From positions 221,467 to 285,466 of the forward strand of contig CBDDLT010000005.1 in assembly GCA_965230755.1 (NCBI GenBank): a DNA stretch of 64,000 nucleotides, given 5' to 3'. The translations under genes and the position numbers were made by a program. Under the pieces are notes generated by a model. The model had not been told where the DNA came from. It did not search any database and worked only from the letters and a program-made list of their open reading frames with translations. Source of the stretch: Saprospiraceae bacterium (GTDB taxonomy: Bacteria; Bacteroidota; Bacteroidia; Chitinophagales; Saprospiraceae). Positions 1-64,000 of this stretch are shown here, in pieces; within the stretch, counting starts at the first letter, position 1; each line of letters starts with the position of its first letter.

Positions 1-1065
1 GTGTCTCCTGCTGAGTATGAGACAATTACTGAAGAAGTAATGACCAAGCCTGAGTCAAAAAGATTGGTTGCTGTTCCTGCAGAATACGAAACGATTACAG
101 AGGAAATTATGGTGAAACCTGAAACAAAGCGATTGGTTTATGTTCCAGCTGAGTTCGAAACGATTACTGAAGAAGTAATGGTTAAGCAAGAATCTAAGCG
201 AGTAATTCCAGTTGCCGCTCAATTCGAAACTGTAACTGAAAACTTTGTTGAAAAGCAAGCTGCTACAAGAATTGAAGTTTTATCACCTCAGTACGAAACA
301 ATTTCTGAAACTATCGAAATCGCTCCTGCTACTACTAAGTGGGTAAAAAGAAAGGCAGACAGAAACTGCTTATCTGCAAATCCAGATGATTGTTTGGTAT
401 GGTGTCTTGTTGAGCAACCAGCTCAGTACAGAACTGTAACTAAGAAAGTGAACATTGGATGTGATGGTTCAGGTGTTGCTAATTCAGGTTGTATTGTTGA
501 AAATGCAATTGCAGAGCAAGTTGGAACAAGAACTTACAAAAAATTAGTTTCTGCTGCTTCTTACACTGAAGAAGTAATTCCTGCTGAGTACAAAACTATT
601 ACTAAGAAAGTAGTTAAGACTCCTGCTTCAATGAGAGAGGAAATCATCCCTGCTGAGTACAAGACTGTTACGAAGAACGTAATCAAATCTCCTGCAAGCT
701 ATACGGAGGAAACAATTCCTGCTGAATATGGCACAATCACAAAGAGAGTATTGAAATCTGCAGCTGCTTACCAAGAGATCGAAGTTCCTGCTGAGTACAA
801 GACTATCACTAAGAGAAGATTGGTCAAAGCTGGAGGATTTACTGAGTGGAGAGAGGTACTTTGTGACACTGAAATCACTAATTATACAGTAAGACAAATT
901 CAAAAAGCATTAATCGACAGAGGATATGATGTTGGACCTGCTGGTACTGACAATATTCTTGGACCTGATACTAGAGCTGCTTTAACTAAGTTCCAAAAAG
1001 ACAATGGTTTACCGGTAGGAAACCTTGATTTTGAAACACTTAAAGCTTTAGGTGTACAGTATTAA
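1..1065 (+). CDS. Tandem-repeat protein with C-terminal peptidoglycan-binding (PG_binding_1-like) domain; 5'-partial
   Basis: ORF runs from the window edge to the TAA at 1063-1065. There are about 8 tandem ~23-aa repeats (PAEYETITEEVMxKPESKRLV, then PAEYKTITKKVVKxPAS). The C-terminus (TVRQIQKALIDRGYDVGPAGTDNILGPDTRAALTKFQKDNGLPVGNLDFETLKALG) matches the PG-binding repeat pattern. Confidence 0.6.
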   Translation: MSPAEYETITEEVMTKPESKRLVAVPAEYETITEEIMVKPETKRLVYVPAEFETITEEVMVKQESKRVIPVAAQFETVTENFVEKQAATRIEVLSPQYETISETIEIAPATTKWVKRKADRNCLSANPDDCLVWCLVEQPAQYRTVTKKVNIGCDGSGVANSGCIVENAIAEQVGTRTYKKLVSAASYTEEVIPAEYKTITKKVVKTPASMREEIIPAEYKTVTKNVIKSPASYTEETIPAEYGTITKRVLKSAAAYQEIEVPAEYKTITKRRLVKAGGFTEWREVLCDTEITNYTVRQIQKALIDRGYDVGPAGTDNILGPDTRAALTKFQKDNGLPVGNLDFETLKALGVQY

Positions 1066-1092
1066 TCTGAAAAAGAATTAATAGAATTAAAA

Positions 1093-1130
1093 AGGGCTTT
1101 CTCTTGAAGAGAAGGCCCTTTTTAATTTTT
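1093..1130 (+). terminator. Rho-independent terminator after the repeat-protein gene
   Basis: GGGCTTTCTCTT/AAGAGAAGGCCC inverted repeat (~10-bp stem with one G-U pair) followed by a T-run. Confidence 0.55.
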
Positions 1131-1186
1131 ATATATTTTGGTTAAATAATATTGATAGATTTGTCTACGTTTATATTTAAATTAGT

Positions 1187-1507
1187 GTGATCGCTAAATT
1201 TTTGATCATGAATCAATATATGATAGACTTTAATATACCCACCAATGTCGGACTAGAGTTTACAGAACTTATTCCGGAACAGAGGAAGTATATTAATAAG
1301 CTTTTCTTGAGTGGCAAACTAATTAATTATTCTCTAAGCCTAGAAAATTGTAGAATGTGGGCAGTTTTCAATGCCAACAATAAAAAGGAGGTTTATGAAA
1401 TGATTGAAGAGTTACCTCTGACTGAATATATGCTGGATTATGAAATTTCAGAATTGAGCTTTTATCATTCTTATCTTCCCAATGCTATTCAGTTTTCATT
1501 AAATTAG
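1187..1507 (+). CDS. Small protein, muconolactone delta-isomerase-like (MIase family) by motif; start probably at the internal Met near 1220
   Basis: The pattern ENCRMWAVFNANNKKEVYEMIEELPLTEYMLDYEISEL resembles the MIase core (G-W-..LWR..G.....VF.....EAL...L..LPL..YM..EV). It is ~96 aa from the internal Met. Judged from memory, not searched. Confidence 0.35.
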   Translation: MIAKFLIMNQYMIDFNIPTNVGLEFTELIPEQRKYINKLFLSGKLINYSLSLENCRMWAVFNANNKKEVYEMIEELPLTEYMLDYEISELSFYHSYLPNAIQFSLN

Positions 1508-1651
1508 AAATTGCCCACACCTAGTTTTTCTCCACCTTAATATGGAATTGTTTGTTTGGTGAAAAACCAATTCATTTTTCTTTCACCTCTGCAATTATTT
1601 CTACTAAAATAAAGGGTATCGACGACCTAATTATGTACGCATAAAAAAACA

Positions 1652-1690
1652 AAAGGGCTATAAGTCAATGACTTATAGCCCTTTTTTAGA
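1652..1690. terminator. Bidirectional hairpin terminator; likely the original terminator of tRNA-Asp, now separated from the tRNA by the inserted element
   Basis: AAAGGGCTATAAGTCA/TGACTTATAGCCCTTT is a perfect palindromic stem (~14 bp) with T-runs on both strands. It directly abuts the att repeat at 1691. Confidence 0.6.
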
Positions 1691-1705
1691 GCGGTCCGGA
1701 CGGGA
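1691..1705. repeat. attR-type direct repeat: 15-bp copy of the 3' end of tRNA-Asp (GCGGTCCGGACGGGA), imperfectly extended to 1710
   Basis: Identical 15-mer at 7204-7218, inside the tRNA-Asp 3' end. The next 5 nt match at 3 of 5 positions, giving 18/20 overall. Confidence 0.75.
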
Positions 1706-1844
1706 ATCAATCAATGCAATCACCTTACTTTCTACATAGACAACAATTTCTCATAAATTATCTATAAATGCCTATATAACATCTATTTAACCCAATCAAG
1801 GTGCATTGCAAAAGTGTGCATAGGGTTTCAAATAATGGTTGTTT

Positions 1845-1865
1845 CGTTGGGAAATGGTTGGGAAA
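1845..1865. repeat. 21-bp direct repeat CGTTGGGAAATGGTTGGGAAA (copy 1); candidate integrase arm-type or recombination-enhancer site
   Basis: An identical 21-mer occurs at 7128-7148. Both copies are in the same orientation, each lying 50-140 bp inside one end of the element. The motif is internally tandem (TTGGGAAA tgg TTGGGAAA). Confidence 0.6.
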
Positions 1866-1899
1866 TTGATTATATTTGGAATGTTCAAAAGTATTCTAA

Positions 1900-3267
1900 A
1901 TGGCAACTACTTCTATCCGAGCAAAAGGAAAAGAAAAGAAAACATTCTATCTACGACTGTCAATAGAACGAGGCAGGGTGTATGAAAGAAGCACTCAAAT
2001 AACGATTCCTTCCGAATTTTACAGCACTAAGACTGGATTACCTAAAACTGGGGATGTCAATAGGCAAGTGATTATTGATAAACTCAATAGACTAGAAACT
2101 TTCATAGTCGAATTATACAATAAGGCCGATGACAAGGGTCTGATTGACTCGAAATGGCTAGGGAACAAAATAGCAGAATTTAACGGTAACAAGATAAAAG
2201 GCGAGGATACTTTAAAAGACAAGGTAACTGACTGGATAGATCATATAATTGAGAATGCCGAATACAGAGAGAATGACAAAGGTGGTTATGGGCTAAGTGA
2301 GGACAGGGTAAGGCAGTATCGGAATATCAAAACTCTTGTAAGTGACTTTGAAAAATCAATTGAAGAGATATTGCTAGTATCAAAAGTTGACTCATTGGTC
2401 ATCAAGGCCTTTGAAAAATTTATGAAGGAAAGAAAATATCAGGATCAAACCATTAAGAAAAAGGTAACTGATCTTAAGTCCATATGCAGAGAGGCCAGAA
2501 AAAATGGAGTCGAACTATCAATAGGGTTTGATCAAATCAAAGTGGGATCAGCAAAGACTTATGACGACGATATGGACGTAATTTATCTTAGTATTCCAGA
2601 AATTAATAAAATAAGATCTATTGACTTAGACGACGAACCTCTTATTAATGCCAGAAAATGGTTGTTAGCATTATGTTTTACAGGACAAAGAGGGATTGAC
2701 TTAGTTGGGGGTCGCAAAAATGACAAATTTTACTCATGTCAATTAATTAAAGATAATTTTAAGGTCAGACCTAATGGTAAATTGGCATTATCTATCCGAC
2801 AATCAAAAGGAAACAAACAAGTATTAATACCGATTCTTGGACCAGTCAAAGAAATGTATGAGAAAGGTTTGCCTTATCCTATGACATTACAGAAACTAAG
2901 AGGACACTTCAAGGACTTGGGCAAACTGTCCGGAATAGACACTCCCACAATGGGAGTGAAACAAGAGGTTATCCTAATAGGAAAAGAAAGAACCAGAAGG
3001 GGTATTAAAAAAATTAGACCTAAATATGAATACATGGCCACCCACATTGGTCGTAGATCATTTTGCACCAACTTTTATGGTATTCTATCTACAAAAGATA
3101 TAAAACGAATAACCGGACATTCTAAGGATGTTACCCTTCTAAAATACATAAATGAGAGTACCGATGATCACATCGATAATGCAGAAGAAGCCTACAACAA
3201 AATAATTGGAATGGGTAAGCAATTGGAATCAACCGAATTTTCTAATCATTTAAAAATAGCAAAATAG
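1900..3267 (+). CDS. int: Site-specific tyrosine recombinase/integrase (Bacteroidota phage-integrase family)
   Basis: 455 aa. The C-terminal catalytic region HIGRRSFCTNFY...ITGHSKDVTLLKYI fits the H-x-x-R ... H-x-x-x-x-Y box II with a terminal catalytic Tyr. A Lys-rich N-terminal arm region is present. It sits next to a tRNA-derived att repeat. Confidence 0.85.
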   Translation: MATTSIRAKGKEKKTFYLRLSIERGRVYERSTQITIPSEFYSTKTGLPKTGDVNRQVIIDKLNRLETFIVELYNKADDKGLIDSKWLGNKIAEFNGNKIKGEDTLKDKVTDWIDHIIENAEYRENDKGGYGLSEDRVRQYRNIKTLVSDFEKSIEEILLVSKVDSLVIKAFEKFMKERKYQDQTIKKKVTDLKSICREARKNGVELSIGFDQIKVGSAKTYDDDMDVIYLSIPEINKIRSIDLDDEPLINARKWLLALCFTGQRGIDLVGGRKNDKFYSCQLIKDNFKVRPNGKLALSIRQSKGNKQVLIPILGPVKEMYEKGLPYPMTLQKLRGHFKDLGKLSGIDTPTMGVKQEVILIGKERTRRGIKKIRPKYEYMATHIGRRSFCTNFYGILSTKDIKRITGHSKDVTLLKYINESTDDHIDNAEEAYNKIIGMGKQLESTEFSNHLKIAK

Positions 3268-3273
3268 AAAATT

Positions 3274-3630
3274 ATGCAAGAGATTTACTTTACAAGCCAA
3301 GGCACTTTCGCCCCAATTAGTCAGAAACTATTCATTGACAACGAAACCAAGGCAAATGAACCCTTTTTAATTACTTTGGAACAGGCTGCCCTAATGTTAA
3401 ACTTTGAATCAATTGAAGCCTTTGAAAAGGAACTTTACGAACGATTCATTCTCATGGGAAATAAAGACAATCGAAACAAACCTTTTCGTATCCATTTAGA
3501 TAATGGATTGTTCGCCCTCCAGGTATCCGAGTTTGTCTACCAAGGCAAGTTCAGGCTAAATTACAAGACGTTCATGACGAGTAAGGGCCTAGAATGGATC
3601 AGTGGAGAACTTGAAGTACAATCAAAATAA
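3274..3630 (+). CDS. Hypothetical protein (118 aa), island cargo
   Basis: ORF begins 7 nt after int and is co-directional. No recognisable motif. Confidence 0.45.
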   Translation: MQEIYFTSQGTFAPISQKLFIDNETKANEPFLITLEQAALMLNFESIEAFEKELYERFILMGNKDNRNKPFRIHLDNGLFALQVSEFVYQGKFRLNYKTFMTSKGLEWISGELEVQSK

Positions 3631-3665
3631 AAAGGCAAGACAAGGAATTTACGTCGCCAGCCTAG

Positions 3666-4574
3666 ATGAATGACCTCGATTTCTTTAAGATGGAAGAATT
3701 TAGTTTTAATAAGGCCTTAGAAGAATTTTTGACCAATGGGCAGAATCCAATAAATGAAGGTAATTACGCCAAGGCCTATATTAAAATGAGGTTAAAATTC
3801 TTGGAGTTTGGAAAGTATCAAAGATTTATATGGGATAGCAAAGATGATAACATTACTAAAATGTTATCGAGTATTGTTCAACGCATAAATGACATCAAAG
3901 AAGAAGTCCAAGAAAAGTGGGTTAAAGAACAATTAATCCGCATAGAACAACTTAACGCAATTCATGAACTACTTGCCTTTGAACAAGAATATAGTGATGT
4001 GTTTTTTTCAATTGGCACGAAGTACTCTAACAATAAGACCTATCATTTCTTTCCCGATGTAAGCCACTACACGAGATGGGAACCAGGGTATGAATCTATT
4101 AAAATTGTTCGAATCGGGAATAAAATAATTAGCAGAGACGGAAGAATATCAAGGGCCATCAAATCAAGAAACAAGCAATTGGAAAACGTTGCTCCTATTA
4201 ATTATAAAAAAACCATTGATCAACCTGAAGATCAGTATACACTAGAACATATAATCAGTCATAAAAATGTTACTGGTGTAATAGAAGAAATAAAGAAACT
4301 ATGCCAAGGTAAAAAGGGCAAGGATATAGCAATACTCTTTATTGCCTTGGACGAATTAGGTGTCATCCCCAAAAATATAACGTCAAAGAAGTTTCACGAT
4401 TCTTGTAAAAATTCATTTGATTGGGATATTGGTGTTCTTAGATCAATGACCAAATTCAAGAAAAGTTATAGATATAGTGAAGTTTATGATGAAACCGAGA
4501 TAACACCTGATGGGAAGGAGAAAGACAGAATAGTATCTGCCATATCTGCCATGTCTGCCACTAAAGAAAACTAG
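3666..4574 (+). CDS. Hypothetical protein (302 aa), island cargo
   Basis: Long ORF with ordinary coding composition and no recognisable motif. Confidence 0.5.
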   Translation: MNDLDFFKMEEFSFNKALEEFLTNGQNPINEGNYAKAYIKMRLKFLEFGKYQRFIWDSKDDNITKMLSSIVQRINDIKEEVQEKWVKEQLIRIEQLNAIHELLAFEQEYSDVFFSIGTKYSNNKTYHFFPDVSHYTRWEPGYESIKIVRIGNKIISRDGRISRAIKSRNKQLENVAPINYKKTIDQPEDQYTLEHIISHKNVTGVIEEIKKLCQGKKGKDIAILFIALDELGVIPKNITSKKFHDSCKNSFDWDIGVLRSMTKFKKSYRYSEVYDETEITPDGKEKDRIVSAISAMSATKEN

Positions 4575-4674
4575 TTCAAAGTTCCAATTTATTCCTCGGA
4601 ACTTCTTGGAACCTTTGTTTTGTGGAATTGAGTAGCATCCTCTCTAATTTTACTTTCAAATAAAAATTAAAGAA

Positions 4675-4956
4675 ATGGAAAGTTTACAATTTATTGGTAC
4701 ATCACCAGATGTGATTGTCCGGAAAATTCTAACTGGCGTAGATGAACGTCTAAATGACTTAAAGGATCAATTTCAGCCGAAAGAACCAGAGGAATACTTG
4801 ACTAGGAAGCAAGTATCTGAATTACTGCAAGTAGACCTATCAACTTTGCACAGATGGACTAAATGTGGCAAGTTAATTGCCTATGGCATAGGCAACAGGG
4901 TCTACTACAAGAGGACCGAAGTTGAACAGGCATTATTAACTCAAAATTCGCACTAA
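4675..4956 (+). CDS. Helix-turn-helix DNA-binding protein, excisionase/AlpA-like
   Basis: 93 aa. The motif LTRKQVSELLQVDLSTLHRWTKCGKLIAYGIGNRVYYKRTEVEQAL is typical of the MerR-superfamily HTH_17/AlpA excisionase-type domain found on Bacteroidota mobile elements. Confidence 0.6.
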   Translation: MESLQFIGTSPDVIVRKILTGVDERLNDLKDQFQPKEPEEYLTRKQVSELLQVDLSTLHRWTKCGKLIAYGIGNRVYYKRTEVEQALLTQNSH

Positions 4957-4958
4957 TT

Positions 4959-5306
4959 ATGACAAAAAAAATCCAATATACTTATACGTTGTCAAAAGAG
5001 ACAAAGACAACAAGACACTATTTAATTGACCATTCCGATAACGAGAATCAGGTATTCAGTGATAGGATTAGGATATCCCATAACAGGAAATTCAATAATT
5101 CACCACATGATTATTTTGTTCACGAACGAAACAATCCTAATAGATGGAATAAAACAACCACTACTGGATTAATGAGAACAAATAAACCTAATCAATATGA
5201 GGGTGATATAATAGATTCTCAAAAAAGGAAGCAACATAAGGTGCTGTTCGAATTTATTGGAGATACACTTTTAGTTGACGTTCACTTAAATTATTTCAGA
5301 CTATAA
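4959..5306 (+). CDS. Hypothetical protein (115 aa)
   Basis: Begins 3 nt after the HTH gene and is followed by a strong terminator. No recognisable motif. Confidence 0.4.
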   Translation: MTKKIQYTYTLSKETKTTRHYLIDHSDNENQVFSDRIRISHNRKFNNSPHDYFVHERNNPNRWNKTTTTGLMRTNKPNQYEGDIIDSQKRKQHKVLFEFIGDTLLVDVHLNYFRL

Positions 5307-5310
5307 AATA

Positions 5311-5345
5311 AAAAAGGGTGTACTGATTGGTACGCCCCTTTTTGT
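5311..5345 (+). terminator. Rho-independent terminator
   Basis: GGGUGUAC..GUACGCCC gives an 8-bp stem (one G-U pair), followed by TTTTTG. Confidence 0.5.
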
Positions 5346-5406
5346 TCAATTGTATTCTAAACCTAATTAGAATTACTCAAATATACGCCTTTTAATTAAG
5401 TATCAA

Positions 5407-6714
5407 TTGATAGATTATAAAGTAAACAAAACAGTAGACCAAGAGACCATAAATAAGGTATTAGATTTTTTTAATGATCAATGTATAACTCCTGAATATT
5501 ACGAAGTTCCCTCAACCGCCGATAAGCACCATAAAACTTCGCATGTATATACCTATTTGGACCAAGAGACTGTACTAACAAGATACAGTCATAAAGACTC
5601 GGGAGAATTGTTGCATGAATGCCTCTACTTTAATATAAAACCCCACTATCTCTTTAATAGCAATGCGCATAACGCCAACTATTTTAGTCCAAAAGATTGC
5701 ATAAAAACACTTAAAGACTTTTTTGGCCCATTTGATATTGACTATGAATTACTAGAACCCATTAAAATTGAATACGGCCTAAACTTCTACCAGCCTTATG
5801 AACCGGAGAAGGTCATATCTTTATCACCCTACCAAGGCAAAAACCGTCCTAGGTTTGATCTAGGAGATAACAAAACCGGATATCAGTATCACAAAAAGAC
5901 ACCTGGCAGAATCAAGCATTACAATACTTTTAAGTATTACTGTAAGGGGTTGCACAATGACTACCACCTTTACGAGTATTGTCATCGAAATACTTTGAGA
6001 GCAGAAATAAAATGCTATCAGAAGGAAAGAATCAAGAAGGACGGCATCAATTCACTTGCAGACCTTTTGAATGTAGAGAGTTATATTCCCTTAGTAATGA
6101 ATTTAAGGAATGAGTTTCGCCGATTACTCATTCTAGATAGGATAACCCCAATAGAAGAATTCAATCTCTCTAAAACAGCAAAAAATAGATTCGAAAAGTA
6201 TTTGCATTCAGAAACCTGGGATGACTTTTGTAATGATAGTTACCGGAATAAGTATGCCAATAATTATAAATCATATTTACGACTCTTGGATCGGTTCGAT
6301 GGGAATGTAAAAAACAATCTTACAGGCCACTTTGAAAACCAACTCCAAAAACTAGAAAAGTGTGCAAAATGGACATACGTTAATAGTCCAATATGCACAC
6401 CTACGGAATCAACCAACCAAGGCATTCAAGACTCGGATAATGGTATCTGTTCGGAGAGCATCAAACTGCTCCATTGGGATCACCCTATTCGCAAAAAAAC
6501 AAGAAATGATAAAGATAATCCTAGAAACAATCTAGCCAGTGGAATTAAGGCAAGACAAGAAAGATGTCAAGCAAGTGGTCAGCAATCACTATTTCCATTG
6601 GGTGAGCAAATCAGTAAAACCAAACTAAAACTACTAATGCCTTGGATTGGAACGAAGTATGATCTATTTCCTAGCCTTGGTATTGATAATCCCGATGAGT
6701 TTTTAAGTGAATGA
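5407..6714 (+). CDS. Hypothetical Cys/His-rich protein (435 aa); candidate replication initiator, by position immediately upstream of the iterons
   Basis: Long ORF with Cys/His clusters (CKGLHNDYHLYEYCHRNTLRAEIKCY; CAKWTYVNSPICTPTES...GICSESIKLLHWDH). It ends exactly where the iteron array begins. The function is inferred from position, not sequence. Confidence 0.5.
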   Translation: MIDYKVNKTVDQETINKVLDFFNDQCITPEYYEVPSTADKHHKTSHVYTYLDQETVLTRYSHKDSGELLHECLYFNIKPHYLFNSNAHNANYFSPKDCIKTLKDFFGPFDIDYELLEPIKIEYGLNFYQPYEPEKVISLSPYQGKNRPRFDLGDNKTGYQYHKKTPGRIKHYNTFKYYCKGLHNDYHLYEYCHRNTLRAEIKCYQKERIKKDGINSLADLLNVESYIPLVMNLRNEFRRLLILDRITPIEEFNLSKTAKNRFEKYLHSETWDDFCNDSYRNKYANNYKSYLRLLDRFDGNVKNNLTGHFENQLQKLEKCAKWTYVNSPICTPTESTNQGIQDSDNGICSESIKLLHWDHPIRKKTRNDKDNPRNNLASGIKARQERCQASGQQSLFPLGEQISKTKLKLLMPWIGTKYDLFPSLGIDNPDEFLSE

Positions 6715-6732
6715 AGAATACTTGCACCTCTC

Positions 6733-7079
6733 ATGCGTGCGAAGGTTTTTTACTAGTCCTAAACACGCACGAAGGTTTTTCTTAGGTCTATACGCACGTG
6801 CAAGGTTTTTTAGAAATCATAACGCATGCGGAGGAGATCAAGAGTATTTCGGCACAATAAAAAGTATGGGGCAGTCACTATACACACGCACGAAGATTAT
6901 TCTACGGTCACAATTACAACTCCTAAGAATTCTCTTACTCGTAAAAAGGAATGGGGGGGTCATATACGCACATGAAGATTTTTCTTACATATAAAAGGAG
7001 TGGGCAGCACTATTCCTACGTTGAGTTTATTGAAATCACTCATGCGCATGTAGGAGCAAAGATTTTTTCACGGTCACAT
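6733..7079. repeat. Iteron array of about 7 direct repeats (ACGCAYGnnAAGGTTTTTT and degenerate variants, with a TCTACGGTCACA/TTCACGGTCACA sub-repeat); candidate origin or integrase arm-site cluster
   Basis: Repeat copies start near 6733, 6764, 6792, 6822, 6886, 6966 and 7043. The first four are ~30 bp apart. The track ORFs 6707-6994 and 6951-7154 are simply translations of these repeats (RRFF...ARRFF). Confidence 0.7.
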
Positions 7080-7127
7080 TCATACACTGAGGAGTATTAT
7101 TGTATGAAATATCCCAATATGGCACAT

Positions 7128-7148
7128 CGTTGGGAAATGGTTGGGAAA
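7128..7148. repeat. 21-bp direct repeat CGTTGGGAAATGGTTGGGAAA (copy 2)
   Basis: Exact match to 1845-1865. Confidence 0.6.
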
Positions 7149-7204
7149 ATATAAAATAAAAAATCGCAAGCAATTGACATCCAACTACTTGCGATAATTA
7201 ATTG

Positions 7205-7278
7205 CGGTCCGGACGGGACTCGAACCCGCGACCCCCTGCGTGACAGGCAGGTATTCTAACCAACTGAACTACCGAACC
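7205..7278 (-). tRNA. tRNA-Asp (anticodon GTC)
   Basis: The reverse complement reads GGTTCGGTAGTTCAGTTGGTTAGAATACCTGCCTGTCACGCAGGGGGTCGCGGGTTCGAGTCCCGTCCGGACCG. It has a 7-bp acceptor stem, a GTC anticodon in the CCTGCCTGTCACGCAGG loop/stem and a GGTTCGAGTCC T-arm. CCA is not encoded. Confidence 0.9.
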
Positions 7279-7479
7279 AAATTTTCAATTCTTAAAAAGA
7301 ATGCTCCTTTCATTTAAGGAGATGGCAAATTTAAAACAAACTTTGTTTTATTGCAATCTTTTTTGAATTATTTAATTCATAAAACTAAAAAAAACTGAAG
7401 TTTTTTACGACAGTACTTGAATAACAATCAATTGTATTATCTTACCTTTGGTATTCATTTAACCAAAAAATCAGCGTCT

Positions 7480-8460
7480 ATGGTTTTTCTAGAATTTGAA
7501 AAAAATCTCGAGAGCTTATACCAACAATTAGAAAAGATAAGAGAGGTAGCAGAGGAAGGCGTAATTGATGTGGAGGATAAGATCAAAGAGTTAGAACGCA
7601 AGATAAAGGCTGAACAGAAAGAAATTTACGGAAATCTTACGGGTTGGCAGAAAGTATTGCTTTCAAGACATCCCAATAGACCGCACAGTTCTTTTTACAT
7701 ACAACAAATGTGTAGAAAATTCATCGAATTACACGGTGATAGAAAATACGGTGATGATCATGCTATTATTGGGGGTATTGCCAATATTGACGGTCAGCCT
7801 GTAGTGATTATTGGCCAAGAGAAGGGAAATAATACTAAGGAAAGAAAACACCATAATTTTGGAATGCCAAATCCTGAAGGTTATAGAAAGGCTCTTAGGT
7901 TAATGAAGTTAGCGGAAAGATTCAAGATGCCGGTCATTTGCCTTATTGACACTCCTGGCGCATACCCAGGAATTGAGGCAGAGGAAAGAGGACAGGCTGA
8001 AGCTATTGCCAGAAATCTTTTTGAAATGGCACAATTGAGGACTCCGATTATTTGTGTTGTAATTGGCGAGGGAGCTAGTGGTGGAGCCTTGGGTATAGGA
8101 TTGGGAGATCGAGTTATTATGTTAGAAAACACATGGTATTCTGTGATTTCACCGGAAAGTTGTTCAAGTATTCTTTGGCGTTCTTGGGACAATAAGATGC
8201 AAGCTGCGGAAGCGCTTAAACTCACTGCAGAACATATGCTCGAATTTGGACTTATTGATGATATTATCAGGGAGCCTCTTGGAGGGGCACATTCGAATGC
8301 AGAAGAAATGGCACGGATTCTGAAAAAGCATATAAAGAAAGAAATTGCTCAATTGAAAACTCTGGATACTGATCAACTAATTTCTAATAGAATTGACAAG
8401 TATGGCCAAATGGGCAAATTCAAAGAGCTCAAAGAAAAATCTATTGTGACGGCAAAGTAG
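7480..8460 (+). CDS. accA: Acetyl-CoA carboxylase carboxyltransferase subunit alpha
   Basis: Strong AccA signature throughout (LDFEKNLESL..., GQEKGNNTKERKHHNFGMPNPEGYRKALR, PVICLIDTPGAYPGIEAEERGQAEAIARNL, GEGASGGALGIG). The track start at 7417 looks N-extended; the Met at 7480 (MVFLEFEKN) is more plausible. Confidence 0.9.
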   Translation: MVFLEFEKNLESLYQQLEKIREVAEEGVIDVEDKIKELERKIKAEQKEIYGNLTGWQKVLLSRHPNRPHSSFYIQQMCRKFIELHGDRKYGDDHAIIGGIANIDGQPVVIIGQEKGNNTKERKHHNFGMPNPEGYRKALRLMKLAERFKMPVICLIDTPGAYPGIEAEERGQAEAIARNLFEMAQLRTPIICVVIGEGASGGALGIGLGDRVIMLENTWYSVISPESCSSILWRSWDNKMQAAEALKLTAEHMLEFGLIDDIIREPLGGAHSNAEEMARILKKHIKKEIAQLKTLDTDQLISNRIDKYGQMGKFKELKEKSIVTAK

Positions 8461-8465
8461 TTTGA

Positions 8466-10376
8466 ATGGCCAAGAACGTAAAGAACAGTTCGAAAAAAAG
8501 CAAAAAAAAAGTTAGACCTAAAAAATGGATATGGAAAAAACATATCCCAGCACTTAGTATTTTATTTCTACTCGGTTTTGCCCTTTACTTTCAGAGTATC
8601 TACTTCGAGTATGTCTTGGATGACAAAATCGTTCTTACAGAGAATGACTACGTAAAGGAGAAGTGGGCTGGAATTCCAAAGATTTTGAGTTCGGATAGCT
8701 TTGAAGGGTATTTCAAAGAACAAAAAGATCTGCTTCAAGGAGCACGTTATCGCCCTTTTTCAATAGCAGCTTTTGCCGTAGAATATGGTATAGTTGGAGA
8801 AGCAAATCCTATGGTCAGTCATCTGATCAATATCGTTCTTTACGGTTTCTTGGCTTGTCTGATTTACTTCTTAATGTTTAGATTGAACATTTCATGGCCC
8901 CATAAATCATGGTATTTTTCATTGCCTTTTATAGTCGCATTATTATATGTATTGCATCCTCTTCACATTGAAGCGGTTGCCAACGTCAAGGGTCGCGATG
9001 AATTACTGACTTTTATTTTCAGTATCATCAGTTTTCTGTGTATTTACCGATACTCCTATCAAAGGCAATTGAGCTTTTTAATATTGGGCTCCGTTTCGTT
9101 TTTTGCAGCTTTAATGTTCAAGGAAAATGCGCTTCCATTTCTCGCCGTTATTCCCGCTTCCTTATGGGTATTCCGCAAGAAGGACCTCAATTTTCTAGTG
9201 TTGCCGTTTGTAGCTTTGCTCATTCCTACTATTATTTATTTTATCATTCGACTACAAGTGATCGGTTACTTGATCGATCCTCCCGGAAAAAAAATTACGG
9301 ATTTATTGAATAATCCTTTTGCGGAGATGAATTCCGGTGAAAGACTAGCGACAATCTTTTACACCTTGCTCGAGTATTTAAAACTTCAGGTGTTTCCACA
9401 CCCGCTAACCCACGACTATTATCCTTACCATATCCCAAAAATGACTTGGTCTAACGCGGTAGTTTATCTCTCGTTCTTGATCAATGCGATTCTATTCGCT
9501 TTGAGTTTATGGGGTATCTTCAAAAGGAAAGCATGGGGCTTTTTTCTCTTTTTCTATTTTGCCAGTGTTTCAATTGTCAGTAATATTTTGATTTCCGTAG
9601 GGGTATTCATGAATGAACGATTTGTATTTATCGCATCGCTTGGATTTTGCTTTTTAATACCTTGGGTGGTTCAGAAGGGAGCTGAGCGATTTTCATTCGA
9701 TAGCAAAATTATTCTAGGGAGTTTTGTTGCCGGATTATCCATACTCTTTGTTCTAAAGGATTTGGATAGAATCCCTGATTGGAAAAACCCTTTTACCTTG
9801 AATGAATCCGCTATTAAGGTTTCGAAAAATAGTGCTCGAGCCAATTGCTTCTACGGCGTTGAATTATACAAAAAGGCTCAGAATGAGACCGATAATTCTG
9901 TAAAACAAGATTTACTTAAGGAAGCAGCAGGATATGTTGATCGCGCTATTGAGATATATCCAGAATATGGTAGTGCCTTGAAAATGAAAGCTGGAATTTT
10001 GGGTGCGCAATACACTGGAATACAAGATCGGGAAAAAACCTTGGATCAGTTTTTTGAAATCATGCAGGACAAGCATATTCCTTATGTTCATCAATTCATC
10101 ATGGACTACTTATCGAAGAACCCTGATAATATAGACGCTATACTACAATTCTATCATCGACTGGGATTTGAGACCTATTATAGTAAACTGAATAATTCAA
10201 AATTAGCACTGGTCTCGTTGGAAAACGCTTTGCGCTTAGACCCAGAATCTCCTTTCATTCTAAGAGACTTAGCGATAATATACCATAGAGTAGGTAACTC
10301 GAAATCCAAGGCTATGGCTACTAAAGCATTGGCCTATTACCCGAATGATCAAGCTTTAATAAAAATATTGCAGTGA
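8466..10376 (+). CDS. Polytopic membrane protein with C-terminal TPR repeats (TMTC/DUF1736-like glycosyltransferase-type architecture)
   Basis: 636 aa. Lys-rich N-terminus, then ~10 hydrophobic helices, then a soluble C-terminal half with TPR-like repeats (AIEIYPEYGSALKMKAG..., ALRLDPESPFILRDLAIIYHRVGN). Confidence 0.65.
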   Translation: MAKNVKNSSKKSKKKVRPKKWIWKKHIPALSILFLLGFALYFQSIYFEYVLDDKIVLTENDYVKEKWAGIPKILSSDSFEGYFKEQKDLLQGARYRPFSIAAFAVEYGIVGEANPMVSHLINIVLYGFLACLIYFLMFRLNISWPHKSWYFSLPFIVALLYVLHPLHIEAVANVKGRDELLTFIFSIISFLCIYRYSYQRQLSFLILGSVSFFAALMFKENALPFLAVIPASLWVFRKKDLNFLVLPFVALLIPTIIYFIIRLQVIGYLIDPPGKKITDLLNNPFAEMNSGERLATIFYTLLEYLKLQVFPHPLTHDYYPYHIPKMTWSNAVVYLSFLINAILFALSLWGIFKRKAWGFFLFFYFASVSIVSNILISVGVFMNERFVFIASLGFCFLIPWVVQKGAERFSFDSKIILGSFVAGLSILFVLKDLDRIPDWKNPFTLNESAIKVSKNSARANCFYGVELYKKAQNETDNSVKQDLLKEAAGYVDRAIEIYPEYGSALKMKAGILGAQYTGIQDREKTLDQFFEIMQDKHIPYVHQFIMDYLSKNPDNIDAILQFYHRLGFETYYSKLNNSKLALVSLENALRLDPESPFILRDLAIIYHRVGNSKSKAMATKALAYYPNDQALIKILQ

Positions 10377-10534
10377 TAATGGAATGGTTTCCATTTTATT
10401 ATCAAAACAATAGGCATGCAAAAATTTTATCATATTAATTGGAAAAACGGGTGTGCTTGATTACCTTTGATTTATTCCTTATTTTTACGAAAACATTGGC
10501 CAACTGAAATCACCAAATTAAACCGGAACAAGTA

Positions 10535-12013
10535 ATGTTGGTTAGGACTTATTTATTGGCTATTCTAGTGTTGTTTGCTTTTCAGCTTAATGGGCAAACT
10601 ATCATCCATACTGAAAAAGGAGGGTACTTAAGTGATCTTCGTTCTAATGAACAGCATTCTGACAATGGACGTCAAGAACTAAAGGATTTTGTAATATCCT
10701 TGGGTTATGAACAAGAGCTAAGTGAAGAAGATGTATCCACTGAAAAGTCTTCCAATCTTTATGGAATGCCCGTGAAAAAAAGCTACGAAAGCTTTGTCCA
10801 AAATGATCATTACTACTACGCAATATCTCAGTTTTTTGACCAGAATACCTCGAATGGTTATTTAGAAGATTATAGTTGTCGTTATAGAACATATGATACT
10901 CATAGCGGAACAGATTATTTTGCTTTTCCTTTCTACTGGTATCAGTATGAGAATGAGCTTTTTGAGGTGGTAGCTGCCCAAGATGGTTTTGTAAAAGGTG
11001 TTTCTGACACGGTAGAGGATGCCTGCAATATTAATTCAGAATTTGGTAATTGGGTTTTAATAGATCATGGTGGTTTTCAGACACTTTATGCGCATTTACA
11101 AAAGGGTTCTATAACTGTGGAATATGATCAATTTGTTTCAAAAGAGGAAATCATAGGATTGGTTGGATATTCTGGAAATAGTACAAAACCCCATCTTCAT
11201 TTTGAGACATATTCACGTTTCTTTAATGATTCTATTCACGATCCTTATTACCCAGGTTCGGAAGATTGTGAAGCGCCTTATAGTTTATATCGAATGGAAA
11301 GAAATGGCTATGATGAATACGGTAGGACGGCCATTCTAAGTATTACTTCTCATAATCAGGAGCCCAGATGGAAAACGGAATGCACAGATCCCACAGAAGA
11401 ACCATATTTCGAGAACAATTTTAAAGTAGGCGAAACAGCACATTTTATTACTGCTGTTAGAGATATGTACGCGGAACAAACATTGGTGACCGAATTGATA
11501 AAACCAGATGGAAATTTTGCGGCGCAATGGAGACATGATTTAGCAGAGATAACAGATAATCCTAATGCTGAACTTGAAGTTGCAGTTTACGCAAGAAATG
11601 AATTTCTAATTCCAGCAGATGCTCCTATGGGAAATTGGACTCTACAATCCTATTTGTTGGATGCCAATGGATCACCTATTATCCCTCAGCCGGAAGGAAT
11701 ATTAAGTCATACTATTATTGTTGACGGCACCTCAGATAATAGCGAGTTCTTATCTGAAAACTTTAAGGTTTATCCGCAACCTGCCAACGAAAAGTTGTAT
11801 GTTGAACTATCACAACAACTGATCTCAGAGGGCAAATCCTTTACTTTAGAGTTGACAGACATTACAGGAAAAACATGTTTAGAGATTGATTCTAAACATC
11901 TTATGTCCAGGTCATTTATCAATATATCTACTCTTCAATCCGGTCTTTATTTTATGAGATATAAAGATCAGTACGGTTATTCTACCGGGTGTAAAAAAAT
12001 AATAATTCAATAA
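10535..12013 (+). CDS. Secreted M23-family metallopeptidase with T9SS type-A C-terminal sorting domain
   Basis: Signal peptide. M23/LytM motifs (HSGTDY...; LYAHLQKGSITVEYDQFVSKEEIIGLVGYSGNSTKPHLHFETY). The C-terminus KVYPQPANEKLYVEL...GLYFMRYKDQYGYSTGCKKIIIQ is typical of the Por_Secre_tail domain. Confidence 0.8.
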   Translation: MLVRTYLLAILVLFAFQLNGQTIIHTEKGGYLSDLRSNEQHSDNGRQELKDFVISLGYEQELSEEDVSTEKSSNLYGMPVKKSYESFVQNDHYYYAISQFFDQNTSNGYLEDYSCRYRTYDTHSGTDYFAFPFYWYQYENELFEVVAAQDGFVKGVSDTVEDACNINSEFGNWVLIDHGGFQTLYAHLQKGSITVEYDQFVSKEEIIGLVGYSGNSTKPHLHFETYSRFFNDSIHDPYYPGSEDCEAPYSLYRMERNGYDEYGRTAILSITSHNQEPRWKTECTDPTEEPYFENNFKVGETAHFITAVRDMYAEQTLVTELIKPDGNFAAQWRHDLAEITDNPNAELEVAVYARNEFLIPADAPMGNWTLQSYLLDANGSPIIPQPEGILSHTIIVDGTSDNSEFLSENFKVYPQPANEKLYVELSQQLISEGKSFTLELTDITGKTCLEIDSKHLMSRSFINISTLQSGLYFMRYKDQYGYSTGCKKIIIQ

Positions 12014-12068
12014 GTTTTAAAATTATTTGTTTTTTACATACAAATTGTTTTACTTTGTGTAAAACAAT

Positions 12069-12524
12069 TTGGCTACTATGATTAAAGTTATTTTTACCTT
12101 CAGCTCATTCTGCTTTTTACTGGTTTTAAATCTATTTTCAGACAATACCAAGGAAATGACCAATGATCCTTTCCCACTAACAGCAGAAACCATTGTCTTA
12201 CCAACAGAGATCAAAGAAATCGTTGACCAAAAAACCAGCTACTACGGTATACCACAATATGTGTATTATGCATACCTGCTCCAAAGTAAAGCCCTAAATC
12301 CCTGTGTTATATCAGGCGATCCAGAATGCCAACAAAATATTCATCAAGTTCAAAATGTGCCCTTCGCAGAGTTTTCGGATGCTCTATTATTAGCCATCCA
12401 ACATCATCGATCCGATCCGGAATCAATGCGAGAATGGGCCATTTTGGCTTCTTTCGTTATGGATAATAAGGTAGCACCGGAAGATTTGTTGGACATTATG
12501 TTGAGATTGGACAGTAAGCTTTAA
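12069..12524 (+). CDS. Hypothetical protein, probably secreted (N-terminal hydrophobic segment)
   Basis: 151-aa ORF with no recognisable motif. Confidence 0.4.
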   Translation: MATMIKVIFTFSSFCFLLVLNLFSDNTKEMTNDPFPLTAETIVLPTEIKEIVDQKTSYYGIPQYVYYAYLLQSKALNPCVISGDPECQQNIHQVQNVPFAEFSDALLLAIQHHRSDPESMREWAILASFVMDNKVAPEDLLDIMLRLDSKL

Positions 12525-12561
12525 CATCATTCCACTAACTTAAGACTTTAAAAAATCCACC

Positions 12562-13686
12562 ATGTGCCTAGTTTCAATTATACCAGACCTAAAGTATTAT
12601 TATCTCTCGTTAAGTAAAATTCCCAGTATTGGGCCTATTACAGGCAAGAATCTCATTAAGTATGCCGGAAGTGTTGAAGACGTATTTAATATGAGTCCAA
12701 GAGAGATCAATGAAGTCCCATTTTTAAAATCCAATCAAAAAAACGCCTTAATCAACAAGACCTATTTAAATCTGGTAGAAGAAGAAATTAATCGCATTGA
12801 AAGAGAACGCATTGAGGTTATTACCATCGAATCAGAAAAATATCCTTATCGACTAAGACTCATTGAGGATAGTCCACTGGTCATCTATGCAAAAGGAAAT
12901 ATTTCCCTAAATCCCTTGCGAACTGTTGGAATAGTTGGAACCAGAACATCTTCCATTACGGGACAGCGGTACACTCAAAAAATAATAGAAGAACTTCTCC
13001 CCTATCAAGCTACCATTGTAAGTGGGCTTGCCTCGGGTATTGATGGTTATGCACATCAATATGCGCTAAATAATTCACTGAATACTATTGGTGTTGTTGC
13101 ACATGGGTTTAAATATAGATACCCGGAGAGTAATGCGCATCTCTTTAATTCTGTACAAAAAGATGGTATAATTATTACCGAATACGGCTACAATGTATAT
13201 GCCAGCAAGGATAATTTTCCCAGAAGGAATAGAATAGTTGCGGCACTCTCCGATGCAATCGTTGTAGTAGAGTCTAAAGAAAGAGGCGGTTCTCTTATCA
13301 CTGCCAATATCGCCAACGATTACAACAAAGATGTCTTCGCAATTCCAGGAAGATTGGGAGATTCTAATTTTGCAGGATGCAATCATCTGATAAAATCTCA
13401 CAAAGCACATTTATTCCAATGTGCAGATGATATTGCTTATATTTTGAGGTGGTCTAAGCCCAACAAAGCTGACACCGGATTACAGCAAGGTCTATTATTC
13501 GAAAAACTGAATGAATCCGAAAAGAAAATTGTCAATTATCTGCGCGTTAATTATTCGGCATCATTTGATGACTTGGCATTTCACTGTTCCATTGACTTAA
13601 GTAATCTGGCTTCTGTGCTATTACAAATGGAATTTAAAAATCTAGTATTATCTCTACCTGGAAATAAATTCACTTTAAATCGATAA
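12562..13686 (+). CDS. dprA: DNA-processing protein DprA (Smf)
   Basis: Rossmann-like core GIVGTRTSSITGQRYTQ...TIVSGLASGIDGYAHQYAL...GVVAHGFKYRYPESN...RRNRIVAALSDAIVVVESKERGGSLITA...VFAIPGRLGDSNFAGCNHLI, plus a C-terminal winged-helix tail. Confidence 0.8.
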   Translation: MCLVSIIPDLKYYYLSLSKIPSIGPITGKNLIKYAGSVEDVFNMSPREINEVPFLKSNQKNALINKTYLNLVEEEINRIERERIEVITIESEKYPYRLRLIEDSPLVIYAKGNISLNPLRTVGIVGTRTSSITGQRYTQKIIEELLPYQATIVSGLASGIDGYAHQYALNNSLNTIGVVAHGFKYRYPESNAHLFNSVQKDGIIITEYGYNVYASKDNFPRRNRIVAALSDAIVVVESKERGGSLITANIANDYNKDVFAIPGRLGDSNFAGCNHLIKSHKAHLFQCADDIAYILRWSKPNKADTGLQQGLLFEKLNESEKKIVNYLRVNYSASFDDLAFHCSIDLSNLASVLLQMEFKNLVLSLPGNKFTLNR

Positions 13687-13752
13687 TACATGTCAGTAAA
13701 AGATAATGATGTAATTTAAATACTATCTTGTTGGAAACTTTAGATTTGATTT

Positions 13753-14349
13753 ATGTATGCATTTTTAAAAGGTGCTGTTGCTTATATTAACCCTACGCTG
13801 GTAGTGATAGAGATTCAGGGTATAGGGTATGAAGTCCACATCAATACTCAAACGTACTATAAAATCAAAGAACAGAGTCAGGTAAAGTTATTTACCTACT
13901 TTCATAAAAGTGATCACGGAGACGCCCTTTATGGCTTTCACAGTGAAGAGGATAAAAAATTATTCCTTCTTCTTATTTCTGTTAATAAAGTCGGACCGAG
14001 TACTGCGCAGGTTATGCTCTCTACTTTTGAGTCAAGTGAATTGGTACAGGCGATTAGCAATGCAAATATTGGTAAGTTGAGCACGATCAAAGGCATTGGT
14101 AGAAAAACAGCGGAAAGAATTATCGTCGAACTTAGAGACAAAATGGTATTAGACGAATCAAAAATCCATGATTTAAGCACGGATAATGGCCTTTCTACTA
14201 CAAAACAAGAAGCAGAAGCCGCTCTACTTTCTTTAGGTTTTTCTAAAGTTCAAATTAATAAAGTACATAAGGAGCTAAATCTTCAAGGAAAATCGCAATT
14301 AGATATAGAAAATTATCTCAAAGAAGCGCTTTCTTTATTGTCCAATTAA
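13753..14349 (+). CDS. ruvA: Holliday junction branch-migration complex subunit RuvA
   Basis: MYAFLKGAV...IEIQGIGYEVHI...LFTYFHKSDHGDALYGFHSEEDKKLFLLLISVNKVGPSTAQVMLS...IKGIGRKTAERIIVELRDK. Confidence 0.9.
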   Translation: MYAFLKGAVAYINPTLVVIEIQGIGYEVHINTQTYYKIKEQSQVKLFTYFHKSDHGDALYGFHSEEDKKLFLLLISVNKVGPSTAQVMLSTFESSELVQAISNANIGKLSTIKGIGRKTAERIIVELRDKMVLDESKIHDLSTDNGLSTTKQEAEAALLSLGFSKVQINKVHKELNLQGKSQLDIENYLKEALSLLSN

Positions 14350-14431
14350 AACATAGCACTATTTTTGTGCCTTAATTCTAAAATGAGTCCTTCTAAACAC
14401 AATGCGTAGAGGATAAGCTCGTTTTATTCAA

Positions 14432-17400
14432 ATGAAAAAAAGTGCAATTATTTTAATGAGACCTACTTTTAGTGTACTTCTTCTTCTTTGGGCCGGATTA
14501 GGAATCCACCTGGAAGCCATTGGCCCTGCGAAAGACCTAATCTATACCGCTATAGAAGATTACCATAGTTTGGATACACTCCCACCTATGTGGGAAGCTA
14601 GAGACGAATATGATCTGGATCAGAATCCTTTTGACCTTAACGATCCCGCAATTGTAAAGGAAGAAGTCGAATTTGATACAGAGAATAACAATTACATCCT
14701 ATCTAAAAAGATAGGCGAAGAATTTTACACAGCTCCAAGTCATATGAGTTTTCAAGAATATCTTGATTATAAACAAAAGATGGCTGACAAGGAGTTCATG
14801 CAAAAAATGAACGGGTTAAATTCAGATGGAGGATTTCTGGATTTTGCTGCCGGAAAAGCAGATGGTATTAATCCTGTAGATAATCTAAATATTCAAGAGG
14901 ATCTAGTTGGAGGAATGTTTGGCGGAGCTCAAATCAGTATCAAACCTCAAGGATATGTTGACTTTACTTTTGGGGGGAGAGGAAATTTTTATGATAACCC
15001 AGCTAACCCACCAGAATTTAACAGACAAGGATTTTTACCCTATTTTCAACCCAATATCAATCTTAGAGTCGAAGGAGGTATTGGAGATAAATTTAATCTA
15101 GGTTGGGATTATAATACTCAGTCTACTTTTGACTTCGATAACAGAATCAAATTAGCCTACGATAGTGAAGAGTGGAGTGAAGATGAAATTGTTAAAAAAA
15201 TTGAGGCGGGCGACGTCTCGCTTCCACTCAACAGTCAGTTGATCAATGGAAGTCAACGACTGTTCGGAGTGAAAACCGAACTCCAATTTGGAAAACTCAC
15301 CCTAACAGGCCTAATATCCCAACAGAAATCCCAGAAAAAAGAAATTGTCATTGAAAACGGAGGTAGAATAAGAGAGTTCTTTAAGTATATCAATGAGTAC
15401 GACGAGAATAGACATTTCTTCTTAACTCATTACAACCGCGAAACCTACGAAAGATCCTTGGCAAACCTCCCACAAATCAACACACTGTTTAAAATTCGAA
15501 AAATAGAACTTTGGACTACTAACAAAAACCAGCAGGAAACTGATGTTCTAAGTGAAATTATTGCCGTTACAGACCTTGGTGAACCGGAAAGAATAAGCAT
15601 GTCGGACCGTCAATATTTTCCAACGACACCACGACATCCGGATATCTATGATGGTAAACCTCTTCCGGGATTTGAGTTGGCTTCACAAATAGGTGCTAAC
15701 GATTTATTCTCTACGCTTAGAAATGATCCGGCAATGAGAAGCACCGGAACGGCAAAAACACGTCTTGAGAACTTCTATAACATGGTTAATGGTCAGGATT
15801 TCGAAAGACTTCGTGCTAGAAAATTACAAAGAGATAGAGATTATTTTGTCCATGAAGATCTTGGTTTTGTCTCTTTAAACAGGCAAGTAGAGACGGATGA
15901 AGTACTTGGTGTTGCATTGGAGTATGAGTTCAACGGTAAAGTATATCAAATAGGTGAGTTCAATGATGACGCAGATAGTGTATTAATTGTTAAACTACTT
16001 AAATCCCAAACCAATGATGTAAGTAATGTATCCTGGGATTTGATGATGAAAAACATCTATTCCGTTGGAGCATATCAGGTAGACCGTGAGGATTTCCAAT
16101 TGGATATATTTTACGATGATCCGGGAAAAGGTGAAAAGAGATTCTTGCCAGCGCCCGAATTAGATGGAAGACCATTATTACAAATATTTAATCTAGATAA
16201 TTTAAATCCCGTCGGTGATCCGCAGCCCGATGGCCGATTTGATTTTGTGCCTGATCTGACAATTTTACCACGAACTGGAAAGATCATCTTCCCAGTCCTA
16301 GAACCTTTCGGTTCTTCTCTAAGAAATTACCTGGCCAGTCAGGGCGTTCCAGAGGAAGAAGATATATATAGTTTTCCAGAGTTGTACAGTAACACGATCA
16401 TCAATACCCTTCAAAGTCCAGAAACCAATCGGTTCGTTATTCGAGGGAAATACAAATCTGATGTTACAGCGGACATCTCATTGGGAGCTTTCAATATCCC
16501 CAGAGGATCTGTGGTTGTAACAGCTGGTGGTCGAAGGTTACAAGAAGGACTGGATTATGAAATAGACTATAATATTGGTCGTATTAAAATATTGAATGAG
16601 AGTTATCTCGCATCCGGACCTGTTAAGATTAGCTTTGAAGATAATGGCGCTCTAGGGTTCCAAGTGAAGACCATGATGGGCTTAAGAGCTGATTATCGAG
16701 TGAATAAGCATATCAATGTTGGTGGTACCTTTATGCATCTCTATGAAAGACCCTTTACCCCAAAAGTTAATATCGGAGATGATCCTATTAACAACAGGGT
16801 TTACGGACTCGATTTTAGTTATGAGAAAAGTGCTCCTTGGTTAACAAGGTTAGTAGACAAAATTCCCGGAATTGATACTAAGGAAGAATCAAAAATTAAG
16901 TTTTATGCTGAAACCGCATTTCTAAAACCAGGACACGCCCGAGCAATACGTCAAGGAGATGAAGAAGACGGCACCGTATATTTAGACGATTTTGAAGGTA
17001 GCTCTAATGGAGTTCCTGTCGAATCTTTCCATGGGAATTGGACATTAGCCAGTATTCCAAGTGCTTCAAGATTCGACAACGTAGAATTTCTACCTGAACA
17101 TCAGTTGAATAATGACCTAAATATTAATGTAAACCGAGCTCTCATGAGTTGGTATAGAATTTTGGATACCGAGGTAGGTGACAATATCAATAATTCACAC
17201 TATTCACGTGTAATTCAGGCAGGTGAGATCTTTCCTCAGCGGCAATTGAATATTCAGCAGAGTATTACTCGATTTCTGACTTTTGATGTTTCCTATTTCC
17301 CAAACGAAAGAGGACCTTACAATTTTGATCGTCCAGGAGGAACAGCTTATAGTGCTGGTATCAATGCTGATGGTGAACTCCTAGACCCCCGCAAAAGATG

Positions 17401-20400
17401 GGCTGGAATTATGACCAATAATACCACTCCGGATTTTGAAAGAGCAAATTATGAAACCCTTGAGTTTTGGGTAATGAGCCCCTATTTGGAGGATCCTCAA
17501 TCTGATAATACCGGCTATCTGGTATTCAACTTGGGTAATATAAGTGAAGATGTTCTCAAAGACTCTGAGAAGTTTGCGGAGCATGCATTACCTACTGATC
17601 CTAATAATCGAGGCTTAAATGTTGACACTACGAATCTTTCAATTGTATCTACCATTGATCCCGCTATCAATGCATTTGAAAATGATCAGGAGTCTAGAAA
17701 TTTGCAAGATGTAGGTTATGATGGAATGGATAATGATCAAGAAAGACTGATTTATCAAGATTACATTAACGAGGTACTCCCATCCCTCAATCCCGGTGCA
17801 GCAAATGCTCTTCGAGAAGATCCAAGCAATGATGACTTTGTTTCGATAGGAGATGATCGAAATGGCAATGGTGTCATCAACAGATATAAGAGATTTTCTA
17901 TGCCTCAAGGGGACTCACAAATCAATACAGGCCAATTTGGAAATGTCAATCAATTCAAGAATTTCCCGGACCAAGAGGATTTAGATCAAGATGGATCTTT
18001 GGATGAGATAGAGCGATATTTCGAATATCGCATTCCGATAGAACCTGATGGAAATGGAGGTATTATGTTAAATGATTATATAATTTCTTCTAGGACTGTA
18101 AGTAATACAACGGTTAATGGTGTTCCGGCGCAATGGTTTCGGGTAAAAATTCCATTGGCTGATACTTCAGCTTCATCCAAAGTAGGGAATATTGCGGATT
18201 TTAGAAACATGCAATTTCTTAGAATGTATATGCATGGGTTCGAAAACCAAATAACTTTCCGTTTTGCAGAGATGGAATATGGACGTAACCTTTGGAGAAG
18301 ATATCTGGGTAATTTAAAGCAAGGAGTTGTTTTCCCTACTCCCGGAGATGAAACCGAGTTCAATATTTCCGCTATTAATGTTGAAGAAAACTCCGATGAA
18401 ACACCTTTTGGATATGATATTCCTATTGGAATAATACGAGAACAGATACAATCCTTTAATCAGAATCTTCAACAGAATGAACAGTCTCTAAATCTTGATA
18501 TATGTAATTTGAAACAAGCTGATGCCCGAGGAATTATCAAAGAATTATTTCTTGATTTAAGAAGATATAAAACACTAAGAATGTTTTCTCATTTGGAAAA
18601 TTCAGATTTCTCTATTGATCCGAATGATGGAGATCTAAGTTTGTTCATTCGATTGGGAAGCGATTATCAGAACAATTATTATGAATATGAAATTCCTTTG
18701 ACCTATTCAAGAGACAATTCACTTCCACGAGGTAGTAGAGCATATAAAGAAGAATTATGGCGTATAGAAAATGAACTGGAACTGAAGCTTCAAGACTTAA
18801 TAGGACTTAAGCGAGAGAGAAACAGAAATACAACGAGAATTGATTCATTATATGCACAACCGGACCCTTTAGATCCTTCTCGCACTCTGAAAATCAAAGG
18901 TAATCCAAATATGGGTTATGTTAAGGGTATCATGATTGGAGTTAGAAATAATTCTGACAGAGATCAATGTTTCGAACTTTGGGTTAATGAATTGCGTGTC
19001 ACAGGATTGGATGAACGAGGAGGTATGGCCGCTCTGGCTCAAGTCGAAGCGCAATTGGCTGATTTTGGCAATCTTTCTCTTGCTGGGCATTATTCTACCA
19101 TAGGATATGGAGATATCGATCAAAAAGTTGGAGATAGAAGCCTCGAAGATGTCAGACAACTAGATGCCTCTATCAATCTTGAGCTAGGTAAATTCTTTAA
19201 GGAAGAATCTGGAATTAAGATTCCATTCTATGCTCAATACAATGAGGTAAAAAGTACTCCAGAATTTGACCCCTATGATCTCGATATCAAGCTTCAAGAT
19301 AAACTGGCTGACGCCGAAGATGCTGAGGAACGGAAAATTATAGAAGATCAGGCCATTGAAAAGACGACCATTAAAGGTTATAATTTCACGAATGTTCGGA
19401 AGGAAAGAACAAATGGAAAGACTCCGATGCCTTGGGATGTAGAAAACCTTACTGCATCCTATGCCTATAATGAGATAGATAGGACAACTCCAATTATTGA
19501 ATTGGATAATGAAAAGAACTATACGGGAAGCTTGGGATATGATTATTCTATGCGTCCATTATACATTTATCCATTCAAAAAACTGATCAAGAAAGGCAAG
19601 TACTTGAAGATCATAAAGGATATCAATCTCAATCCTATTCCGAATGTATACAGTTTTAATACTGTAGTAGATAGAAAGATTTCTGAAGCGAGATATCGTT
19701 TTGCTGAACCTGCATTCAGTACATGGTATACTAAGCGGTTTACCTGGGATCGAAATTACGGTTTGAATTGGGACATTACACAGTCCTTGAAATTCAAGTA
19801 TAATTCTACAGCAATGGCCGTTATTGATGAGCCACCTGGTAAGATTGACACTGACGAGAAGCGGGATAGTATTCGAACCAATATTCGAGATCTGGGAAGG
19901 TTGAAGAATTACAACCATAATATATCCCTGAACTACACTTTGCCGATTAATAAGATCCCCATTTTGGATTGGGTTAAGGCCAAGGCTCAATATGGTGCTG
20001 ATTACAACTGGTCGGTTGCAGCTCTTAATATGGACTCTCTTGGTAATATCATTAGCAATAGCCAAAGAATCCAATTGGGTGGAGATCTCAATTTCCAACG
20101 ACTGTATTCCAAGTCCAAATACTTGGCGAAAATTGATCGTGGAAACAGATCTAGAAGTCGAAGGACGCCTAGTGTAAGCAATAATAAAGAGGTAACCACT
20201 AAGATCAAGAAAGGATCGTCGGCCAAAGGCAATGATGTGGCAACCTGGGAGAAAATCTTAATTCGACCCTTGATGACTTTGAGGCAAGGTAGATTGAATT
20301 ATGTAGAGACCAAAGGAACAACGATTCCTGGATTTACTCCGAGAGCCAAACTACTTGGGCAAAATGATAATTGGTCCGCTCCAGGATGGAAGTTCGTCGC

Positions 20401-21706
20401 TGGAATTCAGCCCGACCTAGCAACTTATCTCCCTGAAACAGCTGAAAACGGATGGATTACTCAGAGTCTTTTCCTTAACTCCAATGTACTTCAGGATGAG
20501 ACACAACAGTACGATGCTTCACTGAAATTGGAGCCTTTTAACAACTTCGTAGTAGATCTTACTGCCACCAAGCAGTCTGCCGAGAACCATACCGAGAAGT
20601 TTAAGATATTTGAACCTGGAGGTACTTATGAAAGAAGAGTACCCTATGATATGGGATCCTACACGATATCTTTTTTCAGTTTGAATACCTTCTTGAATGG
20701 AGACATTGATGGCCTGTTCAATACTTTTGAGCAATATCGAATTGATATCTCTCAGAGAATCGGGACGCCAGGAACAATACATCCTGAGGATCCAAGATAC
20801 ACAGAAGGATATGGCCCACTGCATCAAGATGTTCTAATCCCTGCATTTATTGCTGCATATACGGACCAAAGTCCAAATTCCGTCGAGCTAGACTTATTTA
20901 AACTGAGACCAAAAGTGAATTGGGATTTAAGTTATAAAGGACTCAGTAAGATTCCTTTCTTTTCTGAAAGAGTTAAGCAATTTTCTCTGGATCACGGTTA
21001 TCGTTCGACTCTCCAGGTCAACCAATACAATACAGAATCCAATTATGATCCTAGTAATACGGTTAAGTTGAATGAGCAAACGAATAACTATTATTCCAGG
21101 TTTGAAGTACCGAATGTCATCATTAATGAAGAATTAAGTCCTTTAATTGGGGTCAATACGACTTTATTTAATGACATGAACTTTGGATTTGATTATTCTA
21201 AAGCAAGATCACTTAACCTGAATTTTGTGACGGATAATAAGCATATCATTGAGAGTAATTCGACAACAGTCACTTTCAGCTTTGGTTATTTAATGAAAGA
21301 AGTCAACATTGGATTTTTAACAGGAAAGAATAAGAAAAAGAAAAAGAAGAAAAAAAGCCCAGCAGCTAAACAGGATTTGTTAAGATTGGATGAACTGCGT
21401 GATACCGAGCTGCAGGAGTTGTTTGACTTTTCTGTGGAGGATGAAAAAACGGGTGATCTTCAAATGAATCTGGACTTTTCTATTCGAGATGAAATAACCA
21501 AAAATCATCTCATAGATAAAGAAACCGATCAAGTGACAAGAGGAGCTCAAACTATATCTCTATCACCATCGGTGGATTACAGTTTGAATAAGAAGGTCAA
21601 CTTCAGAGTTTTCTTTGACTATACCAGTACTAATCCCTATACAACTCAACAGTTTAGAAGAGTGAATTATGCGGGAGGAGTTACTGTTCGACTATCTTTA
21701 GAATAA
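14432..21706 (+). CDS. sprA: Gliding-motility/T9SS translocon protein SprA (Sov)
   Basis: 2424 aa with a signal peptide. Matches the size and conserved RuvA-SprA synteny of Flavobacteriia/Cytophagia SprA. The composition is beta-rich and Asn/Asp/Tyr-rich, typical of a giant outer-membrane barrel. Confidence 0.85.
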   Translation: MKKSAIILMRPTFSVLLLLWAGLGIHLEAIGPAKDLIYTAIEDYHSLDTLPPMWEARDEYDLDQNPFDLNDPAIVKEEVEFDTENNNYILSKKIGEEFYTAPSHMSFQEYLDYKQKMADKEFMQKMNGLNSDGGFLDFAAGKADGINPVDNLNIQEDLVGGMFGGAQISIKPQGYVDFTFGGRGNFYDNPANPPEFNRQGFLPYFQPNINLRVEGGIGDKFNLGWDYNTQSTFDFDNRIKLAYDSEEWSEDEIVKKIEAGDVSLPLNSQLINGSQRLFGVKTELQFGKLTLTGLISQQKSQKKEIVIENGGRIREFFKYINEYDENRHFFLTHYNRETYERSLANLPQINTLFKIRKIELWTTNKNQQETDVLSEIIAVTDLGEPERISMSDRQYFPTTPRHPDIYDGKPLPGFELASQIGANDLFSTLRNDPAMRSTGTAKTRLENFYNMVNGQDFERLRARKLQRDRDYFVHEDLGFVSLNRQVETDEVLGVALEYEFNGKVYQIGEFNDDADSVLIVKLLKSQTNDVSNVSWDLMMKNIYSVGAYQVDREDFQLDIFYDDPGKGEKRFLPAPELDGRPLLQIFNLDNLNPVGDPQPDGRFDFVPDLTILPRTGKIIFPVLEPFGSSLRNYLASQGVPEEEDIYSFPELYSNTIINTLQSPETNRFVIRGKYKSDVTADISLGAFNIPRGSVVVTAGGRRLQEGLDYEIDYNIGRIKILNESYLASGPVKISFEDNGALGFQVKTMMGLRADYRVNKHINVGGTFMHLYERPFTPKVNIGDDPINNRVYGLDFSYEKSAPWLTRLVDKIPGIDTKEESKIKFYAETAFLKPGHARAIRQGDEEDGTVYLDDFEGSSNGVPVESFHGNWTLASIPSASRFDNVEFLPEHQLNNDLNINVNRALMSWYRILDTEVGDNINNSHYSRVIQAGEIFPQRQLNIQQSITRFLTFDVSYFPNERGPYNFDRPGGTAYSAGINADGELLDPRKRWAGIMTNNTTPDFERANYETLEFWVMSPYLEDPQSDNTGYLVFNLGNISEDVLKDSEKFAEHALPTDPNNRGLNVDTTNLSIVSTIDPAINAFENDQESRNLQDVGYDGMDNDQERLIYQDYINEVLPSLNPGAANALREDPSNDDFVSIGDDRNGNGVINRYKRFSMPQGDSQINTGQFGNVNQFKNFPDQEDLDQDGSLDEIERYFEYRIPIEPDGNGGIMLNDYIISSRTVSNTTVNGVPAQWFRVKIPLADTSASSKVGNIADFRNMQFLRMYMHGFENQITFRFAEMEYGRNLWRRYLGNLKQGVVFPTPGDETEFNISAINVEENSDETPFGYDIPIGIIREQIQSFNQNLQQNEQSLNLDICNLKQADARGIIKELFLDLRRYKTLRMFSHLENSDFSIDPNDGDLSLFIRLGSDYQNNYYEYEIPLTYSRDNSLPRGSRAYKEELWRIENELELKLQDLIGLKRERNRNTTRIDSLYAQPDPLDPSRTLKIKGNPNMGYVKGIMIGVRNNSDRDQCFELWVNELRVTGLDERGGMAALAQVEAQLADFGNLSLAGHYSTIGYGDIDQKVGDRSLEDVRQLDASINLELGKFFKEESGIKIPFYAQYNEVKSTPEFDPYDLDIKLQDKLADAEDAEERKIIEDQAIEKTTIKGYNFTNVRKERTNGKTPMPWDVENLTASYAYNEIDRTTPIIELDNEKNYTGSLGYDYSMRPLYIYPFKKLIKKGKYLKIIKDINLNPIPNVYSFNTVVDRKISEARYRFAEPAFSTWYTKRFTWDRNYGLNWDITQSLKFKYNSTAMAVIDEPPGKIDTDEKRDSIRTNIRDLGRLKNYNHNISLNYTLPINKIPILDWVKAKAQYGADYNWSVAALNMDSLGNIISNSQRIQLGGDLNFQRLYSKSKYLAKIDRGNRSRSRRTPSVSNNKEVTTKIKKGSSAKGNDVATWEKILIRPLMTLRQGRLNYVETKGTTIPGFTPRAKLLGQNDNWSAPGWKFVAGIQPDLATYLPETAENGWITQSLFLNSNVLQDETQQYDASLKLEPFNNFVVDLTATKQSAENHTEKFKIFEPGGTYERRVPYDMGSYTISFFSLNTFLNGDIDGLFNTFEQYRIDISQRIGTPGTIHPEDPRYTEGYGPLHQDVLIPAFIAAYTDQSPNSVELDLFKLRPKVNWDLSYKGLSKIPFFSERVKQFSLDHGYRSTLQVNQYNTESNYDPSNTVKLNEQTNNYYSRFEVPNVIINEELSPLIGVNTTLFNDMNFGFDYSKARSLNLNFVTDNKHIIESNSTTVTFSFGYLMKEVNIGFLTGKNKKKKKKKKSPAAKQDLLRLDELRDTELQELFDFSVEDEKTGDLQMNLDFSIRDEITKNHLIDKETDQVTRGAQTISLSPSVDYSLNKKVNFRVFFDYTSTNPYTTQQFRRVNYAGGVTVRLSLE

Positions 21707-21715
21707 GTTCCTTCT

Positions 21716-23191
21716 ATGCTGAGTCGAAATAGAATTGTCTTGATTGTCGCCCTGATGGGATTTGCTTTAATCGGGATACTCTATTTGCAATATGACTATA
21801 TCGCCCAAAATGTGCGACTCAGCGAGGAGCGATTCGACCGTACAATTGCTGTTCTAGGGGAAAAGGTTTCTTCCAGACTTCAATCCATGGAAAACCATTA
21901 CAGTTATCAGCTGTACTATACATGGAACAATGCAAGAAAAAAGAATCCTAGTCTGGATATAGACGCCTTGGACTTGCTGGTTAATGACTTTTACATGAAT
22001 AAAAATGTAATTGCTCAGTTTAATAAAAGAATGACACAAGATTCTTTAGAAACCACCTCCGACGATCTGATTAACGTGGCGATTAACCGTGTAAAAATTG
22101 GCTTTCAGAGAAAACCTTTGGAGGAACGTATTTCTCCAAGAGAGTTGGAACGTATCATCAATCAATACCTCAACAATGCCAAAATAGAAACCAAAGCCGA
22201 ATTCGGGGTTTTCTCAAATTCTGAGAAAAGATTTGTGATTTTAAATGGCTCCTACTTGATCCAAGATGATTTCATGGACGAGAATCACAATGCTTACAGC
22301 ATCTTTAAGGGGACACCATATAAATTTGACCTATTTGAATCAGATGGGATATCGCCTGGAATTCTGCTTTTTGATTTCCCCAATAAGAACAGTTATATCT
22401 GGAGGTCTGCGCTTTTCAATATCATAGCAGCAGGAATGCTCATTTTGATTATTATAGCATGTTTCGTTTATACCGTTCAGGTGATTTTTAGACAGAAGAA
22501 GGTGTCTGAGATGAAAACTGATTTCATCAATAACATGACCCATGAATTCAAGACACCCATTGCAACCATCTCCTTAGCTTCGGATTCGATTAATAATCCA
22601 TCGATTATTGAGAGTCCCGATAAAATCCGAAAGTTTATTGGTATCATTCGACAAGAAAATGATAGAATGCTGAGGCAAGTCGAAAAGGTCTTGGAAATAG
22701 CGCGTATTGACAAAAACAATGTCCGGATGTCGAAGAAAGAAGTAAATCTCTCCTTAATTCTTTCTGAAGCTGTTCAGTCATTCCGATTGAAAATAGAAAA
22801 TATGTCCGGAAGTATTAAAGAAAATCAACGAGCAGGGAGGAGTACAATTTATGCTGACCCCACGCACATCGGAAATTTATTTTACAATTTATTGGACAAC
22901 GGAGTAAAGTATGTGAACGAAGCTCCGCATCTCTTAGTAGAGACTTACAATAAAAATGATAGAATTTATGTTTCGATAACAGACAATGGTATTGGAATAA
23001 GTAAGGACCAACAAAAACATATTTTTGATAAGTTCTATCGAGTACCAACAGGTAATGTTCATAATGTTAAGGGGTTTGGCTTAGGATTGAGTTATGTGAA
23101 GAAAATTGTAGAGCTACACGAGGGAAAAGTGTACGTTCAGAGTACTTTAGGTAAAGGAAGTACCTTCACCGTAGAGCTTCCCCTGTATTAA
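21716..23191 (+). CDS. Two-component sensor histidine kinase
   Basis: N-terminal TM segment, a second TM before the kinase core, H-box MTHEFKTPIATISLASD, N-box NLLDNGVKY, G-boxes DNGIGIS and GFGLGLSYVKKIVELHEGKV. Confidence 0.85.
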   Translation: MLSRNRIVLIVALMGFALIGILYLQYDYIAQNVRLSEERFDRTIAVLGEKVSSRLQSMENHYSYQLYYTWNNARKKNPSLDIDALDLLVNDFYMNKNVIAQFNKRMTQDSLETTSDDLINVAINRVKIGFQRKPLEERISPRELERIINQYLNNAKIETKAEFGVFSNSEKRFVILNGSYLIQDDFMDENHNAYSIFKGTPYKFDLFESDGISPGILLFDFPNKNSYIWRSALFNIIAAGMLILIIIACFVYTVQVIFRQKKVSEMKTDFINNMTHEFKTPIATISLASDSINNPSIIESPDKIRKFIGIIRQENDRMLRQVEKVLEIARIDKNNVRMSKKEVNLSLILSEAVQSFRLKIENMSGSIKENQRAGRSTIYADPTHIGNLFYNLLDNGVKYVNEAPHLLVETYNKNDRIYVSITDNGIGISKDQQKHIFDKFYRVPTGNVHNVKGFGLGLSYVKKIVELHEGKVYVQSTLGKGSTFTVELPLY

Positions 23192-23210
23192 ATGCTAAAA
23201 AAATATTTTT

Positions 23211-23915
23211 ATGAAAGACGGGAATATTAGAATCTTATTGGTGGAAGACGACACGAACTTTGGGGATGTGCTCATGTCGTATCTCGAAATGAACAATTAC
23301 GATGTCGAATTGGCCAAGGATGGAGAATCGGGTTTTGAGTTGTTCAAAAAGAAGCCATTTGATCTATGCATCTTTGATGTGATGATGCCGAAAAAAGACG
23401 GTTTCAGTTTGGCTGAAGATGTTCGTCTCCTCAACGAGGATATTCCAATAGTCTTTCTCACCGCTAAGGGACTTAAAGAAGACATTATCAAGGGATTTAA
23501 AATAGGTGCAGATGATTATGTGACCAAACCCTTTAATTCTGAAGAATTGTTGTATAGAATTCAGGCCATTCTCAAGAGAACAGGAAGTATTGTCGAAGAA
23601 GACAAAGACGAATTCCAAATCGGTGAATATCATTTCAATTACCCCTTGCGAATTTTGTCACGCGGAGAGAATAAAGAAAAATTATCTCCTAAAGAAGCTC
23701 AACTTCTCAAGATGTTTGCCCTTAAGAAGAATGAAGTCCTATTGCGTTCCGATGCTCTAAAAAGAATTTGGGGTGAAGACAATTACTTCACTGCAAGAAG
23801 TATGGATGTATTCGTAACCAAACTCAGAAAATACTTGAAAAACGACCCCAACGTCGAAATCGCCAATATTCATGGCAATGGATTTAGACTGATCGATTCT
23901 TCCAGTACAGAATAA
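23211..23915 (+). CDS. OmpR/PhoB-family response regulator (receiver plus winged-helix)
   Basis: RILLVEDD...DLCIFDVMMPKKDGFSL...PIVFLTAKG...GADDYVTKPF, with a C-terminal trans_reg_C-like tail (LSPKEAQLLKMF...VFVTKLRKYL). Confidence 0.85.
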   Translation: MKDGNIRILLVEDDTNFGDVLMSYLEMNNYDVELAKDGESGFELFKKKPFDLCIFDVMMPKKDGFSLAEDVRLLNEDIPIVFLTAKGLKEDIIKGFKIGADDYVTKPFNSEELLYRIQAILKRTGSIVEEDKDEFQIGEYHFNYPLRILSRGENKEKLSPKEAQLLKMFALKKNEVLLRSDALKRIWGEDNYFTARSMDVFVTKLRKYLKNDPNVEIANIHGNGFRLIDSSSTE

Positions 23916-23929
23916 GCAAAAATTCACCT

Positions 23930-24994
23930 TTACATCAAGATGCCGTTTTTGGGGAGAATCGGTTCTGGCACATCCTTTTCTTTCAGCATTTCGAAAAGAT
24001 CTATTTCTATGACCCTACATAGACTGAGCATTGGAATATCGTTCCCTAGCCCCTCAAATGGATTCTCCGAATAATCACCGATCAATTCCATCAAGAGATA
24101 AACCCATCCCACAAGAATGGTAAAAGGGATAGACAACCACGCTCCCCATTCACCTAATTCATGAAAAACAGTTACCATCCCCCAGGGTAAAAGAAAAATG
24201 AATATACCGACAAAGATCGCACTCATGCTGGCATATTGTCTAGGTAGGGGAAACTTCTTGATCCGCTCACATTTCCCTTGTAAATCATAGAATTCGTTGA
24301 GAATATTCTGTAATTCCATGTGTCGGAAATCATCAATTAAGCCTTCTTGCCTTAACTCTGACAATGACACTGACTGTCTATTAACAATTTGTGTAGCCGT
24401 ATTTTTATAGTTGATCAACTCTTCATATTCTTCGTCTTTCAAATAATTTCTTAATTCTATCTGAGTAACTTCATCCGCATAAAGTCCAACTCCAAAAGTC
24501 TTAAACCTTCTTTCGGTAGTTCTTCTCACATACTTGTTGCTATGACTTATATGTTCCCATTCAGTAGGTATCAATAGCTGACTTCTCAAAGCATACAACC
24601 AGGCAATATGTCGAAATATCAAGCGCCTTTTCATCTGTAAGATCTCCTCTTTGGAATATGACCCATCAGTAAATTGAGCGGTAACAAAACCAATTACTGC
24701 CGCTCCCCATGCCCTACTACTGTTTACAATGCCACCCCAGATTTTGCGTGCTTCCCACAGCCTGTCGTAAGAACTGTTATTCTTAAAACCCACATAAAAG
24801 GCCACCGCGGTACCAATTACTGCAACCGGAAGCCACGGAACTTGAAAGTCGGGAACATTGTATCCTTTAAAATGCAGATAATGCAGTGTTTCTATAAAGC
24901 ATGTTACAAAAACGGTCCATAGAGTAAGCCATATTAAATGACCTCCAGAAAAGTTCATTACACTCCTGAAAGAAAAATTCTTTTTTACATACAT
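23930..24994 (-). CDS. Bestrophin/UPF0187 (YneE) family membrane channel protein
   Basis: SYDRLWEARKIWGGIVNSSRAW with flanking TM helices is the hallmark of the UPF0187/bestrophin homologues. Confidence 0.65.
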   Translation of the reverse strand: MYVKKNFSFRSVMNFSGGHLIWLTLWTVFVTCFIETLHYLHFKGYNVPDFQVPWLPVAVIGTAVAFYVGFKNNSSYDRLWEARKIWGGIVNSSRAWGAAVIGFVTAQFTDGSYSKEEILQMKRRLIFRHIAWLYALRSQLLIPTEWEHISHSNKYVRRTTERRFKTFGVGLYADEVTQIELRNYLKDEEYEELINYKNTATQIVNRQSVSLSELRQEGLIDDFRHMELQNILNEFYDLQGKCERIKKFPLPRQYASMSAIFVGIFIFLLPWGMVTVFHELGEWGAWLSIPFTILVGWVYLLMELIGDYSENPFEGLGNDIPMLSLCRVIEIDLFEMLKEKDVPEPILPKNGILM

Positions 24995-25160
24995 CTCTTA
25001 ACACTTGTTGAAGTAGTGAATAAAAAGCAATACTACACAAATAATTAGTACTTCTAATGTTCAAATATAGAAGCCTTCTTTTTATATTCGTCTCAAAGCT
25101 CCAGTTTAGAACAAAACCAGCTTCTTCATGTTTAATAATCGTTGATCAAAAATTAGAACT

Positions 25161-25769
25161 ATGTCTTTTGAATTACCAGAATTACCTTATGATTATAACG
25201 CTCTAGAACCACATATAGATGAGCAAACAATGCGCATACATCATGGAAAACACCATGCCGGATATACCAAAAAATTAAATGCGGCTCTTGATGGTGTTGA
25301 CGTGGAAGGTAAAAGTATTGAAGATATTTTAGCCGGCATATCCAACTATGGAGTGGGCGTGAGAAATAATGGTGGAGGATTCTATAACCATGCACTTTTT
25401 TGGTCAGTAATGGGACCGAATGGTGGTGGAAATCCTTCAGGTGATCTTGCTGCGGCAATTGATGATGCTTTTGGATCTTTGGAAAATTTCAAATCCGAAT
25501 TTTCTTCAGCTGCTGGTAGTCGTTTTGGCTCGGGATGGGCATGGCTATGCGTTGGATCTGATGGTAAACTATTTGTAACAAGCACCCCAAATCAGGACAA
25601 TCCATTGATGGATATTGCTGCTCAAAAAGGAACACCAATATTGGGACTAGACGTTTGGGAGCATGCTTATTATTTGAATTACCAGAATAGAAGACCGGAT
25701 TATGTAGCGGCCTTTTTCAATGTGATCAATTGGGATGCGGTAGCGGAAAGATATGCTGCAGCGAAATAA
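25161..25769 (+). CDS. sodA: Fe/Mn superoxide dismutase
   Basis: [28 protein letters not shown]...FNN..GHxNHALFW...GSGWAWL...[21 protein letters not shown]. Confidence 0.9.
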
Positions 25770-25794
25770 TTGATTATTTTCTAGAAAATATACA

Positions 25795-25836
25795 AGAGAT
25801 GGTTCCTTGACTGAGAATCATCTCTTTTTTTTATTC
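25795..25836. terminator. Hairpin plus T-run between the convergent sodA and rhomboid genes
   Basis: AAGAGATG...CATCTCTT stem followed by TTTTTTTT. Confidence 0.4.
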
Positions 25837-25855
25837 AGAGTGGTCCATCTTGATC

Positions 25856-26572
25856 TTACAAACTAGAATTTTGATTCCAATTATCCCTATCCTGTCTTTC
25901 CTTTAGGGTATAATCGAAGGTATCTGAATTCAGGAACCTTCTTTCTTCCGGTGGAGCTTCCAACTCCCAGCTAGCTTTTTTCTTTCTATCTCCTTCTTCA
26001 ATCTCTTCTCTAAAAAGATAAGAAACGAATACTCCAACTATTGCACCCAATAAATGGCTTTCCCAGGAAACTCCTTCTCTAATGGGAAATACCCCTATGA
26101 TCATTCCGGAGTAAAGGAAAAAAACGACCAATGAAATAGCAATAGACCTTACACTTTTTCTAAAAATACCATTCCAGAAAAGAAACGCAACCATTCCATA
26201 CACTACCCCACTTGCTCCAATATGGAAGCTTGGCCTGGCAAAAAGCCACACTAGAATGCCTGTGAGAATATAAATCAGAAAGAAACTCTTAACTGCTATT
26301 CTACGATAGAATAATAGCATGAAAATGGCGCAGACAAGGAACGGGATAGAATTGTTGATTAAATGCCCGAAATCTCCATGAATAAGAGGAGAAGTAAGAA
26401 TACCAAGCATTCCCTGGACGTGTCTTGGATAAACTCCCCAACCGTAATAACTGAAACCCAAAAATACTTGGGAGAGGTGAATTCCCCATATAATTACTAA
26501 AAAGAGTAATGGCCATTTAATGACCGCCAAATTGCTTTCTTGTTTGCTCATTCTAAGAAAGTATCTTAACAA
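25856..26572 (-). CDS. Rhomboid-family intramembrane serine protease
   Basis: Six TM helices. GASGVVYGMVAFL (GxSG catalytic Ser) and a downstream catalytic His in SHLLGAIVGVFV. The His-rich loop HGDFGHLINN also fits. Confidence 0.75.
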   Translation of the reverse strand: MLRYFLRMSKQESNLAVIKWPLLFLVIIWGIHLSQVFLGFSYYGWGVYPRHVQGMLGILTSPLIHGDFGHLINNSIPFLVCAIFMLLFYRRIAVKSFFLIYILTGILVWLFARPSFHIGASGVVYGMVAFLFWNGIFRKSVRSIAISLVVFFLYSGMIIGVFPIREGVSWESHLLGAIVGVFVSYLFREEIEEGDRKKKASWELEAPPEERRFLNSDTFDYTLKERQDRDNWNQNSSL

Positions 26573-27524
26573 TATCCTGGAAGGTCTTTTCCATCTTCAT
26601 ATTTTTTTCAATTGCCTCCTTGAAGGGTGTCAACACGATCTTATTATTCACTATTCCAATCATCCCATCTCTTTTGCCTTCCATCAAGGATTCGATACAA
26701 GCCAAACCTATTTGAGAGGCCCGCACCCTTTCCATGCATGTAGGCGATCCTCCTCTTTGAATATGTCCTAATATCGTAACCCTCAAACTTAAAGATGGCA
26801 TTCTATTGCTCAATTGATCGGCCAATGCATAAGCACCACCTATCTCATCTCCTTCGGCAACAACTAAAATACTTGAGGTATCTCTATTTTTATGCCTTTC
26901 CCGAATTTTCTTCACAATAACATTGATATCAGTGGGAAATTCGGGTGCCAAAACAGATTCTGCTCCTACTGCTATGCCGGTTCTTAAAGCAATAAACCCT
27001 GCATCGCGCCCCATAACTTCAATTATAAAAAGCCGATCGTGAGAAGAGGCTGTATCCTTTATTTTATCTATGGCCTCCATGGCTGTATTTACAGCTGTAT
27101 CGTATCCAATGGTAAAATCAGTACCGTAAAGATCATTATCAATAGTACCTGGTGCTCCCAGGATATTGATATCGGGAAATTCAGAACCAAAAACATACGC
27201 TCCTGTAAAGGTGCCATCACCGCCGATCACAACCATTTGATCTACACCTTCCTTTTTTAAATTCTCGTAGGCTTTTTGCCTTCCTTGTTTGGTCTTGAAT
27301 TTCATACTACGGGCAGACCCAAGTATTGTTCCTCCACGGTGGATTATATTACTGACCGATTTATTATCCATTTTGATAAAATCGCCCTCTATCAAGCCAT
27401 TGTAACCTCTTATGACCCCGATAGGTTCCTTACCATGATATAGTGCAGTTCTAACACAAGCTCTTATGCAGGCATTCATCCCCGGTGCATCACCACCAGA
27501 AGTAAGAATCGCAATCTTTCCCAT
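26553..27524 (-). CDS. pfkA: ATP-dependent 6-phosphofructokinase
   Basis: MGKIAILTSGGDAPGMNACIRA...IGGDGT...MGRDAGFIAL...LGHIQRGGSP. Confidence 0.9.
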   Translation of the reverse strand: MGKIAILTSGGDAPGMNACIRACVRTALYHGKEPIGVIRGYNGLIEGDFIKMDNKSVSNIIHRGGTILGSARSMKFKTKQGRQKAYENLKKEGVDQMVVIGGDGTFTGAYVFGSEFPDINILGAPGTIDNDLYGTDFTIGYDTAVNTAMEAIDKIKDTASSHDRLFIIEVMGRDAGFIALRTGIAVGAESVLAPEFPTDINVIVKKIRERHKNRDTSSILVVAEGDEIGGAYALADQLSNRMPSLSLRVTILGHIQRGGSPTCMERVRASQIGLACIESLMEGKRDGMIGIVNNKIVLTPFKEAIEKNMKMEKTFQDIVKILS

Positions 27525-27530
27525 TCAAAA

Positions 27531-28406
27531 TTAATTATATCTCCTCCGGATTAACTTAAGAAGAACTCTGGCCTTTTTTAACTTCGATTCATCATTCCAA
27601 TTATACTCCGGAATCACAGTTTCAGCGAGATAATTTTTCGCTTCTTCAAAACTATTCAAACCGTTTAAGTTCTTAATTGTTTTATCAAAGGCCATCGCAT
27701 TTCCTCCAAATAATTCATTAATCGTCAAAACGCGTTCGTTGAGCCCCATGCTACTTCGAATATCCGTAATAGGCGCAGAACTCAATTTCTGTGATAAATC
27801 ACTGATCTCTTCAAAATTAAACAATTCTGCATACTGATTTATGTTTTTGGGTTTGGCCTTGGTCTCTACCGAGGTTTTCTTTTCCACTTTTACCGCTGTT
27901 GAAACCGTATCATCCGCTAATTCTAATTCAAAACTTGGAATATTAAGTTCTTCCTTGACGGGTTCCTCTATTACCGGTTCTTCTAGTACCGGTTCTTCGG
28001 GAATAACAGGACTTTCGTCAACTTTTACCTCTACATCTGCTGCCGGTATTTCAATCTCCTCTACCTTGGCCACTGTTTCTTTTACTTCTTGAACTATTTT
28101 CTCAGCTCTAACACCCTCTGCTTGCTTAGGAGATTTTGGTTGAATAGAACCCACATTGTATTCATACTCTTCTATTTGAATCTCTCCAATATCCTCAATA
28201 TTGCAATCTATATCCGATTTGGACAAATCATCACTTTTCGTCTTACCCCTCATCTCAGACTGAATCATTCCAATCTTCCTGTAAAACTTCCTGGTATACT
28301 CTCTCATTAAATCAAGCTCCAACTGTGACAATTCTTCCTCTTCTTTTAAACTCTCGAACAACTTGTTGATCTTCTTTAAGAATTTTTCCGCTTTCTTTAA
28401 TTTCAT
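27531..28406 (-). CDS. Hypothetical acidic protein with Pro/Glu (EEPV) repeats, immediately upstream of pfkA
   Basis: 291 aa. The central PVIPEEPVLEEPVIEEPVKEE repeat gives the Ser/Thr/Gly-rich shadow ORF 27841-28092 on the opposite strand. Its stop is 7 nt from the pfkA start. Confidence 0.5.
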   Translation of the reverse strand: MKLKKAEKFLKKINKLFESLKEEEELSQLELDLMREYTRKFYRKIGMIQSEMRGKTKSDDLSKSDIDCNIEDIGEIQIEEYEYNVGSIQPKSPKQAEGVRAEKIVQEVKETVAKVEEIEIPAADVEVKVDESPVIPEEPVLEEPVIEEPVKEELNIPSFELELADDTVSTAVKVEKKTSVETKAKPKNINQYAELFNFEEISDLSQKLSSAPITDIRSSMGLNERVLTINELFGGNAMAFDKTIKNLNGLNSFEEAKNYLAETVIPEYNWNDESKLKKARVLLKLIRRRYN

Positions 28407-28734
28407 CTGCTTAAATTTTTTATAATCATTCTACAATGTAGCTATCTCAATATCCCCATAAATTGGAATACTTTCATTTTAAACCGATACCACAACAATT
28501 GAATTGCGGAACACCGAAAAAAATGTGATTTTAATGCAAGAATTCCTGCTATTTATTCGGATTCTAAAGATAGTATTTTGTGTAATCTTAAAGGAATTGT
28601 ATTAGTATTGCATGCACTTTGACAGCGTTTACTTCGAAGAATTAATATTAACTTTAAAAATGTTTTATCTGGGAAGGCTTACTCGCTTGATTCAATTCTG
28701 TTTGTAAATTTTTAATTTAATAATAAAGTCGCTT

Positions 28735-29319
28735 ATGTTTTTAGAACCTCATTTTAAAGCTCAGCGTAGTGGCTGGATTGAGGTCATTTGTGGATCGATG
28801 TTCTCCGGTAAAACAGAGGAGTTAATTCGACGTTTGAAGCGCGCCGGATATGCCAATCAACGTGTGGTTACCTTCAAGCCGGTAATTGACAGGAGATATG
28901 ATGATGAAAAGGTGGTATCCCACGATAAAAACAAGATTTCTTCCTATCCGGTGGAGCACAGTAGCTATATACTCGAACTGTGCGATGAATACGATGTAAT
29001 AGGAGTAGATGAGGCCCAATTTTTTGATATGAAACTCATTGATGTCGCTCAAGAAATTGCACTCCGAGGAAAAAGAATAATCTTAGCTGGCCTGGACATG
29101 GACTATCGAGGTAATCCTTTCGGCCCTATTCCCGGACTTTTATCCGTTGCAGAGTACATAACAAAGGTACATGCCATTTGTCCCCACTGCGGTAATCTAG
29201 CGACTCATTCCTATCGTAAAACCAGCGATGATGCGACCGTACTTGTGGGGTCCGATGAATACGAACCCCGATGTCGCGTTTGCTTTAACATGGGGAATAT
29301 TATTGACTTTACTCCTTGA
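28735..29319 (+). CDS. tdk: Thymidine kinase
   Basis: GWIEVICGSMFSGKTEELIRR (P-loop), VIGVDEAQFF, and a C-terminal zinc ribbon CPHCG...CRVCF. Confidence 0.9.
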   Translation: MFLEPHFKAQRSGWIEVICGSMFSGKTEELIRRLKRAGYANQRVVTFKPVIDRRYDDEKVVSHDKNKISSYPVEHSSYILELCDEYDVIGVDEAQFFDMKLIDVAQEIALRGKRIILAGLDMDYRGNPFGPIPGLLSVAEYITKVHAICPHCGNLATHSYRKTSDDATVLVGSDEYEPRCRVCFNMGNIIDFTP

Positions 29320-31030
29320 TCAGTTTTATTACGATTTGTTGATCTCCTGTATTAATCCTTAAGAAATATTGCCCGATTAAAACATCATCAATTTTCATCT
29401 GGACGATCGAACTATTTAGAAATTCGACTTTTTTCAAGGATCTTCCATGAACATCTACCAAACTCATTTCACCCGTATTATAAACCTCACCAAGATTGAC
29501 TTCAATCAAGTTTTGTGATGGATTGGGATAAAGAAAAATATCCTTTTGTTCTGCTTTACTGAATTCTTCTGCATCAACTATGATCTCATTAAACCTGATC
29601 ATAAACATCTCTTCCGATCCATTGGATTGAACATCATAGTTATCCGGACCTGGATCTAGGTCCATAGTTTCTTGAAACAAGCCTGTAATCAACAGCCCAT
29701 CGTCATCTACAACTATATCACCTAAGTATTCCATGCCGATTCCACCAAAGCTCCTCGCCCAAATTAAATCGCCATTAGAATCCAACTTAAGAAAAAAGAT
29801 GTCCGTCGAACCGTTTGAAACTAAATTGACTACGCCAATTCCAGGATCAATGTCTACAGTATCAGGGAACACGCCAGCAATATAAATATTACCCTCATCA
29901 TCGATGTCAAGTCCATCTGTTGAACTAACCCCGCCAGGGTCACCAAAACTAAGTGCACGGATTAAATCTCCTCTAGGATCTATTTTCAGGACAAAGGTTT
30001 CAGCTCTAGAATAGGAGCCAACTAAAGTAACGGTATCATTTTCAAATGTAAAAGTCGTTGTCCCTAACATATTACCGATAGCAATCAGATTACCATCGGG
30101 TCCTAATTGAATATCGGTAACATCTCCAAGCGGGCCTAAATCAAAACTTCTTTCCCATAAAAGACTGCCTTCAAAATCCAGTTTCTGAATATGTCCCCAA
30201 GCTCCTCCATCTAAATATCTGGAGTCATCCAATAGACCATATGTGTATATATTGCCTTGATCATCAACTTCAAGATCATAAACGATGTCCCATTGTTTCC
30301 ACATACCCCCATGACTTTTGGCCCATAATATCTCGCCATTAGAATCTAACTTTAGGATTAAAGCATCCATTTCACCATCCGATTCGAAATAAAATGAATC
30401 GACGCTATTGTTGAAATAAGTAGAATCGAAAAAACATCCCCCTACATAAATATTGCCATCAGTATCTCCTTCAATGGAATAGGCAAATTCGCCTGAACCA
30501 TCTCCAAATCTCTTTGCCCAGATTAAATCTCCATCAGCATTTAGTTTATGGATATATATATCAGAATGACCTGCGGATGTCAATAATATGGTGTCCGTAC
30601 CATTGATGTATTCCGTTTCCGAGAAAAATAAGCCCGTTGTGTAAATATTCCCCTCTTTATCTATGTTGGTAAAGGATAATGGCCATGGCCTTCCAAGATT
30701 CGTCCCCAATTTCCTAGCCCAAACAAAATCTCCATTTGAATCTAATTTCTGAATGTACAAATCACTATCCCCTGTTTTGGCGTCGAGATTAAAAGTACCT
30801 GGCCCTGGATCAAAGTCTACTTGGGATTTAAAAAATCCAACCGAATAAATATTACCACTTGAATCGGTTGTCATGTCCACAACAGTTTCCTGAAATGTAG
30901 TTAACCAAGGTCCTCCATAATGAAGTCCCCATTCAAAAACAGGCTCTTGAGCAAAAGAAAATAAGTGTATTAGACAAATTAAACATAGAGTAAGTGTTGG
31001 CCTTTTCATAAGCGTATCATTAAGTAACAT
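29309..31030 (-). CDS. Secreted SBBP beta-propeller-repeat protein with T9SS type-A C-terminal domain
   Basis: Signal peptide. Repeated (D/N)GNIY..G.F...V(D/N)FDPG units, which are SBBP-type repeats. The C-terminus IFLYPNPSQNLIEVNL...GQYFLRINTGDQQIVIKLIKE is a Por_Secre_tail. Confidence 0.7.
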   Translation of the reverse strand: MLLNDTLMKRPTLTLCLICLIHLFSFAQEPVFEWGLHYGGPWLTTFQETVVDMTTDSSGNIYSVGFFKSQVDFDPGPGTFNLDAKTGDSDLYIQKLDSNGDFVWARKLGTNLGRPWPLSFTNIDKEGNIYTTGLFFSETEYINGTDTILLTSAGHSDIYIHKLNADGDLIWAKRFGDGSGEFAYSIEGDTDGNIYVGGCFFDSTYFNNSVDSFYFESDGEMDALILKLDSNGEILWAKSHGGMWKQWDIVYDLEVDDQGNIYTYGLLDDSRYLDGGAWGHIQKLDFEGSLLWERSFDLGPLGDVTDIQLGPDGNLIAIGNMLGTTTFTFENDTVTLVGSYSRAETFVLKIDPRGDLIRALSFGDPGGVSSTDGLDIDDEGNIYIAGVFPDTVDIDPGIGVVNLVSNGSTDIFFLKLDSNGDLIWARSFGGIGMEYLGDIVVDDDGLLITGLFQETMDLDPGPDNYDVQSNGSEEMFMIRFNEIIVDAEEFSKAEQKDIFLYPNPSQNLIEVNLGEVYNTGEMSLVDVHGRSLKKVEFLNSSIVQMKIDDVLIGQYFLRINTGDQQIVIKLIKE

Positions 31031-31255
31031 TCTAAAATGGAAATCCGTAAAGTAAAATCTCCTTTGTTCTCAGGTTCTCAGCGTGCAAGTCTTGTTTTTA
31101 TAAAACGTCTCTTACTTAGTAATTGCTGTATTCATTATTTAAATGGGATTAGTTTAATCCTCCGAATGAATATTTGAGATCCATTGTTGGCCGTAAAACC
31201 AGCTCTTTACAAAATAGAATTGAGCACACCTCAATTAGGCGCGCTCAGTTTTGTT

Positions 31256-32746
31256 TTATTCCTCCTCGGACTTCAGCATTTTCCCTTCTATTACATCGCT
31301 GGACTTTGCCAAAAATTCCGGTAATTCTAAACCTGACTGCTTCAAGAACTCAGAAAGTGCCGGTACAGACTTGTAAAGATTATTGACAAAATTGGCTGTG
31401 CTGTCTCCGCTACCTCCGTCGAAAACGGTGATCTGGTCAAACTTCAACTCTTTGATAGCATCCGTTTGTATTTTAGCTAGTTCTGGTAATTTTTCAATCA
31501 GCAACAATCCAATGGCCGCCTGTGCATCTCCACCGGCAGCCTCTACCATTTTCTGGAAACCTTCCGATTGCGCCATCAAGACCTTTCTTAAACCCTCTGC
31601 CTGGGCCTTATACTTGGCCAATTCAGCTTCCGCCTCACCTTCAGCTACCCTAACAGATTCCTGTGCTTTGGCTTCTGCAGCAATAATGGTCTTCTCTTTA
31701 TCGATTTCCTCCTGAACAACCTCGTCTGCTCTTCTAGATGCCAACTCCTTTTCTTTTCGCGCATCCTCCGCTTCCTTTTGAGCTAGATAAGCCTCTTTCT
31801 CCGCTATTGCTTTGGCTGTTTTCTCTGCAATTTCCGCGTCTCGATTCGCCTCGGCTACATTCCTCCTTCTATCGGAATCCGATTGAGCGATCTCTACATC
31901 CGCCAAATTCTTTCCTTTAACTGCTTCAGCTTCCGCCTTCTTCTCCCCTACTTCAGCCTCAGAGTTCGCGTTGGCCACTTCCTGTCTTCGTCTTGCATCT
32001 GCCTTAGAACTTCCGATATCCCCTTTCTCAACTTGTTGAGCCACTTGAATCTTCGCCTCATTAATGGCTTCTGCTGCGGCCTTCTTACCCAAAGCTTCAA
32101 TATATCCGGATTCATCTTGAATATCCGTGACGTTTACGTTGATCAAGGTAAGACCGATCTTGCGCAATTCACTACCCACATTGGTAGTAACATTGGCCAA
32201 AAACTTATCTCTATCTGAATTGATTTCCTCAATATCCATCGTAGCTACTACCAATCTCAATTGTCCAAATATGATATCCTTCGCCAATTCTCTAATTTCA
32301 TTGTGGGATTTACCCAACAATCTTTCGGCAGCATTGACCATATCACTCTCTTGAGTAGAAATACCCACTGTAAATCTGGAAGGCACATTGACCCGAATAT
32401 TTTGTCTACTCAATGCTCCCCTTAAGTCAACATCTATTGATAACGGAGTTAAATCCAGATACTCATAGGCTTGTATAACGGGCCATACAAACGCAGCTCC
32501 ACCGGCATAACACTTTGCCGACCCACTACCTGTCTTTCCATATACCACCAAAATTTTATCCGAAGGACATCGCTTATATCTACTAATGAGAAAAACGATG
32601 GTCATGAAAATTAAAGCCAGCAAAAAGATGATAGGTAGACCAAGTGAAAGCACTTTCGACGCTGCTGATTGGAGCATAATATTCGATCCAAACAAAGAAA
32701 CACTCGATAATACCATTGTTAAAGACATCAAAGTTTTAATTTTCAT
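31256..32746 (-). CDS. Flotillin-like SPFH/band-7 protein (YqiK type)
   Basis: N-terminal TM, then an SPFH domain (RYKRCPSDKILVVYGKTG..., IEALGKKAAAEAINEAKIQVAQQ), then a long Ala/Glu-rich coiled-coil flotillin tail. The true start may be the Met at 32677. Confidence 0.8.
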   Translation of the reverse strand: MKIKTLMSLTMVLSSVSLFGSNIMLQSAASKVLSLGLPIIFLLALIFMTIVFLISRYKRCPSDKILVVYGKTGSGSAKCYAGGAAFVWPVIQAYEYLDLTPLSIDVDLRGALSRQNIRVNVPSRFTVGISTQESDMVNAAERLLGKSHNEIRELAKDIIFGQLRLVVATMDIEEINSDRDKFLANVTTNVGSELRKIGLTLINVNVTDIQDESGYIEALGKKAAAEAINEAKIQVAQQVEKGDIGSSKADARRRQEVANANSEAEVGEKKAEAEAVKGKNLADVEIAQSDSDRRRNVAEANRDAEIAEKTAKAIAEKEAYLAQKEAEDARKEKELASRRADEVVQEEIDKEKTIIAAEAKAQESVRVAEGEAEAELAKYKAQAEGLRKVLMAQSEGFQKMVEAAGGDAQAAIGLLLIEKLPELAKIQTDAIKELKFDQITVFDGGSGDSTANFVNNLYKSVPALSEFLKQSGLELPEFLAKSSDVIEGKMLKSEEE

Positions 32747-32825
32747 AGATTTAAAGTTTTATTGAATTTTTATTCGAACTGCACTTAGCACGGCGCAGTC
32801 ATAATCATTCTTAAATTATCTCAAC

Positions 32826-33368
32826 CTAAGATTTAGGCTGATAAGGTGTAACCACAAGTATCTTATTTTCAGTTTCCACAACCAATACCTCTGCACCCGT
32901 ACCAATAGAAATAGAATCCTTGCTTCTTGCTAATATCTCTCTTTCGACCTTATTGATGGCCACAATTATCTTACCTTCTCCATTTTCGGGAATGGGCACA
33001 TATACACGACCTACTTTACCAATGGCATCCCATAATTTCCAAGAACCATCTTCTTGTTGGCCCAAAAGAAGCCGAAAAATGGAATAGAGAATTAGCACGG
33101 CCACAATCCCTGCACCTATACCAAAAAGAATGGCCAACAACCATGAAAAACTGGAATGCATGGCCAAAGCGCGAATCGTAAGTGAAGCAATACTCGTGAA
33201 AGTAAGTACGGATTTAAGAATTCCCATTGATCCGCCGTCAGCATCCGCATCAAAGTCGATATCGAAATCGCTGCCCAATACAATTGAGCTAAATAACATT
33301 AACAACAAAAGAGAACCAGTAATACCGCCTATCCAAGCCAGTAAATCAATGATGAAATGTACGTCCAT
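32826..33368 (-). CDS. NfeD-like membrane protein (YqiJ type), partner of the flotillin
   Basis: Two TM segments plus a C-terminal OB-fold-like tail GRVYVPIPENGEGKIIVAINKVEREILARS...GAEVLVVETENKILVVTPY. It lies immediately upstream of the flotillin gene on the same strand. Confidence 0.7.
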   Translation of the reverse strand: MDVHFIIDLLAWIGGITGSLLLLMLFSSIVLGSDFDIDFDADADGGSMGILKSVLTFTSIASLTIRALAMHSSFSWLLAILFGIGAGIVAVLILYSIFRLLLGQQEDGSWKLWDAIGKVGRVYVPIPENGEGKIIVAINKVEREILARSKDSISIGTGAEVLVVETENKILVVTPYQPKS

Positions 33369-33430
33369 AATAAAAGGAAAAGAAAATTGGTTCCCTTAAA
33401 ATTACGTAAAAACTACTGATTTAGTTCCCA

Positions 33431-34327
33431 CTAATCAACAAGTACTTTCGAACTATAGGTCTGATTTTCTCCATTCAAGCTCAAATAATACATTCCTTTA
33501 GGGAATAGTCCTAGGGATAACTGTTCTACCTTTTTGTTACCCGTGAAAGTTTTCTTCAAAACCACTTCTCCATTCATGTTTCTCACGACAACTGATGATT
33601 GCGATCCGTTTGAAAAGGGAATTTCCATCTTGATTTCCTGTTGAGTAATTGGATTCGGAAAAATCTTTAATCCACCCGATTCTTTGTAATTGTTTACATC
33701 AACGGTCAGCACTCGAGAGTATTCAAAGCTGCCATCATAATCAACTTGCTTTAACCTATAATAGTAAATTCCCTGGATGACATTCTTATCAATGAATTCA
33801 TAACTTAATTCCTCGTGGGTTGTTCCATTTCCTTGGACCAATTCTATTGTTTTCCAAGTGGACCCGTTCAATGATCGCTGAACTTCGAAATAGTCATTAT
33901 TTATCTCAGAAGCAGTAACCCATTCTAGTTTGGGTAAACCATCTTGTAGAGATACAAGAAATGATTTCATTTCAACCGGAGCCGTAGTGTTTTCGATGAT
34001 CGTGCAATTGTTCCAACAACCACTTCCTCCCGGACAAAGTATATTGCCACAATTTAGTGGTCTGAGTTGAAAAATTCCACCTTCCATATCCGGGCATGGA
34101 AATGAAGTATTATTTTCATAATTCCAAGTAGGAGCTCGTCCACCAATTTGTTCAATCGGTGAACCATCTTTTTCGTAATAAATAGAACAGTCATCACATG
34201 GCGAATTAACCTTGGTGTAGTTTCCGTTGGCCGGAGTATAAAAACAATTCGAAACAGTGATTTTATTCGGAGTTTGAGAATATGTCGACAACGACAATAG
34301 GATGAGCAATACGGTCAAGTATTTCAT
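33431..34327 (-). CDS. Secreted Cys-rich protein with T9SS type-A C-terminal domain
   Basis: Signal peptide, then an N-terminal region with about 12 Cys, then the C-terminus KIFPNPITQQEIKMEIPF...KGMYYLSLNGENQTYSSKVLVD. Confidence 0.6.
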   Translation of the reverse strand: MKYLTVLLILLSLSTYSQTPNKITVSNCFYTPANGNYTKVNSPCDDCSIYYEKDGSPIEQIGGRAPTWNYENNTSFPCPDMEGGIFQLRPLNCGNILCPGGSGCWNNCTIIENTTAPVEMKSFLVSLQDGLPKLEWVTASEINNDYFEVQRSLNGSTWKTIELVQGNGTTHEELSYEFIDKNVIQGIYYYRLKQVDYDGSFEYSRVLTVDVNNYKESGGLKIFPNPITQQEIKMEIPFSNGSQSSVVVRNMNGEVVLKKTFTGNKKVEQLSLGLFPKGMYYLSLNGENQTYSSKVLVD

Positions 34328-34467
34328 AACGTGTTTAATTTTTACATTGATTTTTACAGCGTCAATATAGCTAATAATTATTTTTTATTGTAATTATTAG
34401 ACAACTAAATAAACTGCAAAACAATGCAAAGTCAAAATGAAATACATCACCTGCTTTAAAAATAGAA

Positions 34468-36762
34468 TTATTCCACTATTTCCAATTTAGCAAATTTGAG
34501 CATTATACGTCGCTCAGGATTATCAATGCCATTAAAATATACTGTTGCTACACGCTTGTCATTGACCCCATCAATATGTATGATTTTCCCTTCACCAAAT
34601 TTTGAGTGTCTGACAGTCATACCATTGGCCAACTTTTCAGAAGGACTCGGTTTAAATGAAGAAGCGTCGTACTTCAGGTCATATACCGGCTTCCGTCTTA
34701 CAGGCATTCCCTTAATGGTAGATCGCTGCTGATTACCAATTTTATCAATCCTCTTGAATCCCGAACCGCCAAGGCCCGACGGAAGGTCAATACAGCTTGG
34801 ATCAATCTCATCGAGGAAGCGACTAGGTTGATTGTATCTTACATCTCCAAAGTAGAATCTGTTTTCGGCATAAGTAATGGTCAGATAACGCTTTGCTCTT
34901 GTGATGGCCACATAAAACAACCGTCTCTCCTCATCGATATCTTCTCTAGAATCCAGAGATCTAAAAGAAGGAAACAAGTTCTCTTCCATTCCAACTAGGA
35001 AAATACTCTCGAACTCCAGTCCCTTAGCTGCATGTGTAGACATTAGAGTCACATAATCCGTTGAGCCCTCATCTCCCTCGTCAGCATCCGTTATTAGGGC
35101 GACATTTTGCAGATATACGGACAAAGACCTATCTGTCGATTCATCTCCATCGATAACCTCGTCGTTCTCCACAAAACTCTGGATAGCATCCATCAAGGCG
35201 TTGACATTATCAATTCGACTGATGTTCTCAATAGAATTATCCTCTTTGAGTTTCTCCAAATACTTGGTCTTACGCATCAGTTCAACCGTGGTCTCGTAGG
35301 CATTGCGTTCTTTGTTATAATCAATAAGATCCTTCATTAACTGAAGAAACTTATCTACAGAATTTCTCGCTCTTCCCGATAATGGACATGTTACTGCTGC
35401 CTTTAATATCGGTTTATCTTCAGCGATACCCCAGTCCAAAATCTTGTCAACAGTTGAAGTTCCAATTCCTCTTTTAGGAAGATTGATGACGCGTTTGAAG
35501 GCTTCTACGTCTTTCGGATTGACAATTAATCTCAAATAAGCAATGATATCCTTGATTTCCTTTCTCTGGTAGAAGCTCAATCCTCCATAGATGCGATATG
35601 GAATATTGTAACGGCGCAAGTGCTCCTCAAATACTCTTGACTGAGCATTGGTTCGATATAGAATTGCTATGTCTTTATTGTGAAGATGATTTCGATTCTT
35701 TTGTTCTAGAATAAGATCTGCAACCCTTTTTCCTTCTTCTTTGTCTGTGGTAGTTTTTACCAAATTAATTTTAGAACCCTCTTCCTTATCCGTCCAAATG
35801 ACTTTTTTGAGTTGTTTCTTATTGTGCTCAATGACCGAATTGGCCGCTTTAACGATATATGGTGTAGATCGATAGTTTTGCTCTAATTTGAAAGTTTGTA
35901 CCTCTTTAAAGTCCTTTGAAAAATCGAGAATGTTATCAATTGTGGCTCCTCTAAAAGCATATATACTTTGTGCATCATCTCCTACAATACATATATTTTG
36001 TTTACTTCCGGGATATTCGACCAACTTCCTAATGATCGAATACTGCAAATAATTGGTATCCTGAAACTCGTCAACCAGTAAATGGCTAAACTTCTGTTGA
36101 TACTTTTTCAGAACATCCTCGTGTCGATCAAACAAGCGATAGGTCTGAAATAATAGATCATCAAAATCCATTGCCCCTGCACTCAAACACCTCTTCTCAT
36201 ACTGCTTGTAAATTTCTGCCATATAGGGCATTCTGTTTTTCCGGTCCTGTTCGATCAACTCCACATTATTGATATAATTAGTTGCGGATACCAGATTGCT
36301 CTTGAAGGAAGATATTCTATTTCGAATGGCATTAGGATGATAAACTTTCTTGTCCAGCCTCATCTCCTCCAAAATCCGTTTGATCAGGCTTTTACTATCA
36401 TCGGTATCGTAGATCGTAAAACTCTTGGGAAATCCAATGGCTTCTGCTTCGTACCTCAGAATTCTCGCAAAAATGGAGTGAAAAGTACCCGCCCAAACAT
36501 AATTGGCTTTTTCACCCACCACTTTTTCGATCCTCTCTTTCATTTCCCTCGCGGCCTTATTGGTAAAAGTCAGTGTCAGAATCTGCCAGGGATTTATGCC
36601 GCTATTGATCAAATGCGCAATACGGTAGGTCAAAACTCTGGTTTTTCCCGATCCGGGGCCCGCAATGACCATAACCGGCCCATCGATAGTCGTAACCGCC
36701 TGACGTTGTACCTCATTGAGTTCGTTCAGATAGGATTGGCTCGAATTATTGTTTACTTCCAT
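34468..36762 (-). CDS. pcrA: ATP-dependent DNA helicase, UvrD/PcrA/Rep family
   Basis: LNEVQRQAV...GPVMVIAGPGSGKTRVLTYRIAHL, TFTNKAAREMKER, LLVDEFQDTN, VGDDAQSIYAFRGA, plus the C-terminal UvrD_C region. Confidence 0.85.
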   Translation of the reverse strand: MEVNNNSSQSYLNELNEVQRQAVTTIDGPVMVIAGPGSGKTRVLTYRIAHLINSGINPWQILTLTFTNKAAREMKERIEKVVGEKANYVWAGTFHSIFARILRYEAEAIGFPKSFTIYDTDDSKSLIKRILEEMRLDKKVYHPNAIRNRISSFKSNLVSATNYINNVELIEQDRKNRMPYMAEIYKQYEKRCLSAGAMDFDDLLFQTYRLFDRHEDVLKKYQQKFSHLLVDEFQDTNYLQYSIIRKLVEYPGSKQNICIVGDDAQSIYAFRGATIDNILDFSKDFKEVQTFKLEQNYRSTPYIVKAANSVIEHNKKQLKKVIWTDKEEGSKINLVKTTTDKEEGKRVADLILEQKNRNHLHNKDIAILYRTNAQSRVFEEHLRRYNIPYRIYGGLSFYQRKEIKDIIAYLRLIVNPKDVEAFKRVINLPKRGIGTSTVDKILDWGIAEDKPILKAAVTCPLSGRARNSVDKFLQLMKDLIDYNKERNAYETTVELMRKTKYLEKLKEDNSIENISRIDNVNALMDAIQSFVENDEVIDGDESTDRSLSVYLQNVALITDADEGDEGSTDYVTLMSTHAAKGLEFESIFLVGMEENLFPSFRSLDSREDIDEERRLFYVAITRAKRYLTITYAENRFYFGDVRYNQPSRFLDEIDPSCIDLPSGLGGSGFKRIDKIGNQQRSTIKGMPVRRKPVYDLKYDASSFKPSPSEKLANGMTVRHSKFGEGKIIHIDGVNDKRVATVYFNGIDNPERRIMLKFAKLEIVE

Positions 36763-37103
36763 TACTCGTTCTTCAATTCATCCCAAAATTCAATCGCCCT
36801 TCTCGTATGAGGGATGCAGATAGATCCTCCCACCATATTTCCAATGGCCATAATTTCCATTAATTCCGCCTCATTCATCCCTGCTTTATGCGATTGCTCT
36901 ACATGGTATTTAATACAATCATCGCATCTCAAAACCAGGGAGGCCACTAAACCCATCATTTCCTTGGTTTTTACATCTAAAGCCCCTTCCTGATAGCACT
37001 GATGGTCAAGGCTAAAAAAACGCTTGATCATTTTATTATCTGTCGATAATATTCGATCGTTCATTTTCTCTCTATATGCTCTAAACTCTTTAAGTGAAGA
37101 CAT
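36762..37103 (-). CDS. Carboxymuconolactone decarboxylase (AhpD-like) family protein
   Basis: ALDVKTKEMMGLVASLVLRCDDCIKYHVEQSHKAGMNEAEL is the CMD core with the CxxxH motif. Confidence 0.7.
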   Translation of the reverse strand: MSSLKEFRAYREKMNDRILSTDNKMIKRFFSLDHQCYQEGALDVKTKEMMGLVASLVLRCDDCIKYHVEQSHKAGMNEAELMEIMAIGNMVGGSICIPHTRRAIEFWDELKNE

Positions 37104-37108
37104 TTTTA

Positions 37109-37597
37109 TTATTTTTTATTGATTTGCAACCACAGAAGCCGCATGAAATTGAATCCAACCAATACCGAACTAATAATAGATAAAATTCCCAGAAATAGAT
37201 ATTCTTTTTGAACATAATTAGCGAGCCAGTCCTGGCGTGCATATTTTAAATACGACAAGTCATCATAGACCATATTTCTATCCGTGTAAAAGTTAAATTC
37301 TGCGATGACATTGTACTGATAAAAAAACAAAAGCGGAAGAATAAGGATGAATATTATTTTCCCCCATTTACTCCTAGCCAGTAGACTTAATCGCGGAAAG
37401 AACAATTGATATATCATCAGACCACAAAGAAATACAAATATGGCATTGGATATCAAAAAGGGAAATTTCGGGTACTCAGTAATGACTGGAAATAGAATAA
37501 AAGCTCCAATGACCAGTACAAATATCAGATAGAAGATAATCAGTTTCCTCTCCCACCCCTTTTCTTCTTTATCATAATTTTTACTCACTCCACTCAC
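37109..37597 (-). CDS. Hypothetical integral membrane protein (4 predicted TM helices)
   Basis: Hydrophobic ORF in the same operon as the CMD protein and the helicase. Confidence 0.4.
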   Translation of the reverse strand: MSGVSKNYDKEEKGWERKLIIFYLIFVLVIGAFILFPVITEYPKFPFLISNAIFVFLCGLMIYQLFFPRLSLLARSKWGKIIFILILPLLFFYQYNVIAEFNFYTDRNMVYDDLSYLKYARQDWLANYVQKEYLFLGILSIISSVLVGFNFMRLLWLQINKK

Positions 37598-37625
37598 ATT
37601 TTACACTCCAGAAAAAAGAAGCCTA

Positions 37626-40019
37626 TCATTCTCCGGGAATTAATTGCATTAGTCTCCATCCATCTTCAAAATTCGACTTCATCCACTGCATTCTATACTC
37701 TCCATTGTGATACAAGCCGGCCTGATCACCATAGTGCTTACTGGAAGGATGACCGCTCTGTCCTGTTGGCAGCACATTCCAACTGCTATCCGGATGAGCC
37801 ATATCTATCACTCTTCTAATAGCAGGTCCTCCCGATATTTCATGGACACAAGTACTGTCATTCGTAAACAATTGATTCAATACCGTCTCGACACCACCCG
37901 GCATATCATAAGGACCGACATTGAAGTATTTATTAATGACAGGAAGATCTCCCAGGGCATGCTTATGGACTAAGTTTCTCGCTCCTCTCCACTTCCAATT
38001 TTCCGCATTCGACGTTCCAAAAAAGCTTTCGAGTTCCTCAAGCGTTTCGCCCCAAGCCTCATTGAAAATGTCAGACCTTGATTCAACCTCTTCCGTCGAT
38101 ACATTGTCCCACCATGGGTTATTGGGATATGATATAAACTTAGGATAGCTTCTTTTATGCATATGATTGCTAATCCATGAGGCAAACAACTCATCACCTA
38201 ATTCATCTTCACAGGCTAGTCTCTCAATATGGTACATCCACCTATAAAAAATACTAGGCAGATAGGAATCCAATCCGTGATTTCCATCCCAAGTGGATAA
38301 GGCGGCAATTAGATTATGCGATTGGTTCTCATCACTCAAAGCTGAAATTAATTCTTGAACCATCTCTGGATAAGCAGGATTGACATGATCTAGTATTACC
38401 TGTTGAACTTCTTCCGGGGTCCAGTCTTCTTTGGCTTCCAATTTCCCATAGATTCGACGATACCTATCCTTAGGAACATAGTACCCGGGATGTAAATGGC
38501 CCGCATAACTTTCGGGTTGATTATTGGTATTGACTATAATACCAGAGCTGGGGTTGATATCATGAGGGTTTTCTTCGAATTTTAAATAACCAGCATAGTC
38601 ATCCTCACTGTTATATCCCCTGTAAAAGGACTTTCCATGAGTACCTTTGGCTCGAATGGGTATCTTAGATAATCCCCACCATGCAATGTTGTCATTGATA
38701 TCCGCATAGACCATATTGATACCTGGAGAATGTATCATGGACATGGCTTCAAAAGCCTCGGACTTACTTTTGGATTCTGTCAAAGCTAAAGAGGCTTCCA
38801 GGTTCTCCGACAAAAAATCGGTATAGACCCATTTCAAAGCCACAGGTTTAGCAGTAACCAATCGAACCTCCTTGATTACATCATTGACAATGGGTCCATG
38901 TGGTCCCGTTTTTACCCTTAGTTGTTGAGGCTCCTCTTGCCCTTTAATCTTAATTTCATATTGATCTATGGTCAAATCTATCCATGTACTATCTTTTCGA
39001 ATTTGATCTGTATTGGAAGGATTGTATTCCTCAACAAAAAAGTCCATATCATCAATCTCAAACATCGTCATTCCCCAGCTGTGATGATCTGTATGCCCAA
39101 TGACGGCATAGGGGAATCCTGCTAAATAATTTCCGTAAACATTATGTCCCGGATAACTAATGCGAGACTCATACCAAACTGCCGGCTGACTGTATCTAAT
39201 ATGGGTATCGTTGACCAAAATGGGTTTACCGGATCGCGTCTTGCTTCCAGCTAATACGAAACCATTACTACCATGAAAAAGTCCAAGGGGAATCTTATCC
39301 GTGATCGTTCCAATTGCATTTTCGACATCAGATTCTACATCAGTACTATCTGTATTGAGCACTGGAATTTCGAATTGGTTACCTTCTCTGTTGAGATTCA
39401 GTGCGTCCAAATAGTTTTGTCCATACTTATCTAGGATATAGCTCACATGAGGATCCGTTCGCATAGCAACTGCAAAACTAAAAGCCATGTACCCACTAAT
39501 AGCAAAGCAATCTTCCAGTTCAAAGGGTTCTAAGTCAATTCCCATTAAGTGAAACTCAATAGGTTTTTTCCCTTCTTTTATATAGGCATTGATCCCGTCG
39601 ACATAGGATTTGGTCTCCTTGAAGGAACGCGGTTGGTTTTCCTTATACCGTGCCGCACATTTCTTTCCGTGCTTATCCAGTCCAAGGGTCAAGAATAACT
39701 CATCAACTTCAAGGAGTTCTTTTCCCAATATCTCTGCTAGTTTTCCCTTAGCTATTCTTCTAAGTAATTCCATTTGAAAAAGTCGCTCGGAGGCATGAAC
39801 ATACCCAAGTGCCATATACGCATCCTGACTACTTTGAGCCTTTATGTGTGGAATTCCATAATCATCGAATGCGACATCCACTGGTTTTTCCAAACCAGCA
39901 ATTTCAACTTCTCCTGAATAACGAGGAGTCTTGGATTGTAAGAATAAATAAAGTGCCAAAACCACAAGCACCAATACTCCTAAGATGCCCAAAAGAATCT
40001 TTTTAGTCCAACTCATCAA
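37626..40019 (-). CDS. Penicillin-acylase-family Ntn hydrolase (peptidase S45); possibly an acyl-homoserine-lactone or penicillin acylase
   Basis: 797 aa with a signal/TM segment. The alpha-subunit region has HGIPHIKA...DAYMALGYVHASERLFQME. The predicted beta-subunit N-terminal nucleophile motif GSNGFVLAGSKTRSGKPILVNDTH is of the Ser-Asn-x-[FW] type. Confidence 0.8.
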   Translation of the reverse strand: MMSWTKKILLGILGVLVLVVLALYLFLQSKTPRYSGEVEIAGLEKPVDVAFDDYGIPHIKAQSSQDAYMALGYVHASERLFQMELLRRIAKGKLAEILGKELLEVDELFLTLGLDKHGKKCAARYKENQPRSFKETKSYVDGINAYIKEGKKPIEFHLMGIDLEPFELEDCFAISGYMAFSFAVAMRTDPHVSYILDKYGQNYLDALNLNREGNQFEIPVLNTDSTDVESDVENAIGTITDKIPLGLFHGSNGFVLAGSKTRSGKPILVNDTHIRYSQPAVWYESRISYPGHNVYGNYLAGFPYAVIGHTDHHSWGMTMFEIDDMDFFVEEYNPSNTDQIRKDSTWIDLTIDQYEIKIKGQEEPQQLRVKTGPHGPIVNDVIKEVRLVTAKPVALKWVYTDFLSENLEASLALTESKSKSEAFEAMSMIHSPGINMVYADINDNIAWWGLSKIPIRAKGTHGKSFYRGYNSEDDYAGYLKFEENPHDINPSSGIIVNTNNQPESYAGHLHPGYYVPKDRYRRIYGKLEAKEDWTPEEVQQVILDHVNPAYPEMVQELISALSDENQSHNLIAALSTWDGNHGLDSYLPSIFYRWMYHIERLACEDELGDELFASWISNHMHKRSYPKFISYPNNPWWDNVSTEEVESRSDIFNEAWGETLEELESFFGTSNAENWKWRGARNLVHKHALGDLPVINKYFNVGPYDMPGGVETVLNQLFTNDSTCVHEISGGPAIRRVIDMAHPDSSWNVLPTGQSGHPSSKHYGDQAGLYHNGEYRMQWMKSNFEDGWRLMQLIPGE

Positions 40020-40031
40020 AAAAATCTAATT

Positions 40032-40475
40032 TTAAAACCAGCCCGCACCGAATCTTGGTGGCCATGGTATACCCGCCATCAAGAAAACAAAAGCGAGAAT
40101 GAGTAAAATCGCTATTATTCTAGTTCCTTTAGGGTTACCAATTGATCTCTTCGCCTTGCTATATGCAAAAGTAATTAACAGTATCGCAATCAACATCATC
40201 GTGAAATGCTCCACCGTAAAGAACCTAATCATAGCATCTTTCATCGCCGTTCCCATATCAGATAAAAGCACCTTAGGCGACTTAAAATAGAGTACAATAC
40301 CGATCAGAAGCTGTATATGAGCACTGATCATGGCATATAGTAATAACTTCTTACTCCCCTGGGTATGTGATTCCTTTTTTATCCACAGGCTAACTGATGT
40401 GGCAAGCGCTAAAAGCAATGTGATTAAAACAATCCATCTCATGCCGGAATGGGCAGATTGTAAAGCTGTATACAT
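40032..40475 (-). CDS. Hypothetical integral membrane protein (4 TM), upstream of and co-oriented with the acylase
   Basis: Hydrophobic ORF whose stop is 13 nt from the acylase start. Confidence 0.4.
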   Translation of the reverse strand: MYTALQSAHSGMRWIVLITLLLALATSVSLWIKKESHTQGSKKLLLYAMISAHIQLLIGIVLYFKSPKVLLSDMGTAMKDAMIRFFTVEHFTMMLIAILLITFAYSKAKRSIGNPKGTRIIAILLILAFVFLMAGIPWPPRFGAGWF

Positions 40476-40611
40476 AGTAGTTTTTTTTATCCGAATCTAA
40501 GTTAGCAATTAACTTGATGGATTAAAATCACTGAATGAAATAATGGAATATATTCTTCGAATCATAAAAACAGACGCGAAGCGCTCAAAATCAATAGTGA
40601 AGAATAAAATA

Positions 40612-41772
40612 CTATTTTTTTACCAACTTGAGTACACGATAAGATGATCCTTCTTTCAAATGAATCCAGTACATACCCTCCGACAAGTCGGTCAAATCCA
40701 TGGTTTGCACATAATTGGACTGCTTCAATTCATGGCCTAGGACATTCATGATTCTAACTTCTTCTACAACTTGATTAAAAGATAATTGATCGTAAACCGG
40801 ATTGGGGAACAGCAATAATTCCTGTTCCGGTTGCTCAATATTAGAAGTGGTAATATCAGCGACTTGGACATTATCCGTTGCAGTTCCTATATCAGATTCA
40901 GTATTTCCTCCCATGGCAAAGAGTCTTCCTCCTACTCCTACGACCCCGCAGTGTCTCCTACTTTGAAGATTACCAGTTAGTTCTGTAAACGTGTTGCTCT
41001 CCGTATCAAATACTCCTAAATAGTTTAGATTAGAATAGTCCCCTACCACATAAATTTCCTTTCCTATTATACCTGTCGAATGTCCGGAAATGCCTGAGTT
41101 CATATCTATCGGTGTTTCCCATCTCTTTGTGTCGAGATCATAAATATAAATTTTATCAGAAACGGTCCCATTATAACCGCCGATGATATACAACTTACCA
41201 TCCACTACTTCGCCTTCAGTATTAGACGAAATTGGCATTTCTCCTACTTCATTCCACTCATTATTTTCTGGATTCAGTTCAAATATTCTACTGGAATATG
41301 GATCAGATAAAAACTCACTAAAAAATCCTCCAAATGAATAGATCTTTCCATCCCAAGTAGATACACCGGCAGAATGTACAGGATGAGGATTATTCATCAC
41401 TGTAACAATATCACCAGTATTGATATCAATGATTTCGAGATTGGGATTCCAGATTCCACCAGACAGTTGACCGTTGAATACATAAAGTTGATCTTCTACC
41501 AAAGCCATAGAGCCAAATCTTTTGGGAATACTTTGATCCGTTAAGACGGTCCAGGTACCATTGGCTATATCGTATTGATAGATCTCGGAACTGTACTGTT
41601 CTCCCGGCCCAAATCCATTGGCCAAGAATACGTATTCATCATTGGCTGCAGTACCAACGGCACTTCTCGCCTTAGGAAGATTGGATACATCGGAAAATTG
41701 TATTTCCTGAGCAATCAAGCATAAATTCGTACCAATAATGAAAAAAATCAGTGTTGATAATATGGTTTTCAC
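40612..41772 (-). CDS. Secreted Kelch-repeat beta-propeller protein with T9SS type-A C-terminal domain
   Basis: Repeated G..YVFGG / G.LYI.GG Kelch units. The C-terminus LLFPNPVYDQLSFN...GMYWIHLKEGSSYRVLKLVKK is a Por_Secre_tail. Confidence 0.7.
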   Translation of the reverse strand: MKTILSTLIFFIIGTNLCLIAQEIQFSDVSNLPKARSAVGTAANDEYVFLANGFGPGEQYSSEIYQYDIANGTWTVLTDQSIPKRFGSMALVEDQLYVFNGQLSGGIWNPNLEIIDINTGDIVTVMNNPHPVHSAGVSTWDGKIYSFGGFFSEFLSDPYSSRIFELNPENNEWNEVGEMPISSNTEGEVVDGKLYIIGGYNGTVSDKIYIYDLDTKRWETPIDMNSGISGHSTGIIGKEIYVVGDYSNLNYLGVFDTESNTFTELTGNLQSRRHCGVVGVGGRLFAMGGNTESDIGTATDNVQVADITTSNIEQPEQELLLFPNPVYDQLSFNQVVEEVRIMNVLGHELKQSNYVQTMDLTDLSEGMYWIHLKEGSSYRVLKLVKK

Positions 41773-41811
41773 TCTACTACCTCATTTTAAATTCTAAAAA
41801 TAATAAAACTA

Positions 41812-42036
41812 TTACTTGTCCTCGTTCATGTAATAACTCAAAGCACCGGATGGACAGGCATTAATTTGAGCGATAAGCTCTTCCGTACTGGCATTCTCCG
41901 GGTTGATCCATGGTTTTTCTTTCGGTTTATAAACATTGGGCAATGTTTTAACACATACTCCAGCATGCTCACACTTGCCAGGTTGCCAAACTATGGTTAG
42001 TTCGCCATTGGTATACTCTTTTTTTAAAGTTGCCAT
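41812..42036 (-). CDS. Small (4Fe-4S)-binding protein (divergent mono-cluster ferredoxin-like, DUF1271 type)
   Basis: 74 aa with a CEHAGVC...C pattern and a C-terminal CPSGAL. Confidence 0.55.
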   Translation of the reverse strand: MATLKKEYTNGELTIVWQPGKCEHAGVCVKTLPNVYKPKEKPWINPENASTEELIAQINACPSGALSYYMNEDK

Positions 42037-42097
42037 AAACTATCGTTTTACCTTTGTAAAATTACTTATTGATTAAAATATCAGACGTTATACCGCA

Positions 42098-43123
42098 TTA
42101 ATCCGACATTATTTCTTCTGATCCATCAGCGTGAAGAGCGAATCTACCCTTATTTCGATCATGAACCTGTTCTATCTCGGGCCAGGGCCATCCACCAAAT
42201 TTGGTTCTTCTATAATCTTCAAATGCCTCTTGAATCTCAGATTCAGTGTTCATCACAAAAGGACCATACTGTACAACCGGTTCATCAATAGGTTTTCCTT
42301 GGAGCAGCATAAAGTATGCTTCTTGGTCTCCATTTGTGATATTCAATTCCTGTGTAGGATCAAGCTCCACAGAATGATAATTCCTAACCTTCACTCCATC
42401 CACTGAAATCTCATCTCCTTTATAAAAATAGAGAATTTTATTCAAGGATGAATCAGGATAGGAAGGAACTTTCCAAATGGCATTAGGTTCCATTTTTATT
42501 GTCAGTACTGTTACTGCATTCTCTGGATTAGAGGCCCAAGAATCAGGTGTTGGTTTTGGTGCATTATTGCCTTTATAATTACCGGCGATCAGGTCGATGG
42601 TAGTATTTCTTCCTTTTTCATCACTTTCAATGATCTCAGGAATAGATTCTTTCCAGATCATCTTAAAATGAGGTCGCACAAATTTACTTCTCTTCGGAAG
42701 GTTTAGCCATACCTGAAAGATCTCTAATGGATTGGGCTTATCATCATGTATCAAAGGGAACATCTCGGAATGCTGAACACCTCTGCCTGCCGTCATCCAC
42801 TGGACATCTCCTTCACCAAATCTACCCGCAGCTCCTAGGGAGTCACTGTGATCTACAAATCCCTCTTTGTTAATAGTAATCGTCTCAAATCCTCGATGAG
42901 GATGATGTGGAAATCCTGGAATACTGGTGCCGTGGTACATTCTATAGCCATCCCTTACGACAAAGTCATTGCCAACACTTCTGCCCTTGAGTTGGTCAAA
43001 TTCAACTCCCATCTTATCGTTTCCTTTAGGATACTCATCTCTGTGATGGGCACAAAACAAAAAGGGGTCCTTAGTTTTCCATGGGAAACCCATGGTTTCC
43101 ACTTTCAATACTTTATCAGACAT
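42098..43123 (-). CDS. Pirin-family bicupin protein
   Basis: N-terminal cupin with metal-ligand motifs HHRDE... and GFPHHPHRGFETIT. Confidence 0.85.
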   Translation of the reverse strand: MSDKVLKVETMGFPWKTKDPFLFCAHHRDEYPKGNDKMGVEFDQLKGRSVGNDFVVRDGYRMYHGTSIPGFPHHPHRGFETITINKEGFVDHSDSLGAAGRFGEGDVQWMTAGRGVQHSEMFPLIHDDKPNPLEIFQVWLNLPKRSKFVRPHFKMIWKESIPEIIESDEKGRNTTIDLIAGNYKGNNAPKPTPDSWASNPENAVTVLTIKMEPNAIWKVPSYPDSSLNKILYFYKGDEISVDGVKVRNYHSVELDPTQELNITNGDQEAYFMLLQGKPIDEPVVQYGPFVMNTESEIQEAFEDYRRTKFGGWPWPEIEQVHDRNKGRFALHADGSEEIMSD

Positions 43124-43210
43124 ACTTAATAATTGATGAATAATTAGAACAAGAATATTCTAAGGCTACAAACAAGCTTATGCCCAATAAGTTGAAAAAA
43201 GGATTAAATA

Positions 43211-43855
43211 CTATGGATACAATCGATGGAAAGTCCAGCCACCTTCTTTTTCCTCATACACGATTCGATCGTGCAATCTGCTGGATCTACCCTGCCAAAA
43301 CTCAAATCTGGAAGCTCGAACTCTATATCCTCCCCAGTTTTCTGGCAAGGGAATGCTCTTACCTTCATATTTCGCCTCTAATTCCTTGTACTTTTCCTCT
43401 AGAATTGATCTGGACTCCAGTACATCACTTTGATTACTGACCAAGGCACCAAGCTGACTATCACGAGGTCGGGATTCGAAATACTTCAAGGACTCATCCC
43501 TAGTTATCTTTTCCACCAGGCCTTCTATTCTAACTTGACGATGAATAGCTTTCCAAAGAAAGGTTAAAGCGACATTGGGATTTGAATCCATTTGCTTCCC
43601 TTTATCGCTACTATAATTGGAATAAAAAACGAAACCTTTTAGATCGTAAGATTTCAATAAAACCGTCCGAGATTTCGGAAACCCATTCTTGTCTACGGTC
43701 GCGAGGATCATCGCATTGGGTTCTAATAATTCATCGTATTTAATGGCGTCAGCCATCCAACGATTGAACAACAAGAACGGGCGGTCAGGTAAATCTCTCT
43801 CCAATAGATAATCACGATTATAATTGACCCTATAATCAGACAAATCTCTATTCAT
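43211..43855 (-). CDS. pdxH: Pyridoxamine/pyridoxine 5'-phosphate oxidase
   Basis: LATVDKNGFPKSRTVLLK...RQVRIEG...ESRPRDSQLGALVSNQS...IPLPENWGGYRVRASRFEFWQGRSSRLHDRIVY. Confidence 0.9.
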   Translation of the reverse strand: MNRDLSDYRVNYNRDYLLERDLPDRPFLLFNRWMADAIKYDELLEPNAMILATVDKNGFPKSRTVLLKSYDLKGFVFYSNYSSDKGKQMDSNPNVALTFLWKAIHRQVRIEGLVEKITRDESLKYFESRPRDSQLGALVSNQSDVLESRSILEEKYKELEAKYEGKSIPLPENWGGYRVRASRFEFWQGRSSRLHDRIVYEEKEGGWTFHRLYP

Positions 43856-43858
43856 ACT

Positions 43859-46800
43859 TTATGTTTTAGAGGTCCACTTCCTCACCAAGAACTGAACATT
43901 AAAGTTCAACCAATACATAACAGGAACGACAATTAGGGTCAAAAAAGTTGCAAATACAAGCCCATAAATGACGGTCCACGCCAGAGGCCCCCAAAACGCT
44001 ACATTATCTCCGCCTATGAATATTTTAGGATCCGATTCTGATATCAATGTGAAGAAGTTGAAATTGAAGCCTATGGCCAATGGGACCAAACCCAATACTG
44101 TAGTAATCGCTGTAAGCAAAACTGGTCGTAAACGCGTACTTCCCGCCTTGATAATAGATTCTTTAACATCGCTCTTAGAAAGGAATTGACCCCTTTCCAA
44201 ATTGTGATCCGTCCTCTTCCTTTTGATCAGCAAGGCTATATAATCTATGAGGACTATGGCATTATTCACAACAACTCCCGCAAGAGAAATAATTCCCACT
44301 CCAGTCATAATGATAATGATATCTGAATTGGTAATTACGTATCCCAGGAATACTCCAATCGTACTGAAAAGAATAGACAGAACAATGATAAACGGCGAAC
44401 TAATAGAATTAAACTGAGCCACGATAATGATGAAAATGGCAAAAAGAGCCACTAAAAAAGCCGAACTTAGGAATTCCATATCTTCTGCTTGTTGCTGCTG
44501 TTCCCCAGTAAACTCATAAGTATAACCTCTTGGCATTTGATACTCTGCCATTTTCAGATTCAATTCTGCTACAATTTCATTAGCATTATATCCAGCAAGA
44601 ACGTTAGAATAGATCGTAATCATCCTATTCAGGTCCTTTCTTTTGATCGAACTATAGGTAGAAGAATACTCAAAATCTGTGACGGCACTTACCGGAATTT
44701 GCACCATCTGACCCTTCATATTTCTGAAGGTTATCTTCTGATTTAAAAGATCATCTATATTATTTCTATACTTTTCATCCATTCTAACCATGATGGGATA
44801 ATCATCCTCTCCCACTTTGTATTTACTCACTTCCTTACCATAAACAGATGTTCGAATGGCATCCGCAATCATACCAGTAGATATCTCAAACTTTCTAGCT
44901 GCTACCCTATCTATTTTAATCAATAATTCCGGTTTTCCCAATTGGACATCCGTCTTTAATTCCTCAATTCCAGGAATATTAGATTGGTTAATGTAGGATT
45001 TGATATCATTAGCCAACGTTGCTAACTCATCTATATCTTCCCCTCTTATCTCTAAGTTTATCGGCTTACCTGTCGGTGGTCCGTCGGCATTTTTATCCAC
45101 CACAATTTCGACACCTACGTAACCCTTCAGCGTTTCTCTGATGTCATTTAAAATCGCTTTTGTGCTGACTCCATCTCTTTCCTGTGCAGGTACAAAGGAA
45201 ACAGTCAAACGAGCACGGTTAGGTGAAGCTCCTGGTTCAGGAGGACCATTAGGATCTGCTGTGTCTTCTCCAATTTGGGTCAATACTGCCTCTACAATCT
45301 GCCCATGCGGTTCGATAACCTTACTTATTCTCTCCTCAACATCTTTTACAATATTATTGGTCTTTTCGATATCTGTACCCAAAGGCATCTCAACAAAAGC
45401 ATTGACATATAGAGGATCTGCCTCGGGGAAGAAATCCACTTTCGGTGCCCGTATAGCCAATAAAACCAGAGCCAATATCAATAAGAAGAATGTTCCCACA
45501 AAGATCCCAATAGCATTTGTTTTTCGCAATGCAAATCGGATAAAGTTATCGTATCTCTTCTCCAACCAAGGTAGAAATGAATTCTGGAATCTAAATGATG
45601 CCGGACGAAGCAAAAAGAAATTAACACCGGAAACTAAGAATACCAGAATAAATATGTTTCTCAGCCAAACCACTTCCAGGAAAAAGAAAACAATGGCAAG
45701 AGCCAGATATATCAGAAGCATTCTGATCACATTTTTTCTTTTTCGCGCTCTTACGCTTTCCTCATCCGCCAATTTATCAACCTTCATAAATCTACTGGTG
45801 AAAACAGGATTGATCACCAAGGCCACAAATAAAGAACTCAGCAAAACGAAAATGAGTGTAATAGGTAAGAATTTCATAAAACCACCCATCAATCCAGGCC
45901 AAAATGCCAATGGAATAAATGCCGCCAAAGTAGTTGCTGTACTGGCAATGATAGGCATCGCCACCTCTCCGGCACCTGATTTGGCCGCTTGTAAAGGAGG
46001 ATATCCCTCCTGCATATATCGATAGATATTCTCAACCACAACGATGGCATTATCTACCAATAGTCCCAGAGCTAATATCAGAGCAAATAGAACTACCATA
46101 TTCATGGTGTAGCCAATCATGTAAAGTCCCAGAATACCCAACAACATGCTCAATGGAATTGCCAAACCGACGAAACTCGCATTTCTCAATCCCAGGAAGA
46201 AAAGCAATACCAGTACTACCAGTAAAACTCCTGAAATGATACTATTTTCAAGGTTCGAAACTTCATTCCTCGTGTTGATGGACTGATCATTAAACAATGA
46301 TACTTTCAAATTTTCAGGAAATACTTTTGCCTTGGCCTCGTCTACAATTTCTTTGATATTATCCGACGCGGAAAGCAGGTTAGCTCCTTTCTTCTTAACC
46401 ACATCCACGGATACAACTGGAAACTTATCACTTCGGGCATAACTTGTACGTGATTTATAGCCAAACTCAACATCTGCTATATCTCGGAGAAAAACTGTCT
46501 TCCCATCTTCCGCTTTGACGATCATATCGCTGATGTCCTCAGCGGTTTCAAATTCTCCAAGGATTCTGATGGCCCTTCGAAAATCGTCTTTTACCAACTC
46601 ACCACCTGACATGGTCATATTCTCTGAAGCCACAGCGCCTTCTATATCTCCAAAAGATATCTGCATGGCCGCCATCTTCATCATATCAACATCAATCTTT
46701 ACCTCTCTTTCCAGCGCGCCCTTGATATTTACCCCACTTATTTCGTCCAGCTCGTCTAATTCATCCTCCAAATATTCAGCAAAATTCCTCAACTCATCGT

Positions 46801-47278
46801 TGGTGAAATCTCCGGATAAATTAACGGTCATAATGGGTAATTCCGCAAAGTTGATGTCCTCCACCAGAGGTTCCTGGTTCAGGTCATTGGGAAGCTCAGA
46901 TTTAGCCAAATCCACTGCATCTTTTACTCTATCCACTGCTAAATCAATGTCTACATCCGATTCGAATTCCGCGATGATTACGGAATAATCCTGTAGACTT
47001 GTACTGTTGACATGCTTCAGTCCATCTACTGTTTGTATTTCTTTTTCGAGCTCTCTGGTTACCAGGTTTTCAATATCCTCGGCTGAGTTACCGAAATATG
47101 CCGTGTTGACATAAACCTGAGGAAAAGAAATTTCAGGAAATTGCTCTTTCGGCATATCATTATAGGACCTCAAGCCGAACAAAAGAATCATGGCAGTCAC
47201 AAGGAATACACTGGTTGCGTTATCCACGGCCATATTGGTGAGACCGAATTCTTTTAACTTCTTTTTAATTTCACTCAC
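43859..47278 (-). CDS. RND efflux transporter permease subunit (AcrB/CzcA superfamily)
   Basis: 1139 aa. Twelve-TM architecture with two large periplasmic loops. The opposite-strand shadow ORFs are Ser/Ala-rich, which is typical of these genes. Confidence 0.85.
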   Translation of the reverse strand: MSEIKKKLKEFGLTNMAVDNATSVFLVTAMILLFGLRSYNDMPKEQFPEISFPQVYVNTAYFGNSAEDIENLVTRELEKEIQTVDGLKHVNSTSLQDYSVIIAEFESDVDIDLAVDRVKDAVDLAKSELPNDLNQEPLVEDINFAELPIMTVNLSGDFTNDELRNFAEYLEDELDELDEISGVNIKGALEREVKIDVDMMKMAAMQISFGDIEGAVASENMTMSGGELVKDDFRRAIRILGEFETAEDISDMIVKAEDGKTVFLRDIADVEFGYKSRTSYARSDKFPVVSVDVVKKKGANLLSASDNIKEIVDEAKAKVFPENLKVSLFNDQSINTRNEVSNLENSIISGVLLVVLVLLFFLGLRNASFVGLAIPLSMLLGILGLYMIGYTMNMVVLFALILALGLLVDNAIVVVENIYRYMQEGYPPLQAAKSGAGEVAMPIIASTATTLAAFIPLAFWPGLMGGFMKFLPITLIFVLLSSLFVALVINPVFTSRFMKVDKLADEESVRARKRKNVIRMLLIYLALAIVFFFLEVVWLRNIFILVFLVSGVNFFLLRPASFRFQNSFLPWLEKRYDNFIRFALRKTNAIGIFVGTFFLLILALVLLAIRAPKVDFFPEADPLYVNAFVEMPLGTDIEKTNNIVKDVEERISKVIEPHGQIVEAVLTQIGEDTADPNGPPEPGASPNRARLTVSFVPAQERDGVSTKAILNDIRETLKGYVGVEIVVDKNADGPPTGKPINLEIRGEDIDELATLANDIKSYINQSNIPGIEELKTDVQLGKPELLIKIDRVAARKFEISTGMIADAIRTSVYGKEVSKYKVGEDDYPIMVRMDEKYRNNIDDLLNQKITFRNMKGQMVQIPVSAVTDFEYSSTYSSIKRKDLNRMITIYSNVLAGYNANEIVAELNLKMAEYQMPRGYTYEFTGEQQQQAEDMEFLSSAFLVALFAIFIIIVAQFNSISSPFIIVLSILFSTIGVFLGYVITNSDIIIIMTGVGIISLAGVVVNNAIVLIDYIALLIKRKRTDHNLERGQFLSKSDVKESIIKAGSTRLRPVLLTAITTVLGLVPLAIGFNFNFFTLISESDPKIFIGGDNVAFWGPLAWTVIYGLVFATFLTLIVVPVMYWLNFNVQFLVRKWTSKT

Positions 47279-47288
47279 GAATCAATAT

Positions 47289-48443
47289 TTATTTTGATTG
47301 AACTCTTATTTCTTGATTGTCTCTTACTCCCTGAACACCATTTCGAATGAGTATTTCTCCTTCTTTTAAACCTTCCGTTATCACGACATGATCATCGTAA
47401 GACATGCCAGTGCTCAAGTATTTCTTTTTCGACAACCATCCATTCTCTCCTTCTACTGCCGTAAAAACGTATTTCTTACCTCCCACTTCTTGCTGTACGA
47501 TATTTACCGGTAACACAACAACATCTTTTTCTTGATATTCCAGAATCTTTACTTCGGCCAGTAGATTTGGTTTGAGAATTCCGCCACTGTTGTTCAGTGC
47601 CATTTCCACCTTAAAACTTCTATTGCCAGGATTAATTCTGGCACCCACAAGATCAATTCTTGCTTTTCTTGTTTCATCCAATGCGGGGAAATAAACTTCT
47701 ACCAAATCCCCTCTCTTTACAGCTTGTAAATAGTTTTCCGGAACGTCTACCTCCACTTTCACTCTGCTAGTGTTGATCATCATCGCCAATGGTTGTCCTG
47801 GAGCTAACACTTCACCCTGCTTGACCATTTTAGTATCAATAGTTCCTGAAATAGGAGCATATACTTTAAATTTCCCCATCTGATTGTCCAGCGTTTCCAA
47901 GGATTTCTCCAAAGCTTCCTTGTTGTTCTTGGCCTCAAGATATTGGATCTCAGAGCCTATGTTTTGATCCCAAAGTCGCTTTTGCTTTTCATAAACCGTT
48001 GTAGCCAACTTAAGTCTGGTTTCTATTTCTGCCCGTTGATATCTTATATTCTCATTGTCCAAAGAGGCGACTAATGATCCCTTCTTGACGAACTGTCCTT
48101 CTTCAATGCTTAAAGTAAGTATTCTACCTCCAAACTCAGAGCTGATATTCACTAGATCATCCGTTCCTACTGAAGCGGGAAGCTTGACGTACTTAAGAAA
48201 TTCCTGGTTTTCAATGGTATCTAATTCGACCAGCGGATAACTATCTTCGGGACGAATTCCACTCTGCTCTTGAATCAAGATCTCCAAAGAATCCACCTCT
48301 TTTTTCATCGCCTCTAAAGTCTTTTTCTTTTCGACGAGTAGCTTCTTTTTCGATTCTAAATCCTCCGGAATTGCGTTATCCTCAGGAGCTCCACATGAAA
48401 AGAGGAGAAATAGTATTCCGGTTAAAATAAAGTATATTCTCAT
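47289..48443 (-). CDS. RND efflux periplasmic adaptor subunit (HlyD/MFP family), lipoprotein
   Basis: Lipobox LFSCGA. Coiled-coil hairpin, then beta-barrel/lipoyl-like domains. It lies between the TolC-like and RND genes. Confidence 0.8.
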   Translation of the reverse strand: MRIYFILTGILFLLFSCGAPEDNAIPEDLESKKKLLVEKKKTLEAMKKEVDSLEILIQEQSGIRPEDSYPLVELDTIENQEFLKYVKLPASVGTDDLVNISSEFGGRILTLSIEEGQFVKKGSLVASLDNENIRYQRAEIETRLKLATTVYEKQKRLWDQNIGSEIQYLEAKNNKEALEKSLETLDNQMGKFKVYAPISGTIDTKMVKQGEVLAPGQPLAMMINTSRVKVEVDVPENYLQAVKRGDLVEVYFPALDETRKARIDLVGARINPGNRSFKVEMALNNSGGILKPNLLAEVKILEYQEKDVVVLPVNIVQQEVGGKKYVFTAVEGENGWLSKKKYLSTGMSYDDHVVITEGLKEGEILIRNGVQGVRDNQEIRVQSK

Positions 48444-48460
48444 TGTTTGTTTTTTTCTAC

Positions 48461-49786
48461 TTACTTAATTCCAAGCGACTTATCCAATTTCATTTCTGCT
48501 ATGATCAGATCATAAGAAGCGTTGAGATAATTGGCTTGATTGGTATAAAGATCTCTTTCTGCTTGAGTCAGCTCCAAACTGGAACCCACTCCTTCTTCAA
48601 ATTTTATTTTAGTTATCTGATAAATATTCTCGGCCTGATCTTTAGAATCTCTTGCCTGATTTAGCGTTTTTCTAGCATTCTCAATCTGCACCAAGGCATT
48701 TTGGAATTCGAACTTCATAGCCTCTTCTAACTGCGCCTGCTGTAAGCTAACTCTATCTGATGCAATCTGTGCTCTTCTCGTCTTCGTTCTCAAATCAAAT
48801 CCATTGAAAAGGGGCAATTGAAGTCTCAAACCAACAAATGAACTCGGGAACCACTGAGCGTCCCCTATTTTATCTCCTTGCAATTGTTGATTATAATTAC
48901 CATAACCGACGATGCTTGGATATTTTTTGAATTTGTTCTGCTTTACATTTAGATCCTGTAATTTCTTGTTGGCAACCAAAAGTTCGAGTTCTGGTCTTTT
49001 AGAAAAATCGGACTCAATATCCTCTACGTTTCGAGCCTGATTCGATCCGCTTAGAAAATCTTCTAAATTGCCTTCGATAGTAATATCCTCATCCATGGGA
49101 TAGTTCATCTGTAACTTTAGCGCATTTTTCGCAACCCGAATCAACTGTTCCTGATTATCTCTCTGTGTAATGAGATTGTTATAGTTCAACTCCAGGCGAT
49201 CCACATCTAGTTTTTCTATGAATCCATTCTCATATATTGCCCTGGTATCTGAAAGGGTACTTTCGAGATTGTCGATATTCAAATCCAAAATTGACTTTCC
49301 CTCTTGTGCTAATAAAATGGCATAATACGCTTCTCGAATGGTGTACCTCAATTCGAACTCATCCACCCTTGTCTGCTTTTGCACTAAGTCAAGATAACTT
49401 TTGATAGCCTTTAAACCGACAAAGTATGATCCATCTAATAAAAGCATACTAAGGTCTACTCCAGCATTGACATTATTCAAAACACCGAACTGTACAGCCA
49501 AATCATCAGGTGGATTATCCGGACCAAAACTTTCTGCTGGAAATATGCTCGTCGGTAATTCCAAAAACCGCTGGAAATCAACGCTTGCATTTAACTGTGG
49601 AAGACCGATAGCTTTATACTCACTGATCTGCTCCTTCGCATCAAGAATATTCAATTGATTTTGCCTCGAAGACCATGAAGACTGCAATGCATAATCTATG
49701 CATGAGGATAAGTTAAATGAATCCTGAGCAGGAAGGTTAAGAGAAATCAAAAAAGTTAATAATAATAGGAAGTTCCTCCAACTCAT
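48461..49786 (-). CDS. TolC-family outer-membrane efflux protein
   Basis: Signal peptide from the Met at 49786 (MSWRNFLLLLTFLISLNLPAQD). Two internally repeated halves with long helical segments. First gene of the efflux operon. Confidence 0.75.
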   Translation of the reverse strand: MSWRNFLLLLTFLISLNLPAQDSFNLSSCIDYALQSSWSSRQNQLNILDAKEQISEYKAIGLPQLNASVDFQRFLELPTSIFPAESFGPDNPPDDLAVQFGVLNNVNAGVDLSMLLLDGSYFVGLKAIKSYLDLVQKQTRVDEFELRYTIREAYYAILLAQEGKSILDLNIDNLESTLSDTRAIYENGFIEKLDVDRLELNYNNLITQRDNQEQLIRVAKNALKLQMNYPMDEDITIEGNLEDFLSGSNQARNVEDIESDFSKRPELELLVANKKLQDLNVKQNKFKKYPSIVGYGNYNQQLQGDKIGDAQWFPSSFVGLRLQLPLFNGFDLRTKTRRAQIASDRVSLQQAQLEEAMKFEFQNALVQIENARKTLNQARDSKDQAENIYQITKIKFEEGVGSSLELTQAERDLYTNQANYLNASYDLIIAEMKLDKSLGIK

Positions 49787-49977
49787 ATTAAATCTGATTT
49801 TATCAGTGCAAAGGTATAGAATCATTCCACCCTTTTGCACAACTAATGAGTACAAAAATGCTTAAATGAACAAAAAGTTTTAAAATTTATATCAATCACA
49901 AGTTTATATAGACTAATGCTTGTTTTTTCTGGTCAAATTATTCAATGTAAAATCAGACAAACCATATTCTTTGAAGA

Positions 49978-50346
49978 ATGTTACTTTTACTCAAAAAGTT
50001 AAGAATGCGTAAAAAAATATTTCCTCTTTTTTTGGCACTTTTTTGCCTGATAATTATCAATTGCCAGCAAAAAGAATCGCCGAAATCTGGAGACAGCGAA
50101 AATAGCATAAGTACTAAGCCAAATGGGAAGGTGGTATACGATACTTATTGTGTCATTTGCCATGGCGCTACCGGAAAGATGGGCAACAATGGAGCACATG
50201 ACCTAAGCATATCTGAGTTAACAATAAAGGAGAAAATTGCCGTCATTTCAGAAGGTAGAAAGTTGATGACCCCGTTTAAAGGAATTTTGTCGAGGGAAGA
50301 AATCAAAGCAGTAGCCCAGTACACGGAAAAACTCAAAAATAATTAG
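49978..50346 (+). CDS. Class I c-type cytochrome (lipoprotein)
   Basis: CVICHG haem-binding motif and a downstream Met ligand region (LMTPFKG). Lipobox IINCQQ. Confidence 0.7.
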   Translation: MLLLLKKLRMRKKIFPLFLALFCLIIINCQQKESPKSGDSENSISTKPNGKVVYDTYCVICHGATGKMGNNGAHDLSISELTIKEKIAVISEGRKLMTPFKGILSREEIKAVAQYTEKLKNN

Positions 50347-50350
50347 ATCA

Positions 50351-51415
50351 ATGATCATTACGGGTATCATGATTGGTAGTTCTCTGGATGGCATAGACTG
50401 CACGACATGTCGATTGAGCTCAGAAAAGGAAGAGTTATCCTATCAATTCCTGTATATCGAGACCTTAAAATTGCGCCAGGATTGGAAGGATAGAATTATC
50501 TCACTGCGAAAGAATTGGGATGTGGATAGATCTGACCATCTAGAATCAGAATTTGCCCTTTATCTTGCCGCAAAATTGGAGCAACTGGTATTGAATCAAG
50601 AATACAAACCGGAACTTATTGTTTACCATGGTCCCACCATCATGCATCAGCCAGAAAAAAAGATCAGCCACCAGTTGGGTTCTTGTCGAATACTTTCTGA
50701 GCGAATTGGCATTCCCGTGCTCGGTGAACTCAGGCAGTCGGATCTTGATTTAGGGGGACGGGGAGCCCCTTTTGCCCCATTGGTTGATGAATATTTCTTC
50801 AGTGATTTTGACTATTGTTTTAACTTAGGGGGAATAGTCAATGTGAGTTATATTTTGAATGGATTCCGCATCGGATATGATCTTTGCGGAGGGAATCAGG
50901 CGCTGGATTATTTTGCTCGAAAAACAGGAATGGCATTCGATAAAGATGGTCTGGCATCTTCAACAGGTAAAATTATCCCTACACTTCTTGAGCAATTTAA
51001 TTCCTGGGAATTCCTTACTCAAAATCCACCCAAGTCTCTTTCTAATCTGGAGGTATGGAGGCATTACATTCTTCCTGTTGATTTGGATAGATACAAACCA
51101 AATGATGTACTGCGCACTATGATTGAACATCTTAGTTCGTGTATTTCATCCATGCTCGATGGGACGGGAAACAGAATATTATTAACCGGAGGTGGCGCAA
51201 AAAACAAGTTTCTCCTTGATCAGCTTAGAACTCAATCTCCAAAAAACAATTGGATTGTACCTGAGGATATTGTTGTCGATCACAAAGAAGGATTACTTTT
51301 GTGTCTAATGGGATATTTATTTACTAAAAACACAAGCAATGTAATTTCTAGCGCGACCGGTGCTTCAAGAGATAGCATTGGAGGTAGGCTCTCTAAACCT
51401 TCAATCAATGAGTAA
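50351..51415 (+). CDS. anmK: Anhydro-N-acetylmuramic acid kinase
   Basis: N-terminal ITGIMIGSSLDGIDCT matches G(L/I)MSGTSLDGID, and the length is right. Confidence 0.75.
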   Translation: MIITGIMIGSSLDGIDCTTCRLSSEKEELSYQFLYIETLKLRQDWKDRIISLRKNWDVDRSDHLESEFALYLAAKLEQLVLNQEYKPELIVYHGPTIMHQPEKKISHQLGSCRILSERIGIPVLGELRQSDLDLGGRGAPFAPLVDEYFFSDFDYCFNLGGIVNVSYILNGFRIGYDLCGGNQALDYFARKTGMAFDKDGLASSTGKIIPTLLEQFNSWEFLTQNPPKSLSNLEVWRHYILPVDLDRYKPNDVLRTMIEHLSSCISSMLDGTGNRILLTGGGAKNKFLLDQLRTQSPKNNWIVPEDIVVDHKEGLLLCLMGYLFTKNTSNVISSATGASRDSIGGRLSKPSINE

Positions 51416-52409
51416 AGCAACGAAGATAGCAATAACCGGTGCCTCTGGAATGGTGGGATACTATGTAGCCAGAAACTTGGTCCATAATGGATATTATAAT
51501 CTGGTCTTGTTGCTACGTCCGGGGGCTAGAAACCAACATCTAAAAAATTTCCATTCTATCGAGCTTGATTTCGAAGATCACGACAGTTTGTCGAATTCGC
51601 TGAAGGATGTAAATACGGTTATTCACTGTGCTGCTAGTCTTTTTGGCACTAAGGACGAACTGAAAAAAGGTAATCAACTGTTGACCGAAAAAATTGTCAA
51701 TGCAGCCCTTGATCAAAACGTTAAACGAATGATCTACATGAGTTCTGTGGCCTGTCTGGATCGTTGGCGTAAAGAACGGACAAAAGAAGAAAATATCATG
51801 CAAGATCGAGCTAGGGCAACGGAATATGCCTACTCGAAGTACCTCTCGGAATTAGAGGTTCATAGAGGGATTGCGGAGGGATTGAATGCGGTCATACTCT
51901 ACCCTTCGCAAATACTGGGCTTATTCTATAGCGACAATCCCAATACCCAATTATGGAAAAGAATCGCCGACCAAAAGTATTTTTATCCTATTGGATCAAC
52001 TGGGGTTGTAGATGTTAGAGATGTTGCTGAAGCGGTGAAACAGATTTTAGTAAGGAATATTCCATCCGGTCAGTTTATACTGAATGCCGAAAATGTAAGT
52101 TTTGAACAACTTTTCAATTCTTTTCGCGAGAAGATAAATAAAAACGTATTATCACATCCTTTACCTGCTTGGTTACATCGTTATGGCTCATTGTTTTTCA
52201 GCATATATTATCTTTTCAAACTGAGATTGAGTCATCCTTATTCGAACAAATACTTGCGACAGCTGGCATTCAACTTTTCATTCGACAATAGCAGATCCAG
52301 AAGCCAACTGAATCTTGACTATAGAACTTTGAAAAAGACGCTAGACGATTTGGCCTTGATCATCCAAAGACAAGGCAAATGGAGTGATCAACAATTTCTG
52401 CAGTTATAA
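51408..52409 (+). CDS. NAD(P)-dependent epimerase/dehydratase-family oxidoreductase
   Basis: From the internal Met, IAITGASGMVGYYVARNLV is the GxxGxxG Rossmann motif, and YAYSKY is the YxxxK catalytic motif. Confidence 0.7.
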   Translation: MSKATKIAITGASGMVGYYVARNLVHNGYYNLVLLLRPGARNQHLKNFHSIELDFEDHDSLSNSLKDVNTVIHCAASLFGTKDELKKGNQLLTEKIVNAALDQNVKRMIYMSSVACLDRWRKERTKEENIMQDRARATEYAYSKYLSELEVHRGIAEGLNAVILYPSQILGLFYSDNPNTQLWKRIADQKYFYPIGSTGVVDVRDVAEAVKQILVRNIPSGQFILNAENVSFEQLFNSFREKINKNVLSHPLPAWLHRYGSLFFSIYYLFKLRLSHPYSNKYLRQLAFNFSFDNSRSRSQLNLDYRTLKKTLDDLALIIQRQGKWSDQQFLQL

Positions 52410-52535
52410 AGGTAATAATTGGATGCTAGAAAATTATTAAAAGGGAAATACGCTGAGAAACAACGCATCATCAACGGCATTTCCCTTCTTGAACAAGATG
52501 AAATTTAAGTATTTAAATCATTCAAGATTGACTGG

Positions 52536-52931
52536 TTAGTTATTTAATTCCACTTTTGTTGCGCTGGTCCAATTCGTAGTAATCTGAACATTATTACAAG
52601 TAGCATTCAACAGGTCAAAACCACAAATGGGATTCAACTGTGTATTGTAAGACTTAGAATCAGTGGCTGATCCGAATGCAGTAAAATTAATAAAGAGCCA
52701 ATCTCCGGAAATAGCGCATGCCGAAATCGTCTCTGTATCATTTGCATTGATAAACGTGCTTGCAGAACATCCAGCAATACATAAAGAACCGTGTGCCCCC
52801 TGGACTTCAACTATACAATCTGTGTTGTTTGTTACTACTAAATCCTGAGCGACAATATCTACATTGCCGACCGCGAAAAAAGCAATAATGGTCATTGTAA
52901 TAGAGATTGTCATTTTTGTAAGAGTTTTCAT
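52536..52931 (-). CDS. Small secreted Cys-rich hypothetical protein
   Basis: Signal peptide from the Met at 52931. About 10 Cys in ~110 mature residues. Confidence 0.35.
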   Translation of the reverse strand: MKTLTKMTISITMTIIAFFAVGNVDIVAQDLVVTNNTDCIVEVQGAHGSLCIAGCSASTFINANDTETISACAISGDWLFINFTAFGSATDSKSYNTQLNPICGFDLLNATCNNVQITTNWTSATKVELNN

Positions 52932-53195
52932 AATTTGAAAATTTAAAAGGTTAAAAAACACAAGTAACAACTGTGGCTTTAAATCCTATTTTCGATCGTG
53001 GTTATAGTTTGGATTGACAATAGGAAGAAATTAGTTTGCAAACATTTCGCGCTTTCAAAAAGATGAAAGCTTAAAACCTGTTACTAACTATATATTCCAA
53101 GATGCCTAGGATCTGTGACGGAATAATAGCAATTTTCTTCAACGAATGATTATCGATAAGTCAATAGAGCGCTAAAGCGTGTTCAATAGTTCAGT

Positions 53196-54200
53196 TTAAA
53201 AGTAAAGGGAATGAAAGTCCCATCCTTTCTTTGATGAATATTCTAAACTGGGGAAGGGAATCTTGATCACATTAAGTGTTTTTAATAATGTCTTAAGCCA
53301 AGGCTTATTGGTTCGAATCCTACTCAAATCCAAATCAAGAGAGAGATAGTATTGATAACACCTGGGATCATCAAGAATAAATGAATTCGATCCTTCAGTC
53401 CAACTGTTGTAAAAGCCCCCGTAAAGATTTTCCGCACCGATACCGAAAGCGATATTGACCATATCCCATTTCTTTCTTTTACCGGAATTAATAAAACTGG
53501 ATGGATTAAGGCTTAACCAATAGGTTTGTCCATTGTAATCTTTCAAAAAACGCTCACTCCAACTAGCGCCAAATAAGTCTTCCGCTCTTCTTTTGGTCGT
53601 AGTACTAGCTTGATCATTAGATGAAAAAATTGGTTCGGTGCTATGCGAGACAGGATGCACAGAAAACTTAATCCTCAATCTCTGTTCTTGCCAGATGGAC
53701 TGTTGTACGGCGAATAAACCCGCTCCTGCGGAATTGGCTGCCACATCCTTCCATGAAAACCCCCAGTCGCTCGAGTATGCGTCCAGCATTTCAATCGTTA
53801 ACTGCAAGGCGCTTGCAGTACCTGCACCAATCCATATAGATTTATTTTCTGAAATTCCGGCCCATCTGGAAAGTCCATAAATCCACTCGCTTTCGAAATA
53901 CGCAGTCAAGGTATGTCCCATTTTATCCATGTCCAACCACTCTCCCCCGTCATCAAAAAAATGAAAGCTGGAGCGTTCATAATCCTTATACCAAGCCTCA
54001 TTCAGCCCTACTAATACCGCTCCATAGATAAGACCTCCACCTATAGCCAATGTCCTTACTCTTCCTGAGTTTAGCGTGTCGGAAGCTTCCCAAAAGGACT
54101 TGGTCATACTTTTTATTGGTGCAGATGTATTTTGAGAAAAACTATTTTTCGAAAACAAAATTAGAATTCCAAGAATTAGTACCTTACAATCAATAATCAT
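53196..54200 (-). CDS. Hypothetical secreted protein (DUF2279-like, from memory)
   Basis: Signal peptide. Trp/Tyr/Gly-rich soluble domain. Confidence 0.45.
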   Translation of the reverse strand: MIIDCKVLILGILILFSKNSFSQNTSAPIKSMTKSFWEASDTLNSGRVRTLAIGGGLIYGAVLVGLNEAWYKDYERSSFHFFDDGGEWLDMDKMGHTLTAYFESEWIYGLSRWAGISENKSIWIGAGTASALQLTIEMLDAYSSDWGFSWKDVAANSAGAGLFAVQQSIWQEQRLRIKFSVHPVSHSTEPIFSSNDQASTTTKRRAEDLFGASWSERFLKDYNGQTYWLSLNPSSFINSGKRKKWDMVNIAFGIGAENLYGGFYNSWTEGSNSFILDDPRCYQYYLSLDLDLSRIRTNKPWLKTLLKTLNVIKIPFPSLEYSSKKGWDFHSLYF

Positions 54201-54211
54201 TAATATACATT

Positions 54212-55027
54212 ATGAAGCAATCGAAACTAGTTTCCGTCATTTCCATGGCCTTTGTGGCTTTCATCGCTGTGGTCCTTTTATCCAATTCTATTTTTATCAC
54301 TATAGAATCCGGACAAAAAGGGGTTCTATTTAAGCGTTTTGGTGGAGGTCTTGTCAAAGATAAAACATATGATCAAGGATTCCACGTAATAGCTCCTTGG
54401 AATACGATGTTCGTATATGACGTAAGGATAAATGAGGACTTCGAACAAATGGAAGTGCTCTCTAAAAATGGTCTTACCATCAAGTGTGACCTCTCATATC
54501 GATATCAACCGGTAATGGATAAAATCGGTTTTTTACATGATGAGATTGGGCCTAATTATCATCAAAGAATTGTAATTCCTGAAATTCGTTCGGCGACGAG
54601 GGAGGTGATTGGAAAGTATCTGCCAGAAGAATTGTACTCTTCGAAAAGGCAGACGATCCAGGAAGAGATATTCGAGCTTACCAGAAAAAATGTATTGGAA
54701 AAGAACATCATTCTCGATGCAGTGTTAATAAGAGAGGTAGTGCTACCTACATCGCTGCAGCAGGCGATCGAAAGAAAATTGAAAGAAGAGCAATCTTCTT
54801 TGGAATACGAGTTTAGACTGGAAAAAGAGAGAAAAGAAGCAGAGAGAAAAATTATTGCCGCTAAGGCGAATGCCGAAGCCAATAGAATTCTTAGTGCTTC
54901 TCTAACAGATAAAATTCTAAGAGACCGTGGAGTAGATGCGACTCTTGAACTGGCCAAATCTCAGAATACAAAAGTTATTGTGGTCGGAGGAAATGAGGAT
55001 GGTCTGCCACTTATCTTAGGAAAGTAA
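54212..55027 (+). CDS. SPFH/band-7 (prohibitin-like) membrane protein
   Basis: N-terminal TM, then a QKGVLFKRFGG...FHVIAPW SPFH core, then a coiled-coil tail (EERKEAERKIIAAKANAEANRIL). Confidence 0.8.
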   Translation: MKQSKLVSVISMAFVAFIAVVLLSNSIFITIESGQKGVLFKRFGGGLVKDKTYDQGFHVIAPWNTMFVYDVRINEDFEQMEVLSKNGLTIKCDLSYRYQPVMDKIGFLHDEIGPNYHQRIVIPEIRSATREVIGKYLPEELYSSKRQTIQEEIFELTRKNVLEKNIILDAVLIREVVLPTSLQQAIERKLKEEQSSLEYEFRLEKERKEAERKIIAAKANAEANRILSASLTDKILRDRGVDATLELAKSQNTKVIVVGGNEDGLPLILGK

Positions 55028-55250
55028 AACAATATTTTCCAGAATTAATTTATTAGCCACAATAGAATAGACTTTTTTTGTGGTCCGAGTTGTGAAGCTC
55101 GATTTATCGGTTTAGGAGATCTGTATTTCATGAGAAATATTTACGCAATGATGTACTAACTGTATAAAGGCTTTACAACTTTAGCAATCACTGTAAAAAG
55201 TCCATGAAAAATTTATCTTTGTGGCATCGTTCATTTAAAGACTAATATCT

Positions 55251-57518
55251 ATGGCTTTTGACATCGACATGCTCAAAGAGCATTATGCGAAGATGAAAAG
55301 TAAAGTAGACTTCGCAAAAGAAAAACTACAACGCCCACTTACACTTTCAGAGAAAATTTTATACAGTCACCTTCATCCCGAATCACCAATGCAATCCTAT
55401 GATCGAGGAAAGGATTATGTATTTTTTGCTCCTGACAGAGTTGCGATGCAAGACGCAACAGCTCAGATGGCTTTACTACAGTTTATGATGGCTGGAAAGG
55501 ATGCTGTTGATGTTCCTTCAACAGTACATTGTGATCACTTAATTCAGGCCAAAGTAGGAGCCGATAATGATTTGGACGTAGCCAATGATGTCAACTCAGA
55601 AGTTTATGATTTTTTGTCTTCTGTAAGTAATAAATACGGCATAGGATTTTGGAAGCCGGGAGCAGGGATTATTCACCAAACAGTATTGGAAAATTACGCT
55701 TTTCCTGGTGGAATGATGATAGGAACAGACTCCCATACAGTAAATGCTGGTGGTCTGGGAATGGTAGCCATTGGAGTTGGAGGAGCGGATGCTGTGGATG
55801 TTATGGCCGGAATGCCATGGGAGTTAAAAATGCCTAAGCTAATAGGAGTCAAACTCACTGGAAAATTGAGTGGATGGACTTCTCCAAAAGATGTAATTCT
55901 CAAGGTAGCTGGAATACTAACGGTAAAAGGTGGAACTGGAGCTATAGTAGAGTATTTCGGCGATGGAGCGATATCGATGAGCTGTACTGGTAAAGGAACC
56001 ATCTGTAATATGGGTGCCGAAATTGGAGCTACTACTTCAACTTTCGGATACGATAAATCCATGTCTGAATACCTCAAAGCGACAGGACGAGCCGATGTGG
56101 CAGCCATGGCCGATGATGTAAAGGAATATTTGACTGGTGACACTGAGTGTTACCAAAATCCTGAACAATATTTTGATCAGGTGATTGAAATAGATCTTTC
56201 AACATTGGAACCTCACTTGAATGGTCCGTTTACTCCGGATCTTGCTACTCCAATTTCACAAATGAAAGAAGTTGCAGAAGCAAACGACTGGCCAACAGAT
56301 TTAGAATACTGCTTAATTGGATCCTGCACGAATTCTTCATACGAAGACATCAGTAGAGCGGCATCAATAGCACAGCAAGCTGTAGACCAGGGAATCGTGG
56401 CCCAGTCCCAACTTACTGTTACCCCTGGATCGGAAATGGTTAGATATACCTTGGAAAGAGATGGCATTCTGGATACATTAGGTAAAATGGGAGCTCTGGT
56501 ATTTGCCAATGCATGTGGTCCTTGTATTGGGCAATGGGCAAGATATAGCGATCCCAAAAATGCTCCTAAGAACAGCATCGTTCACTCTTTCAACAGGAAT
56601 TTCTCCAAACGAGCAGATGGCAATCCAAATACTCATGCTTTTGTTGCTTCTCCCGAAATGGTTACAGCAATAGCATTGAGTGGAAAATTGGGCTTTAATC
56701 CAATGAAAGATACCCTGACCAACGCGAATGGAGAAGAGGTTATGTTGGATCCTCCTACAGGATACGAATTGCCTCCTCAAGGTTTTGATGTAGAGGATGC
56801 CGGATATATTGCACCTGCAGCAGACGGAAGTGGAATAAATGTTACAGTAGATCCGAATTCGAATAGGATCCAGTTATTGGAACCCTTTGTTCCAATTACT
56901 CAGGATCAAGTTATGGGAATGCGCATTTTGATTAAAACAAAGGGGAAATGTACTACAGATCACATCTCTATGGCCGGACCATGGTTGAAGTATAGAGGAC
57001 ATCTGGAAAATATTTCGAATAATTGTTTTATTGGCGCAATCAATTATTATAATGACAAAGCGAATAGTGTAATCAATTACGAAACGAACGAGTACATGGC
57101 CGTTCCGGATTCCGCTAGAGCTTATCAAAGCGCTGGTATTGGAACCATTGTTTTCGGAGAAGAAAATTACGGCGAGGGATCTTCAAGAGAGCATGCTGCC
57201 ATGGAACCTCGATTCTTAGGTGTTAAAGCAGTGATCGTTAAGTCCTTTGCGAGAATTCACGAGACTAATCTGAAAAAGCAAGGAATGCTAGGTCTTACTT
57301 TTGTCAATCCTGCAGACTATGATCTTATTCGACAAGACGATACCGTAGATATTGCAGATTTTAGTGAATTTGCTCCTGGAAAGAATTTGACCATTGTATT
57401 GAATCATGCTGATGGCACTAAAGATAGCTTTGAAGCAAAACATACTTACAATCAAGCTCAGATTGATTGGGTAAAAGCAGGATCTGCTTTGAACAAAATC
57501 AGAGAAGATTTAATGTAG
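55251..57518 (+). CDS. acnA: Aconitate hydratase (monomeric ~755-aa type)
   Basis: [39 protein letters not shown], Cys ligands in [10 protein letters not shown] and [10 protein letters not shown], and a C-terminal swivel domain. Confidence 0.9.
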
Positions 57519-57526
57519 AATTTAAT

Positions 57527-57568
57527 ACCACCTTTTCTGTTTAGTATAGAAAAGGTGGTTTTTAAAAC
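57527..57568 (+). terminator. Rho-independent terminator of the aconitase gene
   Basis: ACCACCTTTTCT/AGAAAAGGTGGT perfect 12-bp stem, followed by TTTTT. Confidence 0.65.
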
Positions 57569-57825
57569 TCAGATTCTTACTCGCACTTGACATTATCACC
57601 ATTACTTCTTAAATTTAAATCTCAGGAAAAGCGCCACTCTTGTTTTTCTGAATCCATTCATCACGCTATTCTTTTCACATATCTTTATTGGTTTAGATCT
57701 ATTCTTATCTAAGAAAACATTATTATTGAGGCTAAATTCCCTTTTAAGCTGAACTCCAAGATTTATTTGGCTTAATACTTGGAATACGAAATCAGAATTA
57801 TTTTATCATTTAAACTAACCAAATT

Positions 57826-58227
57826 ATGTGGAAAGAATTTAAGGCTTTTATTGCTGCAGGAAATGTAATCGACTTCGCTGTAGCGGTTATTTTAGCGGGT
57901 GCGGTAGGACTTGTTGTCAATGGATTTGTTAATGATATTGCGATGCCCATCGTTGGAGAAGCAGTTGGTGGAATGGACTTTTCAGATATGAAATATGTTC
58001 TATCTCCAGCGGAACTAAGTGCTGAAGGAGAAGTTACTAAACCTGAAAATGCCATAAAGTATGGTGCATGGATTAATTCTATTATCAATTTGTTTATCGT
58101 CGGTTTTGTATTGTTTATGATTGTTCGATTCTACAATAAAATTAGAAAACCTGCCGAAGAGGCTCCTCCGGCCGGGCCAAGTCAGGAAGAGCTATTAGCG
58201 GAAATAAGAGATTTACTCAAAAAGTAA
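57826..58227 (+). CDS. mscL: Large-conductance mechanosensitive channel
   Basis: MWKEFKAFIAAGNVIDFAVAVILAGAVGLVVNGFVNDIAMPIVG... is the canonical MscL N-terminus and TM1. Confidence 0.9.
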   Translation: MWKEFKAFIAAGNVIDFAVAVILAGAVGLVVNGFVNDIAMPIVGEAVGGMDFSDMKYVLSPAELSAEGEVTKPENAIKYGAWINSIINLFIVGFVLFMIVRFYNKIRKPAEEAPPAGPSQEELLAEIRDLLKK

Positions 58228-58240
58228 ATTGAATAAAAAA

Positions 58241-58275
58241 GGGGAATCAGAATAACTGATTCCCCTTTTTTGATA
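58241..58275. terminator. Bidirectional terminator between the convergent mscL and PKD-protein genes
   Basis: GGGGAATCAG/CTGATTCCCC perfect 10-bp stem with an AATAA loop, flanked by an A-run and a T-run. Confidence 0.65.
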
Positions 58276-58295
58276 TAAATACTTGTACGATTTAT

Positions 58296-61200
58296 TTATC
58301 TAACCAATTCAAACTCTCCCTCGCCTACCAACACGTTATCGTCTTTCCAACTTATCGCCTCAACTTGATAGAAGTAAACACCAGGAGGTTGTTGTTTTCC
58401 TTTATGGTATCCATCCCAACCAATATCCAGGTCATCAGTCTCAAATACTTTCTCTCCCCATCGGTTGAATATTCTAAAATATCTCAATTCCTTAATTGCC
58501 CATCCTTCCAGATATATGATATCATTCACGCTATTCCCATCCGGAGTGAACAAGTCAGGTATTCTCAGCTTTTCTTCCTCAATGACTTCAATATTGTAGG
58601 TATACCTCGTCTCAAAACAATTCAAGACATCCGTGATGCTTAAAGTATACATCTCATCATTGAATATCTGAATATAGGGATTAGGACAATCATAACAAGA
58701 AAGCCCTGTCATAGGAGTCCAATCAAAACTGAGGAACTGATCCTGAGGAACAGGCAAGAAAGCGGTGTCGCCAATTACAATGGATGTATCCCAAGCAAAA
58801 GGTGGAATCGGTAAAATTACATCAACTTGTACTGGGGCGCTTCCCTCACAACCCAGGCTATCTTCCTCTATCAACTCATAGGTTCTGGTCATCTGTGGGA
58901 TAGCACTTAAAGAGAATCCCGTATTGCTGATTACCGAAGAATCTATTACCCAGTCATAAAAACTATTCACGCTGGGATTGTCAACAAAAATTTGAGCAGT
59001 ATCTCCTAGACATATAGTATCCCCAATGCCTCCCGGCACCGGCAAAGGATAGATTAAAATTTCTTTACTGATTGTATCCACACACGATAAACTATCACTT
59101 GTAACTGACAGAGTAACAACATAATAACCGCTGTCCGGGTAGGTGTGAATTACTGAATCACCTTGCCCAATCGTTCCGTCACCAAAGTCCCATGTCAAAT
59201 TATCCGCATTGGTCGAAGTCGAATAGAAAGGATAATCTCCTAAGCACAGCGCCGTATCTATTCCATCATTTCTAGTGAAGTCTGCCACTACTTCATGTAT
59301 CCGAATGGGTACATCTCGAATAGCTGTACATACACCGGAAGGGCCAAACAAGGTCAGTGTTGCCGTTGTCCTGCCTGAAGAGGGATTAAAGTCATATTGA
59401 TGGATCACTGGATTTTCATTCTCGACAATTACTCCATCACCGAAATCCCATTCGAAACGCGATACATCGACCGTATCGGTAAAAGCAAACTCGACAGATT
59501 CTCCCTTACAGATTAAAGCCGAATCAAGGATGATTTCCCCTTCAGGCCCTATCACCTCAAACACTCTTAAATCAGTGGTGTCAAAACATCCATTGAGTGT
59601 CTTGGCCACGAGTTGAACCTCATATATCCCTTTTTCAAAGGTGAAGCCCGGATTGGCTATTTCAGATTCTAACTCTCCGTTGATATACCAGTCATAACTT
59701 AGAAAGTGGTTCGAAATAGTAGTATCTGTGAATATAATAGTAGCCGGGTTGCAATAGACAGAACTGGTATCCTGATTGGTAAAATATCCGGCTTGAGGAT
59801 AAGCCTGAACTTCTATTGTTTCTCTTATCTCATTGGTACATCCGGTGGCATCTTCTTCAATTGTTAATATGACTTCATAAATCCCTTCATCTGGAAAACT
59901 CACATCGAAACTGGCACTGTCGGACATGGTTCCTACACTATCTAAAATATTCCATTGATAATTGAGGAAGGATCCTTCTGAAGTAAAATCTGTTGCCGAA
60001 ACGGTAACAATATCTTCAACACATATCTTTCTCGATCTCGTTACGGAAATTTCACTTTTCGGCTCATAGACCGTTATTTCCCGATCCAACGTGTCTTTAC
60101 ATCCCAAGGCATCCGTCGCAATATGTGTCACTGTGATCAAAGAACTATCTGCAAATCCATCCAAATAATCATGGCTGACGAAAGAGTCTGTATAATATCC
60201 ATTATCACCAGTGAAAAACTCGTATAATACTATAGAGGTATCCCCTGTGCTGAATGAAGTGAAATCAATGCTCGATGGCAAACAAATAGAAGTATCACTG
60301 ATGGCAAAATTTACATCTTGACTATAAGGTCTGAATTCGACCGTATCGCGATCAGTACACCCATTCACATCGACTACCTCAAGAATTAAAGAATGAAATC
60401 CATCCGTAGGAATGCCTTGTAGGATATTGGGTGATCCTGTTTTTCTGGTTCTCAAACCTGAAGATTCAGAAAATTCCCAAGTATATCCCTTACCGCAAGC
60501 CATAACAACATCAGTAGAATTAGAACCACTAAAAATATACTCCTCACCACCACAAAGACGTAAAGGTTCTGGCTGCAAGGTAAATCTTGAATCATAAACC
60601 TCGAGATTAGCCTCTGGTTCCCGAATAAACACCTCTTCGAACTTAATATTATCCGGACAATCAGCACTTCTCGCCACCAGTCCAATGATAAAATCCCCGG
60701 TAGTTGGAAATTCATAACTAAACATTGGATTCTGGTATTCCGGATCATTGCCAAAGTTCCAAGTAAAACTATCCGCATTCTGTGTAGTATTGGTTATGGT
60801 AATCACCCGCTGACTATCACATGAAATTACATATTCGAAATCCGCCTTGGCTCCTTTGATATCGATATAGTCTTCTTTCGTAACCTCTGTAAAACATCCG
60901 TTGTATTCTACTCTCAAGGTGACATCGGTAGGTCCAGTAGTAAAGTCGAATTCTTGAAGGACGCTGTTATCATTATAACATATATTCTCAGATCGCTCAT
61001 CCCCGTAGGACCAATACCATCCATCAATATTTGGATCATTGCTTGTTTCTGAAAGTGTGATATCTTCTCCCAAACATATTTCCGTCCTATCGGCGGTAAA
61101 ATCTATGCTGAGATTCGATCCCACTTCGATTAGTATACTTACGGATGTATCTATACATCCTGCTGTATTTTCTATTACTAAAAAAGCCTCGTATTCTCCT

Positions 61201-62702
61201 GGATCCGTATACTGGTGTGTAATTGGAACCGGAGATGCGAAATTTTGCATTTGTCCATCTCCAAAATGAAGCGTATAACTGACGATATTTTCCAGTGATT
61301 GGGTAAAGTAATCGAATTCTACATCCAAAGGAGCGCAACCGTCATCATCATCGACCAACAAAACAGCAAATGGTGCAAGCAGTGTATCCACCCAGGCCGT
61401 ATCAGCGACACAACCCGCCGAACTTGTAACAAAAAGAAGTCCACTGGAATAAAAAGGTCCTATTTGGTGGTAGTACGAAGTGTCAGGCATTTGCTTTTCA
61501 TGCATGATTTCTCGCCCAGTCAGAAAGTCAAGATTATCGAAAGTCCATGCGTACCTTCTACCGTTTTCCTGATTAGCTCTATAGGTATAAGAACTAGGAA
61601 ATTCACATAGATGTAGAGGATCTCTGGTAAAAGAAACATCTACATCTTCTACGTACACCCTCATCATAGTATCACTGGAGCAACTACCTCCAAGACTTGT
61701 TATTTTGAAATAAATGTCGTGAAATCCCGTCCTTGTGAAAGTAACATTATTGCTTTGATTAGTAGATGTCTGAGGAATGGCATCCGGACCAAAATCCCAT
61801 TCATACTGTGCATTGCTCACTAAAGAACTGATGAGATTAGGCCCATCAAAACACATGGTATCACGGACTGTATTTTGCAAACCGGGTTGACTAATATTTA
61901 TAGTTCGAGTTCTAAAATTCGAACAGCCCGCGTCTTCACTAGTGACCGTAAGTCTTACATCGTAACTCCCAGGCTCGGTATAGGTCACATTGCCCGGAGT
62001 AAACTCATCTGAAGTCTGACCATTATCAAAATCCCAACTATACGTGATTCCAGTTCCTGTTTCAGAAGTATTCTCGAAGCTAACCGTAAACGGTGCATCA
62101 CAAGAAAAACTTCCGGGATTGATATTAAAGTCTACATTGAGCTCCTCTCCTACCTCGATATAATCCGTCTTCACAATCGTCGTATCACAACTTGGAAAAT
62201 TTGTACTGATACTCAAGCCAACTGTATATTCACCTTGATCATTATATATATAAGTCGGACTTACTCCATTGTTATTTCCACCATCTCCAAAAGTCCATGT
62301 TCTGGAAGTAACTTGAATAGGAGCAGTATAATCTGTGATGTCTGTAAAATTAACTTGCAACGGCGCACAACCTATGGCTGGATCACCAACAAAATCCAAA
62401 TCAGGCTTGGAAAATACCTCGATGGTCAATGTTCCAATTTGAGTTCCACCCTCACCTTCGAAAAGCGTAACCGTATATGTTCCCGGATTGATAAAATTGT
62501 GTTCCGGATTCTGTAAATTCGAACTTGTGGATCGATCATCAAAATCCCAAAAATAAGCACTCAAGCCTCCAGGTCCTTGAAATTCAACCTCTAACGGAGC
62601 ACAACCTTGGGTAATATTGGATGTTTGAGCAAAGATGCTTAGGGAAAGAAGAATGAGAGACAAGAGTACCCCAATTCTCAAGATGGTAATTTTGTTCGCC
62701 AT
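58296..62702 (-). CDS. Giant PKD-repeat surface protein with gliding-motility-associated (T9SS type-B) C-terminal domain
   Basis: Signal peptide from the Met at 62702. More than 10 PKD-like units (GCAPLEVEF..., GCAPLQVNFTD...). The C-terminus IPDLFTPDGNSVNDIIYLEGWAIKELRYFRIFNRWGEKVFETDDLDIGWDGYHKGKQQPPGVYFYQVEAIS matches the type-B CTD. Confidence 0.8.
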   Translation of the reverse strand: MANKITILRIGVLLSLILLSLSIFAQTSNITQGCAPLEVEFQGPGGLSAYFWDFDDRSTSSNLQNPEHNFINPGTYTVTLFEGEGGTQIGTLTIEVFSKPDLDFVGDPAIGCAPLQVNFTDITDYTAPIQVTSRTWTFGDGGNNNGVSPTYIYNDQGEYTVGLSISTNFPSCDTTIVKTDYIEVGEELNVDFNINPGSFSCDAPFTVSFENTSETGTGITYSWDFDNGQTSDEFTPGNVTYTEPGSYDVRLTVTSEDAGCSNFRTRTINISQPGLQNTVRDTMCFDGPNLISSLVSNAQYEWDFGPDAIPQTSTNQSNNVTFTRTGFHDIYFKITSLGGSCSSDTMMRVYVEDVDVSFTRDPLHLCEFPSSYTYRANQENGRRYAWTFDNLDFLTGREIMHEKQMPDTSYYHQIGPFYSSGLLFVTSSAGCVADTAWVDTLLAPFAVLLVDDDDGCAPLDVEFDYFTQSLENIVSYTLHFGDGQMQNFASPVPITHQYTDPGEYEAFLVIENTAGCIDTSVSILIEVGSNLSIDFTADRTEICLGEDITLSETSNDPNIDGWYWSYGDERSENICYNDNSVLQEFDFTTGPTDVTLRVEYNGCFTEVTKEDYIDIKGAKADFEYVISCDSQRVITITNTTQNADSFTWNFGNDPEYQNPMFSYEFPTTGDFIIGLVARSADCPDNIKFEEVFIREPEANLEVYDSRFTLQPEPLRLCGGEEYIFSGSNSTDVVMACGKGYTWEFSESSGLRTRKTGSPNILQGIPTDGFHSLILEVVDVNGCTDRDTVEFRPYSQDVNFAISDTSICLPSSIDFTSFSTGDTSIVLYEFFTGDNGYYTDSFVSHDYLDGFADSSLITVTHIATDALGCKDTLDREITVYEPKSEISVTRSRKICVEDIVTVSATDFTSEGSFLNYQWNILDSVGTMSDSASFDVSFPDEGIYEVILTIEEDATGCTNEIRETIEVQAYPQAGYFTNQDTSSVYCNPATIIFTDTTISNHFLSYDWYINGELESEIANPGFTFEKGIYEVQLVAKTLNGCFDTTDLRVFEVIGPEGEIILDSALICKGESVEFAFTDTVDVSRFEWDFGDGVIVENENPVIHQYDFNPSSGRTTATLTLFGPSGVCTAIRDVPIRIHEVVADFTRNDGIDTALCLGDYPFYSTSTNADNLTWDFGDGTIGQGDSVIHTYPDSGYYVVTLSVTSDSLSCVDTISKEILIYPLPVPGGIGDTICLGDTAQIFVDNPSVNSFYDWVIDSSVISNTGFSLSAIPQMTRTYELIEEDSLGCEGSAPVQVDVILPIPPFAWDTSIVIGDTAFLPVPQDQFLSFDWTPMTGLSCYDCPNPYIQIFNDEMYTLSITDVLNCFETRYTYNIEVIEEEKLRIPDLFTPDGNSVNDIIYLEGWAIKELRYFRIFNRWGEKVFETDDLDIGWDGYHKGKQQPPGVYFYQVEAISWKDDNVLVGEGEFELVR

Positions 62703-62900
62703 AATGTCTTGGAATTTATAAATACTATAGATGTATAAAGCAAATGCAGCCTTAAAACGCTGCATAAAATTTATAACGAACTCAATATTAATAATTTTTA
62801 GTGGTAATTTATTTTTAATATGAATAATATTTTATAATTTTCGTTCCCCTATGCAGCTTTTTCCTTGTGCTTGGGTTTCTTAATCTAAAAGGCGATAATA

Positions 62901-63698
62901 ATGAAAGGAATCTTTACCCAAATTGTCTTATTGTGCTTTTCTTTGACGATGGTCGTCGGGCAATCATTTCATACAAGGCACCAATCTCTTCCTTGTGTCG
63001 ACAGAAATTTTTCCGTCGTGGCCAATGTGTTTGTCGACTCTCTAAATAACCCAATTGTAGATATAGATACGGTCAATATGGCCCTTGATATTGTCAATGA
63101 AATGTTTTCACCCATTTGTGTTAGCTTCGAAGTTTGCGAATTCAATGTTCTTCCCAATTATAGATTCGACACTTTAGGAGTGAATAGAGAGTTTGTAGAA
63201 ATTCAGAGTAAGTTTAATAAAGACAATAGAATCAACCTATACTTTGTCAACCGACTTGGGGAATTCCCTTACTTAGACTGGGGATTGACAACTAGAAACG
63301 GAATTAACATCTATGACGGAGGAGCTATTGTCTTGGAAAAAATGAATGTGGAAAGGATACTTCCGCACGAACTGGGACATTTCTTTGGACTATTGGATAC
63401 CTACGAAGGGGGAAATGAGTTGGTCAATGGTTCGAATTGCACAACCGCAGGAGATTTGCTTTGTGATACACCGGCAGATCCATACGTTCAAGGCTCAAGC
63501 GGAACCGCTCCTATAAATGATGTTTGTGAATACTACCCAGCCACAGCACCTCAGGATAGCAATGGAGATTACTACATTCCTGACGTCTGTAACGTAATGA
63601 GCAGATATGAAGGAGACGCGTGCAGTTATCATTTTTCTTATGAACAATTGAAGTTGATGGCTGACACTTACCTGAATGGTCCTAAATTAATGTGGTAA
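62901..63698 (+). CDS. Secreted zinc metalloprotease (HExxHxxGxxD motif, snapalysin/M7-like zincin)
   Basis: Signal peptide MKGIFTQIVLLCFSLTMVVGQ. HELGHFFGLLDTYEG carries the zinc ligands. Cys-rich C-terminal part. Family assignment is from motif only. Confidence 0.6.
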   Translation: MKGIFTQIVLLCFSLTMVVGQSFHTRHQSLPCVDRNFSVVANVFVDSLNNPIVDIDTVNMALDIVNEMFSPICVSFEVCEFNVLPNYRFDTLGVNREFVEIQSKFNKDNRINLYFVNRLGEFPYLDWGLTTRNGINIYDGGAIVLEKMNVERILPHELGHFFGLLDTYEGGNELVNGSNCTTAGDLLCDTPADPYVQGSSGTAPINDVCEYYPATAPQDSNGDYYIPDVCNVMSRYEGDACSYHFSYEQLKLMADTYLNGPKLMW

Positions 63699-63700
63699 TT

Positions 63701-64000
63701 ATGAGAAGAATTTTACTTTTTGCAGCAGGGCTTTTGCTCGTAGCTGGGTTAAATGGTCAAGATATTCATCTTAGCCAGTTTTATACCAACAATCAAATGG
63801 TCAACCCGGCCTTGGTCGGAGACAATAATGGTGATACGCAAATTGGCCTCAATTATAGGAATCAATGGCCGCAAATCAATAAGCCGTTAACCACTACTGC
63901 CCTATCGATTGAGAAAAGGCTCTACAAGGATATTCAAGAATATCAAATCGGATTCTTAGTCGTTAATGACCGTTTCGAGCCTTTTGATGTTAATCGCATA
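63701..64000 (+). CDS. PorP/SprF-family T9SS outer-membrane protein (3'-partial)
   Basis: Signal peptide, then QDIHLSQFYTNNQMVNPALVG, which matches the PorP/SprF N-terminal signature (QD..FSQY..N....NPA.AG). The start is 3 nt after the metalloprotease stop. Confidence 0.65.
   Translation, partial: MRRILLFAAGLLLVAGLNGQDIHLSQFYTNNQMVNPALVGDNNGDTQIGLNYRNQWPQINKPLTTTALSIEKRLYKDIQEYQIGFLVVNDRFEPFDVNRI

Follow-up and report, generated by a model that had tools for sequence, protein, structure and literature searches.

In the 64,000-nt stretch of DNA analysed here (the window), positions 1691-7218 hold a 5.5-kb mobile element within a tRNA-Asp gene, with six genes on one strand and a repeat array. 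It is an apparently intact representative of a Bacteroidota family of small integrative elements (4.4-10.2 kb) that has apparently not been described so far. We give about even credence to the reading that the window element is an intact integrative rolling-circle replicon that travels by hitchhiking, with phage a likelier vehicle than conjugation. Its features are as follows.

1691..1705 (strand not assigned): attL core GCGGTCCGGACGGGA, 15 nt identical to the 3' end of tRNA-Asp and repeated exactly, in direct orientation, at 7204-7218 (repeat family D20)
1844..1865 (+): probable arm-type site on the left, a pair of 11-bp units (TCGTTGGGAAA TGGTTGGGAAA); it lies 153 nt inward from attL, and int starts ~35 nt downstream of it
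1900..3267 (+): tyrosine integrase, 455 aa (Phage_int_SAM_5, 2.2e-8; phrog_1 integrase, 1.1e-14)
3274..3630 (+): orf118, accessory gene, KilAC (phage antirepressor C-terminal) domain (Pfam ANT/KilAC, E 7.5e-6; phrog_5689, 2.4e-4)
3666..4574 (+): orf302, DUF6043-like C-terminal region (DUF6043, 4.9e-11, residues 166-272), located in the variable slot that separates int from the HTH gene
4675..4956 (+): orf93, core gene, HTH_17 protein of the excisionase family (HTH_17, 7.9e-11; phrog_66 excisionase/regulator, 1.5e-8)
4959..5306 (+): orf115, small conserved core protein, starting 2 nt past the orf93 stop; most loci keep it at this position, after the HTH gene and before rep
5316..5337 (+): GC-rich hairpin GGGTGTAC-TGATTG-GTACGCCC with T's after it, in the gap separating orf115 from rep (read from the sequence)
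5407..6714 (+): orf435, divergent Rep_trans-fold putative nicking initiator (rolling-circle Rep and/or relaxase)
6580-6594: QQSLF clamp-binding-like motif of orf435
6730..7078 (+): iteron-like repeat array, putative origin or Rep-binding region (repeat families D1, D2, D17, D18)
7127..7148 (+): probable arm-type site on the right, repeating the pair of 11-bp units of 1844-1865, 55 nt inside attR
7155..7203 (strand not assigned): hairpin belonging to the element, immediately downstream of the reconstituted 3' end of the tRNA (I9, an inverted repeat with 22-nt arms that are 77% complementary)
7204-7218 (-): attR core, the 3'-terminal 15 nt of tRNA-Asp, exact match to 1691-1705
7204-7278 (-): tRNA-Asp(GTC) (ARAGORN; Rfam tRNA, 67.5 bits)

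The initial annotation had proposed a site-specific integrative element at tRNA-Asp with its integrase distal to the tRNA, and both points were borne out by the exact 15-nt repeats (18/20 when extended, as read from the sequence), the tyrosine integrase at 1900-3267 and the excisionase-type HTH protein. Repeats of tRNA ends, 13-17 nt long, also flank the related elements L002, L004, L022, L024, L030, L033 and L034. The integrase catalytic set R264, K303, H382, R385, H407 and Y416 was invariant across 17 related integrases, and the enzyme is predicted from this anatomy to recombine the 15-nt core. A second direct repeat, missed at first, is the exact 22-nt sequence TCGTTGGGAAATGGTTGGGAAA at 1844-1865 and 7127-7148 (repeat family D10). 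Its 19-nt core occurs at only two places in the window, and two matches were reached in 0 of 100 shuffles. The same layout and distances, with differing sequences, also occur in L002, L004, L022 and L034, giving five independent elements with this geometry. Because layout and distances are kept in distant relatives, the 22-nt repeats probably act like arm-type recombination sites, whose paired 11-bp units, ~150 bp inside attL and ~55 bp inside attR, probably guide the integrase.

The protein encoded by orf93 had been called AlpA-like or excisionase-type; the excisionase family stood (HTH_17, 7.9e-11), whereas the protein is not Pfam Phage_AlpA. It scored 28.2 bits against the TIGR01764 excisionase domain, slightly below the cut-off of 28.8, and showed 48-55% identity to the same-position gene in L002-L005. 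It is probably an excisionase or an activator. The hairpin at 7155-7203 is likely a replacement terminator for tRNA-Asp; L002 has a hairpin at the equivalent place, which there resembles the chromosomal hairpin at attL.

The 435-aa protein had been described as rep-like and rich in Cys and His. The results confirmed the first description, with orf435 showing the fold of Rep_trans rolling-circle initiators while having no Pfam match of its own, and contradicted the second, with only 11 Cys (2.5%) and 16 His (3.7%). The theta-type Rep implied by the earlier mention of iterons likewise gave way to a protein of nicking, rolling-circle type. Residues D3, E122, K176, Y178, K180, R198 and E200 are invariant family-wide; the putative catalytic Y178 lies inside K176-x-Y178-x-K180, and D3, E122 and E200 are putative metal ligands. 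Their order and spacing are those of D46 (D9 in RepSTK1), D142, R189, Y191, K193, R212 and E214 of RepDE (PMC4797284), and we infer the active-site equivalences to RepDE from this pattern and spacing rather than from residue-level superposition. Among 1.84 billion representative proteins, the family numbered 219 representatives (E <= 1e-3). A QxxLF motif was present in 13/71 tails vs 2/580 internal windows, and its conservation at the C terminus suggests recruitment of the beta sliding clamp. The Rep family was found in none of 2.9 million IMG/VR viral contigs in scans based on a few peptide patterns, none of 50,697 phage records and none of 72,556 plasmids.

The repeat array that had been noted behind this gene, with about seven iterons, proved real. 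Three tight ~30-bp units at 6730-6819 are followed by units spaced 82-121 bp, with the rough consensus ACGCAYG..GAAGrTTTTTCwyrGGTCAC. The loose motif [AG]CG[CT][AG][CT][AG] ... AAG[AG]TT[AT]TT gave six matches, all on the + strand and all within 6735-7067, with none elsewhere in the 64 kb; one or two degenerate units bring the total to ~7. The same unit type was found in L027 (6560-6760) and a similar unit in L003, in both cases no more than a few hundred bases ahead of the tRNA. Because the array lies near attR in several relatives, it may instead have a role in recombination or regulation, and the recognition of inverted repeats rather than iterons by pT181-type Reps (PMC4797284) speaks against it as the Rep target. 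The hairpin between orf115 and rep has a similar counterpart at the same place in L001, followed there by the conserved stretch TTTGTTCAA-TGT-ATTCTA.

Under the rolling-circle replicon reading, orf435 would nick the excised circle via Y178, as its fold and motifs suggest, probably in or near the adjoining array; rolling-circle replication by host helicase and polymerase would come next, with the clamp possibly drawn in through the QxxLF motif. The same protein is open to another interpretation, which we consider unlikely though well short of negligible: the element would be an integrative mobilizable element in which orf435 serves mainly as a MobT-like relaxase nicking an oriT in the repeat region, a Bacteroidota conjugative element in the same cell would export the single strand by means of its type IV secretion system, and rolling-circle replication would serve only the upkeep of the excised form. 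The Rep_trans fold of orf435 is in keeping with this, as the MobT relaxases of Tn916, ICEBs1, ICESt3 and many streptococcal IMEs belong to Rep_trans and also initiate rolling-circle replication (PMC5704250). The combination of Int, an Xis-like protein and one nicking enzyme, together with the size, would suit small IMEs; phage-type genes are missing from most family members, and the Rep family was not found in the viral collections searched. However, ~40 loci yielded no coupling protein, relaxosome accessory gene or match to a known MOB family, and none of the ten large window ORFs tested was a conjugative gene. Known Bacteroidetes IMEs all have canonical relaxases, and the cited Rep_trans/MobT cases are from Firmicutes (PMC5704250). 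The clamp-binding-like tail favours replication over transfer, and small-terminase (TerS) and tape-measure genes of relatives make no conjugative sense. Profile searches of the window element found neither a relaxase of known MOB type nor a structural gene, as the initial annotation had held.

Related int/orf435 pairs, a search for which had been suggested at other tRNA genes, were recovered at ~40 loci on eight tRNA types (Asp, Cys, Leu, Ala, Arg, Phe, Asn and Gln). Their genes run in the common order Int, HTH_17, small protein, Rep and tRNA (minus strand), and the named hosts are Flavobacteriales. The smallest members, of 4.4 and 4.7 kb, contain the core genes and only four or five genes in all. 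Of the four genes once listed as orphans without a family, only orf115 kept that status: profile searches, Pfam, phrog and TIGR included, gave no family match, and its 124 homologues, with Elizabethkingia and Chryseobacterium among the hosts, are every one named hypothetical. orf435 has the Rep_trans fold, orf118 matched Pfam KilAC at 26.7 bits (cut-off 25.3), and orf302 is DUF6043-like. orf118 had no homologue among the other 45 loci; orf302 had no match beyond itself in a word-indexed search and one homologue in L003, in the same slot (6.5e-14). orf118 and orf302 are lineage-specific accessory genes. Suggested orphan roles in interference, defence or capsid redirection were not upheld, with no recognised gene of these kinds in the window element and no PADLOC defence match.

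The distribution of the family also bears on whether the element is an integrated rolling-circle plasmid or a fixed, decaying remnant, that is, a passive island once inserted by its own integrase, with no dedicated transfer route and possibly inactive. Metagenomes yielded no empty tRNA-Asp site, no circular contig occurred among the relatives, the G+C content does not differ from that of the flanks, and the window copy has no helper, packaging or mobilisation gene, all of which would agree with such an island. The host genome was absent from the species representatives searched. We nevertheless judge this reading improbable, as six same-strand genes are intact, the integrase catalytic and Rep active-site residues are complete, and the 15-nt cores and 22-nt arm sites are exact, which would be unexpected in an old remnant. 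The Rep family's absence from the plasmids searched also weighs against it. Moreover, members occupy at least eight tRNA types in many environments, with tandem copies at one tRNA-Asn, a spread that calls for recent movement and for a transfer route of some kind.

Since the element has no transfer genes, it must hitchhike, and its likeliest route would be that of a phage satellite, with rolling-circle concatemers entering helper-phage heads, as in PICMI and VEIME. The route is suggested by same-core relatives, which carry TerS and tape-measure genes akin to Flavobacteriia phage genes. TerS genes were found in two lineages of relatives, one of which also has a tape-measure gene (L008, 8e-48). 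In the 4.4-kb L022, TerS (Terminase_2, 7.1e-21; phrog_51, 6.4e-26) comes in addition to the core genes and has Polaribacter phage TerS genes among its homologues (~33% identity). For the TerS-like protein of L008-L010, all homologues come from Flavobacterium and Cellulophaga phages, in which it is encoded by the first gene of the genome. TerS was recognisable in only two of ~25 distinct lineages, and no capsid genes were found in relatives. The proposal of a minimal satellite thus stands in part: the relatives agree with it, whereas the window element itself has no TerS or other packaging, capsid-redirecting or interference gene, so its satellite status is drawn from the relatives.

These packaging genes also bear on a highly improbable reading, namely a remnant or unusual temperate filamentous (inovirus-like) or other ssDNA phage with a Rep_trans initiator and a tRNA-targeting integrase. 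Inoviridae G2P replication proteins were the best viral structural matches to orf435, and many inovirus prophages are of similar size and integrate at tRNA genes, which counts for it. However, the TerS and tape-measure genes of relatives belong to tailed double-stranded DNA phages, and the smallest elements comprise only four or five genes. No Zot-like morphogenesis ATPase, coat or adsorption protein was found in the element or any relative, and this family-wide lack makes the reading unlikely.

Among known systems, the Bacteroides mobilizable transposons and NBUs (Tn4555, NBU1 and NBU2) are, like the window element, small integrated elements of Bacteroidota that combine a tyrosine integrase with one DNA-processing protein. 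They depend on conjugative transposons for mobilisation and encode canonical relaxases, MobP or MobV, whereas the window element has no such relaxase. Tn5520 is grouped with these small Bacteroides elements, with their tyrosine integrase and canonical MobP/MobV relaxase. Streptococcal IMEs such as IME_Sga2069_rpmE and IMESag-rpsI are likewise small and combine a tyrosine integrase with a Rep_trans protein that may act as rolling-circle initiator and/or relaxase (PMC5704250). They belong to Firmicutes and the review's examples lie in ribosomal-protein genes, whereas the present family occupies tRNA genes in Bacteroidota; their Rep_trans is seen by Pfam and many have a coupling protein (PMC5704250), in contrast to orf435, which has no Pfam match, and to its family, which has no coupling protein.

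orf435 shares 8-14% identity with the pT181-family RepC/RepD/RepDE and Geobacillus RepSTK1 (PDB 4cwc, 4cwe, 4cij; PMC4797284), and is longer by ~110 residues at the C terminus (roughly 326-435), a part that includes the QxxLF tail and, in relatives, an IRN motif. The pT181 Reps recognise inverted repeats and are plasmid-borne with no integrase link (PMC4797284), whereas orf435 adjoins a direct-repeat array and is encoded with an integrase.

PICI-type satellites and marine VEIMEs (PMC9618062) resemble the window element in combining an integrase and an AlpA/Xis-type protein with a replication module and a variable set of accessory genes. TerS homologues are present in some of them (PMC9618062), as in L022 and L008-L010 but not in the window element. 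The replication genes described for them are primase/helicases or plasmid-type initiators (PMC9618062), and they are not known to have a Rep_trans-fold core; the window element's Rep family was not found in IMG/VR. The hosts in which integrated VEIMEs were found include Flavobacteria, and VEIME concatemers agree with rolling-circle replication (PMC9618062). PICMI (phage-inducible chromosomal minimalist islands) of Vibrionaceae differs in lying beside fis rather than in a tRNA gene, in using a primase rather than a Rep_trans nicking protein, and in belonging to Gammaproteobacteria; its helper dependence is experimental (PMC10803314), whereas the window element is known from sequence alone. Like the window element, PICMI is very small (~6 kb) and integrated, has a core made up of an integrase, a single replication protein and an HTH protein of AlpA/excisionase type, and lacks capsid-remodelling or packaging-redirect genes (PMC10803314). 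Its replication products are concatemers, in line with a rolling-circle mechanism, and it fills the capsids of its helper (PMC10803314).

The element lies at a tRNA-Asp(GTC) gene, and both of its ends carry the core repeat GCGGTCCGGACGGGA, which is identical to the 3'-terminal 15 nt of that tRNA. The two copies match exactly over 15 nt, and at 18/20 positions if extended, so that the direct repeats of the tRNA end proposed in the initial annotation were confirmed, as was its placing of the tRNA and the ORFs. All six element ORFs are closely spaced on the plus strand between the two core copies, with ~490 non-coding bases between orf435 (the Rep gene; ORFs are named by length in aa) and tRNA-Asp. 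The G+C content of the element was no different from that of its flanks. The features of the window are as follows:

1691–1705 and 7204–7218: core repeat at the left end (attL) and the right end (attR)
7204–7278, minus strand: tRNA-Asp(GTC), site of integration
1844–1865 and 7127–7148: 22-nt exact direct repeat TCGTTGGGAAATGGTTGGGAAA, made of two 11-bp units
1900–3267, plus strand: integrase, with Phage_int_SAM_5 and phrog_1 matches
3274–3630, plus strand: orf118, above the Pfam cut-off for the KilAC antirepressor C-terminal domain
3666–4574, plus strand: orf302, C-terminal region DUF6043-like
4675–4956, plus strand: orf93, HTH_17, excisionase family
4959–5306, plus strand: orf115, nothing matched in Pfam, PHROGs, NCBIfam or PADLOC
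5407–6714, plus strand: orf435, nothing matched in Pfam, PHROGs, NCBIfam or PADLOC
14432–21706: flank, SprA translocon (6.3e-146)
10535–12013, 29309–31030 and 58296–62765: flank, three type IX C-terminal sorting-domain proteins
34468–36762: flank, UvrD/PcrA-type helicase

The 22-nt repeat TCGTTGGGAAATGGTTGGGAAA had been overlooked in the initial annotation. Its left copy lies 153 nt inside attL and ~35 nt ahead of the start codon of int, and its right copy lies 55 nt inside attR; the 19-nt core of this repeat occurred at two places only in the window, and 0/100 shuffles gave two matches. Five independent elements, namely the window element and the related loci L002, L004, L022 and L034, each carried a 20–25-nt repeat of two 10–11-bp units, located 131–156 nt inside attL and 50–57 nt inside attR. 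The sequence of the unit was different in each element (e.g., GGTTGGAATTT, TGTTTGGAAGA, ACGTACCAAAT, TCGTGCAATAG), and this combination of conserved geometry and co-varying sequence is the look expected of arm-type sites for each element's own integrase/excisionase. The integrase catalytic set R264-K303-H382-R385-H407-Y416 did not vary among the 17 full-length family integrases compared, the window's among them. Seven relatives at other tRNAs were also bounded by tRNA 3'-end repeats, which measured 13–17 nt in relatives with both ends present, and these elements were 4.4–10.2 kb in size.

The rebuilt empty tRNA-Asp site would read …CCCTTTTTTAGA-GCGGTCCGGACGGGA-CTCGAACCCGC…, and a pattern search of metagenome contigs gave no match to it. 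Circular forms were sought as terminal overlaps in the contigs of related loci, and none was found. We nevertheless consider it quite improbable that the window copy is inert; its site-specific integration module is apparently intact, with a core site and arm sites, and the tandem copies at one tRNA-Asn in the related locus L040 are indirect evidence of activity within the family. In L040, two Int-HTH-small-Rep units stand in tandem within 1–9902 ahead of the tRNA, and positions 1–97 repeat 9731–9827: the locus starts with the right end of another copy. This layout suggests repeated integration into one site.

Four of the ORFs (orf118, orf302, orf115 and orf435) had been regarded as orphans of no recognisable family. 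This held for orf115 only, given the KilAC match of orf118, the DUF6043 match of orf302 and the predicted Rep_trans fold of orf435. Likewise, the AlpA-type HTH proposed earlier was found as the HTH_17 excisionase-family protein orf93, which is not a member of Pfam Phage_AlpA. PADLOC detected no defence system among the six element proteins, and a word-indexed homologue search returned no relative of orf302. Most elements encode a 250–320-aa protein in the slot between int and the HTH_17 gene, also seen in L027, L012, L013, L030, L015 and L021, with coordinates as follows in four elements:

Window, 3666–4574: slot protein (orf302)
L003, 708–1637: slot protein
L004, 2083–3033: slot protein
L005, 521–1261: slot protein

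These slot proteins form two or more groups with weak similarity to each other, one made up of orf302 and the L003 protein and the other by those of L004/L005 and others, and orf302 alone among them reached a Pfam family (DUF6043). The slot protein may be a fifth, fast-evolving core gene. A hairpin and TTTGTTCAA(T/A)TGT(-/T)ATTCTA are conserved between the small gene and rep in the window (5316–5400) and in the related locus L001 (397–470), where the flanking proteins are only ~45% identical; this stretch could be a terminator plus a rep promoter or operator.

The protein encoded by orf435, beside the repeats, had been described as Cys/His-rich and of replication type. It is not notably rich in either residue (2.5% Cys, 3.7% His), while its replication-type character was supported by a structural match of the model to the Rep_trans fold and by an active-site pattern. 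No Pfam family matched orf435 at E ≤ 1. When members of its family were scanned singly against Pfam, 5/99 matched PF02486 (Rep_trans; best 9e-5), the sole Pfam family matched by more than two of the 99. Sequence and profile searches of PDB chains returned nothing relevant. A word-indexed search gave a single relative; the family came within reach only through an exhaustive HMMER search, with 219 cluster representatives at E ≤ 1e-3 and 103 of them at E ≤ 1e-10. The conserved core of the family spans residues ~70–320. In a 106-sequence alignment, H80, N89, E122, Y178, K180 and R198 were invariant, and D3, K176 and E200 were nearly invariant.

We modelled orf435 with AlphaFold2 from the deep alignment, which gave a confident structure (pLDDT 82.5, pTM 0.72); the model from a two-sequence alignment was of no use (pLDDT 39.5). 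Foldseek searches with the confident model returned 4cwe/4cwc as the best PDB matches (E 5e-5, probability 1.00) and an Inoviridae G2P replication protein as the best match in BFVD (E 6e-8). The predicted structure has the crescent-shaped, TBP-like catalytic fold of Rep_trans, and Y178/K180 lie on a predicted strand (173–179), which fits the Rep_trans basic-x-Y-x-K on a beta-strand. In RepDE, the active-site Y191 is flanked by R189 and K193, with R212-x-E214 on the next strand, and the metal ligands D46 (D9 in RepSTK1), D142 and E214 lie on separate strands (Carr et al., PMC4797284). The orf435 family series D3…E122…K176-x-Y178-x-K180…R198-x-E200 follows the RepDE order with similar spacing, and we infer from this pattern and spacing, rather than from residue-level superposition, that these residues are equivalent to those of the RepDE active site. 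Since the fold of the model matches and the active-site series occurs in matching order, orf435 is predicted to be a deeply diverged Rep_trans-fold nicking enzyme, placed in the superfamily by fold and motifs, the Pfam sequence test having failed.

Most family Reps end in (A/S)(H/K)(N/Q)IRN, followed 10–20 residues on by QxxLF (QLSLF, QLNIF, QPLLF, QIQLF and others). The strict QxxLF motif occurred in 13/71 Rep tails versus 2/580 internal windows. In the window Rep the motif is QQSLF (6580–6594, residues 392–396), and this Rep and a few other family members (P0048, P0121) carry ~40 further residues with a W-x-G-T-K-Y/W-D motif. The consensus of the beta sliding-clamp binding motif is QL[SD]LF, and the IRN…QxxLF tail resembles such a motif, making it a candidate clamp-binding tail.

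The repeats that had been read as iterons form a genuine array of six to seven plus-strand units at 6730–7078. The motif [AG]CG[CT][AG][CT][AG], up to 12 nt, AAG[AG]TT[AT]TT gave six matches, on the plus strand only, all within 6735–7067 and nowhere else in the 64 kb. Three units stand in tight tandem ~30 bp apart (6730–6819), and the remaining units are 82–121 bp apart and have a longer unit in common, ending …TTTTTCwyrGGTCAC(A). As in an iteron-type origin, the repeats share one orientation, lie by the initiator gene and are conserved with its family. The related locus L027, sited at tRNA-Leu(caa) and encoding a Rep ~31% identical to orf435, has window-type units (…GAAGATTTTTTCACGGTCACA…, …AAGGTTTTTCTTGGGTCA…, ACGCACGCACG) at 130–390 nt from its tRNA, where the array adjoins attR and not rep. 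Similar units were found in L003, and ACGTGCGTA-type repeats occur just after rep in L005. The window-type unit is present in L027 and, in similar form, in L003 but was not evident in L002, L022 or L024, so the array is a conserved yet non-universal companion of the Rep family. It is a likely origin or Rep-binding region; it could instead act in recombination or regulation. When the repeat-bearing region was folded as single-stranded DNA, the z-score was modest (-2.66) and no hairpin stood out as a convincing nick site. Overlying the arrays are ORFs of 95, 67 and 76 aa (window 6707–6994 and 6951–7154, plus strand; L027 6497–6727). These ORFs, with …HARRFF… translations, are very likely not genes, and their alikeness comes from the repeated DNA units.

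We collected ~40 related loci through context look-ups and collection scans and annotated them by script; int/orf435 pairs at tRNA genes elsewhere, which the initial annotation had suggested seeking, are thus found. The recurring order was Int, variable slot, HTH_17, small protein, Rep, optional cargo and then a tRNA on the minus strand, with HTH proteins 48–55% identical to orf93 and small proteins 23–47% identical to orf115. The integration targets were tRNA-Asp, Cys, Leu (taa and caa), Ala, Arg, Phe, Asn and Gln. The two smallest elements are L022, at 4.4 kb, and L024, at 4.7 kb, each with all four core genes. Named hosts were all Flavobacteriales (Epilithonimonas hispanica, Elizabethkingia anophelis and Chryseobacterium), and every database name for the family proteins was 'hypothetical protein'. 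Our literature searches, which were limited in extent so that an earlier description is possible, returned no description of the family and no paper mentioning DUF6043. The 'Charybdis' marine elements (bioRxiv 10.1101/2025.08.03.668216) are archaea-associated and were set aside as unrelated.

These relatives carry varied cargo. L002, on reading of its translations, carries a Fic protein alongside HigB/Xre-like toxin-antitoxin genes; L003 carries a PIN-domain protein, L007 a Fic protein, and other loci secreted or repeat proteins as well as a large protein of 1,028 aa. In L005 (3479–3808), L006, L025 and L031 (3597–3860), rep is followed by a gene for a small protein that has GGRxKGTPNKTT as its N-terminal motif; this protein matched PHROGs families of unknown function at ~3e-7.

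Phage-type packaging genes were found in two of ~25 lineages only. L022, at tRNA-Arg(acg), adds to its core genes a Terminase_2 small terminase (TerS; 10859–11395; Pfam 7.1e-21, phrog_51 6.4e-26) between rep and the tRNA, whose homologues include Polaribacter phage TerS genes (~33% identity). The L008/L009 element (9.7 kb; L008 4272–9575), at tRNA-Ala (L009 8071–8145), encodes a 210-aa TerS-like protein (phrog_5193 1.7e-46; TerS phrog_57 7.6e-5), whose only database homologues are the first genes of Flavobacterium and Cellulophaga phage genomes, and a 653-aa tape-measure homologue (8e-48). L010 carries the same TerS-like gene. No large terminase, portal or capsid gene was present in the elements of L022, L008, L009 or L010. 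It is typical of PICI-type satellites to encode TerS but nothing else of the head module. A satellite with its own tape-measure protein would be unusual. L022 may be the most compact of the TerS-bearing satellite candidates in this analysis.

Taken together, the window element is very probably an integrative element with a rolling-circle-type Rep. Int would excise it with orf93, Y178 would nick in or near the repeat array, replication would proceed by rolling circle on host functions, and the element would spread by hitchhiking. A UvrD/PcrA-type helicase is encoded in the window. As in satellites, the element combines an integrase, an AlpA/Xis-type protein and its own replication module without capsid, tail or lysis genes, and none of its six proteins had a structural match in PHROGs. 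However, three points count against the satellite reading: packaging genes are confined to so few lineages; a packaging-redirect gene (TerS or Ppi/Cpm-like), also expected of a satellite, is absent from the window element; and the Rep family is absent from IMG/VR viral contigs in two pattern-based scans, from INPHARED phage records and from plasmids. A pac site is not recognisable from sequence alone. Transfer of the window element in phage particles is a serious possibility that falls somewhat short of an even chance. We put forward only tentatively the fuller proposal that it is a minimal, TerS-less member of an unrecognised Flavobacteriia phage-satellite family, the first defined for Bacteroidota, in which a diverged Rep_trans nicking protein with a clamp-binding tail would replace the primase/helicase of known satellites, array-origin concatemers would be packaged by helper siphophages, and lineages would vary in packaging interference (none, TerS, or TerS plus tape measure). 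An inovirus-like prophage was rejected, with no Zot-type morphogenesis ATPase or small coat protein in the window element or its relatives.

The window comes from a Bacteroidota genome that encodes type IX secretion, as SprA, Por_Secre_tail and CHU_C domains show, and the remainder of the window is ordinary Bacteroidota chromosome. A protein running off the window start (1–1065, plus strand), with many ~19-residue repeats (…PAEYETITEE/KKV.K…) and a PG_binding_1 peptidoglycan-binding domain at its end (4.3e-13), is chromosomal flank unrelated to the element. Ten large ORFs of the window were tested, and no prophage or conjugation gene was among them; the 64 kb thus show no sign of a helper. The alternative to a satellite is a mobilizable element whose Rep_trans protein would serve as a MobT-like relaxase in conjugative mobilisation. 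Such relaxases have precedent in Firmicutes (PMC5704250), and a predicted Rep_trans-fold protein is present in the window element; neither coupling proteins nor accessory Mob genes were found at the loci, and the ten ORFs include no conjugation gene. We give this route a real chance, though a smaller one than transfer in phage particles.

Much of the 'genomic island' content of bacteria that still lacks an explanation is believed to consist of small hitchhiking elements, and to our knowledge almost none have been defined in Bacteroidota. This locus provides a clear, compact anatomy for one family, from the core site and the pairs of arm sites, whose distances are fixed, to the four core genes and a candidate origin, and it reveals the Rep_trans membership of a Rep that sequence models miss. 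Through this membership, ~220 'hypothetical protein' clusters from environmental and clinical Flavobacteriales (Elizabethkingia, Chryseobacterium) can be re-annotated. Because relatives tie the core to packaging genes, the choice between satellite and mobilizable element can be tested in culturable hosts with known phages (Flavobacterium, Cellulophaga, Polaribacter). The integrating and replicating four-gene core could also be a chassis for Bacteroidota genetic tools.

By enzyme, the closest known systems are the streptococcal Rep_trans/MobT integrative mobilizable elements, whereas the present element belongs to another phylum and lacks coupling proteins; known Bacteroidetes integrative mobilizable elements carry canonical MobP or MobV relaxases (PMC5704250). 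In its workings the element would come nearest to PICMI, a satellite with int, alpA and a single replication gene that lacks genes for packaging and enters capsids as concatemers (PMC10803314). It also resembles the marine VEIMEs (PMC9618062). Its replication enzyme, target site and phylum set it apart.

Follow-up and report, generated by a model that had tools for sequence, protein, structure and literature searches.

Rep_trans-type nicking enzymes have until now been linked mainly to plasmids, ICEs and IMEs of Firmicutes and to filamentous phages. The Rep_trans plasmid initiators (Pfam PF02486), among them pT181 RepC, pC221 RepD, RepDE (4CWC/4CWE) and RepSTK1 of Geobacillus pSTK1 (4CIJ), use the active-site residues D46, D142, R189-x-Y191-x-K193-xx-E196 (Q184 in RepSTK1) and R212-x-E214 (PMC4797284), and they nick their DNA in a GC-rich hairpin loop close to an inverted repeat (PMC4797284, PMC9371924). 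The MOBT relaxases of Firmicutes ICEs and IMEs, such as RelSt3 (ICESt3), NicK (ICEBs1) and Orf20 (Tn916), carry the Rep_trans catalytic domain on an integrated element beside a tyrosine integrase and an excisionase, and they too nick inside a GC-rich hairpin loop (PMC9371924); the hairpin is found near the gene. They share the fold and the nick chemistry of the initiators, and the line between initiator and relaxase is blurred (PMC5704250, PMC9371924). In addition, MOBT systems can drive rolling-circle maintenance of the excised element, a role that Rep_trans-type proteins serve in ICEBs1 and Tn916; tyrosine-integrase elements with Rep_trans genes are known in streptococci, and the known mobilisation by Rep-like relaxases involves the TcpA-type coupling proteins of Firmicutes ICEs (PMC5704250). 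Small site-specific elements at the 3' ends of ribosomal-protein genes likewise combine a tyrosine integrase with a Rep_trans gene, recognisable as PF02486, and cargo (toxin-antitoxin, restriction-modification). SaPI/PICI rep-ori modules and iteron plasmids rely on initiators of the helicase/primase or winged-helix type, which melt an AT-rich region lying between the iterons. Among the filamentous phages, gpII binds a set of short repeats beside its nick site, and the integrated satellite RS1 carries hardly more than rstA and a handful of small genes. The filamentous-phage initiators (f1 gpII, Phage_CRI; CTXphi/RS1 RstA) have nicking chemistry and motifs related to those of Rep_trans proteins (PMC4797284), and Rep_trans proteins do not use iterons as theta-plasmid or SaPI initiators do (PMC4797284, PMC9371924).

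The window, which is the whole 64-kb stretch of DNA analysed here, contains a 5.5-kb integrative element (~1691-7221) that was put into the 3' end of a tRNA-Asp gene by a tyrosine integrase. ORF435, described in the initial annotation as the longest cargo ORF, turned out to be a core gene of this element and of its family. The tRNA-Asp (GTC) gene is located at 7204-7278 on the minus strand, and its 3' 18 nt (7204-7221) form the right copy of the att core, matched at 17/18 bases by the left copy (attL core, 1691-1708). Repeats of a tRNA or tmRNA 3' end bound all 14 elements checked for ends, and in 14/14 related loci tested the duplication lies 190-245 bp upstream of the int leader motif. A 22-bp exact direct repeat was considered as the att core and dropped, because in 14/14 loci the repeats of the tRNA 3' end lie outside it. 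Two tandem 11-nt units (cGTTGGGAAAtGGTTGGGAAA; 1844-1865, +) are repeated exactly at 7127-7148 (+), 55 bp from the tRNA 3' end. Related elements have two or three tandem 11-mers at the equivalent left place and again close to the right end, at ~55 bp from the tRNA; the presence of 11-mers in both arms holds in at least eight related loci, and the 11-mer-to-tRNA spacing of the window is also found in L008, L009, L010, L018, L023, L028 and L029. These units are putative arm-type sites, to which the integrase would bind. Overall, the window element has the layout of a tRNA island, with a tRNA repeat at both ends, int at one end and arm repeats flanking the core.

Just ahead of the int ATG, the int leader (1871-1892, +) consists of a Bacteroidota-type -7 box (TATATTTG, 1871-1878) and the element-specific motif GTTCAAAAGT (1883-1892), an arrangement that occurs in 13 related loci besides the window; within the 64-kb window itself the motif has only three occurrences. 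The integrase (455 aa; 1900-3267, +) matches Pfam Phage_int_SAM_5 (2e-8) and the PHROG integrase family (1e-14), and it is 29% identical to the integrase of L009 (E 1e-45). Further along the plus strand are genes for a 302-aa DUF6043 protein (3666-4574; E 4.9e-11), for a 93-aa HTH_17/excisionase-type DNA-binding protein (4675-4956) and for the small protein orf115 (4959-5306). Within the element family no protein is better conserved than HTH_17, with 45-52% identity to the window copy in L003, L007, L018 and L022. Every annotated relative examined has its gene upstream of rep, the gene order being int ... HTH_17 - small ORF - rep. The orf115 gene pairs with rep in some relatives, showing 44% identity to the ORF upstream of P0002 and weaker matches in L004 and L018. 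Some relatives carry defence genes as cargo, and some carry restriction-modification or toxin-antitoxin genes. Searches of the six element genes against Pfam, NCBIfam and PHROG gave no match to a TcpA/FtsK-type coupling protein or to type IV secretion, no partition ATPase gene was found in the element with Pfam, and an Rfam search returned the tRNA only. A terminator-like hairpin with a T-run (7163-7195, -), supplied by the element, is directly downstream of the tRNA-Asp gene.

ORF435 (rep) occupies 5407-6714 on the plus strand, as the initial annotation had stated, and encodes 435 aa from a TTG start codon, which is supported by its relatives since they open with the same M-I/L-D-F/Y-L-K right behind the start codon. 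The description of the protein as an orphan did not survive an exhaustive HMMER search, which yielded 456 representatives at E<=1e-3 (144 at E<=1e-10); 42 genomic loci were collected in addition to these proteins. A word-indexed search returned only ORF435 itself and one 46%-identical protein, and a metagenome scan for close relatives gave a single locus with 34% identity and no array. No match was obtained by tblastn against the PLSDB plasmids with either ORF435 or P0009, and the family was on no contig in an IMG/VR scan; hence no autonomous replicon is known to depend on it. The sole 'phage' match, MT835707, is an unverified fecal contig with integrases and conjugative-transposon-type genes and offers no evidence for a phage. 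Unlike the filamentous phages, the element has no morphogenesis or coat genes and no IMG/VR relatives, and no Phage_CRI match was seen.

An AlphaFold model of ORF435 was built on an 80-sequence family alignment, and conservation was counted over the same number of sequences. The model (mean pLDDT 77, residues ~70-320 mostly >90) divides into a catalytic core (~1-205), a helical domain (~206-321) and a poorly conserved C-terminus predicted to be disordered. When the model was searched against the PDB with Foldseek, one of the checks that the initial annotation had proposed, the two matches below 1e-3 were both RepDE (4cwe, 4.6e-5; 4cwc, 9.1e-5; probability 1.00); a replication-initiator fold was thus recovered, but it is that of the known Rep_trans superfamily, the only fold above noise. 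As in Rep_trans proteins, the predicted catalytic domain is crescent-shaped and composed of two 5-strand beta modules. The candidate metal ligands D3 (78/80), E122 (80/80) and E200 (79/80) and the motif residues K176 (79/80), Y178, K180 and R198 (80/80 each) fall on predicted beta-strands 2-9 (D3), 117-128 (E122), 168-179 (the K176/Y178/K180 strand) and 196-203 (R198, E200); position 183 is Q in 72 of the 80 members and H in ORF435 itself. These residues correspond to those of Rep_trans (PMC4797284) in order and spacing, the distances E122-Y178-E200 being 56 and then 22 residues compared to 49 and then 23 for D142-Y191-E214. The family therefore shows the basic-x-Y-x-K pattern of RepC (R189-I-Y191-N-K193), with E/Q at +5 and the Tyr on a beta-strand, and, judged from sequence and predicted strands, three carboxylate ligands on three separate strands together with an Arg, like D46, D142, E214 and R212 of RepC. 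The FN-x-N within the family motif PHYxFNxNxHNAN (H80, H88, N89), which is invariant and peculiar to this family, parallels EFNPNK of RepC. The hallmarks of HUH enzymes, a His-hydrophobic-His metal motif on a beta-sheet and a Tyr on a helix, were absent from ORF435.

At the level of sequence the relationship is remote: identity to the Rep_trans plasmid initiators is only 8-13%, and no sequence method ties ORF435 itself to Rep_trans at a significant level. Searches of Pfam, NCBIfam, PHROGs and PDB sequences with ORF435 found nothing, the nearest hit being a chance-level mob_BfmA_Nterm (E 0.029), and Pfam gave no PF02486 match at E<=1. The family profile missed RepDE among PDB sequences, and hhalign of the family against RepC alone or against a 20-sequence RepC alignment was also negative, the RepC template having near-zero diversity (homologues >80% identical). 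Sub-threshold matches to Pfam Rep_trans occurred in 4/80 family members (best 9e-5). In the relative P0114 (E 0.006; 16.7 bits, cut-off 29.6) the matched residues 159-264 equal ~172-291 of ORF435, Tyr strand included, and a non-significant HMM alignment to RepC placed the family Y onto Y191 and R-x-E onto R212/E214. Two Rep_trans features are not conserved, namely the strand-9 T-x-Y-x-G (positions 157/159/161 are variable, with S 52/80, K 27/80 and Y 21/80) and, in strand 6, R140 (70/80 members have N at position 120). Since the scores stay below the Pfam threshold, ORF435 represents a divergent branch of the superfamily rather than a PF02486 member; its predicted fold and active-site motifs place it within the known Rep_trans superfamily (pT181 RepC/RepD, MOBT), on a very divergent branch, and it is no new kind of replication initiator. 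The proposal of an initiator from an unfamiliar family was accordingly half right, and the reasoning behind it, from Cys/His clusters and an iteron layout, fails. Its remark that no Walker or primase motif is recognisable agrees with our searches, in which Pfam, NCBIfam and PHROG gave no winged-helix, helicase/primase or Walker domain in ORF435.

In the superfamily the nick site is in a hairpin loop, and a GC-rich hairpin with A-run and T-run flanks (5311-5343, +) is found immediately upstream of rep, where it is a candidate terminator and/or origin hairpin; folding of 5300-5410 gave a z of -4.2. It is followed by a TGTTCAATTGTATTCTAAA motif (5343-5361) that overlaps a 7-bp hairpin, ATTCTAA-accTAA-TTAGAAT (5354-5373), and together these form a candidate nick or operator region (5343-5373, +). 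An equivalent GC hairpin is present upstream of rep in most related loci. In 16 of them the stems covary (12 different sequences) around a constant loop, TTGTTCAAG, conserved as (T)TGTTCAA(G), compared to CT'AA in canonical Rep_trans systems; among 27 distinct relatives picked by an anchor pattern, TGTTCAA comes after the hairpin in 20. The loop of the window hairpin is TGAT, without the TTGTTCAA conserved in relatives, but TGTTCAA does follow the hairpin. L001, L002 and L004 have an inverted repeat of different sequence at the equivalent place. The family-conserved GC hairpin and TGTTCAA at 5311-5373, and not the downstream array, are the most likely candidate nick region. The hairpin also resembles an ordinary intrinsic terminator of orf115 and could just as well be one. 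The GTTCAAAAGT motif near rep recurs in the int leader, which suits an operator no less than a nick site; GTTCAA[AT][AT]GT was considered as the nick site, and an operator is equally likely because the motif is also in the int leader.

Seven direct repeats, all in the same orientation, occupy 6731-7080 (+) and begin 17 bp past the rep stop codon, so that the iterons are right behind rep as originally reported. AAGRTT starts at 6742, 6772, 6802, 6893, 6975 and 7059 (spacings of 30, 30, 91, 82 and 84 bp), and a degenerate copy near 6820-6850 splits the 91-bp gap. In each unit AAGRTTTTT comes after an alternating CGCAYG-type core and is often followed by CTACGGTCAC, and the units hold the short palindromes GCACGTGC, CGCATGCG and CATGCGCATG. 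In the 64-kb window, 6/7 forward AAGRTTWTT and 5/5 GCRYG-N0-8-AAGRTT occurrences are within the 412-bp stretch after rep, and none of 2000 shuffles matched the observed repeat count. Homologous arrays were found in L007, L003 and L022. The array is beside rep in the window and in L022; it is 1.37 kb from rep in L007, with another gene between, and 6.8 kb away in L003. Behind rep, such an array is missing from about 20 of the 27 distinct loci, and the 'rep then iterons' layout is consequently not a property of the family. Since the Rep proteins of L007, L003 and L022 are only 26-35% identical to ORF435, conservation of their arrays indicates selection on these sites in Rep-bearing elements, and since a genuine array persists in elements that have diverged widely, it may be functionally linked to Rep. 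An attempt to view the array as a single-strand origin was abandoned, its ssDNA structure not being unusual (z -1.3 and -1.9). The strongest exact k-mer repeat score across loci (L016) came from a coding leucine-rich-repeat array, the scoring being too crude.

The array would be a separate conserved protein-binding module. Our preferred reading is that it serves the helical domain of Rep as an accessory binding locus, as an origin enhancer or in copy control, and we would put this somewhat below an even chance. A further-reaching reading is rather doubtful. In it, an undescribed, Pfam-invisible clade of Rep_trans enzymes would define a widespread family of 5-9 kb elements at tRNA/tmRNA genes in Flavobacteriia, replicating by rolling circle after excision, and in one sub-lineage, including the window, the enzyme would have gained an iteron-type locus (conserved 30-35-bp repeats, cgCRCG-AAGRTTTTT-CTACGGTCAY) as iterated origin or copy-control site; we know of no precedent in the superfamily for an initiator with either kind of site. 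A comparable, minor share of probability goes to a regulatory or hitch-hiking cis module of another factor, such as HTH_17, a partition or silencing protein, or a helper relaxase or replication protein. The L007 array occupies a divergent intergenic region between cargo genes, HTH_17 is the best-conserved protein of the array-bearing elements (45-52% identity), and the palindromes in the units are of the kind bound by dimeric regulators. However, HTH_17 is equally conserved (52%) in L018, which has AAGGTTA-type repeats instead of the window-type array, L002 and L004 carry HTH_17 yet no array after rep, and the element has no partition ATPase gene. An improbable alternative assigns the array to recombination, as part of a long attP arm that offers additional arm-type, Xis or bending-protein sites and is unrelated to ORF435. 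The position of the array in the window, at distances of 30-400 bp to the arm-type 11-mers and of 104-473 bp to the tRNA core, would suit this role, and the cargo-free L009, L018, L022 and L028 also have their own direct repeats in the right arm; but in L007 two cargo genes enclose the array, 3.9 kb away from the tRNA core, the tightest cluster in the window (three copies at 30-bp spacing) is the farthest from the core, and the iteron sequence is unrelated to the 11-mers of both arms. The model of the initial annotation, a theta- or SaPI-type initiator that binds iterons at an origin just 3' of rep, is very unlikely. The window does resemble SaPI/PICI rep-ori modules and iteron plasmids in that an initiator gene precedes direct repeats in an integrase-bearing island, with the array abutting the stop codon, same-strand copies at 30-bp tandem spacing and homologous arrays in divergent relatives. 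In contrast to those systems, the fold is that of a Rep_trans nickase and not of a winged-helix iteron binder, primase or helicase, the adjacency of gene and array is not conserved, and on reading the sequence beside the array we noticed neither an AT-rich unwinding element nor a DnaA box.

With regard to ORF435 itself, we consider it probable that the protein is a highly diverged Rep_trans enzyme, a tyrosine nickase-ligase that depends on metal and belongs with those initiating rolling-circle replication (pT181 RepC/RepD, RepSTK1). Int and the HTH_17 excisionase-like protein would excise the element as a circle, the helical domain (~206-321) would bind the origin, and Tyr178 would nick one strand, the enzyme remaining covalently on the 5' end; in this step the metal would be held by Asp3, Glu122 and Glu200 and the phosphate positioned by Lys176, Lys180 and Arg198. 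A host PcrA/UvrD-type helicase and the replicative polymerase may then copy the circle unidirectionally, after which Rep would rejoin the displaced strand. The excised element could in this way be maintained or amplified, and ssDNA could be supplied for transfer. In an alternative that we regard as unlikely, ORF435 would be primarily a MOBT-type conjugative relaxase of an integrative mobilizable element that passes ssDNA to a helper conjugative element, with the upstream hairpin or the array as oriT. The kinship of MOBT relaxases with the initiators favours this alternative, as do the small size and chromosomal location of the element, its int and excisionase-like genes, the defence cargo of relatives (as in IMEs) and the lack of plasmid relatives by tblastn. 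Against it, the N-terminal HTH used by most MOBT relaxases for oriT binding is absent, because the Rep_trans fold of ORF435 starts at residue 1-3, with MIDFLK forming strand 1 and containing the metal-ligand Asp, and there is no gene for a TcpA/FtsK-type coupling protein; conjugative elements of Bacteroidota are not known to use TcpA-type coupling proteins. The element further differs from MOBT systems in its phylum. A zinc-finger nucleic-acid-binding protein or an unrelated enzyme is hardly credible. Local Cys/His-rich stretches are present, but the 80-sequence alignment holds no set of four conserved Cys/His ligands (C179 6/80, H183 5/80, C192 30/80, H193 7/80, H187 within an insertion), the reported C...C...C...HWDH cluster is in a C-terminal, gap-rich segment that is predicted to be disordered and is missing from the closest homolog, P0002, and the fold search returned Rep_trans alone.

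With the reading as a Rep_trans nickase, a protein family that comprises at least 456 sequence clusters and lacks annotation in current domain libraries obtains a fold and an active site open to testing (Y178, D3/E122/E200), and such enzymes become core genes of small tRNA-integrating islands that form a coherent family in Flavobacteriia. The gene combination is that of the small elements at ribosomal-protein genes, whose Rep_trans gene is recognisable, whereas the ORF435 family is Pfam-unrecognised and targets tRNA/tmRNA 3' ends in Flavobacteriia; it also differs from the Rep_trans initiators of small Firmicutes plasmids in being chromosomal, on integrative elements of Bacteroidota. Because relatives carry defence and other cargo, the replication and movement of these islands bear on gene flow in environmental and fish-pathogen Flavobacteria, and the hairpin/TGTTCAA element and the iteron module are concrete conserved cis-sites for experiments. 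In addition, the gene that follows int in the window element encodes a 118-aa protein (3274-3630, +) with a weak KilAC/ANT (antirepressor C-terminal) domain (E 7.5e-6), and in L050 a Bro-N/KilAC gene is located beside the Rep-like gene.

The open reading frame at 5407-6714 on the plus strand is real and encodes a 435-aa protein (ORF435) from a TTG start codon, which is credible since P0002, its closest homolog, and dozens of other relatives open with M-I/L-D-F/Y-L-K right after their own start codons. ORF435 had no match in Pfam, NCBIfam or PHROG, and a word-indexed search returned the protein itself and one other at 46% identity, nothing else. The initial annotation had called the protein an orphan, a description that no longer applies: an exhaustive HMMER search with a two-sequence profile retrieved 456 cluster representatives at E<=1e-3 (144 at E<=1e-10), the family's conserved core spans residues about 70-330, and a genome scan placed relatives at 42 loci, nearly all in Flavobacteriia (among them Flavobacterium, Polaribacter, Arenibacter, Chryseobacterium, Paenimyroides) with a few in Bacteroidales or Cytophagia. 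The zinc-finger-like Cys/His clusters that it had also described were not borne out by an 80-sequence alignment, in which C179 was kept in 6/80 sequences, H183 in 5/80, C192 in 30/80 and H193 in 7/80, with H187 falling within an insertion. The segment that carries the C-terminal C...C...C...HWDH is rich in gaps, predicted as disordered (pLDDT 31-52) and missing from P0002. The residues conserved instead were D3, H80, N84, H88, N89, N91, E122, G124, N126, K176, Y178, K180, R198 and E200. Many relatives (P0003, P0006-P0012 and P0151; alignment A5, columns about 420-510) keep a C-terminal extension, C-x-VTG-x-x-IS-x-Q-x-x-S-x-x-LS-x-x-GLK ... IRN-x-x-x-N, of which ORF435 retains fragments only (SESIKLLHWD, IRKKTRN) and which P0002 does not have.

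AlphaFold2 modelling from the 80-sequence alignment gave a mean pLDDT of 77, and most of residues about 70-320 exceeded 90. In a Foldseek search of the PDB, a check that the initial annotation had suggested, no more than two hits fell below 1e-3, both to the staphylococcal rolling-circle initiator RepDE (4cwe, 4.6e-5; 4cwc, 9.1e-5; probability 1.00). In Rep_trans proteins, the nucleophile is Tyr191 within R189-x-Y191-x-K193-xx-E196 (Q in RepSTK1) on strand 10, strand 11 carries R212-x-E214, strand 6 carries R140-x-D142-x-A144-x-D146 and strand 1 carries D46, with D46, D142 and E214 as the metal ligands (Carr et al., PMC4797284). The invariant residues of the ORF435 family match this active site in order, spacing and predicted strand, namely D3 (strand 2-9), E122-x-G124-x-N126 (117-128), K176-x-Y178-x-K180-xx-(Q/H)183 (168-179) and R198-x-E200 (196-203), and a forced, non-significant HMM alignment to RepC fell in the same register. 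The helical domain at about 206-321 takes the position of the DNA-binding domain of RepD. The family's own invariant motif is PHYxFNxNxHNAN, the FN-x-N of which parallels EFNPNK of RepC. At the sequence level, the link to Rep_trans is only sub-threshold: PF02486 gave sub-threshold hits in 4/80 relatives (best 9e-5) and hit P0114 at 0.006 over the region of ORF435 residues about 172-291, and nothing was obtained with PF02486 against ORF435 itself, with the family profile against PDB sequences, or by hhalign against a RepC alignment of low diversity. The 80-sequence alignment also did not keep the strand-9 T-x-Y-x-G motif or the equivalent of R140. We therefore filed ORF435 as a probable divergent branch of the Rep_trans superfamily rather than a PF02486 member.

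The ORF435 gene is part of a small integrative element. The 3' 18 nt of tRNA-Asp(GTC) (7204-7278, minus strand) are duplicated at 1691-1708 (17/18 identical), and the two repeats enclose six genes, in order a tyrosine integrase (int, 1900-3267), KilAC-like, DUF6043, an HTH_17/excisionase-type gene, orf115 and ORF435. The order int ... HTH_17 - small ORF - rep is the same in relatives, sometimes with cargo after rep. All 14 loci tested carry a copy (15-34 nt) of the 3' end of tRNA-Leu, tRNA-Arg or tmRNA 190-245 bp upstream of the int leader motif, giving element lengths of 5.1-9.0 kb. An exact 22-bp direct repeat (1844-1865 and 7127-7148) was rejected as the crossover site; it consists of two tandem 11-mers within both element arms. 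Relatives have tandem 11-mers of their own at both positions, the left copy immediately ahead of the int promoter and the right copy some 55 bp away from the tRNA (L009, 3997/10554; L018, 4476/9785; L023, 4454/12932; others), and the 11-mer differs per element (GGTTGGGCAA, GGTTTGGCAA, GCTGACTAAA, GTTTGGAAG); these are likely integrase arm-type sites of both attP arms. A terminator-like hairpin with a T-run (7163-7195, minus strand) lies directly downstream of tRNA-Asp and inside the element, so the 3' flank of the tRNA gene is supplied by the element; the original host flank is another hairpin, at 1642-1690, adjoining the tRNA remnant. Cargo in relatives included an MmeI-type (type IIG) restriction-modification enzyme, a Gp49/HTH toxin-antitoxin pair and a beta-helix protein, the first two located between rep and tRNA (L002, 9814-12567 and 5294-5928; L004, 10988-13957), making the family a small carrier of defence genes. 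Relatives were not found on PLSDB plasmids or IMG/VR contigs. The single 'phage' hit, L050 (GenBank MT835707.1, 'UNVERIFIED: Bacteriophage sp.'), is an unverified 28-kb fecal contig with a Rep-like/HTH_17/Bro-N-KilAC module, two arm-binding tyrosine integrases around tRNA-Asn, and DUF4099/DUF3945, two domains that Bacteroides conjugative transposons typically carry; the contig resembles bacterial mobile-element DNA more than a phage.

The nick made by Rep_trans and MOBT proteins falls in the loop of a GC-rich hairpin, and these proteins also bind an inverted repeat close by (PMC9371924). The most widely shared cis-feature of the ORF435 family lies upstream of rep, not downstream. It starts with a hairpin, a looped GC stem of 5-7 bp preceded by an A-run and followed by a T-run; TTTGTTCAAA[AT]GTT comes 12-16 nt further on, then GGCAAYG and, some 15 nt ahead of the rep start codon, CAAAKATA. 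The loop, (T)TGTTCAA(G) / TTGTTCAAG, is constant in 16 loci on about 12 different complementary stem sequences; this hairpin (L008-L029, alignment A6) sits 40-60 nt upstream of the Rep-like genes and is followed by a second TTGTTCAAA. A constant loop on covarying stems suggests sequence-specific recognition of the loop in an extruded hairpin. In the window, a hairpin with the loop TGAT (5311-5343), TGTTCAATTGTATTCTAAA (5343-5361) and a second, 7-bp hairpin (5354-5373) occupy this place; the region 5300-5410 folds far better than shuffles (z -4.2), and the 5311-5343 hairpin equally resembles an ordinary terminator of orf115. In the window and in 13 relatives, GTTCAAAAGT also stands between the int start codon and a Bacteroidota -7 box (TAnnTTTG). 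GTTCAA[AT][AT]GT has only three copies in the 64-kb window, two of them just upstream of int (1871-1892) and rep (5343-5361), a pairing seen in at least 10 relatives; the third, at 53181, looks like chance. Since the same motif stands in these int leaders, it may equally well be a shared operator, perhaps for HTH_17, the best conserved protein of the element family, as a nick site. The CAAAKATA box is kept at 5380-5395 and at the same spot in relatives, some 15-25 nt ahead of the rep start codon. Being the reverse complement of the -7 consensus, it hints at a promoter that points leftward, towards the hairpin (antisense or counter-transcript?).

Downstream of rep, the repeat array reported in the initial annotation was confirmed as seven same-strand direct repeats at 6731-7080, starting 17 bases past the stop codon. 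In each unit, AAGRTTTTT follows an alternating CGCAYG-type core, which is often a short palindrome (GCACGTGC or CATGCGCATG, for example); several units continue with CTACGGTCAC. One 412-bp stretch contains six of the seven forward AAGRTTWTT matches of the 64-kb window and all five matches to GCRYG-N0-8-AAGRTT, and six AAGRTTWTT copies were reached in 0/2000 shuffles of the array region. Between the six AAGRTT starts the distances are 30, 30, 91, 82 and 84 bp, and the 91-bp gap is divided by a degenerate copy near 6820-6850. Such arrays are not family-wide, since about 20 of 27 distinct loci had no comparable array in the 400 bp that follow rep; the repeat of L018 and L028 is of another, AAGGTTA type. 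The window iteron is clearly homologous to arrays in three other elements, from Paenimyroides (L007, Rep 35% identical; 9037-9421, six copies including 29- and 30-bp tandem spacings), Chryseobacterium (L003, Rep 26% identical; 15769-15907, four tandem 33-bp copies) and Flavobacterium (L022, Rep 32% identical; 8603-8840, three or four weaker copies), with the joint consensus cgCRCG-AAGRTTTTT-CTACGGTCAY-TAYRCG. The L003 array adjoins the 3' end of host dnaE.

Since non-coding DNA is so conserved between elements with 26-52% identical proteins, the array must be a protein-binding site. Its place differs between elements. In the window it follows rep by 17 bp, at about 100-470 bp from the tRNA core; in L007 it stands between cargo genes of divergent orientation, 1.37 kb past rep and 3.9 kb from the tRNA; and in L003 it is 6.8 kb past rep. 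This variation argues against integrase or Xis arm sites and also against a strict rep-plus-adjacent-origin unit. Overall, what the initial annotation observed is confirmed in part, and its replication-initiator interpretation is supported in part. The proteins common to all array-bearing elements, and so the candidates for binding the array, are Int, HTH_17 and Rep. We tentatively suggest that Rep could be the binder, with the array enhancing the origin or serving copy control; a module with a regulatory role or recognised by a helper seems rather doubtful, and recombination architecture is improbable. As single-stranded DNA the array is not unusually structured (z -1.3 and -1.9), and a single-strand origin was not favoured.

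We consider a rolling-circle explanation, taken as a whole, reasonably probable. Int/HTH_17-mediated excision would be the first step, after which ORF435 would nick the circle through attack by Tyr178 with the help of a metal held by D3, E122 and E200; the likeliest site is the hairpin/TGTTCAA region upstream of rep. Host helicase and polymerase would then carry out rolling-circle replication, Rep would religate the displaced strand, and the excised element would be maintained or amplified. The main rival, a relaxase role for ORF435 in conjugative mobilisation, appears unlikely, as it is weakened by the missing TcpA-type partner and by the missing N-terminal HTH: ORF435 resembles RepSTK1, and differs from most MOBT relaxases, in that its catalytic fold begins at residue 1-3. 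The closest known proteins are pT181-family RepC/RepD and RepSTK1. The closest systems are IMEs of streptococci that combine a tyrosine integrase with Rep_trans genes, together with those MOBT-bearing ICEs that also replicate by rolling circle after excision (PMC5704250). The ORF435 elements differ from these in their phylum, Bacteroidota, in a sequence divergence past the reach of Pfam, in the distinctive HNAN motif and a different hairpin loop, in targeting tRNA or tmRNA, and in the conserved iteron module of one sub-lineage. A full-text literature search of limited coverage, in which absence is not proof, returned no description of Rep_trans elements in Bacteroidota.

At the window edge, an incoming ORF (1-1065, plus strand) encodes some ten copies of a 23-aa (69-nt) repeat, PAEYETITEEVM-K-PE in type, and its C-terminal sequence resembles a peptidoglycan-binding domain; it is host sequence with no relation to the element.

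Follow-up and report, generated by a model that had tools for sequence, protein, structure and literature searches.

A one-sided direct-repeat array beside a putative Rep_trans-like gene in a small tRNA-integrated element of Saprospiraceae

The element and its genes

A 5.5-kb element (about 1709-7221) lies inserted at a tRNA-Asp gene in the window, by which we mean the whole 64,000-nucleotide stretch of Saprospiraceae DNA analysed here. The element carries six genes, all on the + strand, and brings a replacement tRNA 3' end and terminator with it. Its features are as follows.

About 1650-1686: terminator hairpin of the old tRNA, preceding the left att core
1691-1708, no strand assigned: left att core, a displaced copy of the tRNA-Asp 3' end (GCGGTCCGGACGGGAATC), identical to 7204-7221 at 17 of 18 nt
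1844-1865, + strand: probable integrase arm-type sites of the int-proximal arm, two tandem 11-bp units, TCGTTGGGAAATGGTTGGGAAA
1900-3267, + strand: int, tyrosine integrase, 455 aa (Phage_int_SAM_5, 2.2e-8; PHROG 1 integrase, 1e-14)
3274-3630, + strand: KilAC/antirepressor (ANT)-like protein of phage type, a weak match
3666-4574, + strand: DUF6043 protein
4675-4956, + strand: orf93, excisionase/BldC-like HTH_17 protein (PF12728, 7.9e-11)
4959-5306, + strand: orf115, conserved small protein, directly upstream of orf435
5407-6714, + strand: orf435, predicted Rep_trans-fold protein with a TTG start, putative nicking initiator or relaxase
6715-7125: array region, running from the orf435 stop codon (6714) towards tRNA-Asp(GTC)
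7127-7148, + strand: probable integrase arm-type sites of the tRNA-proximal arm, an exact 22-nt copy of 1844-1865
7163-7195, - strand: terminator hairpin that the element provides for the rebuilt tRNA-Asp, a 15-pair stem followed by a T run
7204-7278, - strand: tRNA-Asp(GTC) (ARAGORN; Rfam tRNA, 67.5 bits), whose 3' end (7204-7221) is the right att core

We take tRNA-Asp to be the target of the insertion because the 18-nt copy of its 3' end adjoins an apparent old terminator. In the excised circle the 22-nt repeats would flank the att core, which is the layout expected of arm-type sites. The TTGGGAAA pairs within them (occurrences at 1847, 1858, 7130 and 7141) are probable integrase arm-type sites, judging by their presence on both arms, their closeness to the core and their element-specific sequence. 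Tandem 11-bp repeats sit beside att in every element examined, many with two or three more before int, and they vary by element (TTGGGAAA, TTGACTAAA, CTGACTAAA, TTTGGCAA, GGTTCTCCAA and GGTGTAAAG). Hairpins equivalent to the terminator at 7163-7195 also occur in relatives.

The gene content divides into a recurring backbone and probable cargo. The KilAC-like and DUF6043 genes (3274-4574) do not recur in related elements and are therefore probably cargo. Of the backbone proteins orf93 is conserved best, with 31-62% identity across loci; it matches the BldC family and scores 28.2 on the excisionase model TIGR01764, against a cut-off of 28.8. About half of the loci have an orf115 homologue in the corresponding position, and orf115 matched no family in Pfam, PHROG and further family searches. 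Family searches found no helicase, primase, conjugation, partition, capsid or terminase gene among the element's genes.

An open reading frame outside the element runs off the window start (1-1065). It encodes tandem repeats of about 23 aa of the PAEYETITEE type, then a short C-terminal tail, and is unrelated.

The repeat array

The DNA between orf435 and the tRNA-proximal att is filled with direct repeats, where the earlier note had located them. The array consists of the following parts.

6722-6751, + strand: unit U1, with a degenerate GTCA
6753-6781 and 6783-6811, + strand: units U2 and U3, with GTCA-like elements at 30-bp distance
6813-6850, + strand: unit U4, with a stretched tail
6852-7030, + strand: mixed part, in which U5, U5b, U6 and U6b are interleaved with a second motif
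6852-6870, 6930-6954 and 6979-7004, + strand: second motif, (TTCTCTTAC-N4-)TAAAAAGGAATGGGG, three copies interleaved with the units
6871-6901, + strand: unit U5
6902-6935, + strand: unit U5b, GGTCACA kept and core lost
6955-6984, + strand: unit U6
7005-7030, + strand: unit U6b, degenerate
7031-7068 and 7069-7104, + strand: units U7 and U7b, the latter degenerate
6707-6994 and 6951-7154: overlapping open reading frames over the array, neither with a Pfam match

Each unit opens with a GTCA-like element (starts 6756, 6786, 6816, 6874, 6907, 6959, 7035 and 7073), followed after 1-5 nt by a CG-rich core of 8-10 nt in alternating purines and pyrimidines and then by AAGRTTTTT. Pattern matching over the 64 kb placed the + strand AYGCRYR cores at 6733, 6765, 6792, 6822, 6886, 6966 and 7042, and the + strand AAGRTTWTT tails, or T-tracts, at 6742, 6772, 6802, 6893, 6975 and 7059. 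Five of the seven unit positions given in the earlier note stand as they were, and two, 6764 and 7043, need shifting by one nucleotide. The GTCA-like element at its 5' end makes the unit longer than that note described. What the note had read as an extra sub-repeat (CTACGGTCACA at 6902 and TTCACGGTCACA at 7067; ACGGTCACA at 6904 and 7070) is the 5' part of the next unit with its CG core decayed, and the palindromy it ascribed to GCACGTGC holds for unit 3 and not for the others.

Regular phasing is confined to one end of the array. Seven direct-repeat units are clear, the first four being set at 30-bp intervals and the rest unevenly. The proposed ~30-bp phasing is limited to these first units because the T-tract starts beyond them are spaced by 82-91 bp. 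U1 to U4 (6722-6850, + strand) also score 15.5-22.2 bits against the unit profile described below. The second motif, TCTTAC-N4-TAAAAAGGAATGGGG, is woven into the right half (6850-7010) and is found near att in the relatives L026, L129 and L047 as well.

The array is not a chance cluster. The composite pattern AYGCRYR-N0-14-AAGRTTWTT has six matches, all on the + strand within 6733-7067, and none elsewhere on either strand of the 64 kb. AAGRTTWTT alone occurs at chance level across the window (10 matches, 10.15 expected), and six of these 10 matches fall on one strand inside 326 bp, where about 0.026 would be expected (Poisson P(>=6) about 4e-13 by our own arithmetic). Tandem Repeats Finder did not report the array because its units are too degenerate.

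We rejected coding, RNA and single-strand-origin readings of the array, on the six-frame stops, the lack of Pfam and Rfam matches and the weak folding. Stop codons interrupt all six frames across the span, in line with the earlier note's view of the open reading frames there as artefacts. Rfam found no RNA family other than the tRNA, and single-strand DNA folding was unremarkable (z = -1.0 for the + strand and -2.0 for the - strand). No GC-rich hairpin with an adjacent inverted-repeat site occurs in 6715-7125, where the list of inverted repeats is unremarkable. A DnaA box, allowing at most one mismatch, is found neither between 1 and 9734 nor within the element, and no AT-rich block interrupts 6700-7150 (GC content 0.32-0.45); across the array itself GC content is 0.35-0.45, at or above the local average. 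The array is real, non-coding and directional.

The orf435 protein family

orf435 belongs to a large and unannotated protein family. A word-based search returned one relative, and an exhaustive HMMER search returned 456 representatives of 50%-identity clusters; those whose source name was looked up are all called 'hypothetical protein'. Neither orf435 nor any of 58 family members matches Pfam, PF02486 included, and none of 39 profile hits of the family carries a Pfam domain. A sequence-profile search of the PDB with the family gave no match at E <= 10, and Foldseek found no significant match in the PDB for the orf435 model.

The predicted fold of orf435 matches the Rep_trans nicking initiators, which start rolling-circle replication. 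Its conserved residues, D3 (at least 90% conserved) and the invariant E122, Y178-x-K180 and R198-x-E200, all lie on beta strands of the predicted model. Rep_trans proteins carry an acidic motif N', an acidic motif I, a YxK motif III with the catalytic tyrosine and an RxE motif IV (PMC5714925, PMC6499999), and in the model D3, E122, YxK and RxE follow that same order. We consider it likely, on the predicted structure, that orf435 is Rep_trans-like, which agrees with the earlier view of it as a replication-type protein. The model begins straight at the beta-sheet core and has no N-terminal HTH.

Two further sequence features mark the family. Residues 79-93 of orf435 (about 5641-5685) form a family-specific invariant stretch, KPHYxFNxNxHNANxF (H80, N84, H88 and N89); the Rep_trans motifs, of which five are listed (PMC5714925), do not include it, and it may be an additional metal- or DNA-binding feature. 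Most relatives carry a module of the form CxVTGxxI..QK..S..IS..GLK...IRN in their C-terminal 100 residues. The window protein and P0002 are without it, and the window C-terminus is different and modelled at low confidence.

Related elements and a circular relative

Related elements are widespread in Flavobacteriales. Searches for loci found none with orf435 as a single query, and a 58-sequence alignment was too diverse; a 10-sequence alignment worked, yielding 58 loci in species-representative genomes and 69 metagenome loci. Nearly all of the 58 genomic loci come from named members of Flavobacteriales. The backbone of int, then HTH_17, orf115 and orf435, is conserved across loci, its genes all pointing the same way. 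Of the genomic loci, 35 of 58 have a tRNA or tmRNA gene (Leu, Arg, Cys, Gly, Gln, Ala or tmRNA) downstream, on the opposite strand. Searching PLSDB plasmids and GenBank phages by tblastn, with orf435 and a typical family member, returned nothing but one weak partial phage match, and IMG/VR yielded no relative of the element.

One relative is a circle. L103, a 5,379-bp metagenome contig (Ga0208939_1009524), closes into 5.25 kb because its ends overlap by 127 bp. In it HTH_17 is followed by the orf115-like and orf435-like genes, then by 575 bp of repeat-rich spacer containing attP, and finally by int. Along the spacer come tandem 11-bp repeats, a pair of TGTTGACC, a terminator and a tRNA 3' fragment, then three TGTTGACCAA copies before int, and this layout matches the attP layout predicted for the window element. 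Members of the family therefore occur as free circles. On the 3' side of its rep-like gene L103 has tandem 11-bp repeats of its own (ATAACACCGTA, three copies; AAACAACGATA, two to three) in place of the window's unit.

The leaders of orf435 homologues hold conserved elements of a different kind. Just 5' of most homologues, in the gap between orf115 and orf435 (L006-L109), there is a GC-rich hairpin and after it a conserved box, (A/T)TTGTTCAAATGTT; many of the hairpin loops read TGTTCAA. In the window the hairpin is at 5316-5337, the sole one of its kind nearby, and looks like the orf115 terminator. We rejected it as a nick site, a terminator being likelier, because an A run and a T run flank it and the loops differ between loci. 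The window box (TGTTCAATTGTATTCTAAA, 5343-5361) has a near copy (TGTTCAAAAGTATTCTAAA, 1882-1900) directly before the int start codon; the two could be a shared promoter or operator of the int and rep-like genes. In many leaders, those of L007 (5840-5880), L030, L032 and L074 among them, a conserved stretch, GGCAACGCATACC, stands between the TTGTTCAAATG box and the start codon and might act as a regulatory RNA or leader element. This stretch is missing from the window, which has an inverted repeat, ATTCTAA..TTAGAAT, in its place.

The unit in related elements

The unit recurs, with position and strand unchanged, in about a quarter of related elements. A near-identical unit is found in L047 (Chryseobacterium) as four tandem units 26-29 bp apart. 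Tandem units also occur in L002 (six), L007, L026, L028, L038, L045 and L129, and single units in L032 and L052, among others. A profile of the unit (consensus ACGAAGATTTTTTTGAAGTCATTACGCGCGCA), run over 129 related loci and 9 kb of the window, gave 42 hits of at least 12 bits, about half of them outside its training set. All but one of these lie on the + strand downstream of an orf435 homologue, a compartment that makes up 21.5% of the searched strands. The exception, the only strong hit elsewhere, is on the - strand of L006 at 10525; it lies beyond that element's tRNA (8274) and perhaps comes from a second, neighbouring element.

The unit is distributed patchily. It is found in 23 of the 89 related elements with enough flank, and the remaining 66 contain no weaker hidden version; an iterated profile added two further elements only. 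The earlier note had named absence from relatives, or membership in a translated gene, as grounds for giving up its reading: 66 elements do lack the unit, and it is not part of a gene. More general searches gave little. Direct-repeat clusters of any kind just 3' of orf435 homologues are weakly enriched (12% of loci at the 5% level), and the 8-mers common to all elements at that place reflect A-rich composition only.

The unit behaves as a separate module. About half of the positive elements carry one unit, so that the functional entity is probably the unit and not the array. Cargo separates the orf435 homologue from the array in L047, L028 and L038, and the array from att in L026 and L007, which marks the array as a separate module at this end. 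Between the unit and att there can be 1-2.5 kb. It is far better conserved than the orf435 homologues, which share 26-35% identity with the window's, so that the co-variation with orf435 or int that had been expected does not appear.

Which protein binds the unit

Candidate binders are few. Only int, orf93, orf115 and orf435 are common to other unit-bearing elements, so the binder is one of these four or a host factor. Tests of whole-protein identity and of nearest neighbours associated every protein weakly with the unit, orf435 no better than the others. In a column-wise test that ignores kinship, orf435 was the sole protein to beat label permutation, none of 100 permutations attaining its best p of 5.6e-5; for orf93 67% of permutations attained the observed value, for int 9% and for orf115 16%. 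The associated orf435 columns correspond to window residues 147-153, where the window protein itself has no associated residue. The column association points weakly to orf435 as the putative unit binder.

A possible replication or transfer site, and its alternatives

We tentatively favour, as one that may well be right, the reading that the replication or transfer module of the element recognises the array in cis, and that orf435 acts there. The 5.5-kb element would excise from tRNA-Asp as a circle. The Rep_trans-like orf435 would bind the directional ~30-bp units, each running from GTCAY through an alternating CG core to a bend-prone T tract, and would nick one strand at the units or nearby. 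The nick would lead to rolling-circle replication of the circle, to transfer via a helper conjugation system, or to both. One unit would probably be the working site, and the window would hold an amplified, partly decayed array. We infer binding, nicking and their outcome in replication or transfer from several lines of evidence.

Three sets of observations argue for this replication or transfer site: the non-random, one-strand array with its steady position between the orf435 homologue and att; the Rep_trans motif order on the predicted orf435 strands together with the orf435 column association; and the L103 circle with the co-oriented backbone, as in rolling-circle replicons. There is precedent in related proteins. 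RepSNJ2, which is Rep_trans-related, has its origin just 3' of its own gene in a tRNA-integrated element (PMC13107129), and Rep_trans/MOBT proteins of integrative elements serve both replication and transfer (PMC5714925, PMC6499999).

Several observations count against it. Known Rep_trans/MOBT sites pair a nick site in a GC-rich hairpin loop with an inverted-repeat binding site (PMC9371924, PMC5714925), a design not found here. The unit is absent from 66 of 89 elements and so is not a universal family origin, unless the site was replaced repeatedly. Its conservation far exceeds that of orf435, the protein supposed to act on it, and its presence follows kinship of orf435 no more closely than kinship of the other proteins. 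Apart from the weak partial phage match, no homologue was found on plasmid or phage records.

A bolder form of the same reading, which we regard as possible though on the unlikely side, makes the ~30-bp directional unit the binding and nicking origin of an unrecognised Bacteroidota branch of Rep_trans. Direct repeats would there replace the hairpin and inverted repeat, and the family would comprise replicative integrative elements of 5-8 kb in Flavobacteriales, inserted at many tRNA genes.

The strongest alternative, though an unlikely one, is that the units are binding sites of orf93, which would coat them head to tail in an architectural or regulatory role (expression, excision or att accessibility) rather than at an origin. 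orf93 matches the HTH_17, excisionase and BldC families; lambda Xis and BldC bind direct repeats cooperatively. Its conservation, the best of the backbone, would suit a conserved DNA motif, and the interleaving of the window units with a second conserved motif beside att favours this reading. Against it, orf93 has no residue column associated with the unit, and its homologues are present in nearly all loci, whereas the unit is present in about a quarter. The distance of the unit from att in relatives (1-2.5 kb) speaks against a direct role in excision, for which the second motif, TCTTAC..TAAAAAGG, which keeps its place beside att, is the better candidate site. The 30-bp spacing also exceeds the head-to-tail packing of Xis and BldC, which is about 10 bp.

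It is quite improbable that the array serves an outside function, as a packaging signal for a helper-phage terminase, a partition or centromere-like site, or an array for a host factor. Direct-repeat arrays are a usual feature of pac/cos-adjacent and centromere-like sites, conservation of the unit is independent of the element's proteins, and the window element encodes a phage-type KilAC/ANT-like protein. That protein, however, is not conserved in other unit-bearing elements, and the element has no partition, capsid or terminase genes. Nor did IMG/VR contain a relative; a degenerate unit pattern run over it gave, among the matches listed, isolated single matches on viral contigs and no arrays.

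A theta-type iteron origin, the main idea of the earlier note, is very unlikely. Here an initiator would bind phased repeats and open an adjacent AT-rich region. The observation behind the idea stands: direct repeats at about 30 bp, with T tracts, do adjoin a replication-type gene, and the circular relative L103 has tandem 11-bp repeats at the corresponding place. Other signs of such an origin are missing. orf435 has the predicted fold of a nicking initiator, not of a winged-helix iteron-binding Rep, and matches neither Rep_3 nor another Rep family; the element has no DnaA box and no AT-rich stretch, and encodes neither helicase nor primase. Half of the unit-bearing relatives, moreover, carry a single unit.

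The other suggestion of the earlier note, a cluster of integrase arm-type sites, can be dismissed as highly improbable: the array does lie 130-480 bp from the att core in the window, but the tandem 11-bp pairs and triplets flanking the core fit far better, as a separate 22-nt repeat that is exact between the window element's ends and element-specific, whereas the ACGCRCG unit is on one arm only, is separated from att by as much as 2.5 kb in relatives and is common to elements whose integrases are 25-37% identical and use different tRNAs.

Comparison with known systems

The proposed replication or transfer site differs from each of the systems closest to it. Origins of the pT181 family (RepC/RepD/RepDE) combine a hairpin nick site with an inverted-repeat site and, in pT181 itself, lie inside the rep gene, whereas the window has direct, directional units of about 30 bp and no hairpin. 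The pT181 family consists of Firmicutes plasmids; the window element integrates, belongs to Bacteroidota and has no detectable PF02486 similarity.

Iteron-like binding sites near an origin are known from other initiators. The 'bind' locus of pMV158 RepB and the iterons of geminivirus Rep are direct-repeat initiator sites near a nick site or origin, and SaPI islands, which are excisable, carry iterons 3' of the rep gene. These initiators are HUH nucleases or helicase-type Reps, and their repeats are tandem at about 11 bp or flank an AT-rich region. The window's unit of GTCAY, CG core and T-tract is not known from the pMV158, geminivirus or SaPI repeats. The sites of lambda (P/P') and the CTnDOT arm sites are matched by the TTGGGAAA pairs (1844-1865 and 7127-7148), being tandem, about 11 bp, on both attP arms and element-specific; unlike them, the array is on one arm, conserved across elements and sometimes kilobases from att.

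Other parallels come from integrating elements. The MOBT proteins (RelSt3 of ICESt3, NicK of ICEBs1 and Orf20 of Tn916), like the one predicted here, are Rep_trans-type nucleases on elements that integrate and excise. MOBT elements use a single site for transfer and for rolling-circle replication of the circle (PMC6499999, PMC5714925). RelSt3 binds apart from its nick site, at a minimal consensus of TGTCAC (PMC9371924) that recalls the GTCAC of the unit as a resemblance only. In MOBT relaxases an HTH is found at the N-terminus, and their nick site, CT'AA, sits within a GC-rich hairpin loop (PMC9371924); the window shows neither feature, and, unlike MOBT elements, the window element is 5.5 kb long and has no conjugation genes. 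RepSNJ2 (Rep-Arvir, from the archaeal temperate virus SNJ2) is like orf435 in that its Rep_trans relation is recognisable by structure only and in its tRNA-integrated setting (PMC13107129). The SNJ2 origin is a conserved hairpin with a short palindrome and its protein has a MarR-like wHTH, whereas the window has direct repeats and a helical, uncharacterised C-terminal domain.

Significance

The array is a real, conserved, non-coding DNA element, and its proposed role is plausible. In the searchable literature we came across neither this element family nor a Rep_trans-like protein of Bacteroidota. Site and protein family alike lack annotation, occur widely and can be tested directly. Should the units be sites of orf93 instead, the array would be an example of HTH_17/BldC-like proteins organising mobile-element DNA. 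If the units are where orf435 acts in replication or transfer, they would give the first functional handle on a common, unannotated family of small integrative elements. Rep_trans-type initiators would then extend to Bacteroidota, with a directional direct-repeat origin design not described for the Rep_trans superfamily. From one gene and a 400-bp site it might also be possible to build a small replicon or a mobilisable cassette for Flavobacteriia, a group with few genetic tools.
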